Shown here one piece after another: positions 1 through 64,000 of a stretch of DNA of 64,000 bases. Positions within the stretch are counted from its first letter, which is position 1; every line of letters begins with the position of its first letter. The stretch is from Pecten maximus (lineage: Eukaryota): positions 29,450,001 through 29,514,000 of the forward strand of contig NC_047022.1 in NCBI RefSeq assembly GCF_902652985.1, given 5' to 3'. A program made the translations under genes and the position numbers. Under the pieces are notes generated by a model. That model was given only the letters and a program-made list of their open reading frames with translations, made no database searches and was not told the origin of the DNA.

Positions 1-2875
1 TTTCTGGAGGTAGATCATCATCCAGTTTGTCCTTTTTATCAGGAGGTTCATCTGGAGAAAAAAAAGCAAATTTTTGGAAAAATTCATGTTCTGTTGAGCA
101 ATACTTTATTACTTGAAACTCAAAAGAAAAAAATAAAGCCTTATACAGAAGTTAGATATTTTATTGAGCATGTATTATAGGATAAAGTAAACTGATTTTG
201 CAAGACTTCTCTTTTCATCTGTTATTATCAAATCCTATCACAAATTCAGCTGAGCCCTTAATACATTGAATCCTGTTCCTAAGTTTGTAGACTTCTTGAA
301 AATGTCTTGGAGAGTTATAATTATTTAACAACAAATAACAATGTTTTCCCAACACAAGGGATTATAACTCTAGATCTGTTACTAATTTTGATGATAATCA
401 GATAATATTTGTGGGAGTCATTGCATGGAAACAGCAGAAAACTATTTTTTTTGTTAATTAAGGGCCAAAAACCCATAACTCTGCCAAATAACACTCGGCA
501 AAACTGCATATGGCAATCGAACTTGGCCTAGCCCTTAAGGTATTTAACCTTGTTATCATGTTTGAAGAAAATATATTAACAACTGTCCAGTTATTTCCGG
601 GAAATGGCAGAAACAAATGTTTTTAGTTAATCAATGTTCTAGAACTCCGCCCAAAAAAGTCCAGTAAAAGTGTCAATTAAACTTTGCTGAGCGCGTAAGA
701 CATTTAACCATGTTACCAAGGTTGAAGAAAATCCTTCAACATTTGACTTGTTGCAGTTATCGCACTGAAGCGAAGTGTGACAGACGTATGGACAAACGAC
801 TGAACCCAAATTAATATCCCCCAGGCCATCCCCCCTCCGATCAGCCATTTCGGTAAATGCAGGGGAATGATAATAAAAAAATAAAGAAACCATAATTCTA
901 GTCAAGAATACCATCCAAATTTTGTAATATATCACAGTAACATATCTTTTTATCACATAATCATTATTTTTACTGTCCAGTACATGTAGATGAAGCAGTT
1001 TTGCATCTGTCACCTATTATACCCTGAAATGTTTTCCATTGGCTGCCAAGCTTAAGCCAGAAACCAGTTGTCATGTCATAATATGGACAACATAACATTG
1101 TGAATTGAAAGTGAAGCTACAAAATTGCTGCCTCCGTTTGATTTTTCCTCCATATTTTCACATTGAAACCTGTCAAAATGATTCTTTTCTAAGTCTTGTG
1201 AAGAGTATTTAAGTTTCAAGTTCATATGAGATTTTTTAAAACATGTCTCAAAGTTTTGATTTTTGTTTGAAACCAAGACTCACAAAAATAAGAGCTTTAC
1301 TGGATAAGTCTTTTTTCATAAAATGTCATGTGAAAACTGGTGTAAGTCCAAGATATATGTACATACATGTATGTATATAGTTTTTGCACAGATATAGTTT
1401 AGAATGAAAAGTGCTCTTGAGCTGAAAGGCAATGCTCTGTACTATGTCCAAAATAGTTTTTTGTTATATTATGAGCTGTTGTATTATCAATAACATATAT
1501 TCCCACCCATTTTCTGTTCAGATTCTCGCTTCCTCTTCTGAAGAAGTGGATCCATTGTAGCAGATGCTTTCTTCACTTTGAGTTTCCGTTCCTTCCAAAC
1601 ATGGCCAGTAATCTTCTTAATGGCATCTTCTCTTTCTTCCTCATTCCTGTGTTGAAAGTTTTACACAACATTTAATACAAAGTGCATATTATGTATCAAT
1701 TCAAAAAACTAAACCAACCTTTTTAATCTACACACAAAGATAACTTAAACTAACCAGACTTATTTCCATAGACTATTCAGTTGAAAATTATCAAATCAAA
1801 TATATTTCCATGCTTTCATGATGTCTAAATATGTCTCCAATTATAGCAGGCTATATGACATTAAAATAATTTTACTTTCAGTAGAGCTAGATGATGCTAT
1901 AGAAATATATGTGTGTATTGTATATAATCCTTGATACATGATACACATGCCGTAAAACCTGTATTTAGCAATGTTATGTAAGTAATTATCTATTGTACAA
2001 AGAGTTAACTGATGAAAAAGCAAGATTGAAATAAATTTTAAAAATAAAGCATACTATACATTTGTATGTAATGGTAATTATATACATTGTACATACATAC
2101 CTAAATGTTGCAAATGCAAAGCCTTTCCTTTCAAGGGCTTTGATTTTTACTGGTTTTACTTCCAAAGTTGCTAAGCGTTTCTTTAATTGCTGCAAAATTA
2201 CAATAGATTACATGCACCAGTACTATACACATGTTATCAAATTGGAAATTAACTGCATAACCTCCACCCATGCTGATATGGTTAGTAAATAGTTCATTTT
2301 GTGTTCAAAATTTATTTTCATCAAAGACTATATATATATATGTACATACCAATGATGTTTATATACATCATTCTCATACTACATGTATTTACTTCTGTAT
2401 AATTAAAGTATCATAGAAATTATGGTGGCAATATTCTAAGTATTATGTACAGATATTAGATAAAATTCATCCTTAACTACAAATAATAGTTTTACTCCAT
2501 ATTACTCACTTTAAATCCAAACCTTGGCAGGTTAAGAATTTCTATTTTGAATATTTCAGATGTGAATAAGTGGTCTGTCCTAGAAGCAGAAGACTCATCC
2601 TGGTCTTTTGACTCCTCTTCATCATCCCCATCCTCTCCAACATTCTCACTAATTCCTGCTTCATCAACACCACTTTCTAAATTAACACACATTCCAGCTT
2701 CATCCTTCTTGTCCGATGTGTCACCACTGTCAGTCTGTACCACAGTATCACTGTCAGGTTTAACATTCTCTTGATTGCCTACCGTGGATAGGACAAACTG
2801 ATCCTCTGGTTTACTCCCAGACGGACCAGCTGGGACATTTTGCTCAGTTTCTGTAGCTTCTGAATCACATTCCAT
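1..2875 (-). CDS. TRMT2A: tRNA (uracil-5-)-methyltransferase homolog A, 5' part (RRM region); exons 2510-2875, 2101-2189, 1507-1646, 1-51; continues beyond window start
   Basis: Phase-consistent GT-AG splicing gives MECDSE...(acidic)...HLFTSEIFKIEILNLPRFGFK|QLKKRLATLEVKPVKIKALERKGFAFATFR|NEEEREDAIKKITGHVWKERKLKVKKASATMDPLLQKRKRESEQKM|DEPPDKKDKLDDDLPPE, matching the TRMT2A N-terminal RRM (FTSEIFK.E..N.P...F.TFR...ER..A......W). Confidence 0.9.
430..880 (+). mobile_element. degraded HINE/Helentron-type element fragment in TRMT2A intron
   Basis: Diverged tandem core (aaccttgttatcatgtttgaagaaaat / aaccatgttaccaaggttgaagaaaat), GACAGACG-type microsatellite and 3' CCCC...GGGG stem, as in the other HINEs here. 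Confidence 0.4.
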
Positions 2876-4934
2876 TCTGAAAATCAGCAATAACATGTCA
2901 ACTTAATGAACATGATATGGTGTAAATCATGTAATGAATTCTTACCAAATCAAAGTATTTCTACATGCCCTACTTCATGAATTTACTAATTTAAAACCTT
3001 TCATTGCTTGGTATAATCCTCACTTGTTTTGTCTTTAAGTATTATAGGTATATATATCATCAACATATTTTCATGAACATATCTGATTTTTTTTTGATGA
3101 CTTCACTCATTTATACCGGTTAAGTCAGGTGCCTAGGTATATCTTTTTAATACCATGCTTATTACATTTTAATTTACAATGTGAGCAGTTTTATCTTGTT
3201 GTTGATGATGTGCAATGGTATTTAAAGGACTGTTCATAGAATTTTACTGGTCTGCAAAACAAGTTATCATTTGGGATTCACACAGGGACATTTTAAGTAC
3301 CTGTACTTTCAAACATGGAAATAATTTGTATTGTTGTATTCATATGATGTTTTATGACTAAATAAATGCAACTTCGACGAAAATTTTATAGAAGTTAAGT
3401 TTAAAGTAAAGCTATTTTAGTAACAAAGCTATATTTCAATTGGCATATAATTAATAGGCCAAGTTTGCATATTTTACTGAAGTTGGTGGTTTTCCCAAAC
3501 CGGTACATGCATGGATGTAGCCCCAAGTTTCCTCTGGCCCTGTCACCATATATACCTGGTGCATTTTATTTTCTTCATACTGTATTTAAACAATTTGCTT
3601 AAGGTAATATAAGGATTGTACCTCATTTTGCCTGCATATATAGTATGCCCCCAGTTGCCAACTGTGGGCATAATACCGTGTACTTCAGCTAGCTAAAGCA
3701 AGGTCTCTGGCTATTTTTTTGTTGTGACGCCAACCGACCTTTAGCAACGAAACCCTATTTGACACTGGGCAATGGTTTCAGGATGGAAAGAAAGAGACTA
3801 TAATATCGGTATTCATAAGTCTAAACTTGGTGAATTAATAATACTTTGACACAAAATACTTTGCTATACCATTCCACCACATCAAGTAACCTATTTCGAA
3901 CATGGTGGCATATTGGTTGTGAAAAATATGGAATGTATGTACCAAGCAGAACAAATATAAAGTGCAGATCAAATACTGAAATAGCTTTTTGGTTGTTTTG
4001 CCTTTTATTACATTTTAGTATTTACCAGGCCGCCATTTTCATTCAGAGTGGTACCGGAATGAAGACTGTAAATAATCATGATTGTGCGTCTTTGAGTGCT
4101 ATTTTTGTGGACTTAATGACAGATTAATGAAAATGAGGTAATGACATGACACTGTTAAACACCTTAAACGTTAGACATGTCAGATCAAAGTCCTGACCTT
4201 GAAAATTTGACATTCTGCACAGTGTAAATCCGCCTTGGGAAGTTAGAGGTTACAAATGTACACAGCGCCTGTCATATGTTTCGTGCGGTGTTATCGTCTA
4301 ACGAGTAACTACAGTGTAGATCTTATTAAAGCAAAGGTCTTTACGGACGGAATATTATAATAGAACACCAATATTGGGACTATCTCAATGGGTTTTTTGG
4401 GTTAAATTAATATCTCATTTATCCAAATATGTATGGTAGGTGTACATGTTATGTCACGCCCAATTTTACTGTGTTCTACCAAAGTCTTAGATACAAACGG
4501 TGTCAGAGAATTCCACGTTTCATATTTGTAGTGCTCTCTGGCAATAAACCAGACACAAACATCTCTGGTCAGGGCCAGAGGAAACTTGGGCTACCTACAG
4601 TCATGCTATGTTAGTCAATTAGTTATCGTTAAAATACAGGACTTCTTTATAAATGTCAATACAGTGTACACGATCAATCTCTGAAATATACGTAATACTA
4701 TATCATTTGCTACGAACCTCTAGATCTGTGGTTAGACTTTCAAGTTTTTCAGTTAAATAAAAAAGGAATATTTTCTCTTTACTGTTTCGCATTAGATCAT
4801 AGATGCTTAGCACGTTTATATCCAAGACCGTATCTACATACATCAGTCTAGATCTATAACAGCTGTATAATCGGTCTTGGACTTATATAATTATGAAATA
4901 GGGACTTCAGTTAAAAAAACAAACATTTGCGGTA

Positions 4935-5790
4935 AGACGATTTACAGGATCGGGCAGAATTGGGCAGAATCGGGCAGGATCGGAGTAGAATCGGACCGTT
5001 CATGCTATGCCAATGCATTTATTTTGATTTTAAACGAGCATATTTTAAACGCACTGGACCAAAAGACGATTTACAGGATCGGGCGGCTTACGGACACGAT
5101 CAGACCTTTTAGTTATTAGTGATGTGTTTATTTTGGTTTTAAACTGGTATATTTAAAACATTATTGCATAATTATAACAAAATGATCAGACATGAATTCA
5201 ATTATTAAGTATTTTTCCCATCAACGTACTGCCCGCACCGGACCAAAAGACGATTTACAGGATCGGGAGGCTCACACACAAGATCAGACCTTTAAATTAT
5301 TAGTGATGTATTTAGTTTGATTTCAAACGAGCATATTTGGAACATTATTGCCTTATTATAACAAAATTATATGAATTATTGATATTTTTCACATAAATGC
5401 AATGCGTGCACTGGACCAACCCACAGGGGGCTAACTCAATGAAAATAGAATTTACCATACATATTTCGTATTTACTGGATGGACTGATCAATATACTTAA
5501 CGACCATATGATTTTTTTCAGAAAAGTCGAGATTTAAAAAATTATTAAAAAATCTAGGTAATTTCTCTGTTTTATTAGTAATTACCTCGATTTTTTAATA
5601 ATTTTTTAAATCTCGATTTTTCTGAAAGAAATCATATGGTCGTTAAGTATATTGACCAGTCCATCCAGTAAATACGAAATATGTATGGTAAATTCCATTT
5701 TCATTGAGTTAGCCCCCTGTGGACCAAAAGACGATTTACAGGATCGGGCAGAATCGGGCTGCTCACACACAAGATGGGACCTTTAAATGC
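4935..5790 (+). repeat. degenerate ~180-bp tandem array (core GGACCAAAAGACGATTTACAGGATCGGG), last copy interrupted by a palindromic element
   Basis: Core seen at about 4935 (partial), 5056, 5240 and split across 5413/5721. Confidence 0.7.
5422..5721. mobile_element. 300-bp palindromic non-autonomous DNA transposon (P-superfamily-like termini)
   Basis: About 140-bp near-perfect inverted arms CACAGGGGGCTAACTCAATG...CATTGAGTTAGCCCCCTGTG; imperfect 8-bp TSD gaccaacc/gaccaaaa. Confidence 0.8.
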
Positions 5791-6053
5791 TAAGCACCTT
5801 TTTGTTTACTCCAATAATATTAGAGGTTTACACGACAGGAAACTTTTGACAGGCTGTCATGTAATATCGACCAATGTAATCAGGTGGAATAAGACCTCAT
5901 ATACGTATAGGAGTACTTTTTGTTTAGATCTATATAGTCTATTAACTTCGGAGAGAAAGAAAAAAGGAAAGTGAGCAATCATACAGTTCAATAAAAAAAA
6001 TAACATGATATAACAAGATAAATGAATAGGTTTACATCATAGGGTTTTCTTAC

Positions 6054-6125
6054 CTATTTCGTGTGTTAGCCTAGATATAATATGTCGGAAATGAAATCGA
6101 AATCGAAAGCACACGCTGCTTCCGG
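6054..6125 (-). promoter_or_regulatory. candidate TRMT2A non-coding first exon / promoter
   Basis: The TRMT2A ATG exon starts at an acceptor (2876), so an upstream exon must exist. Minus-strand donor AG|GTAAGA at 6053 and ETS-like CCGGAAG at 6119-6125. An alternative candidate lies near a YY1-like CCGCCATTTT at about 4030. Confidence 0.3.
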
Positions 6126-6466
6126 TGCTTGGGAGATAGTAAAACACAGACCTGATTAGTGTATGTTCCGGATCCCAGTCAACAATAACGGGGCACATGA
6201 AGATATCTATACATGCTTGGTGGACAAAACCGGCTCGTCATTGCAGTGTAACCTTTCAGATGATATAGTTCATGGAAGTAATAGCGACAGTACAGATAGG
6301 TAAGTTTGCAGACACTAAAAGTATTGCCAATGGATACAATGAATTAATCAATGAAAATTAATTAATTAATTAACACTTCCAGTAATTGTATTTAATTTTC
6401 AAATCACTAAATTTATACCAAAGTAACAGTTGTAATTTATGATTATTAATTATTGATGTACTTTAT

Positions 6467-6495
6467 CAGAGACGTGTACGTTTATCACGTCTGTG
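6467..6495. mobile_element. 29-bp hairpin micro-element with 7-bp TSD
   Basis: ACTTTAT-CAGAGACGTG-tacgtttat-CACGTCTGTG-ACTTTAT: 10-bp TIR (9/10) flanked by a perfect 7-bp direct repeat. Confidence 0.6.
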
Positions 6496-6639
6496 ACTTT
6501 ATTAAATCGTTATTTACATGTGCGGATTCAAATGTATGTACCGCAGCATACAGGACTTAACGGACACTTTGAATGCTACAAAATGACATACACAGCATTT
6601 CAAGCGGAGTGCAAAATAGTTACTACTTTCCATCCAGGT

Positions 6640-7830
6640 GCTGTTAGTTAGGTGTGGTTCAGATTACAGCGAAATCCCACAGGAAAGAATTAAACAGCTA
6701 GAGACCATACTCGAAACAGTAGAATCAGAGAAATCAAATGTCAACATCCAACGGATTATAGAGACCATACTCGAAACAGTATAGAATCAGAGAAATCAAA
6801 TGTCAACATCCAACGGATCAGAGACCATACTCTAAACAGAGGAATCAGAGAAATCAAATGTCAACATCCAACGGATCAGAGACCATACTCTAAACAGTAG
6901 AATCAGAGAAATCAAATGTCAACATCCGATGGATCAGAGACCATACTCTAAACAGAGGAATCAGAGAAATGAAATGTCAACATCCGAAGGATCAGAGACC
7001 ATACTCGAAACAGTATAGAATCAGAGAAATCAAATGTCAACATCCAACGGATTATAGAGACCATACTCGAAACAGTATAGAATCAGAGAAATCAAATGTC
7101 AACATCCAACGGATTAGAGACCATACTCGAAACAGTAGAATCAGAGAAATCAAATGTCAACATCCGACGGATCAGAGACCATACTCGAAACGATGGAATC
7201 AGAGAAATCAAATGTCAACATCCGACGGATCAGAGACCATACTCGAAACAGTAGAATCAGAGAAATCAAATGTCAACATCCGATGGATCAGAGACCATAC
7301 TCTAAACAGAGGAATCAGAGAAATGAAATGTCAACATCCGATGGATCAGAGACCATACTCGTAACGGTGGATTCAGAGAAATCAAATGTTAACATCCGAT
7401 GGATCAGAGACCATACTCGTAACGGTGGATTCAGAGAAATCAAATGTCAACATCCGATGGATCAGAGACCATACTCGAAACAGTAGAATCAGAGAAATCA
7501 AATGTCAACATCCGACGGATCAGAGACCATACTCTAAACAGAGGGATCAGAGAAGGACGTGGGAGTTAGAGTACTATTGCCCCGAAACTCAAATTCGGAA
7601 AACATATACAGACGCTGGTTAACAAAAGCAAATGACTAGCTAAAATAGTAAAAAGATCATTTAAATCTAGACTACAAACGTTTCTTTCTGATGTTCCAAA
7701 CACTAGTGCGGCCTCATCTGATATATTCATGCCTGTGGTGTTGTGTGGAGTTCATTAGAAATAGAATCCAAAACACGTGGAAATGTACATAGAAGAGCCA
7801 ACAATATGTTACCAAACCTCAGAGAAAAAT
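6640..7830 (+). mobile_element. degraded CR1-group LINE, post-RT region
   Basis: After the satellite, frameshifted ...EKDVGV...KHIQ.LVNK.N...IVKRSFK.LD...TLVRPHL.Y, typical of the CR1/L2 ORF2 C-terminus. Confidence 0.65.
6700..7553 (+). repeat. ~59-62-bp minisatellite, about 14 copies, derived from LINE coding sequence
   Basis: Unit AGAGACCATACTCGAAACAGTAGAATCAGAGAAATCAAATGTCAACATCCGACGGATC in tandem. Confidence 0.95.
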
Positions 7831-8699
7831 CGTATTAGTCTTCAGCCTAGGTGTCGATGCCTAACATTGATTTAAACATATTTTATTGCCTTTAAGCAAC
7901 GGGATTGGGCACAAGTTGTACAACTTATTCAAAGCCCTCTCCCTATGACAAAACATTGGTATATATACAATACAATTCAAGATGGCATAAAATAATATAA
8001 CATGTATATATACACTCTCATGCAATTTTGCAACCTACATGTATTTACACAATGCCTAACATTACATTACCAGGTTCGGGAAAGCCATCAACTTGCATAT
8101 TATACGCAAATTGAGGTATGGTTTTAATAGCTAAAATGTCTTTAAACTTCAATTTTTAATTTGTTTTCGTCCAATTCGCATATATTTGGTTATGAATCAT
8201 GTTAAGCACAAATCGAATTGATTTGCACGTGGAAAAAGTACCAACAATTGATGTAATACTTCCGACGGAGCATCCTCTAGTATCTATATAGCGCTTTCGG
8301 TAAACATCTTTTAGTGAAATATTGTTGAGCTTGTCGCAAATTAATTCGCCTTAAAATAATTTATTGCATTTTCTACTGCTTATGCGGTTTTTTTTTTTTT
8401 TTTTTTTTTTTTGGTTTTTTGGTTTTGTTTTTTTGTTTTCTATTTTCAGCAACTACTCTTCCCTTAAATAGATTACAGAAACCGGAGTTACCGCTAATAA
8501 ACACACACATTTGACCCTTTTTGGCAATAGCCTGCTATTTTTAGGACAATCTTCATGTACCCTTAAGACAGAAATTTTGTTCTCGTAGTTAGATATTTTA
8601 TCTTTATCAATTTCATCCAGTTTTTTTTTCTTCTTTTTTTTAAGACTCTGCATTTATACCCATGTATATATACATGTATACACATGGTATACAAATCCT

Positions 8700-9650
8700 G
8701 TGACTGCAATTCTCATTGACGATTTTTGGTTTAATCTCGGACGATCCTTCTCTTCCGTGGTTGACCCCGAACCCTGTAAATGATTCCCCCGCCGTGATGT
8801 TCATTTTGCCTACAACTTTAATATTTTTCCTTGTCTCGATCGACCTTCGTTAAATCGCTGCTAATTCGTATGTTTCCAAGATCTTCGTTCTTTAGACTTA
8901 ATATTCCTTAAAAGTTCTCTTTTGCTTTCTGTGGATTCCAATGATACAAGGTCGGATTTTTCCGATTTTGACGAAGTTTCATCCTCTTGTCTCTTTTGAT
9001 TTTTAGAATGTCCTTGTTTATTGTGAGATTGGTTACTTTGTATGTTCTCAGTAGTTTTCTTATCCTTTCCTCGTCAGCGCTATTCCTCATCTTACTGTCT
9101 TCGTGTTTCTGTTTTGGGAAACCATAAATTATAAAAACATTCTCACTCTTTTCCAATCTAATTAAAATCTAGATGGCCATTCCCACTACGTTACATGAAC
9201 ATCTAACAACATCCCATAAGGGGTCACGTCGGGGTGACCTTTGAGATGTGTGTTTTTCACTTTTAGGGCGAAATTTGCCAATTTGCCGATACCATTTCGT
9301 CACAGAATACATAGGAAGCAAACCATTTCAGTACAGCATCTACATTTTGGTTAGTGGGACGAAATGACTTGAAAGAAATCGACACATTATGCAAGCTATG
9401 CATTCTAGTCATGCTAATTCGGACACATAAAATTCACTTCCAAGATTCTGGAAGTAGTCATTTGATTGGCTAATCAAAAAGGTCATCAGAACGTGACCCC
9501 TCATGGAATGTTGTTAGATGTTCATGAATGACCGTCCATATTTTAATTAGATTGACTCTTTTTCCTGCCATTAAATTTGTTTGACCTCTTGTAAGCTTTG
9601 CTCCTGACCACTATCTGAGTTGGTCCGAGGCTTTTGATATATTTCTGACT
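8700..9650 (-). mobile_element. degraded LINE ORF1-like fragment, interrupted by MULE-like element
   Basis: NVFIIYGFP...DEERIRKLL...ILKIKR resembles the NIIIYG.PE motif of CR1/L2 ORF1. Confidence 0.4.
9154..9554. mobile_element. non-autonomous Mutator(MULE)-like element, copy 1
   Basis: Long TIRs CAATCTAATTAAAAT...ATTTTAATTAGATTG; 9-bp TSD actcttttc/actcttttt. Confidence 0.8.
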
Positions 9651-11949
9651 TGACAATGGCAACTTGAACTATTTCCAATTGAAAAAAAGCTATTTCGATA
9701 TGTTTAAAATGTAGAAAAAAAGTCATTTGATCTTAGTTGTAGGAATCACAAAAACATGTTGTTGAAATAACTGATAGATATGGATTTGAAAGTGATTCGC
9801 AAACATCACCATTAACACATTCGATTCCAATACATAGTTAAAATATATTATATGGGGCAAAGAAGTAATTCAAACAGTGTAAACAATAGGGCTTGTTAAA
9901 TTTTCGAGGCAATCCGCACCTTTATCAAAACACAAAAAATTACAAATACAATCACATAGTATATATAAAAAGTACTGGAAATACAATAAAATACAATAAG
10001 AATAATGTTTTAGTAACTGGAGAAACCACAATATAAAATATATTATATATACATGTAATATGTAAAGATCAGTTTCTATTACGGCGTAACATGTCTAAAA
10101 ATCATTTTTGACAATATTAACATACATATAGATACATAGATTTATTCTGAGAGCATATACAAAATATGTACAAGTTTTACGTCCTTTGATATTCAGCTCG
10201 TAATTAAGTTATTGAAATAATAAATAATACGTATGTATATAACATGTATACAACATTTTGAACTATTGAAAAGCTATTGCTCTCTACCACAGAATATGAG
10301 TAACGATAACTATATTTATCATTTTAAACGACATACGTAAGTTTGTAGTGGATTGGTTTCTTTGACCGTGTCTTATGGTTTGTTTCAATCTTTTTAAACT
10401 GGACAAATAGATGTCATAAATCATAAGATTATAATGATATACCGAATAAATTTCATATTTCCCAGAAAAAGCGGCACGATGTTGGCGCTGAGGTATGTAC
10501 TTTGGAGACAGCAGATCTGTGTTTGAATTTTCATTTTACACATGTATTATTACATTTTGTATGTACCGTATCATGGGCATTTTAACTTTTTAAAGAATAT
10601 TTCATCTTTATCAAGATGAAGACTGCTAAATAATATAGATATGATGGTGAAGAGGAGGAGGAGGATGGGATGAGGAGGATGAGGGGAATGCATGCTATTG
10701 TTTTGAATGTGTATGTATGGGATTGTTTTATTTGTATTTGCCAGATGTAACTGGTATTTATCAGTGTGGAGCGTGGTCAATCGTGCCGATGACTCAGTTG
10801 ACGTTGCGTGTACTTTGCAAGTCCGTGAGAGTTGCAAGTTCCGCTTCCGGTACTTGTAAGTTACACGGAGGGGACACCGGTCGCCGTGAGAGATGCAAGA
10901 ACCGTGAGAGTTTCAAGCCAGAACAGTTTGTCATTGAAACAGGTCATGAGCTGTGTGTTTTACCGTCATTAAATATGTTAACCGATATTGCACCGTTACA
11001 ATGATCGCGTTACAATGTCGGTGGCGGCTGTCATTGTGTTTTTAGAATGCCGGTACAAAAGATATGACCAACACATACGCTGAGCCCTTGACACGATTGA
11101 TCAGGCTACCAGTGAACTGAATATTTGTGTGTGGGTGTGGATATGGGTTTGGTGTGTGTGTGTGTGTGTATTTCTGTCATATATACACAGGTATGGGTAT
11201 GTATGGTTATCAACGAACTTGTTGTAGTTTGCAAGGATCGAACTCTCACCATGGAATTTCTCCGCTGAAATCCTACGCTATGGAAACACACTCGTAGAAA
11301 TAAAACACCAAAAAACTTGATATCTCTTACAACACGAAGCTACGAAGCTTGCCTACACGTGCGTATGCATAGTTCATTACACGATGTCATGAAATCTAAT
11401 ATTCATCAATTACAGATAATCCAAAACAGATAAAGACATTATTTTTTTGTAAACAATATTTTGTTACATGTTTGAGAAGCAGACGACGTTTTAACATAAT
11501 CTCAGAACTTTGAAATTATTTTTTCCAACTTAGTTTTCAATATCAAAAGAAATTTTTTCATGGTAAGATCTGTTTAGTTTTTATAAATTGATTAAATTGG
11601 ATAGAGAAAAAAAGTAGACGATTGATATTGATTTTTTTTTTTTTTTTTTGCAGCTACATCTTCCTTAGAAAGTATGATTTCGGTAAAAAAATCGTTCAAA
11701 CGTACATTTGTTTTTGTAATTGTAAATAAAACATGGCGACTGGAAGCTGTCAGGCGGCTTTAAGTGGAATTTAATTGCGTATATTTCGGCAAGTAAGCTA
11801 TGTGCAGTGTCCTCGTGTGGTCAGATCATCTAACTTCGTTAGCGTGTATTCAGACCATTTCTTTTATAACTTAGTAAAACTTAGTATATTCTCATATTTG
11901 TCTCTATGTTCATATCGTTGTCCATATAACATTCAAACAGAGATGTATT

Positions 11950-13350
11950 AGTGTTTATGTTGTGACGTTATTGCCAATTTGTCCAGACAGTGTTTGAAAC
12001 TGTTTGGGTCTTGGACGACAATTTCTGGTAAAGCGTTCCACCTTTCCACAATTCTTTGAGTGAACGAGTATTTCCTCATGTCCAGTTTACTACTTAATAT
12101 TTCAAGGCTGAGTGAATGTCCCCGGGTCCTTCTCTCTTGCTTAATTGGCAAAAGACCGCATGATTTTGTTGACGCATAGCCTCTCTTCAAGATTTTGAAA
12201 ACTTCAATCATGTCGCCTACATTTATGTTACTACGATAAAGTAACGATGCAGTCGTTTTTCATACGAACTATCTTTATTGGTAGTAATTTCGTAGCGCGC
12301 CGTTGAACGTTTTCAAGCAGATAAATGTGCTGTTGTTTGTATGGTTTCCATATGCATATTCCATATTCAAAATGAGGTCAAACAAAAAGCCTTATACAGT
12401 AAACAGAACGATTTTTTTATGCAAGTGTGTGTATATGATCTTCTGATGGCTCCAAGTATTCAGTTCCTTTTGTTTACGGCTGCTTGCAGATGATTTTTAA
12501 AGTTTAATATATTATCTACAAATATTTCAATGTCTTTTTCTTCCGTCTCCTCTGATAACATTTCTGTTGTTTTCAGACCATTACTATCCACATATAAATC
12601 TTAGTTGTTTGAACTATTCCTTTCTCAAATTCATTGGTTTGCATTCGTCCGGGTAGAATTTTAGCAGCCAGATATCCGACAATTTCTGTAAGTTGTCTAG
12701 GTGCCACTGAAGATCTCTATTTAGTCCGGGTCTTTATACAATTTCGTATCATCAGCAAACAGTAGGGCGTTGGTATCGACGACATCTGGCAGGTCATTGA
12801 CGTACAGAACAAACAACGAAGGCCCCAGTACACTGCCTTGAGGTATACCACCGGTCACATGGTTCTGACAGGTCATTGACGTACAGAACAAACAACGAAG
12901 GCCCCAGTACACTGCCTTGAGGTATACCACCGGTCACATGGTTCTGACAGGTCATTGACGTACAGAACAAACAACGAAGGCCCCAGTACACTGCCTTGTG
13001 GTCATTGACGTACAGAACAAACAACGAAGGCCCCAGTACACTGCCTTGTGGTCATTGACGTACAGAACAAACAACGAAGGCCCCAGTACACTGCCTTGTG
13101 GTATACCACTGGTCACATGGTTCCATTTGGAAATGTGATCAATTACAGCAACTTGTTGTCTTCTTTTAGACAAAAAGTCTTCTATCCAACGTATTAAATC
13201 TTCTAAAAAAAGCATACGACTTCATTTTGCCGATTAACCTTCTGTGTGGAACGGTATCAAACACCTTCATAAAGTCAAGATAAATAACCCTTGATACCAC
13301 TTCCCTTTATCAATGATTTTCGCCCAGTCATCCTTGGCGTTAAGAAGCTA
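11950..13350 (-). mobile_element. degraded CR1-group LINE (RT and C-terminal region)
   Basis: Frameshifted [89 protein letters not shown]. Confidence 0.9.
12792..13100 (-). repeat. 5 tandem copies of the RT [16 protein letters not shown] segment (periods 79,79,50,50 bp)
   Basis: GGTCATTGACGTACAGAACAAACAACGAAGGCCCCAGTACACTGCCTTG starts at 12792, 12871, 12950, 13000, 13050. Confidence 0.95.
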
Positions 13351-13782
13351 GAGTATTGTGGATCTACCTTTTACAAACCCGAACTGCTGAGTACTAAGAA
13401 GATTGTTGTTTACAAGATGTTTCATGACACGATTTCTTATAACCGTAGTTTAGCTACGATACTTGTTAAGCTGACTTGTCCTGTTTTAAGTCGTTACGGT
13501 CATTAACATGAAATTAGGATTACTATATATCAATACTAATTCATTTATCTATTTAATCATCATCGGGTTTAGCATCCACTATATTGGCGCCTTGCGGCTT
13601 TTCAAAGGACGAGAAAATGAGGAGAAGGGATAATGTATGGAATGAAAGGGGAAGAAGGCAGATATAGAGAATAAACATGCACATCTACATATTTTAATTC
13701 AAAATATGCGTTGAACAATTTTTCCTAAAATCAGGCTTCTTAATTGCTATGTTTAGAGGAAGACTAATAAAAAAGTAATAAT

Positions 13783-14459
13783 AACTAGAACTGTCGCCAG
13801 GATGGCTGACTAATACCCCCGTAATCTGCACGAGTCAATGGTGAATTGGAACTGTTAATTAGAGGCTAACTAAGATAACCCAGTAATATAGTGACCAGTT
13901 GCCATAGCAACCATAATTAAAAAAAAAAAAAGTGGCATGCACATCTACACATGGTCCTCTATATTTGTGTGAAGTTTCATTGAAATTGGCCATTTAGTTT
14001 AGGAGGAGTTGTCCGGACAAACTTAAAGTTATGGTTCTTATCGGAAAACCTGTATGTAGTGACCAGTTGCCATAGCAACCATAATTTTGAAAGAAAAGAA
14101 AGTGGCATGCACATCTACACATGGTCCTCTATATTTGTATGAAGTTTCATTGAAATTGGCCATTTAGTTTAGGAGGAGTTGTCCGGACAAACGTAAAGTT
14201 ATGGTTCTTATCGGAAAACCTGTATATAGTGACCAGTTGCCATAGCAACCATAATTTTGAGAAAAATAAAGTGGCATGCACATCTACACATGATCATTAA
14301 TATTTATGTGAAGTTTCATCGGAATTGGCCCATCGGTTTAGGAGGAGTTGTCCGGACAAAATGCGTCTACAGACAGACGGACGGACGGACGGACGGACGG
14401 ACGGACAGACAGACAACCTGATTCCAGTATACCCCCATATCTTCGTTGCGGGGGTATAC
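13783..14459 (+). mobile_element. HINE/Helentron-associated element, copy 1 (3 x ~170-bp core)
   Basis: 5' box AACTAGAACTGTCGCCAGGATGGCTGACTAATACCCCCG, tandem core, (ACGG)n microsatellite, 3' stem TATACCCCC...GGGGGTATA. Confidence 0.85.
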
Positions 14460-15849
14460 AAATCTATAGATGGTACATGTTTATACTTTTCATTTATAGG
14501 TAAATTATGCATAGCCTGTTGTACGACATCGTCAGACCCACGGAGTCTTCTTTTTCACATTAATCGGGATTAAAGAAGATAAATCACGTGGTTACAGACG
14601 ATGGCTGCACGGGGACACGGCACAAATTCCCAATCCACGATTTATAAAATATATGTATATACATATAATACAATGATAGTTATGTGAACAGTGAATTGAG
14701 AATTCGTGCCACGTCCCTGTGCAATGATGCTTTAAAATGACGTCGTCAGGCATTACATAAACTGTAGTTATAGTTTGAAAATTGACCAATATACCGTTAT
14801 GGTACATATGAGGAAATTGCTAAAGTTGTCGAGTTCCTGTGGTTCGATAAGGCTGCCAGCAACTTTTCATTTACATCTATAAACTGTCGCGATCGTAATT
14901 TCAATTAAAAGCACATTTTACAATGAAAGTTTGTTCAATTTTGTGACGTACATGTACAATGTATGCAGTCATCACGGATATTATTCAGATATCTTAATTT
15001 GGGTCGATAGTTTTCTTTTATATCAGTCGATGAAAGCTACGTATATAGATTTATATTGTTGCTTTATTCTTTGTGTTTTGCCGAAGAAAGAAAATTAAAA
15101 TAGGAAGAAAAGGATGTCTCTACCGCACTAATATTAAGACATAAGCAGTCTGTCTTCTGTCCGAAAAAGGGAGGCAAACCCCGACTAGGGTACCTGTTTG
15201 TTTCAAATGTGTTTGGCGAATGATTGTTTCATCAAAGTAACTGTGAAAAGAAGATTGAAATACATGATCGGTGGGGCTTTCTTTGGAGGCATGTGTTGTA
15301 ATAATAAGGTCTGTGAATTGTGTTCTTGTAGCAGGCTTCGGCGGAAAAGCCCGAATTTACGGTATGCAACAAAACATTTGTGACGTTAAGATTTGACGTT
15401 AAGAATTGACGTCATTAAAATGACGTTTGTTATTCAAATTTCACAAATTGTTTTGTTTATGGTTATACATTGTATATACGATTTTTTAATCAGTTAAAAA
15501 TGTTTACTATGAATAATACTATATATACTGCTGTATCCGTCCAATCGGCCCTCCGGCACTCTGAAAATCGGGAAGATCGGCCCAGTCGGCCCTCTGGCAA
15601 TCTGAAAACCAAAAGATCGGCCCAAATAGGCCCTACGGCACTATAAGGGTTGATTAATATACATATAGAAGCCTGCGCCGTTATAGTTTTTTTTTTTCAA
15701 ATATATGCATGGTTTATTTAAAAGTTGAAGTCAAAACTCCAATATGCAATATAAATGAACAAATGTCAATGAATCTGCCAGGACAAATGTATTCACATAT
15801 ATGTTTCCAGTCATATTGTACATAGCTGAAGTACAATGACAATTCACAA

Positions 15850-16030
15850 GCTAACAAGAGGCAAATCCTTGTTTATCAACATGAGAATGCCATAATCAAA
15901 TTTGAATGCTTTATTCAGGTCAATAAAAAGTACACCAGTAAGGTAAACTTGATCTATATTTTTGAACCATCTCTCTAAAACACTAAACAGTGCGGTTTTT
16001 GTTGAGTGATGAGGATGGAAATCAAACTGA
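15850..16030 (-). mobile_element. LINE RT fragment
   Basis: QFDFHPHHSTKTAL...W..NID....TGVLFIDLNKAF matches the RT QxGFRxxHST..AL...DLxKAFD motif. Confidence 0.75.
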
Positions 16031-18155
16031 TTATAGCTTAACATATCTAACAATTACATATGTTGAAAAAAAACAAGACAGAAAAAAATTAATGAAAATT
16101 AATAAATAAATAAATAAATAAATAAAAAATAAAGGTATATAAAAAAATGAAAAATAAGTAATGTTTAAGCAATCTAATATTTTACTTAATCCTGATAACA
16201 CCTGTCTCACCTGATTTAAATATTTATCTTTTCCCACCATTTCCATTCTATTGGAATCTTTACATATACGCCATCTACACCGGTTGCTTTGTCAACAGAC
16301 ATATTATTGTACTTACAGAGAATGTGTGTGAAGCTTAATTGAAAGCTGAGAGCATGTGGAACCTCATTAAGATGGCTGATACAGGTATAAGTATGTGTCG
16401 CATTATATGCTATTATGTAGCATTATCTCCGTTACTGTTATCATTAGCATTAACGCTGTATGTCCATTAACAAAAACACACAGAGATTTAGATTTTTATC
16501 CACTTGTATAAGAAGCACAGCTTCAAATAAATACAAGAAAGTTAATATTACTAACAATATTTGTGATTGACCAAACATGTATTTACAACTCGAGAATATC
16601 ACAAATCTGATATTTTGTATTGTAACTTTTATAATAAAACATAGAATATTAAGACATGATATGTAGGATATTGAATAGTTTCCCGTTGAATATTTATTTA
16701 TATATTTCACGAGTATGACAGAATATCGCACTCCAGAAAAATATTGAAATACATTTGTATTCTGTCATTAGAGTGAAATATGTTATATTCCACGGGAAAC
16801 CATTTATTCACACTTTATGCTTAAAAAAGAAAAGAAAAGTTAAAAACATCAAAAATTAAGAGTGTCAAAAAGTGTGGGAATCAGTCACATAATTCATAAC
16901 GTCGTCTCTTTGTGACGTTACTCAACGTCAACTTAACAGCGCGATTTTTAAAACAGTGATCAGCGCAATTTAATTGTTTGGAGAATCTATGCTAAGTGAG
17001 TACTTTTTCAAAAACTCGTCTGAATATTTCAGAAATACACCAAAACAACCCACTTGTCTCTCTTTGCATCGATTTGAAAAACCAATAAGGTGAATACAAA
17101 GGTTTGCTCTGATTGATAAAAAGCGAATACCTGCAAAATCTTATCTCTATATAAGTTTTATCAGTTTGATAAATGTCTATATTTCGCTTGCAAATATGCA
17201 ATAAAATGGTTCAGAAATCACCCCGGATATATTATCCGTATATACAACCTTTATACATTATACAAAAAGGCACTATTTCCCTTAAATCTTACATTTGAAG
17301 TACATTCGTTCACGAATGCTACTGTTCAAGGTACAAATGTGCATTGTATAATTCAGTCATTGATTAAAATTCTCGAATCATCGAATTATATGCATTGAGA
17401 ATAAGACAAATGGTTATACCTCAGAGACATCAGGTTATTGACACTCATAAAACGAAACAACGTTATAGATACGCGGTTAAGCAGTTTTTGGAAATATAAT
17501 TCAAATAAATTTCGATTTGCTGTGCTCATTCTAAAAACGTTTTGTAAAAAATGGTGTCAAGAAGTTTTCAAGACTCGAAAAGGTTGCGATAAATTTATCA
17601 TAACGAATCGTATTTCTTATATGACGGTTCTAATTGAATGGCGACAGTTTGTAAGCGATCTAGGAGCATATGTCATCAGAACGTTACACGAACACCCATT
17701 ACTGTAAACGTAATCACTTACGTGTTTAAGTGAGTATTACAACATAGTACAATGACGAATTACACTGCAAAAGAACATCGTTTAGAAAACAGAATATGGG
17801 ATTTGTAAGCAACGCATATAAAATATCTCAAGATTAACGAGTGTTTTGACTATGAAACCACGTAGGTTATAATTCATATCGTAAGCTATTCAATGCGACG
17901 TAAATGGTATCTTAGACTATATGTACACATTTTCTAGACAATTTAACATACACTGTACAATGTACGTAATATCAATATAGACATGGCAAATGTCACCATA
18001 ATCACGGATATGATACTTTGTCAAATCATCCAAGTACCTTTCACAGAACGCTTCCGACCTTTGATTAGTTCAAACATTTGACTGATTTTGATACAGATCA
18101 GTAGGGAATAAATTGTGACAAAAGACTACCGTATTTGGAGAAAAGGAGCATATCA

Positions 18156-18250
18156 GTTTCATTTAGTTGTTTCTACAATGTCTGACATTCAGCCATAGCA
18201 TAGCAGTTTCATCAAGTTGTTTTCTACAATGTCTGACATTCAGCCATATA
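18156..18250 (+). repeat. two-copy ~50-bp tandem duplication
   Basis: agtttcat..agttgtt(t)tctacaatgtctgacattcagccata repeated. Confidence 0.8.
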
Positions 18251-19454
18251 GTCAAATACGTCTAGCATCACTAGCGTACTTCAGATGCATGTATGGTAAA
18301 ACTAGGGTCCAAGAATAACTATGTTGACAATCCAGTAATTCACCCGTTCTTCGACAAATGGTATTTTCATTGGAACTGGCTTCACAATTGATATCTATAT
18401 TACAGGAATAGTTTGATAACGGCAAGGTACGATTTAGTTTTTCCAATATAGAACAAAATATTTCAGTCAATCTGCATGTTGTTGAGTCATGAAACTGATA
18501 ATAAAAGAAAGATATGAAATCTGAAAACGAACACAAGTCTCTGACTTATGTTTTCACACGGTTGTATCCTTTTGCATCAATGTTACATCACATGTATATA
18601 TATATGACAGTTCACAATATCCTTCCTACGGATATCACTGCAAGCTGCGAGATGTTTTAACACATTGGTAAAGATCCACTCTAAAATATGCCTTGCGCAA
18701 ACCACTATATAGCGATTTACATAAGTCAGCAATATGTTTTGTGTTTATTCGTGTAGTTTTATAAATCACTGATCACGAATCCGCATTTGCTTGCACGATA
18801 TATAACTACCACCCATTGTCTAATAACACACAAAACTCCTTACACTTAAAGAGTTTACTTAAATGTGTTTTGATATTGGACTTCGTCTTTCCAGTCTACC
18901 ATTACCGATACGGCATCTCACTTGTCCACATAATATCGTTGTTTTTCTACAATGGACAAAACAGGTTTGATCAATAATTAATTTAGCGATTTTATTTGGC
19001 TGTGATTGTTTTGAAAGTATCTAGGCCTATAGCAGACTATTTTTGCAAACAGTTGTCGAAACGACTTTGCAATAAGTTATCTCAGCAGATCGTTTGGGTA
19101 AGGAACTGATATCAATACATGAAATGCCATATTTGTGGTCTCGACAAATGTTTCTTTTGTGATAACTAAACATAAATCTCAATTGAATATATTGTACAAA
19201 TGTCAGTTTTAAAAAGACTAAGATATTTTTGAAAGACATCAAAAGTAAATAAACATTAATAATAACGTAATTGAGTTCAATAAAATGGGGTCGGCAATAA
19301 GTGTAATAAGTGTTACACGTATACTTTGTATGCATTTCTAGTAACACACCCGACTGTCATTCGATACGTGAAATTGTAAATCTTTAATTGGAAAAGGTGT
19401 GATTTAAATATAAAAAAAAATCAAAGAAGAAATCAAAAGTAAGTCAAACAATAC

Positions 19455-19759
19455 CTATTTGTTTTCCATGGCTGTGATTAAGGAGTCAGTGTCCATGCTG
19501 CATTCCTGCATCGCAAGAAAAATTGCATTCACAGTAGGCCGGGGTTTGGTCTCAGTAATGAAGTCTTTCAACATGGCTTTGATCTTGCCACGAGCTGGCT
19601 TGTGTCTGTACTGGTCGTCAAACTCATCCACTGTTTTTGGCTGGAGTCCAAGCTCCAAGAACAGGTTGAAATATGCTTTAATATCAATATATTCAGCAAT
19701 GACTGAAGCATCGTCTACCAATACGTTTTCCTGTAACCTGCTCTTTGTTAACCTCCCGT
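19455..19759 (-). CDS. ROCO death-fold domain 2, terminal exon
   Basis: IAEYIDIKAYFNLFLELGL...VDEFDDQY...KIKAMLKDF...PTVNAIFLAM, TAG stop. Confidence 0.85.
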
Positions 19760-22700
19760 CTACAAAAAAGTGAATGAGAAAGTGCACAATCTAATACTTC
19801 TAACTAAAATTTTTCTTAGGAAGTGTTGGCTTGTCACAATCGCTGTTTGCAGGTCGTTGTAAGACGAGAAGTCTTTACAGTAAATCATTTAGAGACATCA
19901 ATTATTATCACAAAAATGCAATCTAATAAACATCATGAAAGTCACGTCAAAATATAAAACAAATTGATAGACTAAAATATTTTAATAGATGTACTAACGA
20001 CAATTATATATGCTCAAACGTAATTTATTTCTGCTGATTAATTGCGAAAATGCATCCCTGAGTCAAGCGTATACTTAGGTATAAAAACACCACTAGTTTC
20101 AATTCTTTACCTTCAAACACAATCTTCCTGTTACAGTCAATGATATTTGAGAGCTTTGTAGCATCCATCCCATGTCGTGTCATTGCCTTGGCTATAGGCA
20201 CGAACCTGATATCCGCCTTCATTTTGAGCAATTGAAGGAAGATTTTTGTGATCAGTGATCTGAATGCAAGGTGACGGTGTTCTTCCCTCTCCTGCTCCAA
20301 TACCACAGCAGGACAACCTAGTGTGACGAAGAACACCTGGTACGCCATGCCAATGTATCCGGAGATTCTACCGATCTCTTTGTAAGTCAGTTTTCTATCC
20401 GGTAAATCAGCAGTCCCCTCTACAACATAAGCGCCAAAAGAAAACAAATTTGTACTGTTGTTGAATCCGGCTGCATGCACCCCAAACAATGAAATCGTAA
20501 TTGAGACAAATTGTCACTGGAATGATTGTGATCGTATGACAACAATCAGAATATCTTTTACCATACATTAATTTATTGACAAATTAACATTTCTTGTGTC
20601 CCTTATTGATTACAACTGACCTAATTTAAAATAATGATTTGAACTGTGATAATTTTTTTCATTCTATGTAACGGTCACAAAGTAATATTAACATATGTAG
20701 TATAATTCATTATTATAGGATGGATTAAAATCATAACAGAACTATCTTTATCTGACATTTCTCACGCAAAACTTTGTTACCCGAATAAATTATGATTGGA
20801 CAGATGGATTTGCCTACCATTGTGTAGCTCGTTGCAGGTCATTTTCTGCTGTAAAATAAATGCAAGTTTCATCAAGAAAAACTCAATAGAAGCCAAGTTT
20901 ATATTAATACCATGTCAAATAAAATATTGTTCGCCATATAATAACAGTAATATTTCTATTATCAAAACTATCTAGTAACTACGTACCCCTTGATCTGGAT
21001 CTTCGAACCAGTCGTACATATACTCCCTTTTTATCCATTTACAACTCTTTGAGCTGAAGCACTCCATGCCTTGGACATGTCGGAGTTTGTCTACCATTGC
21101 CATTTTGTCATTTGATGCGAAACGGTAGTCATTGTGGAGGTAGAATTCGTATTTCAGATGGCTTTGATGATTCTGTTCAAGAATGCGCTGCAGAAGAAAT
21201 TCCAGAATGCAGAGTAAGTCTACTCCAGCCCCCCTTGTTGATTTCTCCTTATCTTTCTTGAACATTATGATCTTCATTGCATTGTCCCTACAGTTGATGA
21301 CTATGTTCCACAAAAAATCCACACTCAGGCAAACAAAGCCACGCTGGATGAACTGTGAGCCATCATAGCCGTATTCATGTAGTCGTTTGAACCTGTGGAT
21401 GAATGAGGCAATCATCTTGTCCCACACGGCCTGTGGGATAAATGGGTTGTTGAACTTGAGACAAAGAGTGACAGTGGTGACAGTATCAGGATCATCAAGT
21501 AATTGCTGAATCATATGGGGATTCGCTGTTTGAAGCATGCATGGCACTATGAAGTAATCAGCTTCGACATCTGGATCATCTGAAATTGGTTTTGCTAGAA
21601 GATTCAGGGTTTCCATTACGATGAAGAGTTTTCCAATATAATCAGCGAATCTGTTTTCCTCCCAAAGCTGTTTGACGAATGCCATCGGAAGAACACCGGA
21701 CTTTTCATACTGTGCCCACTTCAATCTCGCCATGCTGGTTAAGTTAGATTTAAAATTAGAGTCTGTGATGATGGCTTTAAATGCATCTATTGTCCATTGT
21801 GGTTGGAGAACTATAAATGGGTTTTTGCCGTGAAGATCGAAACAATGGAATGTCCCGGTGAATTTCAGATTTCTGTAAAATATATATGCATATGAAAATT
21901 GATAATCTCATATCACAAAAAAAAATAAAAAAAAAAAAATAAAAAAAAAATATATAAAAAAATAAAATAAAAAATGTATAGAAAACTTTTACATTGCGAT
22001 TTCTGCTTACCTGAGAAAATCCACCATTTCTTGTTCTTCCAATGGAACTGTTAGTTGTCGGTTGAGATTTAGCAACTCCTCGTATGACAGGATGATGCCG
22101 CCTCTATTTTTCAGCCTCACCAGTTCGTGCTCTAATGCTACCCACTTTGCAGGGACAGGCTTCTCCCATTGCGACTGTAGGGGGGCGACCTCCAGAATTT
22201 TTTTCCAAATGATTTCGTACACCTCTTGGTTTTTCGTGGAATCGTTCAAGTTTGCAATGGGAAACGCTTCTTGGACATGGCTATCTATAATTTGTTTTAG
22301 TTGCGGAACCTCGCGAAGCTTTTCCAGTACATTTGCAAACAATTTTTCCTGTTCTTCTTTCTGGATTTGAAACGGATTTATTTTGACATGTTACCTATTC
22401 GGAAATAACATTGATTTTTAAATGATTCTTATATACATAATAGTATATAAATATTGAACTACATATTACAACGTGATCACGTAGTTTCTATCACAATGCA
22501 CTGTGATATCTTACTCTCTCTTGTGTAAATGTGTTGACTGTTGAACAAATAAATTGATCGATATTCACTTGTGATATATGACAGTGATATATGATAGTGA
22601 TATATGATTAGTTGCGATTTCGAACTTTGAAAATTAAGTGGATTAAAGAACTACATTGATTTAAATTTTGAAAGATGTCTGGCTACCACGGATTTCGGAT

Positions 22701-25700
22701 GCCGTTGTTCATGACTAAAACATATTTTTTGCTACTATTGTTTCGTAATACTAACTTACTTGTATCATAATATCAATACATTATATTTGCATATGGCATC
22801 AGCAACAGACACATGTGTATCCAAATCAAATAATGAATCCGCCGGGAATGAAATATACCAGAACAGGTCTCACGACTTGTGTTTTTTGGATATGTCATTT
22901 GTTTCGTTCTCGTTAAGTCATAAATAATACAAAAGACACTCGCTAGAACATTCTAACAAATAATTTCTGTAAAACCTGAGATTGTTTTTGAATAAAAAGA
23001 TACGTCTACGTATCCTCTTCCCCCTACTTGGCTTTGATGGTTTTTTCCTTTTTCTTTTAATGAAATAACCTTTGACCTTTTGGCTTGAGCTAGATATTAA
23101 TGTAAAAATTGCACCTTTTTGACATTTGACCTTGAGGCCAAATCAGAGTAACGTAATTACATGTACAGTAAAATGCACATCGACTTTGTGATGCAACCCC
23201 CCACCCAAGTTTCACCAGCATCTTTTCAGCAGTTCAGGAGTCAAGGCCCAATAAGGAAATTATTGTAAAATTCGCCCTCAGTTGACCTTTGAACCTTCGA
23301 AGGGGAGGTGTATCAAATAGCATATCTTACATGTATTTGTAGTGTGACCTGTATAACTTCATAAATAAGCTCTTAACATATGGAACTGTGTCATATTCTC
23401 AATAAATGATACTGTTTGTTACAATCATCGCTTTACATATAATTATCGCATAGATATATATGAATATAAAAACTAAGGAAAGAAAAAAGTCATTTTAAAA
23501 TGCTAACACAGTTTTAAAACCCTTACATCGGACGAGACCTTGTCTAGGTGTGAGCCGACCAGGATTATTGGTGGCGTTAATTTGTCATGTGCTGCGTCGT
23601 CATTTGCATAGGTAGCAATGTTCCTCAGCCAATCTCCGGCTATTTCTGTCAACACAGATTATGATATCAAAACGATTAATTGCAACATAGCAATGGAACA
23701 GCATTGAAGCCAATGATCAGATACTAGTATACAAATGAACTAATAACAAATCTAGAACACAAGGCCCCTTTTTATACGCCCGACGAAAGACTATTATATT
23801 ATCATGTTGGCGGGCGGGCGGGCACAAATGGTGTCCGGACCATAACTCTAATACTACTCGATCCAGGTTCTTCATACTTGACACAAATATACATCTTGAT
23901 GAGCCGGAGTGTCGCATATCTAAATCATGCCCCTTTCCCCCGTATTTGTGGAGTTATTCCCCTTTGATGATTTTACTTGTCCGGACCATAACTCCAGTAC
24001 TACTCCATCCAGGCTCTCCATACTTGACACACATATACATATTGATGAGCCGGAGTGTCAAATACCAAAATCATGCCCCTTACCCCCTTATTTGTGGAGT
24101 TATTCCCCTTTTATGATTTTACTTCGGGCACATATGGTGTTGAGCTCTCCATACTTAAAACAAATATACATCTTGATGAGCTGGTGTGTCACATACCAAA
24201 TTATTCCCCCTTACGCCCTAATTAGCGGAGTTATTGCCCTTTGATGATTTTACTTATCCGGACCATAACTTCAATACTACCCGACCCAGGCTCTCCATAC
24301 TTGACACAAATATGCATCTAGATGAGCCGGAGTATTACAACCTGTGAAACTACCCCCTTCCAAGTGTCAAATATTGCGTCGGGCGTATGTTGTGGCCCTC
24401 CAATGGGCCCTTGTTTACATTTACTATGATGTGATTCATGTTTCCTCCAAATCTGCTGGGTTAACAGAAATGTAAATAGTATTGTAATCTGCATTTGTTG
24501 TGTTTGTAATCTAATTAAAATCTAGATGGTCATTATCACTACGTTACATGAACATCTAACAACATCCCATAATCAGGTTGACCTTTTGGATTAGCCAATC
24601 AAAAGACTACTTCCAGAATCTTGGAAGTGAATTTTATATGTCCGAATTAGCACGACTAGAGTCAAGTCATTTCGTCAAATAAAGCATAAAGCTATATAAT
24701 GTGCCGAAATGGTTTGCTTCAGATGCATGCTGTGACGAAATGTTTTGCTTCGATGACATCGACAAAATGCCAATTCGCCCTGAAAGTGAAAATACACACA
24801 TCTCAGAGGTCATCAGAACGTGACCCCTTATGTGATGTTGTTAGATATTCATGTTACGTAGTGAGAATGATCATCTAGATTTTAATTAAATTGTTGTGTT
24901 TGATTTGTCTTATTTTAAAGCCTCTCCAGTAGTCATAGTCAGACATTCACCTTTTCTTTGATCTTTGGACCTAAATATATTTGACCTTTAATCCAGTTCT
25001 GGGCTGCGACAGCTCGGTTGGTTAGAGTGACGGTCAAGGTCTCACACAACTAATTCAGCCATAAAACGTAATATTCCAATGGGCTAATAAGGCGGGAATC
25101 CAGGTGGGGGTTCCACTGTAAATATCGGGGTCACTGTGTGTTCCAAGTACAAGTGAACTCGTATATGCTATAAAACCTATCTAATTACATACTTTTTTTT
25201 TATGGTAGGGAAATCCTAAAACTTTAATTTGATATAAATTTCACAACATTTGAACTTCAGGTGAGCGATTGTGGGGATGGAGTCATGGTAATAACATATA
25301 ATGAAATAATTAGTTGTGCGAGACCTTAAGGGAATGACACGTGTTATTATCATCCCAGGCTTCATGCAGGATATACTAGAAAAAAAATCATGCTGAAATA
25401 TGGACCTGAACGAGTGAGTTTTTGTTTTGGCGAGATGTTTGATTTCCATTGTCTTTCGACATTATAACTCTGTCATGTTATGTCAATACAATTTATACGT
25501 GTATCTGTCTTGACTTTCGTGTTGTAGCTGATATGTACGTGACAAATTTGACAATGTCTTTTGACAAAGTGACCTTGACCTTTGGTTTCTCATGGTTTGA
25601 TTCTGATCAACGTTGCGTGAACATATCATATCATCGACATTGCCTTTCGACCCAGTGACCTAGACCACTGACCGAATGATCTTTACCTTGGTCAGTTACC

Positions 25701-28700
25701 TGTTCAATAGGAACATCTTTGCTTCATCGTGTCGTGATAAAATATTCATCAACATTTTAACTTGACCGTTGACCCTAGGACCCTGACCTATAGTAATTTA
25801 ATTCCTTGTTTAAACCCATACAACACTGCTTCATAGTGTCATAACGGTCATAAGTGAAAAGCTACAGTTAGGCTATCGCAGTGATAATTCTATAATAACA
25901 ATGAATCTTAAAATTATAATTTAATGGAAAGTCAAAGAAACAATACAAAATGTAAAAGATGACGAATGTTCACAATAAATGACCAGCATTTCCTTGAGAC
26001 TCTTGTTATGGAAATAAGTGATATGTTAGTACCGCAGATGGCTTATAGGCAAAAGGATAGGGATAAGACAGAAAAAATCTCATTACAGAAATAGGAGTAA
26101 TGGAAAGGAATTACTCTTTGTCAACTAACAATATACTATATATTTCAGAATTAGAAGAAAGTATGCGCATCAAATTTGCTGGCCGTATAAGATCGAAATC
26201 TTCTTGGCTAAAAGATTGGGAGAAACCTTCATTTTTCATATGAAACAAAATGAAATTCTAAAATAACTCAAAACTATACTAAAACCATTCAGATTTCATC
26301 GAAGATGTTGATTGGGATGAAATGCTAGAATGTCATACTTACTATAATGATCAAAGCTCGAAATTAAAGGGAAAACTTTATGAAAGTGAGATTAGGCTGC
26401 ATCAAAAACATATGAAAAATAAAATAAAAAGAATTGAAATCACTATATGCATGTTAATGTTTTTAGCAACACGTAGACATAAGGAAAGTATGAACAAATG
26501 AAACAAAAAAGTTGAAAAGACTATACAGTGCATATGTGCTTGTTTACATGCGTATGTGAGGGTGTGTATGTGTGGTTATTAGTAAACATTAAATTTTGAA
26601 CGAGAGTGTTGAATGAGTGCCCTTCTGTGTGAGGACACCTATTGTGCCCGGGGTACACCCCAGGAACGAACGGATGGACGGACGGACGGATGGACGGACA
26701 GAGTGATTGCTATTGGGCACCATAATCTTCGATACGGTGCCCTAATAAAAGAAGAAAGCAAATGTAAACAATTTACCGTAACCCACTTCGGATCTGCTTT
26801 GATCTAGACACATTTCCACGTCGACCACCAGGACGAAAACCATATTACTGGACATGAAACAATGATGCGTGTTATAGAACACTTTTTCGCCTCCGAAATC
26901 ATATAGAGTGACAAAACCCTTCAGCTCCTCAACTCCGTCTGTTTTGGTGTGCATTACATCATCTATAACGTTTCTTTGTTCCGGAGACAACAGTGCTGCG
27001 ATGGGCTTTGTCTCAGCAATAACATTTCTTTGTTCCGAGGATGCATCTACAACATGAATGCAATCTTGCAATTATCCCGCAGTAACATAATTCTTATTAG
27101 CAATATAATCAGTTGCTATTTGGGGAACGGGCTTAACCATGCGTTCACTGACAAGAAATCCATAAACTATGCCATTGCAAAGTGACGTTCAACAACAGAC
27201 GCTGACCTTTGGTTGTCTTACGATATTCGGTATGAACTGTTTTAGTCTCTACCGGCTACTTGTTCCATAGGAAAAAATATTATTACAACATATGAAAAAA
27301 AAGAGATTACCTGCATGTCTTTTATCTAAAAAGTAGTATTCTTTATTCATTTTGGCGAAATGTTGTCATATTGATGTCTGTAATAATTGACTGTTTTAAA
27401 TCTATAAGGGGTGTTGTCCGGATGACAAAAAATCAAATAAAGCCGACATAGCCAATTTATACTTTATTGTGATATATAACATCTTTACTCGATTATCACT
27501 AGGTCAGAAAACATTTTGGCGTGAATTGTATCTATCATAACTAACGAGAATAAATTCGGCATTTGCAATTTGGGATATATTCTATAAGCGAAACATAAAA
27601 TTATCACAGCTCCAAGAAACACAAGCTGCTCAGCGGAGAGTGGATGTGAAACTAGGAAAAACGTCACACTAAAAACATTAAAACTTTAAAATCAGTCTCC
27701 TCGTCATTTTTACAATAGACTGTCAAAGCTTGATGCTCTACCAACTATGCTCCGCCAAGCCAATAATGCTGGGAGAATATAGCGATATTCTACAGTGTGC
27801 ACATCAAAAGTCTATGCTAAAGCGTTGATTCATTACTTTACATACAGAGAACCCGTATTGCTTGCTGCAGGCCTAGAGTAATTATTGTCTCTAATACTCT
27901 ATCAATTTCAAGTTTTGAGTTACTGTCGATCTACAGAAATAAAGTGATTTATAGTGGTTTAGTTAGTTAGATAGTTATATATGTAGTATGGGTGTTTTTC
28001 AGCGCATTGTCAGTAATCAGCCAAACAACTTCTGCCTGAGAGTCCGTGTGATACTGCATAACGGATTACAGTATTCATGTGGTGACGTATAAGGATTCTT
28101 CTTAAAATTCTGTAGTATGATGTGAAATTACGTCTAATTTGAAATCATCTTTGACAAAGGGACCAGTGTACTGATTATGATGAGTATTCTTTAAATGTAT
28201 CACAATTATGAACGTTGTGGAAATTCATAATCACAAATACTCGAACCCAAGACATATACATCTTAAGGCAGTATGGACAGACTTACCCCTATACAATATC
28301 ATTTACATGAAACTCTCTCTAGCTATATGTGAATAATATAACTGCCTTAAGCCTTCGGTCTTTAGGTCACGGTTTTCGTGGCGTGATTAGATAATTCACA
28401 TCGTTTCTTTCTCCCTAGAATATACATGTATATTGATACACAAGCACACAGTCGGACCACACAAGAACAGAGACTTAGGAACCAACGGCGGCTGGTTCTC
28501 GATTCTATTTCTAGACCATAGGGCCGGAATGGCTCACACCATCACATTACATCATTTAAAGTACATGTAAATAAATAAATACATACGTTTTAAACCATTC
28601 TACCAATCAACACGGACAACAAACCCACACAACGCATACTCGAAGACATAATATACTGTAGCATTGAGTATTTCGCAGTAGACACCGTTTGATCGATTTT

Positions 28701-31700
28701 AACATTCGATGCCAAGATTTGATTTAGTATGCTCAGCGAAAGGAACTGTTACCTGTCTTTTTTGCCTTTTTTGCTTCTGACGGCGCAGGTAACGGCAGAG
28801 ATGAAGGGGATGAGACCATAGGTGATAGTTCTTTCATTTCTCCGGTATGACGCCCTTGCGTACTTTTATAGTCTCTTGTGTCTGTCTTTCCCCCTTTTCG
28901 GTATCGATCGATGATCCGTTTCAATCGATGACGCCCAGTCTCTATTTCACCATTGTCGTCAATTCTTTTTCGGAAGCCTGTCTTGGGGTTGTAGCCCATA
29001 TAGTTCACGTAAAAATCAGCAGTATCCGTTGAGTTAGGCCCTCCTTTCGGTATACTTTCTTGCTTGATTTGTTTCACGAAACAAGACTTCCCAACTCCTT
29101 TATGTCCGACGACAGTGATTGTAATGTTGCAGGGGTTTTCAACATTCGTCTTTATTCCCGCAGTATATTCCTGCTGCTGCTGTCGTACTTGTTCTAAATA
29201 AAATTCCAATATTTATCAATGATTCGATATGTATAAATATAAAAAGAAATGTCTTTATCAAGTCAATATAGATGTGTGGATATTTCAGTTAGAGGATTTC
29301 CAATCAAGATTGCATTTGCTCTTACACTGTACAGGGATAGCCACAGTTTTATCGGTTCTTATCTCACTCTAGGTTTCGGACAAAATACACGAGCTCTTTG
29401 GACGATCTCGACAATTGTTTGACATGACGGTAACGATGAAATGGCGGTCACGTCAGCAATTAAATCATTTCACTTCAACATTTTCTCTTTTAGCGTGTGA
29501 TGAAACACGCCAATGTTCTATGTAGCAAAAGGCGTAAATAGATAATACATTGACGATATGTAACCACAAAACTGTGATGAAAGAAGCGAAAGAACCATAT
29601 GGTAAAGACACGTTGGTGCATGTTCGGTTAATCACGAGAAAGGTTCCAATGGGCTACATTGACATTTCCGACATAGGATAAAGGTGATATTTGCCGCAAA
29701 GCAGCTGAAAATCATCAATACAGTCCACCATGGTATTTAAAAAAAACTGTCAATTATTGAAACTGCTTTCTTTTTCAATTCAAATAATACATCTTGCTCC
29801 TTGAATAACTGGGATAGCCCGTTAAACCTGCAAAACTTGTGCTTATTTTATTTTAAGCCCTTTCTAACGACATCAAACATAATACAGCAAGGATATATCT
29901 TTTCTGTAACTGAAGTTGCTGGGAATACCAACTGTTAATATAAAATCATATCGCCTAAATACAGCATATTTATAACGTGAAACTTTTTGAAAGCGAGAAT
30001 GCTTTATTGCGTATGATATGCAATAAATACACCAATATGCCGTGTTGCTACACAAAGAGGATCCAATCCTATATTTTCGATGCTAATACTAAAATAGGGC
30101 CAAAATAAGAAAATCAAAACTGAAGGCTGAAATTCACTTTCATTGCATAAAAATTATTTGGACATAAACACTAGTGCGACGCTATTCACATATAATATCT
30201 GCGTTGATTGAAATTCATGAAAAAATGAGTTATTCTAAATACAAGTCCTCGTAAATGTCTCATAACAGTTACTTAAGAAATAATTAACGATGATTCCTGT
30301 ATTATTGCAGGATATACAACGAGGACGAGGTATTTTGCAATTGAATTAATAACGAAGGCCGCAGGCCTGAGTTATTAATTAAAATTGCAAAATATCCGAG
30401 TCCGAGTTGTATATCCTGCAACCATACACGAGTCAAAGTTGATTATTTCTATTCTACCATGTACTGTTTAGTTCTGAGATCGACCTCTTTCTAATAGAAA
30501 AACAGGAACGAAACCCCGAGAAAATCTTGTAATTTATTTCTTGAGTATTGCATTATTTGTTGATGAAATATACAGGCAATACAGTACTACGATCAAGAGC
30601 ATCTATCATATGGCATTGATTTTGAAAAAAAAGGATAACAAAAAGAAAAAAAAAAGAAAAAAAGGGATATTACCTTGTTTTTTTTCGATGATCTTAGTAA
30701 CACCTTTCTTATAATTTGGCAGTACATCTCCGATCATCAACTGCAATTAAAATACAAGTCTGATTGCAACCTATTTTGTTTTGCAACAGAAAAGCGATAC
30801 CTTTGATTTGGCCTTTCCTAGGAGTAAACATATCTGGAATTCTATGTATGCTATTGTAATTTGATTTGTAGGAAAAAGTTACATTTTAAATAAAAATAAA
30901 TCAAAATATGTAAACTCTAGTGAAATACGTTTTTACTAAATTATATGACAACCTAACAATTAAATGCCATTTTGGATATAACAAACTGTGTGCCAAAGGG
31001 CATATAACCGGAATGACGACCTCTAAATCTTACAAATATCTAATTTTCGTTGTTGATAACGTAGGATTGGACGAGAGAAAGATAATAAGTCTTCGATGCC
31101 TATCTTTATGTTTGGTCGCTCCAGTTTCCCTTGAACGTGTCACAAGTCATAAGAAGTATTTCATCTAAAATTGCGACTCCGGGTCGATGTAGAAATGTAA
31201 AATGTTCTAGCTAGGTCTTCATGACCATCTGGCTAGGTCTTACCAGTGTGGAATACTACTGAATTACACATATAGACATAACAAAACGACAAAGTTTGAA
31301 ACGCGTTTATTTGTAATAGAACAATCTGATAACCCCTTGGAACCTTTTTATCATCTTGGTACATTTTTTCATTATAATAATTGCACATTTAGGTACCAAC
31401 GTAGCGCTAATGGAAATCTGCACCAACAATTGTGTTAAACTGGCAGCGCTTCTAATAGAAAAAAAAAACAGTGATTGTACCCTAATGTTACATCTTTTAA
31501 GGAAACATGAGATTGTTGCAGAGTTTCTCTGAAAGGTATGAATAGTCAAATTCCCTATAGTTACATCACATATACTTAAGGAAGATGTAGATACGAAATA
31601 GAGAAGTATCCACACACTTACCTTATCGGGATCGGCCCTTCTTTCTACAAGCATAGTAACAACGTCTTCATGACCATATCTCGCAGCTTCTCGTAACGCA

Positions 31701-34700
31701 TTTGACTGAAGCATTGAAAGCATCAATCAATAATAACTATTATCTATTGTAATTGTAAGAATTCAAAACATATATCGTACTTACAACTTAAGCAATTTTA
31801 GAAACTCAGCTATATAATGGTTAATCCGTGCGAATTATATAGTTTCACAGTTTCCGAGAAAATAGCCTAAAGAAAATGGAAAATCCTTAACATGGCGTTC
31901 GAAGTGTACTTAGTCGATGTGGGTGCAAGTCTATATTTTAACTTACGCTATGCCCTTTTCACTATCGCTTTCTACTAAATACATAATTAACTGAAGAAAA
32001 CTTAAATCAAACATTCGAGCTTTAATAAAACATAATAGAAGTAAACAGTGTTTTAAAACCCGTAAACCTTATTTGTTGTATAGACTCGTGTATCGCTAGA
32101 TCTAAAACCCATTTCACCATTAATAGGAATAAATCATCGTTTAATGTTTAATGAATATAAATTTTGCAGTTAAAGTCGCTTTAACAGCTATCGTGTTTAA
32201 GTATGCTGTTGTGTATGTTCTATCAATGCATACATAGTCCGTTATTTGGTTGGATGTTAAAGCTGGAAAGGGTCTAAAAAGATAAGATTGATATATTGTA
32301 AGAAAAAAAGGAAATGCTTCCAATGTTCTGTATACGTTTTGGGACGTACACCAATCAACAGTAGACGAGACAACCGCAAAACAAGTTTTATATGGATCCT
32401 TTGGTACTTCGATTAACGCTAACACACGTTACCCAATTAACAATTCATTCAAGCATTAACCTTTTTAATATCGGCCCCGTTATCAAGGAGTAGCGTCACC
32501 ATGTTTTTGTTACATCTGCTTGCTGCTGCCGCTAGAGGATCCCCCTAGAAATACGAATTACCGACAGAAATTACACACATAATTTGCAAATCGATCTCTG
32601 TCATCTTTTTTTTACCATATAGAGATCGAAAAAACTCTTTCCTTCTTCATTTAAAATTGGAATGAATCGAACATCGCTGGTATTTGTTAAAGTTTACGCT
32701 TTCCGTTGTTTTATTGCAGTTTTAAGATAATTAGCGATACCGTTTTGACTTTGAAAATGCCAAAAAAGGTTCATGAATTTGGAGAAAATTGGACCTTCTT
32801 AGACATTAGTGAATAGATACAATCCAAAAACCAAAAACCGTGTAAATTTTTCCATTCTTATAAGGTTATTTTTTATTTTTATATATTTATATTTGCTAGA
32901 ATGTTTAATGTTATGTCGTGAAGTCGACAAATTTGGTAATTTGGTAATTTTTTTATAGTATCATTTCTCATATGTATGAATATAATTGCTATCATGATTT
33001 TTTCTATAAAATCTACATCTTAAAATAACTTGGAGTTCCCTCCCTTTATTGGTTCTAGTTAAACCCATTATAGAATAGATGTAAATATAATGTATACTTA
33101 TAATACATGGTAGCTTGGAAAGAACTTATATAGACCTAGCCTGATGTAAAATCCCTTTGATATATTAAAAGTAAATACATTTTTGTTGAAATTAAATTAA
33201 ATTCTTATAATTCATTTGTAGCCTCATGAAACTCTAGACCTAGCGAAAATATACGATAGCCGTGATTTATTTGCTTTTCCTTGATCACTTTGAGCTACAG
33301 TGATGGAATAACTGTAAATTTAGTATACAGTCTCTTACACTACAAATTGGTTTACTCACTACATGTAAATAGAGTAGAATGTATCGTATCACCCAGATAA
33401 GTATTTCCTGTTTTAAATACTACTGACATTCTACTAGATATATCATAGACTGACCATTGCTAATACGTGTTGATTTGAATTGCTAATCTCATTTCCATCA
33501 TGACATGCTTCCTCCTACATTTTTATAAAAAAAAACAATTGCGGGTATACTAAAGGTAAAAGCGATCTATCCAAACAATAATGCTACTATTGAAGCTATT
33601 CTAATGGGAATAAAATATACCTACTGTGTCACTATTTCATACAATTTAACGAAAGTTTAAACAGATGCTGAACTTCGTTGAAATATATTGATCATTGAAA
33701 AAAGCCTGCGATAGTTACATTACATATCACAATAGAGTGAAGATGTTGATCCCAAGTAGAAACATGTCCACAAAATTACCTTATCGGAATTTGCTCCTCT
33801 TTCTAGAAGCATAGTAACAATGTCCTCGTCACCGTGTATTGCAGCTTCTCGTAACGCCCTGGACTGGAACATGGAAGTATCAATCGGTCGATAAACGATA
33901 TATCATAGGAATTCATTTTGATTGAGAAAAACATAATTATGTTTGGATGTGTTTGTCAAAATTCATTCTGATGAAGGTAGAAATCATAAATATACAAATG
34001 AAAGAAATTATATTGTTACAAGAAGCAATTCTTGTAACTGAAAGATATCCAAACAAAAATATAAAGTTATTGAAATGGAATCATACAAACAGTGTTGTTA
34101 ATAGATAACTAGAACTGTCGCCAGGATGGCTGACTAATACCCCCGCAATCTGCACGAGTCAATGGTGAATTGGAACTGTTAATTAGAGGCAAACTAACAT
34201 AACCCAGTAATATAGTGACCAGTTGCCATAGCAACCATAATTTTGAAGAAAAAAAGAAAGTGGCAGGCACATCTGCACATGGTCCTCTATATTTGTGTGA
34301 AGTTTCATTGAAATCAGCCCTTCGGTTTAGGAGGAGTTGTCCAGACAAACTTAAAGTTATGGTTCTTATCGGAAACCCTGTTTATAGTGACCAGTTGTCA
34401 TAGCAACCATAATTTTGAAAAAAAAAAAAAAAAAGCGGCATGCACATCTACACATGGTCTTCTATATATGTGTGAAGTTTCATTGAAATTGGCCATTTAG
34501 TTTAGGAGGAATTGTCCGGACAAACTTAAAGCTATGGTTCTTATCGGAAAACCTGTTTATAGTGACCAGTTGCCATAGCAACCACAATTTTGTGATAAAT
34601 AAAGTGGCATGCACATCTACACATGGTCCTCTAAATTTGTGTGAAGTTTCATTGAAATCAGCCCTTCGGTTTAGGAGGAGTTGTCCGGACAATCTAAAAG

Positions 34701-37700
34701 TTATGGTTCTTATCAGAAAACCTGTTTATAGTGACCAGTTGCCATAGCAACCATAATTTTGAAGAAAAAAAAAAGTGACATGCACATCTACACAGGGTCT
34801 TCTATATATGTGTGAAGTTTCATTGAAATTGGCCATTTAGTTTAGGAGGAATTGTCCGGAAAAAACTTAAAGTTATGGTTCTTATCGGAAAACCTGTTTA
34901 TAGTGACCAGTTGCCATAGCAACCACAATTTTGTGAAAAATAAAGTGGCATGCACATCTACACATGGTCCTCTAAATTTTTGTGAAGTTTCATTGAAATC
35001 AGCCCTTCGGTTTAGGAGGAGTTGTCCGGACAAACTAAAAGTTATGGTTCTTATCAGAAAACCTGTTTATAGTGACCAGTTGCCATAGCAACCATAATTT
35101 TGAAAAAAAAGTGACATGCACATCTACACATGGTCTTCTATATATGTTTGAAGTTTCATTGAAATTGGCCATTTAGTTTAGGAGGAATTGTCCGGACAAA
35201 CATAAAGTTATGGTTCTTATCGGAAAACCTGTTTATAGTGACCAGTTGCCATAGCAACCATATTTTTGTGAAAAATAAAGTGGCATGCACATCTACACAT
35301 GATCATTAATATTTGTGTGAAGTGTCATCGGAATTGGCCCATCGGTTTACGAGGAGTTGTCCGGACAAAATGCGTCTACGGACGAACGGACGGACGGACG
35401 GACGGACAACCTGATTCCAGTATACCCCCCTAACTTCGTTGCAGGGGTATAATAAATGTAAAATGTGTAACTGTTAACAAATTATTGTTAAATTATTGCT
35501 CAAAGCCACCCATTTCATGAAAATACATAGTTTTGGTATTCTTGGACCATCTTAAAAGATTCCATTTGTTGATACTGAAATTATTGTATCCTACATTTTT
35601 TATTTATTCTTTTTATTAATCTTTTTTTTTCATTCTTTTTCTTCAATTCCGTTTTATGTTATTATTTTTAATTTAACTTGTGCATGGCCGTATATACATG
35701 TAGATAACACGAATACTGCTACACAGATTATAATTAGAGCCTCTCTACATGTATGTCTTTGTTCATCGATTAAGATCTTTATTAAGCTCAACTTCATTAA
35801 CATCAATGGGTTTTTCTTCATTTAAAGTACAGTCAAGTATGTAATAAACCTTTAAAAATATAATGTGAACCAGCACTGTGTGCGCCGAATTATATCCCCG
35901 AATGATAAACAGAAAAGCACGGGTTTGTTTATCCAATGCCAAGATGTTTCACACAAAAACTGATACAAGCTACCTTGTACAATTATATATTTTGATGTTC
36001 GGTCAGTGCTATGCAAGAGTTCGTTATATGATTTGAAGTTGGAAGCTAAAACACCATAAGTATATATATATAAAATAGCATTGGTTATTAATACAAATAT
36101 GTTTTCATTGTTCGCGGTAATTTTTGAAATTACTAAACTAAAAATGAATAATTTCAATATAGTATTTTTTATAATTGCGGTTAAAATAACAATCTTATTC
36201 AATAAGCAGTAGCCAATTGTCATCAACCAAGCCTTTGGCATTATTCCCATTATTTATTTTCTTTGAGATTACGGTAAAGTGTGTCAAACAGGTTCCTACA
36301 TTTTATCTGACATGTGAATAAGCACACAATGTTTCTTATTATTCAAAGTGAAAAAAAGCTAATCAGAAAAGTATTTGCTTGTGTTCAATGTGTATGTAGG
36401 GCATATTTTCCAAATGCTGTCCCTGATAGTGTTTTACACAAACATATGGATTCCGATAACTTTATACTTTGTAGAGGTAAAGGCTTGATTCTAGAATTAC
36501 CCTTGATGTAACATTTGATTCCTAGATTATATCGATGAGACAAACAATCGAAAAACTATTCTGTTTGGATCTTGTGGTACTTTGATAATATCATTATACG
36601 GTGTTGAATGTAAATTAATATTTCACCTATTCCGAATTTCGGATATAGCAATAGTCATGGAGAAAATATAATCTTTGTATCACCTTTAATAATTAAAATA
36701 TAGGTCTGGTGCACAGATGTGTGTAGAATATCACAGTTCATTAAGATATCTACCTTTTTAATATCTGCTCCTTTATCAAGAAGTAGTGTCATTATGTTTT
36801 TGTTAGGTACGCTTGCAGCTTCTGTCAGAGCATCATCCTATGAATATAGAAACCATCGATAGAAATTTATACATAAATTGCAAATATGCCGCGTAAAGAA
36901 GTAAACGCCTCATGTGCTCGCCATAAAAATGAAATGAGTATAATATCACTGCTAGGTGGAAATTGACACAAAAAAAGTCCTCTACACAAAATGTTCTCTA
37001 TTTTTTCATATTTTGAATTCTTAAATGATATGGAATGATATGAAAGATCAGATTAAAGGAAACTGACAAGTACAGATAAGAATTGTCCACGACGATATTT
37101 ACGTTTTACATTTAATGTCTACTTGTCATTGGGAAACAGCTGTATTGTGATTGATTTAAGGCAATGACTAGTAATGTAATGTAATGATAAACATGTGTAC
37201 ATATTTGTATCCAATAAATCTGAAGATCAAACGTTTGTGACTCACAATGAACTATGTGGATCTTATTTGCGGATATGGCATCATAGAAATATAAATCTTC
37301 ATTTTTTTACTCTTAAGTTTAGCAAGGATGAGAAGATATTGCAGTGTGAAAAAGTTGATAACCCCATCAGGACAACCCTCATTACTAGTAAGCATATGTA
37401 ATAATGGTGGTCATTTATATGGCATTCCTATAATAGTTAATTACATATCACAATGAAGGGAAGATGTGAATCCAAAATTGACATATTTCCACATACTTAC
37501 CTTATCTGGATCGGCGCCTCTTTCTAGAAGCAGAGCAACAATGTCTTCGTGGCCATATCTTGCAGCTTCTCGCAACGCATTAGACTAAAACATGGCAAGT
37601 ATCAATCGATAAATGCTACAATCTATTTAACTCCATTTTGATACTTTTATGAGTGGTTTTGATTTTGAGATATTTCAATATGATCAAGGTTGAAAGAGTG

Positions 37701-40700
37701 AAAATACAAATAATCATTAATGTGAAATAATCGTCAGGTTTCTCCATAACAGTTATCAAATTTAAATATAGAATTCGTACGCGCTTTGTTCGATTAGTGA
37801 TATGCAAATCCGTTACTTGTTCTGATGTTTGAAGCTGAAACACCAAAAGTCTAAAAAGATAATATTGGCATGTTGTTAGGAAACAATGTTTGGAAACAAG
37901 AGTCTCTATTATGTACGCTAAAAGAATGGAATCGGATAAAAATTGCAATGAAATATTTAATAATCAAGGTAAAAATAAAAGCTTTATTCAAACAACGGTA
38001 GTCAATTGTCATCAAACCATTATTTTGTATCAATCATATCTGTAATCTTATATCAGATTCAGGAAAACTAAGTACTAATAAGAACCAATTACCCTCAGCA
38101 GTATTTAATTTCTCCATTAAATGCCAATTTTTAATTAGGTAATTGCAGCATAGTGATTCAAGGCGGTAACCCTGGATGTAGAATCAATGGTTTTTTGTAT
38201 ATAATCCAAATGCGAGGAAATGTGCGATTCACCATGAAGAATAGATTATATTTGAAAAAAACGTCACCATTAAAACGTCACCATTAAAATACAGTCTTCA
38301 TTTTTACTCTTGTAGTCATGTGGATCACGTAACCGGGTGTAATGTTGTATTGTTAAGCTGCTATCGCTATTTCGACGCTGCGGTAAACATATACGTTAAT
38401 TATGAATACATTTAAGAGAGGTTTGCGATCTTGTATTATCTTTAATGTGAATGTTTTAATGAGTATCTCCAAAAAGAGAAATAATTGCGTTTACTGTATT
38501 TCTTATTAATCATGTTCATTAATACATTAAATGTAAAATGATAACAGACCCTTTTCACAATCAATGCTTGCTGTTATCTCCCCTGTCCTGTGATATTACG
38601 AAGAGGCGAGACAACAATGCACACATGTGATAGGTTATATTCTTAGTATTGTAAATAGATACTTCCGTAGCCGACAATAAACCAAGAACCTCCTTCCTCT
38701 TCATGTAGACTACATACAATTATGTAATGTGTGTGAATGATACTTGAGACTTTAACCTTTCGACTGTTGATAATAAATCATACCCATTGTCTTACTGAAA
38801 TATCCGGACTGCCGCACAGTAAACCTACCTGTATGCAAATGACACGTACGTTTACAAACGACCGCGATTTCGAGTTTTCAAGTTAGAACTACTGTTCCAT
38901 TGGTACGTTGTGCCTTGTTGATCTTCATCACTGCTTCGTTTCATCATATTTGTTGTAATCTACATAAATATTTTAGTTAACACAGAAGCGGGTTGTTTGA
39001 AATTATCAAAAACCAAAATATAATAAAACACGATTTAGAAGCATGTGATTCGTAATTTGCAGTATGTCATCATTTTTAAATGGCATAATGTAATATGAAA
39101 TAAGCATATGTTCCGCTTAAGGTTATACATTTTATCTGAAAAAAAAATCATATGAGAGATATGATTTAAAGAAAATTTACAAATAGTGGTAAAACGAAAT
39201 CATCGTTTGCATTAGGTATTTTTACATTAAACGGTAAGTTAGAATGAGAGGATTGCTGCAGATCTATGTCTAAAAGATTTCCAAACACTTACCTTATCAG
39301 CATCTAATGCTCTATCTAGGAGCATCGAAACAATGTCTATATAGCCATACAGTGCGGCTGTGCCCAACGCATCCGACTTGAAAATGGAAAGTATCGACCA
39401 AAACTATTTCATTTTTTTCATTATTCATTTTAACGAAAAGAGACATACATGAAAAAAGACGACGACTTGCCCGATATAAAAATAAATTGAAAATAATCTC
39501 GTAATATCGAATGAATATTCTTAAATTTGTAGGCAACCATGCCAGATTTACATTGCTATCACAACGGAATCATAAATGTATCGATAGTAATACATGTTGA
39601 AAGGCATTGTCGTAATTGTAAAAGACAATGGTAAATATACCATCAGATAACCAAATAGATTAAAGTTGAATATCTGATATAATGAACTTATCGTATTATA
39701 AGTTAACAGTTGTTCATTTGTCATTAAATTGTGATTATTTGGTATTTTGCTTATTTTTTCTGAAAATACCGGTAAGTAACCTTTGTTCTGTTCTATGTGT
39801 TATCAAACAGAGTATGTAAGTAAAATTGAAATTCTGTGCAAAACGATATGCTCAACAAGTGTCGCGAAATGGAAATAACAAACACGTCGTTTTATCTTCG
39901 CTATCATCTCTGAGTATAATTAAATGTATGTGTTAACACATTTCCAGATGTTATTGGAGACGTTACTTAAATATACGTGGAATAGTTATAACGTATTATG
40001 TTGGTGAGGTTTCAGATATTTTAATCTCTGTATCACCTGAAGTATTTTTAATATTACTATGGGCCGCAAACGTTTTAATATAAGATATTATTGCAACACT
40101 TACCCCTGTAACATCTGATCCTTTATCAAGAAGTAGTGACACTACGTCTTTATGACCATTTCTTGCTGCATAGGCCAAAACATCCCACTGACGAAATGGT
40201 AACAGTCAATAGAAAAACATTTAAACTAAATCGCATTTCGACAATGAATCAATCATTTTATTTATACAATAAGAATATTATACATGTATTTATCTGTAGC
40301 CTAGATAAATATGCCTACAGAAAAAACGCAACATTTGAACAAGGGCTTTTATCAGTAATTCATTATTGGTTAATTGTAACGCTTAATTGTTTACATTTCC
40401 ATATCTAAAAATCAAATGATCTGTGTTGTCGTATCCTTCAAAAATCATATACATATATAATTTGCGAGGCACCCGGTTTCATCACTTCGCTTCCATATAT
40501 CACAGATGGAGTGTTTAAGTAGCATTTTGATAAATCTGTATCAAGTTAAGTTACTGCTAGCCCTCAGTGGTATTGTTATGGTGATGAGGTCTTCATTTAC
40601 TAATATCACAACTGACTTTGTTATCAAACAGTGATGTTTACTATATATACTAGATACACCAGTCGTACAATGATGTAATGATGTATATAAGAATATACAG

Positions 40701-43700
40701 GAAGTATAAGAGGAATATAGGAAGTATAAGAGGAATATAGGAAGTATAAGAGGAAAAGATGCTTGCGGTTTGGAAAAGGTACATATGGAAAAAAAGGATC
40801 ATATTCCAGGATGAGGTTCATGTAGGAGGAAAAAGTACATACAGGTGGAAAAGGTGTACAAATTGAGGGAAAAGATGAATATAGGAGGTAAATGAATGTT
40901 TGATAGCTCTGTATCTATACTACTATTACAGTCCACTGAAAAAGTCGTTTTCCACAAATACTCAACACAGTGTCACGGTGTAATAGGTCCAATAGCATTA
41001 GTTATGTACTATAAGTGGTATACTTAGTCTGAGAGTCGCCCAGCTGATTGGTGAATAAAGTACATATCAATAAAAAAGGATTATCTTAAGACATGGCACT
41101 CTCATAAAAAAAAACCCTGGTAAAACTACGGCGTGAGCCGCAATCAAATGATCTGTGGCTGATGATAAATGACAAATTATGAAGTATTTGATAGACTTTC
41201 CTTTGCACTAAACATACGTAGGTAATATAACTCCCATACATACGAATTAACTGGTAGGGTGTTAACTACAGTGGTATATTACAGTAATTGAAGAATGGTC
41301 AAGCTTATCAATATGTTTCATATGGTGCCATCCATTTTTGTGTAGTATTAGATGTGGACAGTAACATGTGTTTGAATCTGTTCGATCAGGAATCTATGTT
41401 TGCTAGCACGCCATCTTCCACCCGTTGTCTCGTAATAGGGTATCATTGTCTGATATCTAAAAAGGTTGTTCTCTTAACCGTTATCAGTGTAAGAATAAAT
41501 AATTGCGTTTCACATTGCTATCTTATTCAAACAGCACTTCCTCATTGTCAACAAAGTATTTTATATTATCTTTCGCCTTTCAAGAGGAGGATTATTTACA
41601 TGAATATGTTTTTTTAAATAGTATGTTCACCGCATTTGAAACAAACTATGATCTGGTTTGTAAACCAACAAATATTCTGATTGTGGTGCGAATAGAGTTG
41701 ATCATAAGTAATTTCTATATTATCTGCAACGATGAGGAAAGAGCACAGCATCCGTAAAAAGTGATGTGAAATGAAGTGAAAGAAAGTCTGGCCTTTTTAT
41801 TCCGGTAGAAGCACTATATATATTGAAACATTTAGTTGAATACATTGCCATGGGTTCCACCGATCAAACAACCTACACATACAAACATGTTTTATTTCGA
41901 TCCGTCACCAACATTCAAGTATTCCAATGAACTTTGAGATGGTGAAATGAGTTTTTGTGTTACCTGTAATATTCTAAAGTGTTACCTGTGATATCTATAA
42001 TTTTACGACTTACCTTTTTGATATCTGCTCCTTTATCAATGAGTAGTGTCACGATATGTTTATGCCCTTCTTCTGCTGCGTACATCAGAGCACCCCCCTG
42101 CAAACAGAAAAACAAATTTCAGTTTTCATTGTCAAATATTTTGATCCCTTTACATGTTATGAATACTTACACTGGTTACCGATTGGCTAAAATTTGACGA
42201 AACGTCATGATAAGTTTTTCTATTTGCAGCTCTGGTTCTGACCAATCTCCATAGCAATTTTTTTCCAAAAAAGATTGATCATCAAACTTAAGTAGTTATC
42301 CTACCAATAAGAACCTATAAGTCAGGATATATGTTCATACATGTCTATTCCAGTCAGGTAAATTGGTTAAGCTGGTGTTACACAGTTTGGTATTGAAACA
42401 ATTTTAATTGGATTGGAAACATTGTGCAAAAATCGGTATAACTATCACATGAAACCATATAAAATCTGGTTTTCATTTAGCTGAAATAGCATGTGCAAAT
42501 ATCAATGTAAGCTTTAATGACTACCTGAATCAGATAATGAGAGAGAACGATTTCGAGTATTTAACATGTGTTCCATTTGAAATATATGTAATCTAAACAT
42601 TCATCCTTATCGATGTCTTTCTAATTTGTTTTGTACTAGTATATACTTACATACTTGCTTACTTCCTTACAAATATGTATTTTCTTTAAATAAAACAAAC
42701 CAAAGAAAGAAAGATAAACAGTATTTAGGAGAATGGAGGTCTTCCTATCAAACACTGAGTCAGTCACCTTATTAGGGTCAGCGCCCTTCTCTAGCAACAT
42801 TTTCACGATGTCCACATCACCATTCTTTGCTGCCTTTCCCAATGCCTCACCCTGAAATAAACAATTAATTTTTTGATAATAACTTGGACCAATTAGAGGC
42901 AAGTAAATGGTCATTTCCGTAGAATGTAAAACTGAGGCTCCGAGAGCATACCCAATTCCATCAAAATCGGACAACGTCTAAATTTCGACCATTTAAAGGC
43001 CAGCCATTTTGTCAAAACGTGAAAGACAGGTTACGAGAGTGACCGGTGTCAAATGATGCACATGCCAAATGTCATTAAAATCTAGATTGCGACCAATCAG
43101 ACGCTTCTGTTTCTTTACCATAGCAACCAACCTTTTCGGAAATCGACATATCAGAGGCCTCCATTTCGTTATATGACAACCAAACTTTCTGAAAGGATTA
43201 TCACGTTATCCAGCATCCCTAATGAAAACTCCTCTCTGTACCATTAACATCTTAATCACGAGACGAACATTATTTAAGTGGTATACAAACTAGCATACAC
43301 ACACATATAATACATTTGACTCGTATATCTATACTCACTCAAACACACACACACACACACACATATATGATATATATACATGTATATCATCATCATCATT
43401 ATATAATAGTGGTATGACAGATCAAGTGGCAGATCATTTCTGGCAAGGACAGTGCAAATGGTACACTAAACCACTTTACATAACTTTCAGCTATTCGACT
43501 GTGTATCGGTTACATCCTGTATGGACAATACGCTAGGTCGTACCAACGCAGCTCCTTTCTGAAGTGCTTTTGGCACAGTATCAAAACAATTTATATGAAT
43601 TATTAGCTGAACAATATAGGGATAGTGACATTGCCGGTCGTTGACTTAGTTATGATAATCTGTCAATTTATTAACATTAGCTTTACTTTAGCGGTATTTT

Positions 43701-45594
43701 GTTTATTAAAACACTAAATATTATTAGTTGTGAATCTATTCCTGGAATACTGACCATTTTTATTATAAGTACTGTAACACTGGGTGGTGTAAATGAATGT
43801 ATATAGTTAAGCACTTCTTAGACCTATGAGCACTTTTCGGATGGATGTGATGTCTTACAATTAAATATTTGAATTAAGTTGTAAATCTCCAAATTTATTG
43901 ATGAAGTTTGAGGGTGCGAGTACTGCCGTTTTTAGCTAGCTAAGCGGCTCGTTATGGCGTGTGGAACGTTGCAATATTCATAGAATTTATATTTTTGTTC
44001 TAAAAAATAAATATTTGTTCTTAAAAAATAAATATTTGTTCAATAACACAAATATTTGTTTCAAAAAAATAAATATACATTCAAAAATTAAAATTATATG
44101 TTCAAAAAAATCAATATATGGTCATAAAATATAATTATTTGTTCATAACGTGCAATGTTTGTTCAAAACTAAGATATACATTCAAAAACTTTGAATTTGT
44201 ATTGTAAAAATTCAAATATTTATTCCATATTTGAAATATATATTCAATATTCAATATATTGATTCAATGTGCAAAAAATATATATGGTCAAAAATGTTGC
44301 ATTGTGGGACAGCATGAAATGCCACCACAATGTCGTTCGTTATGGCGTATTTTATTGGGTAAACGAAAACGAAAATAGTCTTCATCTTATAAGTGTTTGA
44401 CACAGCGATAGTGGCGGGAGAAATATGGTAGGCCAATCACATTACGTATTTGTGTTGTGCATCTGTCGAAAACGTGTACCCTTCTATTAGCTGGATTTCG
44501 GGACCCATATTTGTCATTTTAGTTATTACTATTTGCTACAGTAATCTTTCGGTTAGAAAGGAACTTTGTGTCCTGAATTGGATAAAACATTTTCACTTTC
44601 CGTGCACATGGAAGGTTGAATGGAGGTTCAGTATAAGTCACTCCTTATGAAACCACTGAAGTTTAAAATGCAGTTGTAATGTGAACATAATCATTGTATT
44701 TGATTTTCAATAATACACGCCTATAGATCTACGTAACGGAGACCATTTTCATTTTCATCGCGTTTTCCGTTTCTATCTTCTGCAACCTCCATTTGAAGGT
44801 GTACACATGTAGCTAACCACGTGCACCCATCGCGATTTCAAACACTTATCAGATGAAGACTACTTTCGCTTTCTTTTACCCAATCAAATACGCTTTAACG
44901 AAAGCCCTTGTGGTGTCATTTCATGCTGTCCCACAATGCAACATTTTTGACCATATATATTTTTTTGCGCATTGAATAGATATTTTAGATATTGAATATA
45001 TATTTAAAATATTGAACAAATATTTATTTTTTACATTACAAATTCAAAATTTTTGAATGTATATCTTAGTTTTGAACACATATTGCACGTTATGAACAAA
45101 TAATTCATATTTTATGACCATATATTTTTTTGAACATATAATTTTAATTTTTGAATGTATATATTATTTTTGAACAAATAATTGTGTTATTGAACAAATA
45201 TTTATTTTTTAAGAACAAATATTTATTTTTTAAGGACAAATATTTATTTTTTAGAACAAATACATAAATTCTATTAATATTGCAACGTTCCACACGCCAT
45301 AGCTCGTGGTGGTTGTTACATATGGTCGGTGCTAACCACTTGGCATCACAGGGGCTCGGTTTTAACCCCGATTTTTTTATAAGGTTTCAGAATGTATACG
45401 AATACTTGATTTATAGTGTTGTGGTTGTTTACTGATGTCATATGTTACTCAAAAACCCGAAACCGAGCCCCTGTGCTCGGCATCGGAATACTAACATGAG
45501 ACTGTAAAACTTGGATGACCTCCTACACAGGCATTTCCTTCAAACATAATGTAAAATCAGATACAAACAATCTACTCACCTCTTTATCTGCCAT
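19455..45594 (-). CDS. kinase-less ROCO protein: 9 ankyrin repeats - Roc GTPase - COR - 2 death-fold domains (1188 aa, 20 coding exons)
   Basis: Exons 45580-45594, 42768-42851, 42014-42097, 40104-40187, 39293-39376, 37501-37584, 36754-36837, 33780-33863, 32461-32544, 31622-31705, 30674-30740, 28753-29193, 26777-27064, 23527-23645, 22011-22360, 20987-21872, 20818-20848, 20111-20419, 19455-19759 total 3567 nt (count by listing is 19 coding exons plus at least one inferred upstream non-coding exon); all GT-AG with matching phases and no internal stop. Roc motifs GHKGVGKS, ST, YDFGGEKVFYNTHHCF, ILVGSHLD; COR motifs WEKPVPAKW, IVLQPQWTIDAF, YFIVPCML. Confidence 0.88.
20111..20419 (-). CDS. ROCO death-fold domain 1 exon
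   Basis: LTYKEIGRISGYIGMAYQVFFVTLG...LEQEREEH...ITKIFLQL...IAKAM; helical death-domain pattern; phase 1/1. Confidence 0.8.
20818..20848 (-). CDS. ROCO 31-nt micro-exon
   Basis: TTTTACAG|CAG AAA ATG ACC TGC AAC GAG CTA CAC AAT G|GTAGGC; required for the phase 0 to 1 switch. Confidence 0.75.
20987..21872 (-). CDS. ROCO COR exon
   Basis: NLKFTGTFHCFD...IVLQPQWTIDAFKAIITD...SGVL...LWE...METLNLL...YFIVPCML...FIPQAVWDKMIA; phase 2/0. Confidence 0.9.
22011..22360 (-). CDS. ROCO Roc end / COR-A exon
   Basis: FPIAN...QSQWEKPVPAKWVALE...EMVDFLR; phase 0/2. Confidence 0.9.
23527..23645 (-). CDS. ROCO Roc exon (G4)
   Basis: EIAGDWLRNIATYA...PPIILVGSHLDKVSSD; phase 1/0; too short for the ORF track. 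Confidence 0.9.
23768..24415 (-). mobile_element. HINE/Helentron-associated element in ROCO intron
   Basis: ATACGCCCGACG at one end and CGTCGGGCGTAT plus GGCCC..GGGCCCTTGTT at the other; (GCGG)n microsatellite; ~145-bp diverged tandem core (GTCCGGACCATAACT). Confidence 0.75.
24507..24893. mobile_element. non-autonomous Mutator(MULE)-like element, copy 2 (inverted relative to 9154-9554)
   Basis: Same TIRs and internal sequence in reverse orientation; perfect 9-bp TSD TTGTGTTTG. Confidence 0.85.
25000..25175 (+). mobile_element. possible decayed tRNA-derived SINE
   Basis: A-box-like head GCGACAGCTCGGTTGGTTAGAGTG; remainder not assignable. Confidence 0.3.
26598..26746 (+). mobile_element. short HINE-type remnant
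   Basis: (GGAC)n microsatellite followed by stem TATTGGGCACC...GGTGCCCTAATA. Confidence 0.55.
26777..27064 (-). CDS. ROCO Roc exon (switch II)
   Basis: VTLYDFGGEKVFYNTHHCFMSSNMVFVLVVD; phase 1/1. Confidence 0.9.
28263..28350. mobile_element. possible mini TTAA-target element (Kolobok/piggyBac-like)
   Basis: TTAA-GGCAGT...ACTGCC-TTAA inverted ends 80 bp apart. Confidence 0.35.
28753..29193 (-). CDS. ROCO Roc exon (P-loop, switch I)
   Basis: ITVVGHKGVGKSCFVKQI...PNSTDT; phase 1/1. Confidence 0.9.
30290..30435. repeat. ~145-bp imperfect palindrome centred on GAAGGCCGCAGGCCTGAG
   Basis: TGCAGGATATACAAC...TTTTGCAATT..ATTAATAAC mirrored by GTTATTAAT..AATTGCAAAA...GTTGTATATCCTGCA. Confidence 0.8.
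30674..30740 (-). CDS. ROCO ankyrin cap/linker exon
   Basis: 67 nt, phase 0/1: LMIGDVLPNYKKGVTKIIEKKQ; supplies the phase change needed to join the Roc exon. Confidence 0.8.
31622..31705 (-). CDS. ROCO ankyrin exon 9
   Basis: 84 nt, phase 0/0: SNALREAARYGHEDVVTMLVERRADPDK. Confidence 0.9.
32461..32544 (-). CDS. ROCO ankyrin exon 8
   Basis: 84 nt, phase 0/0: GDPLAAAASRCNKNMVTLLLDNGADIKK. Confidence 0.88.
33780..33863 (-). CDS. ROCO ankyrin exon 7
   Basis: 84 nt, phase 0/0: SRALREAAIHGDEDIVTMLLERGANSDK. Confidence 0.9.
34107..35452 (+). mobile_element. HINE/Helentron-associated element, copy 2 (7 x ~170-bp core) between ankyrin exons 6 and 7
   Basis: Same 5' box, (ACGG)n and 3' stem as 13783-14459; monomers start near 34213, 34386, 34560, 34729, 34901, 35070, 35236. 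Confidence 0.9.
36754..36837 (-). CDS. ROCO ankyrin exon 6
   Basis: 84 nt, phase 0/0: DDALTEAASVPNKNIMTLLLDKGADIKK. Confidence 0.88.
37501..37584 (-). CDS. ROCO ankyrin exon 5
   Basis: 84 nt, phase 0/0: SNALREAARYGHEDIVALLLERGADPDK. Confidence 0.9.
39293..39376 (-). CDS. ROCO ankyrin exon 4
   Basis: 84 nt, phase 0/0 (AAG acceptor): SDALGTAALYGYIDIVSMLLDRALDADK. Confidence 0.85.
40104..40187 (-). CDS. ROCO ankyrin exon 3
   Basis: 84 nt, phase 0/0: WDVLAYAARNGHKDVVSLLLDKGSDVTG. Confidence 0.9.
40690..40760 (+). repeat. 20-bp purine-rich tandem repeat, about 3.5 copies
   Basis: AGGAAGTATAAGAGGAATAT repeated. Confidence 0.85.
42014..42097 (-). CDS. ROCO ankyrin exon 2
   Basis: 84 nt, phase 0/0: GGALMYAAEEGHKHIVTLLIDKGADIKK. 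Confidence 0.9.
42768..42851 (-). CDS. ROCO ankyrin exon 1
   Basis: 84 nt, phase 0/0: GEALGKAAKNGDVDIVKMLLEKGADPNK. Confidence 0.9.
43953..45301. mobile_element. 1349-bp foldback non-autonomous IS3EU-like transposon
   Basis: Termini TATGGCGTGTGGAACG...CGTTCCACACGCCATA, ~460-bp inverted arms with AT-rich subrepeats, perfect 6-bp TSD GCTCGT. Confidence 0.85.
45347..45475. mobile_element. 129-bp non-autonomous element (P-superfamily-like termini)
   Basis: 16-bp TIR CACAGGGGCTCGGTTT...AAACCGAGCCCCTGTG; 8-bp TSD cttggcat/ctcggcat. Confidence 0.8.
45580..45594 (-). CDS. ROCO gene: likely start exon (MADKE), within a 99-nt exon 45580-45678
   Basis: ATG GCA GAT AAA GAG|GTGAGT, phase 0; acceptor TTTCTTAG at 45679. 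Confidence 0.6.
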
Positions 45595-45844
45595 AGTCCG
45601 TGTAAACTTATCCTTGAGGAATGTTACTTTTTTTTCTCCAGTCACATAGCTTCATTGAATTTGTTGTCGTTTTGCCATCTAAGAAACACAATGAATGTAT
45701 GAAGGTTTAAAGCCACATACATAAATGTTTACATTTTGACCTCTTTACAGTTTTCAAACTTAATGTATACCAAACAAATTATTCCGAATCCAAAATTGGA
45801 GGAAAATGTGTATTTATGACAGCATACGGGAAATTCCCAAGAAT

Positions 45845-46625
45845 AACAAGGATGGATAGTATTGCAACAGCAATACAAAGTCCCCTGCCTGACCTAGGAG
45901 TGCACCTGTTCATTTCCCATTTTTTAAACTGTTATACTGATCATGTATACCAAGTTTCGTTAAAATCGCAGTAGTACTTTAGGAGGAGTTGTCCGGACAA
46001 GCCTCAACCAATGAGAAGCCGGCGGCCATTTTGAAAAATGTTTTTTCAAAAAAAAAAAAAATATGGGATGCACAACTGCATGTTATTCTGATAATGTATA
46101 CCAAGTTTCGTTAAAATTGGAGTAGTACTTTAGGAGGAGTTGTCCGGACAAGCCTCAACCAATGAGAAGCCGGCGGCCATTTTGAAAAATATTTAAAAAG
46201 AAAAAAAAAAATAAACAAATAAAGTACAACTACATGTGATACTGATAATGTATACCAAGTTTCGTTAAAATCGGAGTAGCACTTTAGGAGGAGTTGTCCG
46301 GACAAGCCTCAACCAATGAGAAGCCGGCGGCCATTTTGAAAAATGTTTTTTTCGAAAAAAAAAAATGTGGGATGCATAACTACATGTTATACTGATTAGG
46401 CATACCAAGCTTCATTAAAATCGGAGTAGTACTTTAAGAGGAGTTGTCCGGACAAGCCTCAACCAATGAGAAGCCGGCGGCAATTTTGAAAAATGGTTTT
46501 TCGGGGAAAAAATGTGGGATGCACAACTACATGTTATACTGATCATGTATACCAAGATTCGTTAAAATTGGAGTAGTACTTTAGAAGGAGTTGTCCGACA
46601 TATTGTGCCCAAAAGAATAGTAAAA
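45845..46625 (+). mobile_element. HINE-type element with ~150-bp tandem core (about 5 copies)
   Basis: 5' box AACAAGG..GTATTGCAACAGCAATACAAAGTCCCC; core shares AGGAGGAGTTGTCCGGACA with the 170-bp family. Confidence 0.75.
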
Positions 46626-48331
46626 GGGACTGGAATCGACAAAATACTAGGCTTTCCTTGGGAAAAGAATTGATTCGTTGGAACTAATCAAAAGAAGAAA
46701 AATGAATAGACTCGAATTCTGATTTTGCCGTGCGTGTATAATGGACTGCTGGTTAGCTTGTTACGTATTTCTCGAACAATATCAGCTTCACCGATCTTAA
46801 TTTCATCAATATTTTGTTGTATCTATATTACTTTATTTCAAAATTAAGCTTTTAGTTGTATGTTTGTTTATATTGATCAGTAATTACGAGAATATTTTGC
46901 TAATATGTTAGGCAAATTAACGTATACTCGATATGTAAACATCGGCCATTTGTGTAGTTTATAATCATGGGTAAATGTAGTGTGCGTTGTTGTAGTTATC
47001 GGCAATGTGACAAATCTCGTGATAAAAATAAATATTATTTTTCGACATAGCTGTATAATTTTCTTTTGGCCCTGATATGACGCGAAAGGTGGCGTTACTG
47101 GTCAAGATGAAATATGTGAATTATCATTGTAGCGGTAAATGCAAAATGCAGATATGCATTTAAATATCGAATGCAAGCTGAATAAGTGGGTGTATCAATT
47201 CAAATGACACATTAATAAAATCATATTCCTGATTCAAATGCAGTCTTATTATCACCAAACTGATATCACTTTGTTATCCGTGCTGAAACGCATGTATTAA
47301 TTATTTCGTTAATTTATTTCACCAGCAGTTTTACATCATAACCACCGGCATTAAAACTATGCCGTTTATGTTTTTTAAAAGATATTTCTTGTTATACACT
47401 GATGTTGCAAGGATTCCCCCGGTCAAGCGTCCAGTCCAATGATCACGAGCATCTTGGATTGCCATTAACACATGTGTTCAACAAGAATTTTAGGTTATTT
47501 GGGAATATGTGCTGGCTTTAAGTCGCATAGTTTATGTTAAAAGGATGTTAAATACCACATGCTGTACCTTTATATACTTATAACCAAACAATATTGTACG
47601 ATATGGCTTTATTCAATATTCGACATTTTCTTAATCTGTATCTAAATTATCTGTTTTATAATGCACTTGTAGTCGCATTAGATTTAAAACTTTGTATACG
47701 GCCTTGTTTCCCCATTTGATGGCCCCAGAAACGTTCAATGGTTACCGTTGGCTGATGTACTTTTTGCCGCTCGCTGATTGATATATCTGATTTTTCAACA
47801 TTTTCGCAAAAAGAATTCACCAGTGTTATTTCCATCTGAAGTTTTCAAACGAAATGTGGCAGTGAACAAGTTTACTGCGGTCGTAATTCTGCCGAAACTC
47901 CACCTTAGAATGCATACGGACATCTATTTTGTAGTGATTTTCATTCAAAGGTTATTTTCAATTTTATGATTTTATGATAGTTATTTTAGTAGGGTCCCTT
48001 GTCATGATGTTATAGTGTGTTTTATAATATAAATCTGATGGATGCCTTTCCATGATGTTTTTATAATGTTTTCATTCCAACTTTGTATGATACACGTAGC
48101 ATGGTCATGCGATTCTTCCAAATTTATGCTAATCATATATGTGAGCGTGTTATGATGTCTCTTTAATAAATTGTCATCATGTCTGAGATTTTGTAATCTT
48201 GCATTAGATTTTTAAACACCCAATGGTGTGATATTTTGTATAGATGGAAAATAACCAGGTGGATGTGGACTGTTAAGTTATGGAGGGTTAATATGAATTT
48301 GTAGTCTAATAGCATTGGAGGATGAACATGA

Positions 48332-51197
48332 GGCTGTGGTCTGTGTAGTTACGTCGGGTATACAGGAGGGTGTGGTCTGTGTAGTTACGTCGGGTATACA
48401 GGAGGGTGTGGTCTGTGTAGTTACGTCGGGTATACAGGAGGGTGTGGTTTGTGTAGTTACGTCGGGTATACAGGAGGGTGTGATATGTGTAGTTACGTCG
48501 GGTATACAGGAGGGTGTGATATGTGTAGTTACGTCGGGTATACAGGAGGGTGTGGTCTGTGTAGTTACGTCGGGTATACAGGAGGGTGTGGTTTGTGTAG
48601 TTACGTCGGGAATACAGGAGGGTGTGATATGTGTATGGAGGGTACACAAGAGGATGGAGTCCGCGTAGTTATGGAGGGTACACAGGAGGATGGAGTCCGT
48701 GTAGTTATGGAGGGAACACAGGAGGGTGTGGTCTGTGTAGTTATGGAGGGTACACAGGAGGGTGTAGTCTGTGTAGTTATGGAGGGTACACAGGAGGGTG
48801 TGGTCCGTGTAATTTTGGAGGGTACATAGGAGGGTGTGGTCTGTGTAGTTATTGAGGTTACACAGGAGGATGGAGTCCGTGTAGTTATTAAGGGTACACA
48901 GGAGGGTATGGAGGGTACACAAGAGGTTGTGGTCTGTGTAGTTATGGAGGGTACACAGGAGAGTGTGGTCTGTGTAGTTATGGAGGGTACACAGGAGGGT
49001 GTGGTCTGTGTAGTTGTGGAGGGTACACTGGATGGTGTAGTCTGTGTAGTTATGGAGGGTACACAGGAGGGTATGGTCCTTGTAGTTATGGGGGTACACA
49101 GGAGGGTGTGGTCTGTGCACTTATGGAGGGTACACAGGAGGGTGTGGTCATGGTAGTTATGGAGGGTACATAGGAGGGTGTGGTCTGTGTAGTTATGGAG
49201 GGTACACAGGAGAGTGTGGTCTGTGTAGTTATGGAGGGTACACAGGAGGGTGTGGTCTGTGTAGTTGTGGAGGGTACACTGGATGGTGTAGTCTGTGTAG
49301 TTATGGAGGGTACACAGGAGGGTATGGTCCTTGTAGTTATGGAGGGTACACAGGAGGGTGTGGTCTGTGTAGTTATGGAGGGTACACAGGAGGGTGTGGT
49401 CTGTGTAGTTATGGAGGGTACACAGGAGGGTGTGGTCTGTGTAGTTATGGAGGGTACACAGGAGGGTGTGGTCTGTGCACTTATGGAGGGTACACAGGAG
49501 GGTGTGGTCATGGTAGTTATGGAGGGTACATAGGAGGGTGTGGTCTGTGTAGTTATGGAGGGTACACAGGAGGGTGTGGTCTGTGTAGTTATGGAGGGTA
49601 CACAGGAGGGTGTGGTCTGTGTAGTTATTGAGGGTTCACAGGAGGGTGTGGTCTGTGTAGTTATGGAGGGTTCACAGGAGGGTGTGGTCTGTGTAGTTAT
49701 GGAGGGTACACAGGAGGGTGTGGTCTGTGTAGTTGTGGAGGGTACACTGGATGGTGTGGTCTGTGTAGTTGTGGAGGGTACACTGGATGGTGTGGTCTGT
49801 GTAGTTGTGGAGGGTACACTGGATGGTGTAGTCTGTGTAGTTATGGAGGGTACACAGGAGGGTGTAGTCTGTGTAGTTATGGAGGGTACACAGGAGGGTG
49901 TGGTCTGTGTAGTTATGGAGGGTACACAGGAGGGTGTGGTCTGTGTAGTTATGGAGGGTACACAGGAGGGTATGGTCCTTGTAGTTATGGGGGTACACAG
50001 GAGGGTATGGTCTGTGTAGTTATGGAAGGTACGCAGGAGGATTTGGTGTTTGTAGTTATGGAGGGTACACAGGAGGGTGTGGTCTGTGTAGTTATTGAGG
50101 GTACACAGGAGGGTGTGGTCATGGTAGTTATGGAGGGTACATAGGAGGGTGTGGTCTGTGTAGTTATTGAGGGTTTCACAGATGGTGTGGTCTGTGTAGT
50201 TGGAGGGTTCACAGGAGGGTGTGGTCCTGTGCAACTTATGGAGGTACAACCTGAGGGTGTGGGTCTGTGTAGTTATGAGGTTACTCAGGAGTATGGAGTC
50301 CTTGTAGTTATGAGGGACACAGGTGGTGTGTCTTTGTAGTTATGGAGGGTACACAGAGGTATGGAGGGTACATAGAGGTTGTGGTCTGTGTAGTTATGGA
50401 GGGTACACAGGAGGGTTTGGTCTGTGTAGTTATGGAGGGTACACAGGAGGTGTGGTCTGTGAGTTATGGAGTGGTACACAGAGATAGTTGTCATGGTATT
50501 AGGGAGGGTACATAGGATGGTGTAGGTCTGTGTATTATGAGGGTACACAGGGGTGTGGTCCGTGTGTTATGGAGGTACACAGGAGGGTATTTGAGGGTAC
50601 ATAGGAGGGTGGGGGCGTGGTAGTTATGGAGGTACACATGGAGGGTTGGTCTGTTTAGTTAGGAGGTACCCAGGAGAGGTGGTTCTGTGTAGTTATGGAG
50701 GGTACACAGGAGGGTATGGTCTGTATAGTTATAGAGGGTACACAGGAGGGTGTGGTCTGTGTAGTTATGGAGGGTACACAGGAGGGTGTGGTCTGTGTAG
50801 TTATGGAGGGTACACAGGAGGGTGTGGTCTGTGTAGTATAGAGGGTACACAGGAGGGTGTGGTCTGTGTAGTTATGGAGGGTACACAGGAGGGTGTGGTC
50901 TGTGTAGTATAGAGGGTACACAGGAGGGTGTGGTCTGTGTAGTTATGGAGGGTACACAGGAGGGTGTGGTCTGTGTAGTTATGGAGGGTACACAGGAGGG
51001 TGTGGTCCGTGTAATTTTGGAGGGTACACAGGAGGGTGTAGTCTGTGTAGTTATGGAGGGTACACAGGAGGGTGTGGTCCGTGTAATTTTGGAGGGTACA
51101 CAGGAGGGTGTGGTCTGTGTAGTTATGGAGGGTACACAGGAGGGTGTGGTCCGTGTAATTTTGGAGGGTACACAGGAGGGTGTGGTCTGTGTAGTTA
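48332..51197 (+). repeat. 33-bp G-rich minisatellite, roughly 85 copies
   Basis: Unit GGAGGGTACACAGGAGGGTGTGGTCTGTGTAGTTAT; left block variant GTTACGTCGGGTATACAGG; indel-rich block at about 50150-50700. Confidence 0.97.
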
Positions 51198-53563
51198 CAA
51201 ATCACCGACCTTAATTGGTTTACCTATTTCAGAGTTTGTTGTTATGGTAATACAAAGATATACAGATTCGGAGAATTTAGTAGAGAATCGGGAAAGGAAA
51301 CACAAAATCCTCTGACATGCGAAATTACGACCAAATAAGGCGAATGACATGTCGCAGTTGTCAAACTCTTATTAAAGTTTGACCTATATATGATGATGTG
51401 TGTTGATACTGGCGTTGTGTATCGTGTATAGTAATTGTATAAGTCCATGTGTCGGGTAATGTCGTCTTATCTGTGTATTTAGTTGCTATTGTGGCGTAAG
51501 AATGATGAGTGCAAGTAGTGGTGCACATGGAAATCTAGCCCAGGTGATCACGAGTTATCCCCTGCGCATGCACGACAATCCCGTTGATAGGAGAGACCGC
51601 TGTTTGCTTTACTGTCACAGCGCCAAGCAACTTACTTATTTGATTGAATATAATATAGAACGAGCTGTTTAATTCAAACCAGCATAGAATACTTTGATTT
51701 TATATCATTTCAACTTTCAAATAGCTTGCACGTAATACATCTGGAGGGCAAAATTAATTGAGACGTACCTGCGGTCAGGATTTAAAACATCATGTCATGA
51801 GATCATTTAGAATAAAAAATAATGTTTGTCTCTTTATGAATATTGTTTGTTACATAATCTGAAATACACCCACATAGTTACACTCCTGTGACGAATATAA
51901 ACCGGTTTACAAAAGAACGTACATTTTGTATAATTTTAGAAACACTTATAGCATGATATGCTGCACCAGTCAGTACGTACAGTGTATATAAAGTTGATCA
52001 ACCATTGAGTTTCTTAACTCTGTACCAATTGTTAACACCAGACATTATACATCAGTATCGAATCTAGATCTATCGACAATTATGAAAATTCAGGTCAACT
52101 TAACATGTCAGGTCCACGTGATCTTAATCAACTGCTGTTATTGCAGTCGTCACCATATCAAGTAGCCACTCTCAAGTGCTCCTGCCATGAATCAGTGGGT
52201 TGTTGATCGTCGGGAAGTCAATATAATTAGCATACAGATATAGAAAAAATGCATACAACGTTACTTTCATACCTGTACGACCTGATATTGTTGGAGTGCA
52301 TTTCCATTCTGGTTAGGTTTATAATGTCCTAGGCGTTTATGTTTCTTCTTAAAACTATCGGTCGCTTTGCTTCCCTTTACTTGATTTGGTCTGTAAACTT
52401 GACCCGTTCACAGTACAGTTACCTTGCGCACGCAGACTCGTTGGCTAACGAATGAACAGTTACAACGCACAGGTGAGGTGCATATCTGGAATAATACAAT
52501 CAACAATCAACCTGATTTAGCTAAATGACTCTATTGATGTCAGATGCATGTATACATCATAAATATATAAACATGGTAACATGTCGCGAGATGTAGTAAT
52601 CATTATATCGCGACTCATTACTCAATTGACAATGTTTTCAATCCTGTATTGGTGTCAGTCTGACACAACAACGTGTGTAACATGTGTGTAACCACATTTG
52701 TCACATAACTGGCTCGTTTTGCAATGTCATACGGCCACATCATAAATACCAAGGACACGTGTGTAATAACACTGTTATGATGCCATAATACATATGTCGC
52801 ATGATTGTCTGTGTCGACAGAAACTTTCAATCGGCATCGAATTTCGCCTATAGGCTCATGGCATATAAAATTAATCAATTCGTTTAAAGAATCATATGAC
52901 ATAGTCACGAATGTAAGCTCTTTATACACATTTATTACATAATGCATTTGAGTTTCATTAACTTTACGCACAAGGTATATTATGAACTATTGCACGGCTA
53001 AAATGACTATTGCACAGTCACTTGCAAACTATGGAACACATTTGAAGTTTCGGAATTTGGTCACGTGCGAACTATTGAACAGCTTTGACGTTTCGAAATT
53101 AGTCTACTCTTTCAAGCGTCATTCAGGTGTCAATTCCAGACGACTTCAAGGCCTACAGGGAAGTCAGGATTTCAGTGATTCTAAATGTGCTTTAGTGGTT
53201 TTATAATAAAACAAGAATATCATGGTTGTCTGTGCAATAGTCCAGAATATTTGACCCATGGTACTGGTAATCGACTGCTGTTATATTGTACTCGACCTTC
53301 AATTTTGACGGGATTATATAACGTTCTCTGTGGTGCCATTCTGTAGTCTTATATGAAGAACAATACACAACAAAACATTCTAAAGATAATGTACTTTTTT
53401 CAATTGATTAAAATCAGCATACTACAAGTATACATTCATTTAAAGTTAACCAGCAGATGTACGCGAGGGAGCCGATACACTATATGTCTCCTGCATAATT
53501 GTGCGACCTAACATTGGCTCCTTCAGAACTAGGATTACATGTACAGTAAAACTCACTTGTGTC

Positions 53564-54708
53564 GAACACGGTTGAATCGAATACATCGGATGAGTCGAAC
53601 GTTTCGTTCGGTCCCGATTTTTTCCCTTCTTTATCTTAGTAAATTAAGCACGGATGACTCGAACACTGTTGAATCGAATACTGCGGTTGTGTCGAATATA
53701 TTTTGTGGTCCCTCCCTTCTAAACTATACCAAAATTTCCATTTTTGTGTCGAACATCGAGGCGTCATGCTGTCTCAGGTAAAATTTGCTGGCCTCGTCTG
53801 ATTGACCGAGTGTGACCGATCACCCGTAACGGTGTAAACAGATCGCCTATTATTAGTTTCCGGCTGTCGGTTACGCATCATCCAATTGTTTATACAGGTG
53901 CTCAGGTGAAGTAAAACGTTCAGGTATACTTAACTAAGAATAAAATTTGCACGTTTTAGTCTACAAACCGATGTGTTCTGTTTACTGTTTTGATGCACAA
54001 GGCCGCCGAAAAAAATAAGGAAAAGGTAAACGATAAATTACATATCTTCCATCGAAAAATGCAAAGAAAAATACCTGTCTGTCATTGATTTATCTATATA
54101 TGCCTAAATTCTGAATACGACGATGCATTAGTAACAATGATATGCGGAATGTTTTTACTCTGTTCAAAAGATTGTGGCAATGCATGATTATGCAGCCGAT
54201 AAAACACTGACCGCGGCCTTCACCTTTGATACAAAATCAGCACTCGTACGGTCGATCAATTTTCCCGGACTGTTTATTGTTTAATATTGTTAAATTGGAG
54301 AACAATATAAACGGATTTAAAGATAGATAATATGAGTACAATATATACATTTATATTCTTATAATATATGTAACGTTTTCATAGAATATTATGCTGTCAT
54401 TTGCGACTCCCGTGTGTAAATCGTGTGTCTATGTCAAAGACTATTTTACGCATGAACTTTTTTATCTGTAACTGTGCACAATATTGTTTATTAGATAAAG
54501 GAATAATTGTTATCATGTACAGTTAATTAATTTCTTTGTTATTATGTATTGCTTATTTTCGACTATCTTATCATGCAAGCACTTGTTCTGCATACAACCG
54601 ATGATAGTTGGGTTTTGTCTCCGTATACAAACACGGATAAGTCGAACCATCGGATAAGTCGAATATTTTGCTTGGTCCCGTCGACTTCGACTTATCCGAG
54701 TTTTACTG
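53564..54708. mobile_element. non-autonomous Tc1/mariner-pogo-like element
   Basis: TA-CAGTAAAACTC...GAGTTTTACTG-TA termini with TA TSD and subterminal TCGAA repeats. Confidence 0.85.
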
Positions 54709-54938
54709 TACTTACTTCCCGCCATATTTGTTTTCCTGTTTATTTTGGTAAAAAGCAAGCAGATCGCCACTTAATCTGATTCGGCCCATCTGTGATATTG
54801 AGAACTGTGACATAAATGGGAGTTGAAATCCAATCATATTTGTAACATCCCCCGGATACTTTTATGATGGCTATCGTATTTGTATCCCCTGGATATGTCA
54901 TAGTCTTTCTCGGATGTTTTTATGATGGCTTTGATATA

Positions 54939-56723
54939 AGTATTGGTTAGTATCTGCTATGATTTTGGGGGGGAATTTTCTGCTCCCAGTTTCCTCCCCA
55001 ACTTCATTAGCTAGTGGTTGAAGTCTTTGACCATCATTTGCCACATATCATAAGTTAGCAAAAAATAAACCCAACATAAAATGTGTAATTTTTGTTTGTT
55101 ATTTGTTTGAGTTGTCTTCTATTTGATAATAAAAATTATTCCTAGAATATAATTTAATTTATCATAATGAAGACTGCTTGTTAATTTCTTTATCGGTAAG
55201 TTATTGTTGTTAGGTAGCAATATAGTTTGATTTATCCTGTACGGTTACTTCCCTTGGTTTGGTAGTTTATTTCCATATTTGCAATTAGAGTTACCGCCTT
55301 TGGCAGTTCCTGATATTTGGTAGCCATTGCTAGCGTTTGAGATACAAATGCCCTCCCACCCTCCCAATTTAGATGGAAATCTGGGTCTGCTGTGGTTTTT
55401 TCCATTGTATGTTCGCAGGGTTCACTAAAGCTATAGTCACACCAGATCGTACGATTTCTGAATCGTGCGATTGGGGGCGATTTGGCCGAGTTACGACCGA
55501 TCGGCAATGTTTGTTGCGATGTCTATTCGCGATCGCATACTGCGATTGGTCCTACGACTGGTGGTAGGTCATCGTACGATTGGTGGTGCGCTTGGTCGCG
55601 CAATGACTTACGATTGGAGAAGATTGATCGCAAGATCAATCGTAGGCAATCGAAGGTAATCGTAGGCAATCGTGCGATGAGTGGTGCGATCAGTGACCAA
55701 TCGCACGATCAGTCGTGGCAACCTGCGACTGCTCGCACGATCAGTCGTGGCAACCTGCGACTGCTCGCACGATCAGTCGTGGCAACCTGCGATTGCTCGC
55801 ACGATCAGTCGTGGCAACCTGCGATTGCTCGCACGATCAGTTACTCGTCACCATTAGATTGGCGTAATCGAACCGCCTCTCGATCCAGGGACGCACCCAG
55901 TACCCAGTACTTCTCGCTCGTTGGTTTCGACGCCGTAGTGATGCTGCAGTAACAACATTGCTTGTATATCCGCCATTTTGTTACCTGTACCCAGGAAAGT
56001 GGTTTGCGAGGTAAAGACTGGTGGTGCGACCGATCGTAAGGTCGTGCAAACGCTCGGGACAGGTCGTGACTGATCGTACGACCAATTGTGAGGTCGTACG
56101 ATCGGTGGTACCACCAATCGTAGAGTGGCACGACCAGTAGCACGACCAATTTGCGACTACTTGGCCCGCGATCATGCACGACTGGTCCTGCGTTCATGTG
56201 CGACTGGTGGTACGACCGTTCTGCGACCACTTGCGATTTAGAATCGCAGGTCAGAAGTTTTGAACATGACCATCGACCTTGCTGCGACTGATTTTGCGCG
56301 TGCGATCACCCACGACCACTGCGACTAGTCGTGCGCTCATGCTACGATTTCCCTGCGATTCCGATTTTCTTCGGTCGCAACTAGGTCGTAGGTCCGGTGT
56401 GACTGGGGCTTAAGGAAACGTCAAGACTTCGACCACAGACCATGAGGTAGCTGAGTTTCTCCTGCACAACAGATTGCTGCTACATGTTTTTTGAACTTTG
56501 ACTTAAAATTTGATTTCAAAAGATATCAAATAGTATTGGTTAGTATCTGCTATGATTTTGGGGGGGAATTTTCTGCTCCCAGTTTCCTCCCCAACTTCAT
56601 TAGCTAGTGGTTGAAGTCTTTGACCATCATTTGCCACATATTATAAGTTAGCAAAAAATAAACCCAACATAAAATGTGTAATTTTTGTTTGTTATTTGTT
56701 TGAGTTGTCTTCTATTTGATAAT
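54939..56723 (+). repeat. ~190-bp near-identical direct repeat pair (54939-55130, 56532-56723)
   Basis: AGTATTGGTTAGTATCTGCTATGATTTTGGGGGGG...TCTATTTGATAAT twice, about 1 visible mismatch. Confidence 0.9.
55429..56410 (-). mobile_element. PIF/Harbinger deletion derivative
   Basis: TAA TSD; imperfect TIRs AGC...AGTCACACC.GA.C; CGATC-rich subterminal repeats with a 32-bp tandem at 55702-55840; transposase N-terminus remnant KYWVRPWIERRFDY on minus strand. Confidence 0.8.
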
Positions 56724-58918
56724 TGTTATAAAAAATATGCCATTTGCGCATGACGTTGATAATAAAATGATTAACAAAATTGAGTTGTTTTTTAGCGCTA
56801 AAACCATAGGTAGCGGCAGCGGATTTTTTTTTTATAAATATGTTTATTATAATTATATCTATCTATATTTTAAGAAAATATATATATTCGCATGTGTGTT
56901 TATAGTTGTTTTAATTCATATTTGTTCGGAATGTAAATGGTCTTTTAACACAAACAACAGTAAGGCTAAGCTGTAGTACAGTAGGCTAAAGATGGATTTA
57001 GTACTATCTTTTCGTAGCTCATTTGCAAACCTTATTTTATAATAATTTCAATATCTTAAATCAGTGCATTGACGCAGAAAATAATTTGAGCCGCTCGTCA
57101 ATTTCACACTTCAAATTTTGACTAACACTAGTGCTGCATGTAAGTTCTTTTGTGTTGTCCTATATACAGACTCACCACAGTGTAGATTAGCTATGGTCAG
57201 TGACACTAATTGCCCCCAAGGGGTTAATTGCAAGAGTCAGCCAACCGTGAAACACTCCGTTACTGTCGCCAAATTGGGTCACAGGTGAATTCTCCAATTA
57301 ACAACTTTACCTGAAGTGAAATTATGTTATTTACAACCTAGATATATTTGCTAAGAAACAGTATATTTTAATTTATTTAAGAATGTTGGGATAGAACTGC
57401 AGCCATTCTCTCACAAAAATTCGGCAAAATTTCTTTTTTTTTCAAACGAAACTTATAAACATGAATTTTTATAAAAAAAACAAAAAAAACAGAGACGTAT
57501 CTATACTTATATACATATTGTGATTGTAATAACTATGTTTAAAATATTCTGAGTATAAAAGAAACACAGATATATTAAATAAATTCTTGTAAAAACTGTC
57601 GTCTATCTTCACCGGAAATCGTTTTAATATTGATCCGAAATTGACTTTATATATTTGAATTGGAATGTAACAACACTTTAATCATATCTGCACCGTGTAA
57701 AGTTTGAATTTTTATAGCCATCTAACATTTGATGGTCTTATTCTAATTATTATATTAATTTCACAAGTACATATGTTTTAATGCAAAAGAAGTGTAACTA
57801 GATCTAGCTCAGTAAAGTTTTTTTCTAATCCGATACAAAACGATAAATTATACTGTATCTTTAAACCTACAGTCAAAGATGATTGACATCTAGTTAAAGT
57901 TATTATAAAGACAGTCTTAGGAAATTCTTGGTATATCTCGCAGGTGAAAAATGGAGGTCTATAGGTTAACACCACCCTCCCCCCTCCCCCTTCCACTCCT
58001 CTCCTCACCCCTGCTGATACAGGTGTGACACCCTTTGATTACCTGGACAGTTCAGGTATAGCCTCAGGAAATCTTTCACTACACTGGCCGGTTAGAGATA
58101 CACAGATATGTAAACTTATTAGTGTGAGAAATTAATCTTCATATATGATAGAAATTACTTCCATAACTGTGAATGTATTAGGTGACTTAAAGAGTAGGAT
58201 GGAGTAATTTGTATAGTTGAAATATGTTGAAAGTCGTATTGCCCAGTAAATCTATATAACACACGCTATAATAGCAACAAAAATTAAATAAATATTTCAT
58301 ACAGAAATTGAATCTAAGTAGTCAATCATATATAGTTCATGATCTTACTTATCAAGGTAAAGTAATAATACAAACTGGTAATTGCGCTGGCTTTGTATAA
58401 TTCATATAAAATACCACATAAAACTGCAAATCACCATTCTACTGTGTCATGCACTCACTATTTCTTGCATATTATGTAATATGTATAACCATGGATAATA
58501 TATTAAATCATTTCTTTTTATTCTTATTTTTATTATACAAGTTCATGTGGAATTTGCATAATGAGGATGTTGGAATTTTAAAACGTGTAAAAAGTTATGG
58601 TGTAAATATGTATATCAAAGTAAGATATTCTTAAAAATCTTAAAAAAATGATTTCAATACAGCAACATTTGTGTTGATTATTGAATAATATACAGTTTGT
58701 TCAGGTGTCTTTAATATTTCAATGTATGTCTTAATAATTATGCTTTTTCAACAACATATAAAACTATTGAACTAATATTCACCTCAGACGGAAATCGGGC
58801 TGTGAATCACGAATGATTAAAAAATAAACCCCTAAAATTTTACATACATGATACAGTTGTGCAATGAAGAACATATATTTGAGTCCATTCTCTGAAATTA
58901 ATACCAATTAAGACCCCA

Positions 58919-59560
58919 TTTTAGCCCACCATCTGATTTTTAGCCCACCATCTCATATGTAGGTTGCCCTTGGTCCCTAGTTATGCATATTTCATTTTGG
59001 GACGAGTCAGAAAACAACATGGCCAACAGGCAGCCATCTTGGATTTTGACAATTGAAGTTTGTTATCACTATTCTCAGAAAGAACTGGCGAGATCTTTCT
59101 TAAATTTGATATATCAGCTGCCCTTGGTCCCTAGTTATGCATATATTTCATTTTTCATTTTTGTTATCGCTATTTTACAGAAGGTACACAAGGGATCTTT
59201 CTCAAATTTCATATGTAGGTTCCTCTTGGTCCATCGTATTGCATTTTGGCCGACCAATCTGAAAACAACATGGCCAACAGACATCAATTATCGCTAAATC
59301 TCAAATTTCTCCGGTTTTTCTCCGGGTACTCCGGCTTTCCACCACCTCCAAAACCTGGCACGTCCTTAAATCACCCTAGCTGTTAATAGGACGTTAAACA
59401 AACTAAACCAAACCAATTTGTTTGAAAAGTACTGGAGGTATGTTTCTCAATTTACACAGATAATTAAGAGGAAGAGAAAATAGAGAAAAGATCAATCTGA
59501 CATGGAATCTATAAAGATCATTCAATGGTGGACGCCAAGATCCCTCTGTGATCTCTTCTT
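58919..59560 (-). mobile_element. degraded HINE-type element hosting a SINE
   Basis: TTAGCCCACCATC at one end, ATGGTGGACGCCAAGATCCCTCTGTGATCTCTT at the other; diverged internal core (CCCTTGGTCCCTAGTT, AACAACATGGCCAACAG). Confidence 0.6.
59310..59415 (+). mobile_element. 5'-truncated V-domain SINE
   Basis: GGTTTTTCTCCGGGTACTCCGGCTTTCC (V-domain core) followed by GCTGTTAATAGGACGTTAAA and an (AAACC)n tail. Confidence 0.7.
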
Positions 59561-60169
59561 TCTCTCCGTTTCGGTAATTCTAAGTCCGTTTCGGTAAATA
59601 TCTCAAATCCACCAAACGCCGTTGCCAGCTCCCGGTACTCTTCCTCATAACTCCGTCCCCCATTTTTTCGCAATTTCATGGCATTGACATAGAAAACAGA
59701 TATAAATATTATGGAGGCATCGACCAAGCCATATATATCACATACGATGTTTATACAATATGCGAGACCGTCACAGGCTCGTTTTTTTAGCAGTGAAAAC
59801 ATTAACCAACGATCCTTCGTCTCCACTCGCGTCGTTAATGTGCCATAGATTGAGCAAATAGCGAACCTTTCGCTGAAATCAACACCGCACAACGATAGAT
59901 TAGTTGTTGCTGAAAAGCAAACAATTGATTGAAATTAAATTAGCTATCGATATCTCTCTCCGAGATCGGATCGAAAAAGTTCATGCTCGTATCTCTCACC
60001 ATATTCACGCTTCCCGCTTCCTCCAAGTGCGTCGCCGCGCCAAGTGAGATAAAAAAAAATCCTTGAGTTTTAATTGATTATCATTATTATACTGTTTTTG
60101 GTGAATCAAACAAAAACAAAGTAACATGCACTTCGTCGGTTACATCAGCTGTTGATGTAAAGATGAAAC

Positions 60170-63100
60170 CTGTATTAATGACGCCAATTATTCTTTTGTG
60201 TACCTAAATGTCCAAAGTTTGAAACAAAAACTTGATATTCTTTTCAATGAACTGTACATAATATAACTATCCTGCCCTTTACCGAAACGTGGCTTAGTCC
60301 TGACGAGATAACTTCTGATTTAGACTTTCCTGGTTTTGCATCTCCTTTTTGTTACTGCAGACCCAATAGGCAAGGAGGAGGAGTGTCAGTATATGTAAGC
60401 AATGAAATTTCCTCTAAACGTCGACCCGACCTAGAGTTAACCTCAGTCGAGTGTGTATGGTTGCAGCTAAATATTTCTGGAAGGTCCATTTTATATGGGA
60501 CTTTCTATAGGCCCCCGATGCACCAGTTTCTTCCTGGGATCACATTGCCCATGCTATAGATCTCGCTTTCAGTACCGCAATCACTAATATAATTGTAACT
60601 GGTGACTTCAATGCAAATTTACTAAGTGATACTAACCACTGTCTACACCTACGTAATTTACTGTCTACTTTAAATCTTACCCAAAGCGTTGTCAGTCCTA
60701 CTTTCTTCACTGAATTGTCATCCTCCATGTTAGATATAATTTGCGCAAGTGATCCATTTTTGGTAAACATGTGTCATGTCGGTGAAAATTTCCTCGATCA
60801 GCCTATTAGATATTATTGTCCCGTGTACGGCACTCTAAAATCCAGTTTTAAACGTAAAGTATGGCTATACGAATACGACCTAGGCAACTACGACGAATAT
60901 CGTGACAGACTTTCTAACGTTGATTGGGACAGCACTCTCGACAGAAATGACATAGACATAAGTACTGAGCAATTTACACGTTGTTTACTTACAATTGCAA
61001 ATGAGTGTATACCTAATAAAGATATAATTGTAAGAGCGAATGATGTTGTTTGGATGAATGGTGCAATTAGAAAATAGATTCGTAGACGTAAGTATATACA
61101 CCGCAAAGCCAAACAGTCACAGAATGCTGACGACTGGTCAAATTGTAGGAAAGCTCGTAATATGTGTGTAAATGCCATTCGTAAATATAAACGTGATTAT
61201 TTTAACAAATTATGTACAAATCTTAACCATACTAATACCAGCAGCAAAGAATGGTGGAAAATTGTTAATCGTTTTATGTCTAACTCAAGCAAAAGAACCC
61301 ATATTCCTCCTATTTCCTATAACGGTAACTTTATACACGACGACTTAGACAAAGCCAATGCCTTTAACACTTTCTTCAGCTCACATTCTAATATAAACGA
61401 CACTAATGTTGACCCTCCTGATCTACAAAAATCCCACAATCATACTCTTTCTGACATTGTCATATCACGACAAGATGTTCTTGACGTAATACATTCTCTT
61501 GACTGCAAAAAAGCTGTTGGTCCTGACCTCATAAACCCACGACTAATCAAAGAAGCAGCCGAAGTTCTTAGCTATCCACTTCAAACATTATTCAATCACT
61601 CTCTTACTACTTATAAGTTCCCGTCGCAATGGAAGAGGGCGAATGTTACTCCCGTGCACAAAAAAGATGATCCTTCTGTTCTAGGAAATTACCGTCCCAT
61701 CTCTCTTTTGTCTATAATAGGTAAAAGATGGAAAGGTGTATATATAAATATGTTTATAACTATTTAACTGACAAGTCCTTACTCTCATCTTATCAGTCGG
61801 GTTTCAGATCCGGTGATTCCACTATAAATCAACTTGTATATATTTCTAATGAATTATTTTCCGCTATAGATAATGGTAAAGAAATTAGAATGGTCTTCTG
61901 CGATATTAGTAAGGCTTTCGATCGAGTATGGCATCGTGGCCTTCTTTCTAAACTCCAAAACTTTGGCATCACAGGTAAATTATTTGATTGGTTCTCGAGC
62001 TATTTACGTAATCGCTGTCAACATGTTGTCATCAATGGTAAACAATCAAACTTAACTTACATTTCTGCTGGAGTGCCTCAGGGGTCAATTCTAGGTCCAT
62101 TATTATTTCTAATTTTTATAAATGACATCGTCCAAGATATTAATTGTATCATAAAGTTGTTTGCTGACGATACGTCTCTATACGTTATAGTGGATTTGCC
62201 GGATTTGAGCGCTAATCTCTTGAACGATAATCTAAACAAAATTCATGAATGGTCAAAAACATGGCTTGTCGATTTCAATCCTAGTAAGACAGTGTCAATG
62301 ACAGTAAGTAGAAAAAATGACAAACCACTTCATCCCCCTTTGTCTATGAACAACAACCCACTAACTTAACTTGCCACACCTTGGTGTCTTTATCTCGTCT
62401 AATGGAGGGTGGACTGATTATGTTCAATATATAATAAACAAAGCTTAAAAAAAATAGACATTTTAAGAAAATTGAAATTTTCCATTGACAGAAAAACGCT
62501 TCAAACTATTTACTTTACTTTTATTCGACCTTTGTAAGAATATGGGGACGTGGTATGGGACAATATTACGACAGGCCAAAGCCATCTGTTAGAAAATATT
62601 CAACTCGAAGCAGCCAGGATTGTAACTGGGGCTACTGAATTGACTAGTCATGAGAGATTGTATTTAGAAACTGGTTGGGACCCTCTTATTGAAAGAAGAC
62701 GAAAACATAAAATAACTCGACTTCACAAGATTGTTCATGGTCAGTGTCCCTCCTATTTAACTAACATACTCCCCGCTCGTCATTCTGACATTCACTCTCA
62801 CGATGCTAGAAACGCAAATAAATTCTGTCAAATAAGATGTCGTACTAAACTCTATAAAGACTCTTTTTTACTTTCCTCTGTTGACTTATGCAACGCTCTT
62901 CCGGACGACGTATAAGCATAACCCATCACTTACTAACCTTAAGAAGTCTGTGTGTGTCAACTATAATCACAGTAATCGTGTTCCGTCCTATTACTATTAC
63001 TGCAAAAGTAGATTTGGCCAAATTCACCACGCTCGGCTGAGGATGAACTGTAGTTCCCTTAATAGCCACTTATTTTTACGTAACTTAGCTGAAAGTCCCA

Positions 63101-63510
63101 TGTGTTCTGGTAACCATTCTGATGAAACTACTGAACACTTTCTCCTCTTTTGTCCTAACTTCGAACAATTAACACTACAATGTTTTACTAATCTTCCACC
63201 TGGGAATAATTTAAATCTGCTGCTGTATGGAAATCCTGATATGCCAGATCAATATAACTTAAATATTTTTTACTCTGTCCATCAATTTATCTGTAAGTCG
63301 AAAAGATTTTAGGGCAAGATTTATTTACTTTATTTTATTATTATGTAATTATTGCGTTTGTTTAAACAATGTACATTAACTTTGAAACCTATGTTGTTCG
63401 ACAACACTTGTGACATTTAGACTTAATGAGTCTTGTTGATACTGAAACTAATATAGACTTCAACACTCTTGCATTTTACAGGATATCAGTGTAGTAGGAG
63501 AGGATTTCAG
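60170..63510 (+). mobile_element. near-complete ORF2 of a CR1-group (CR1-Zenon-like) LINE, inactivated
   Basis: APE motifs YLNVQSL, TETWL, GGGVSVYV, YGTFYRPP, VTGDFN; RT motifs NYRPISLLS, QSGFR, DISKAFDRVWH, GVPQGSILGPLLF, LFADDT; C-terminal RLRMNCSSLN...ETTEHFLLFCP; multiple stops and frameshifts. Confidence 0.93.
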
Positions 63511-64000
63511 GGACTCATTTAAACTAGGCATCGTAAAAACAACGTATTATATGTATCATGTTACCAGTCAGCTCGACGAGCGAGGGGATTGTGACGTCGC
63601 CAGGTCATGTCTGGTTGACCCTGTTATTGTCGCAGATCCAGTTCCAGCTGATTATAAATAGATTTGCACGAGCATGCCTGGGGCGTAATCTCGGGTATAT
63701 ACTCGGTTGTCTGGCTCGCTCAGTGGGCAGTCGAACGGATTTGTTTCCGGAGGTGTGCCACATTCCAACAGGCATTCGCTTAGCTGGGTAGAGTAGACGT
63801 GCGCTATAGTAGCGGGGTACGTAAGCTCAGGCATAATAGGACTAAGACCACAATTAAGTACTTCCGGGTTCAGGCCCCACGAATGAAGTCCCCTCAAAAA
63901 TGTATGTATTTCAGGAAAACCAATTAAATGCCTCTTTGAACTTGATTTCTGTTGATGAATTTAATGTGGATTTATAGCAGAGATGTCAATCTATGTTTTG

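Follow-up and report, generated by a model that had tools for sequence, protein, structure and literature searches.

The segment from 31622 to 42851 of the window (the entire 64,000-nucleotide stretch of Pecten maximus DNA analyzed here) corresponds to the N-terminal part of LOC117333139; this gene, which has 19 coding exons, is intact and transcribed. The gene lies on the minus strand, and its nine ankyrin exons fall at the span given in the initial annotation. When the 19-exon model is rebuilt from the window it is identical to NCBI isoform X1 (XP_033748168.1, 1188 aa), with a complete reading frame of 3567 nt and canonical GT-AG borders at 18 of 18 introns. Exons were searched singly, and whole-protein analyses were performed on the database record P0184, which was walked along the window and is encoded by it exactly. 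A search for a second haplotype copy showed that the assembly contains the locus only once. The encoded protein comprises 11 residues, nine 28-residue ankyrin repeats, a long helix, Roc, COR, a first death domain, and a candidate second one, in that order; an alternative first exon is annotated by NCBI in isoform X3. The features are as follows:

43132..43164, minus strand: first coding exon, ATG and 11 residues, ending in phase 0 (P0184 walk)
42768..42851, minus strand: ankyrin exon 1, 84 nt, phase 0/0, 28 aa (P0184 walk, Pfam Ank)
42014..42097, minus strand: ankyrin exon 2, 84 nt, phase 0/0 (P0184 walk)
40104..40187, minus strand: ankyrin exon 3, 84 nt, phase 0/0 (P0184 walk)
39293..39376, minus strand: ankyrin exon 4, 84 nt, phase 0/0, with a degenerate GAD motif (P0184 walk)
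37501..37584, minus strand: ankyrin exon 5, a terminal-type repeat and duplicate of exons 7 and 9 (spliced RNA contigs)
36754..36837, minus strand: ankyrin exon 6, duplicate of exon 8 (spliced RNA contigs)
34107..35470, no strand assigned: dispersed repeat that contains a 170-bp tandem array, non-coding, in the intron between ankyrin exons 6 and 7; very deep in the RNA contigs
33780..33863, minus strand: ankyrin exon 7 (spliced RNA contigs)
32461..32544, minus strand: ankyrin exon 8, skipped in isoform X4 (present in contigs of RNA runs X1, X2, and X17)
31622..31705, minus strand: ankyrin exon 9 (spliced RNA contigs)
30674..30740, minus strand: linker exon, 67 nt, start of the long predicted helix that leads from the ankyrin array to Roc
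28753..29193, minus strand: Roc exon carrying the P-loop GHKGVGKS and a predicted disordered insert rich in Ser/Pro
26777..27046, minus strand: Roc exon with switch II, DFGGE
23527..23645, minus strand: Roc exon with the G4 motif SHLD
22011..22360, minus strand: end of Roc and start of COR-A
20987..21872, minus strand: large COR exon, which served as the family probe
20818..20848, minus strand: micro-exon, 31 nt, joining COR to the first death domain
20111..20419, minus strand: first death domain (AlphaFold2 model and Foldseek)
19455..19759, minus strand: candidate second death domain and stop codon (sub-threshold Pfam Death, homologs, predicted helical bundle)

The initial annotation described nine ankyrin exons of uniform length and phase upstream of Roc-COR-death-fold exons, and this description holds: all nine are 84 nt long, open, preceded by AG, followed by GT and in phase 0/0, and the P-loop, DFGGE, and SHLD motifs are read in the downstream exons. 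Because the ankyrin exons are symmetric, any subset of them can be removed in frame, as had also been claimed. They are not chance open reading frames: counting both strands, the window offers 130 AG-(84 nt open)-GT candidates, and mutual scores among the nine run from 73 to 146, with the runner-up at 5. Each exon alone matches Pfam Ank, at approximately profile positions 5-29 of 33, and the whole protein reaches 175.7 bits against Ank_2 (above the cut-off) and 128.8 bits against Ank. In the AlphaFold2 model of the protein (pLDDT 83.7, pTM 0.72) each 28-residue repeat forms two helices (pLDDT about 85-93), Foldseek matches the model to DARPins, ankyrin-R/B, and the RNase L ankyrin domain, and an ESM Atlas look-up of the ankyrin part returned 'ankyrin' alone. 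The Pfam scores, the model, and the Foldseek matches together reveal the ankyrin signature and stacked helix-turn-helix units, as in canonical ankyrin-repeat proteins (ankyrin-R/B, DARPins, and the RNase L sensor).

These repeats are nevertheless a short variant rather than the canonical 33-residue unit with its inter-repeat beta-hairpin or loop. The unit is 28 residues, five fewer than canonical; this period is kept in 115 of the 122 repeat spacings, and alignment to DARPins requires a gap of approximately five residues at each repeat junction. The five missing residues belong to the inter-repeat loop or hairpin, which canonical ankyrin-repeat proteins keep, and their absence falls at the exon junction in every repeat. 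In a survey of 1.2 million natural ankyrin repeats, deletions were observed in only 1.4% and were usually of three residues or fewer (PMC7314423). Arrays made wholly of 28-residue ankyrins contradict this reported intolerance of natural arrays to deletions, whatever their function, and could therefore inform repeat-protein design.

The core that follows the ankyrin array is that of a ROCO GTPase. Pfam Roc scores 37.2 bits in P0184 against a cut-off of 27, and the G1 (GHKGVGKS), G3 (DFGGE), and G4 (SHLD) motifs are conserved in the family alignment. COR-A reaches 34.7 bits in the LOC117333139 protein against a cut-off of 35.3, falling 0.6 bit short, and Roc, COR-A, and Death all exceed their Pfam cut-offs in homologs. 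Foldseek matches the RocCOR structures 3dpu and 6hlu, entry 8e05, LRRK1/LRRK2, and Chlorobium tepidum RocCOR; these structural matches and the Pfam results in homologs place COR directly C-terminal of Roc. From its likeness to other ROCO proteins, we infer that the Roc-COR unit would bind and hydrolyze guanine nucleotides and would dimerize through COR.

Pfam does not call Death in the whole protein, and the first death-like exon has no sequence-level match either in Pfam or by phmmer against solved structures. Its model forms the six-helix fold (pLDDT 89.7), and 16 of the 16 best-ranked Foldseek chains are death domains; the top match is the RAIDD death domain (TM 0.75/0.83, rmsd 2.0), with E-values of only 0.013 and weaker, and the death domains of PIDD, TRADD, RIPK1, and FADD are also matched. 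The candidate second death domain is a predicted helical bundle that scores below the Pfam Death cut-off (E 0.045, 14.3 bits) and weakly matches the RIPK1 death domain (E 0.17), and in two paralogs (P0005 and P0011) the C-terminal end scores above the Death cut-off. No kinase domain was found in the protein, and no signal peptide or transmembrane segment, neither of which was specifically predicted, turned up.

Comparison with known proteins sets this architecture in context. Like the ROCO GTPases LRRK1/LRRK2, MFHAS1, and Chlorobium tepidum Roco, the scallop protein has Roc followed directly by COR, with repeats on the N-terminal side; unlike them, it lacks LRR, kinase, and WD40 domains and carries 28-residue ankyrins and, at the C-terminus, a death domain followed by a candidate second one. 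The order ankyrin-Roc-COR-death is shared with DAPK1, which consists of a kinase, a calmodulin-binding segment, eight ankyrin repeats, Roc-COR, and a death domain, and which is the only human ROCO protein known to have this order (compare PMC4917528). The gene is not a DAPK1 ortholog: there is no kinase match and no calmodulin-binding segment, since only 11 residues precede the first repeat. It also differs from DAPK1 in having a candidate second death domain instead of one alone and repeats of 28 instead of 33 residues, and in belonging to a scallop-only expansion instead of being a conserved single-copy ortholog.

LOC117333139 belongs to an expansion that has so far been encountered in scallops alone. 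The Pecten maximus genome contains at least 80 matches to the COR exon and at least 150 to the ankyrin exons, and all named relatives are from scallops; searching other scallops yielded no one-to-one ortholog, the nearest protein being ~53% identical, and no description of the family was found in the literature searched. Family members share a conserved Roc-COR core but vary in the module N-terminal to it, which may be 0-9 short-ankyrin exons, HEPN, or none. Among close paralogs the number of ankyrin exons upstream likewise ranges from 0 to 9, and some of the arrays include exons whose splice sites are broken or that contain stop codons. Within LOC117333139 itself, exons 5, 7, and 9 and exons 6 and 8 are intragenic duplicates that include their intron flanks (73-79% identical), and the best repeat matches lie inside the gene. 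Regularly spaced tandem arrays of ankyrin exons, known from their coordinates alone, occur elsewhere in the genome (C17, C1585, and C9). The proposal that the array diversifies by exon copy number is therefore supported as germline gain and loss, by the paralog counts, the exon-plus-intron duplications, and the tandem arrays. The array of this gene expanded through tandem duplication of units made of an exon and its intron; a two-exon unit that ends in the terminal-type repeat was the source of exons 5-6, 7-8, and 9.

Spliced RNA contigs from runs X1, X2, X17, and partly X3, representing three studies, join exons 5-6-7-8-9 at the predicted borders, and all five follow one another in this order in the main mRNA; this RNA evidence spans 6 kb, and exons 1-4 rest on the NCBI model. 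It has to be weighed against the idea of a splicing-coded or somatically variable ankyrin sensor array, in which exon combinations would differ by cell, individual, or infection, as in brown-algal LRR-ROCO proteins or arthropod Dscam. Nine exons that are all 84 nt and phase 0/0 would suit such an array, as would the location of the most variable positions on helix 1, the documented brown-algal parallel, isoforms of Argopecten irradians paralogs that are 28 or 56 aa (one or two ankyrin exons) shorter, and isoform X4, which omits exactly exon 8. However, X4 is the sole annotated ankyrin-skipping isoform of the gene and a computed annotation, absent from the RNA contigs, which lose rare variants. 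For exons 5-9, the contigs of four RNA runs contain full-inclusion junctions only, with no exon-skip junction and no combinatorial isoform set. The exons are, moreover, used together (exons 5-9 co-occur in single contigs and all nine in annotated proteins), and splicing is therefore not mutually exclusive as in Dscam.

The initial annotation noted wide variation around the AA dipeptide; the residue pairs that it listed on either side are all recovered in the nine repeats, and in the family positions 5, 6, 9, and 10 are the most variable and lie on helix 1. The two that follow AA coincide with the DARPin randomized positions 13 and 14. At the four variable positions pN/pS is 0.78, compared with 0.40 elsewhere (Fisher p 0.007, from 13 exon pairs that are not independent). 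A per-site check on selection had been proposed; by this measure the variable positions are faster than the rest but, at 0.78, not above neutrality. The helix-1 positions appear to evolve under relaxed constraint, with a ratio that is not above 1. With this ratio, joint use of the exons, and full inclusion in all four runs, we consider a splicing-coded or somatically variable array unlikely.

A constitutive scaffold, similar to DAPK1 minus its kinase, would instead bind one fixed partner (e.g. a cytoskeletal one), and its exon layout would merely record the way in which the array arose, with no part in diversifying recognition. Vertebrate ankyrin genes also have one repeat per exon, exons 5-9 are all in the dominant transcript, and dN/dS of 0.2-0.5 between the duplicated exons indicates purifying selection on them overall, each of which is in keeping with such a scaffold. 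What makes it unlikely is the company the gene keeps: a family of at least 80 COR-exon matches, in which close paralogs differ in N-terminal module and ankyrin count, tandem exon arrays of recent origin at other places in the genome, and a nearest protein in other scallops that is ~53% identical and not a one-to-one ortholog. The helix-1 face also evolves faster than the rest. Decay into a non-functional paralog with a drifting exon array, to which the degenerate GAD motif of exon 4 and the broken exons of some paralog arrays might be ascribed, is very improbable for a gene with a complete frame, 18 canonical introns, intact nucleotide-binding motifs, a confidently predicted fold, and spliced expression in several studies, and we reject the pseudogene reading.

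LOC117333139 is thus probably an intact, transcribed ankyrin-Roc-COR-death-domain gene that belongs to a scallop-only family and has an array grown by exon duplication. We infer that the main use of its modular exons is to let paralogs gain and lose repeats in the germline, with a cassette exon skipped now and then; a large repertoire coded by splicing does not fit what is seen. By analogy with ROCO proteins, NLRs, and DAPK1, the ankyrin solenoid would bind a protein partner or ligand through its variable helix-1 face, Roc-COR would act as a nucleotide-dependent dimerizing switch, and the tandem death domains would nucleate a death-fold signaling assembly in a cell-death or innate-immune pathway.

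The brown-algal precedent cited in the initial annotation is real (Zambounis 2012; Teng 2024, PMC11378527). The two systems share a ROCO core, one repeat per symmetric exon, tandem duplication of these exons, and, in the annotation, isoforms with differing sets of repeats. The brown-algal exon encodes an LRR and is 72 nt in phase 2, whereas the scallop exon encodes an ankyrin and is 84 nt in phase 0; the scallop system also has death domains and an animal host, and positive selection has been shown in brown algae, in contrast to the ratio of 0.78 found here. Kaur et al. 2021 (PMC8195603) describes lineage-specific death-fold/NTPase expansions in sessile marine invertebrates, with death-like domains, variable architectures, putative-sensor ankyrins, and HEPN, all of which are matched by the scallop family, itself a lineage-specific expansion in bivalves with HEPN in some paralogs. 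The focus of that work is on TRADD-N and Death families, whereas the scallop family is ROCO, a term that, among those searched in the paper, appears in a reference title only.

It is conceivable, if doubtful, that the scallop genes are an animal equivalent of the exon-shuffled ROCO receptors of brown algae, that is, fast-turnover cytosolic sensors that vary by exon gain, loss, and skipping and signal through death domains. On this reading they would recognize their targets through the variable helix-1 face of a previously undescribed, hairpin-less 28-residue ankyrin solenoid, and this face would be diversified as paralogs and haplotypes gain or lose 84-nt exons in tandem. Should the family prove to sense pathogens or danger signals, the coupling of a ROCO GTPase core to a repeat array suited to gaining, losing, and skipping exons in frame would have a second, independent instance, its first in animals. 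The idea of a 'shufflable receptor' would then reach beyond brown algae, and a GTPase-based class would join the NLR-like innate receptors of bivalves, animals of aquaculture interest that lack adaptive immunity.

A scan of both strands of the whole window for units of the form AG-(84 nt open)-GT returned 130 candidates, nine of which score 73-146 against one another, and the next best scores 5. The nine 84-nt phase 0/0 ankyrin exons described in the initial annotation are these, present on the minus strand, and every dipeptide that it gave as flanking the central AA is correct.

Ankyrin exons of LOC117333139 in transcript order
42768-42851, minus strand, ankyrin exon 1, 84 nt, phase 0/0
42014-42097, minus strand, ankyrin exon 2, 84 nt, phase 0/0
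40104-40187, minus strand, ankyrin exon 3, 84 nt, phase 0/0
39293-39376, minus strand, ankyrin exon 4, 84 nt, phase 0/0
37501-37584, minus strand, ankyrin exon 5, 84 nt, phase 0/0
36754-36837, minus strand, ankyrin exon 6, 84 nt, phase 0/0
33780-33863, minus strand, ankyrin exon 7, 84 nt, phase 0/0
32461-32544, minus strand, ankyrin exon 8, 84 nt, phase 0/0
31622-31705, minus strand, ankyrin exon 9, 84 nt, phase 0/0

Each exon encodes 28 residues on the scaffold xxALxxAAxxGxxDIVxLLLxxGADxxK, and single exons match Pfam Ank over about positions 5-29 of its 33. The window sequence contains no N and corresponds to C8:29,450,001-29,514,000 of a genome of 918,306,378 bases in 3983 contigs. The database protein P0159 aligns to it exon by exon; its cluster comprises the four isoforms of LOC117333139 (X1, 1188 aa; X2, 1187; X3, 1182; X4, 1160), which carry the NCBI label 'uncharacterized protein'. 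The gene is already known as an uncharacterised NCBI locus, and we rate it a variation on known kinds, the ROCO GTPases and ankyrin repeats. Isoform X1 (P0184) is reproduced exactly by the window in 19 coding exons, every intron being GT-AG: a 33-nt start exon, the ankyrin block, which holds the only symmetric exons of the gene, and exons of 67, 441, 270, 119, 350, 886, 31, 309 and 305 nt in mixed phases. Exons were searched one at a time, and whole-protein analyses were run on the record P0184, which the window encodes.

Pfam matched Ank_2 (175.7 bits, cut-off 27.3), Roc (37.2 bits, cut-off 27) and ANK_LRRK2 (27.8 bits, cut-off 27.5) on X1, with COR-A below its cut-off (34.7 bits, 35.3); in full-length homologs both Roc and COR-A exceed their cut-offs, and in some of them Death does too. 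The motifs GHKGVGKS, DFGGE and SHLD are found in exons of the window gene and conserved across the family alignment. AlphaFold2, given 44 family sequences as input, produced a model (mean pLDDT 83.7, pTM 0.72) that places two helices every 28 residues at 12-263 and a long helix at 275-301, followed by a Roc domain interrupted at 390-448 by a disordered insert, a COR that ends at about residue 968, and two helical bundles. With Foldseek, the model matched structures of LRRK1, LRRK2 and Chlorobium tepidum LRR-Roc-COR and RocCOR, and the N-terminus matched DARPins, ankyrin-R/B and the RNase L ankyrin sensor. Modelled separately with AlphaFold2, the first C-terminal bundle has six helices (pLDDT 89.7), and all 16 best-ranked Foldseek chains are death domains, at weak E-values of 0.013 and above; the best is RAIDD (TM 0.75/0.83, rmsd 2.0), and PIDD/RAIDD, ankyrin, TRADD, RIPK1 and FADD also match. 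The second bundle has weak sequence matches in this gene to Pfam Death (E 0.045) and the RIPK1 death domain (E 0.17), and two homologs exceed the Pfam Death cut-off, each at its C-terminal end. The Pfam, model and fold matches therefore give an architecture of nine short ankyrin repeats, Roc, COR and two predicted death domains, without a kinase. Identity as DAPK1, which has the same domain order, was rejected, as the kinase is absent.

The repeats of the window gene comprise 28 residues, not the 33 of canonical ankyrins; in alignment to ankyrins and DARPins, a gap of about five residues opens at every repeat junction, which is also an exon junction. Across the family the spacing is exactly 28 in 115 of 122 cases. 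Of 1.2 million natural ankyrin repeats surveyed in one study, only 1.4% had deletions, which typically spanned no more than three residues, and the study termed natural arrays highly sensitive to deletions (PMC7314423). Whole arrays of 28-residue units, confidently predicted by the model, are thus an unusual structural variant.

Genome-wide searches with the ankyrin exons and the COR exon, as the initial annotation proposed, revealed a large family with tandem exon runs. At least 80 sites in the Pecten maximus genome match the large COR exon, clustered on contigs C17, C9 and C4, and a profile of the nine ankyrin exons has at least 150 scored matches (629 candidates). The COR exon also retrieved 97 proteins at E 1e-10 among 1.84 billion cluster representatives, the named relatives all coming from four scallops (Pecten, Mizuhopecten, Argopecten and Ylistrum). 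Close relatives differ at the N-terminus, where they have a short-ankyrin array, HEPN_DZIP3 or no module at all. Six close paralogs have 0, 0, 2, about 3, 4 and 6 84-nt ankyrin exons in the 30 kb upstream of them, almost all flanked by AG and GT, and the array of the window gene is the longest among the retrieved proteins. A one-to-one ortholog was not found in other scallops, the nearest protein from outside Pecten maximus being about 53% identical. The LOC117333139 family is large and fast-changing, and has so far been seen only in scallops.

In some members from Pecten maximus and Argopecten irradians (P0006, P0165 and P0167) a DZIP3-like HEPN replaces or joins the ankyrin array at the N-terminus; it scores 157 bits in P0006, and P0167 (2276 aa) combines it with seven 28-residue ankyrins, an AAA-type NTPase and Roc-COR. 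The paralog LOC117317727 (C19:24404251-24434250, stretches L028-L030) has six ankyrin exons upstream, one with a GC donor, and its annotated protein P0217 starts at a methionine inside the fifth and includes only the last repeat; this reflects either a truncated annotation or decay of the upstream exons.

Several arrays elsewhere in the genome are regularly spaced.

Ankyrin-exon arrays
C17:7111928-7118132, plus strand, array with a period of about 851 bp
C17:7127139-7133124, minus strand, inverted twin of the plus-strand array, about 9 kb off
C1585:797-14026, regularly spaced array
C9:2229982-2240112, regularly spaced array

On C17 the exons recur about every 851 bp and on C1585 every 1461 bp; a two-exon unit with a period of 2863 bp also occurs. 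Because neighbouring exon scores within regular arrays are identical or nearly so, as judged from coordinates and scores, they point to recent tandem amplification of exon-plus-intron units. No COR/Roc family match adjoins the C17 arrays among the matches listed; on C3944, a similar array is followed 6.5 kb downstream by a partial Roc-like match. Within the window gene, exons 5, 7 and 9 are 73-79% identical over 176-294 nt, so that their similarity reaches the intron flanks, and that of exons 6 and 8 likewise passes the exon borders, over 154 nt. Exons 5-9 find their best repeat match inside LOC117333139 itself, and the exon-5/9 type is also similar to the final repeat ahead of the linker in paralogs. 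Taken with the flank identity, this means that a two-exon unit ending in the terminal-type repeat was duplicated twice. Ankyrin exons are gained and lost by tandem duplication in this family.

RNA contigs from four public Pecten maximus runs (three studies) were placed on window 31600-37599. Single contigs in runs X1, X2 and X17 (run names, not isoforms) join 37500|36836, 36754|33863, 33779|32543 and 32461|31705, and run X3 has the first two of these joints; read on the plus strand, all have CT..AC ends, equivalent to GT..AG in the direction of the gene. Ankyrin exons 5-9 are therefore real, spliced and used together. No exon-skipping joint was seen in the contigs of the four runs over this interval, a result that describes the main form and not the absence of others, since contigs drop rare variants. 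In the computed annotation, isoform X4 lacks exactly the 28 residues of exon 8, X3 begins with a different first exon and X2 differs from X1 by one residue at an acceptor site; computed annotations of Argopecten irradians paralogs likewise have isoforms 28 aa apart in three genes and 56 aa apart in one, all inside ankyrin arrays. Taken together, the annotated isoforms and the contigs point to a dominant full-length form with occasional cassette skipping, not a combinatorial repertoire. Of the combinatorial splicing initially proposed, skipping finds a basis in these annotations, but the contigs show full inclusion only, and the full hypothesis of a splicing-coded sensor array is a possible, minority reading.

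Alternative splicing has a second, non-ankyrin site in the family: basic K/R/F-rich cassettes of 17-35 residues, present or absent among annotated paralog isoforms. In P0161, P0198 and P0211-P0214 the cassettes fall within Roc, after its P-loop and ahead of switch II, and in P0225 close to the annotated N-terminus; the cassette region corresponds to residues 390-448 of the window protein, the disordered insert encoded in exon 28753-29193.

Across the 51 unique repeats of the family, entropy is highest at positions 5, 10, 9 and 6 (3.25-3.60 bits), which form the pairs before and after AA and share one face of helix 1, and here the initial annotation's account of variability stands. Among duplicated exons of LOC117333139 dN/dS is 0.2-0.5. 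Pooled from 13 nearest-neighbour exon pairs of the window gene and four paralogs, which are not independent, pN/pS is 0.78 at positions 5, 6, 9 and 10, 0.40 at all others and 0.31 at scaffold positions; the replacement excess at the four is significant relative to the remaining positions (Fisher p 0.007, again from non-independent pairs) but does not rise above what neutrality predicts. These sequence comparisons fit a surface patch under relaxed or mixed selection, and neither show nor exclude diversifying selection.

The window also holds several repeats. A dispersed repeat that itself contains a tandem array of 169-170-bp units lies at 34107-35470, in intron 6-7, and again at 13886-14360; it has 4189 candidates at 87-93% identity on all chromosomes of its own genome, and extreme RNA-contig depth, summing to thousands, so the element is abundantly transcribed or part of many transcripts. 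A separate 154-bp tandem array lies at 45930-46597, and a 58-nt tandem repeat at 6700-7554 (14.6 copies, 91% matches). A 36-nt minisatellite at 48326-51197 (about 80 copies, 79% matches) has a strong GC skew of up to +0.6 and a GC of 0.45-0.48, compared with about 0.34 in its surroundings. Several of its frames are open on each strand, one of them giving a 12-residue unit rich in Thr, Pro, Ser and Cys, and it is either coding (mucin-like) or plain satellite. Downstream of LOC117333139, at 12200-13300 on the minus strand, reverse-transcriptase-like frame fragments (motif GIPQGSVLGPSLF...VNDL) that contain tandem duplications of 50 and 79 nt are probably a decayed non-LTR retroelement.

A literature search gave no description of the scallop family, of bivalve ankyrin/death-domain ROCO proteins or of ankyrin arrays with 28-residue repeats. 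A study of the gastropod Aplysia reports fusions of ROCO domains with TIR and with MyD88-like proteins (PMC9334734). The closest conceptual parallel to the scallop family is the brown-algal LRR-ROCO family, with exon shuffling, alternative splicing and positive selection (PMC11378527), although its exons are 72 nt and phase 2, whereas the scallop ankyrin exons are 84 nt and phase 0/0. LOC117333139 encodes an intact, expressed ROCO GTPase with predicted death domains and an exon-modular short-ankyrin array. By analogy, it would work like other repeat-NTPase-adaptor sensors: the ankyrin face would bind a partner, Roc-COR would switch or dimerise, and the death domains would assemble a signalling complex. 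In bivalves, death-fold families with ankyrin and HEPN modules have undergone lineage-specific expansion (PMC8195603), a context that makes an immune or cell-death role of the protein plausible.
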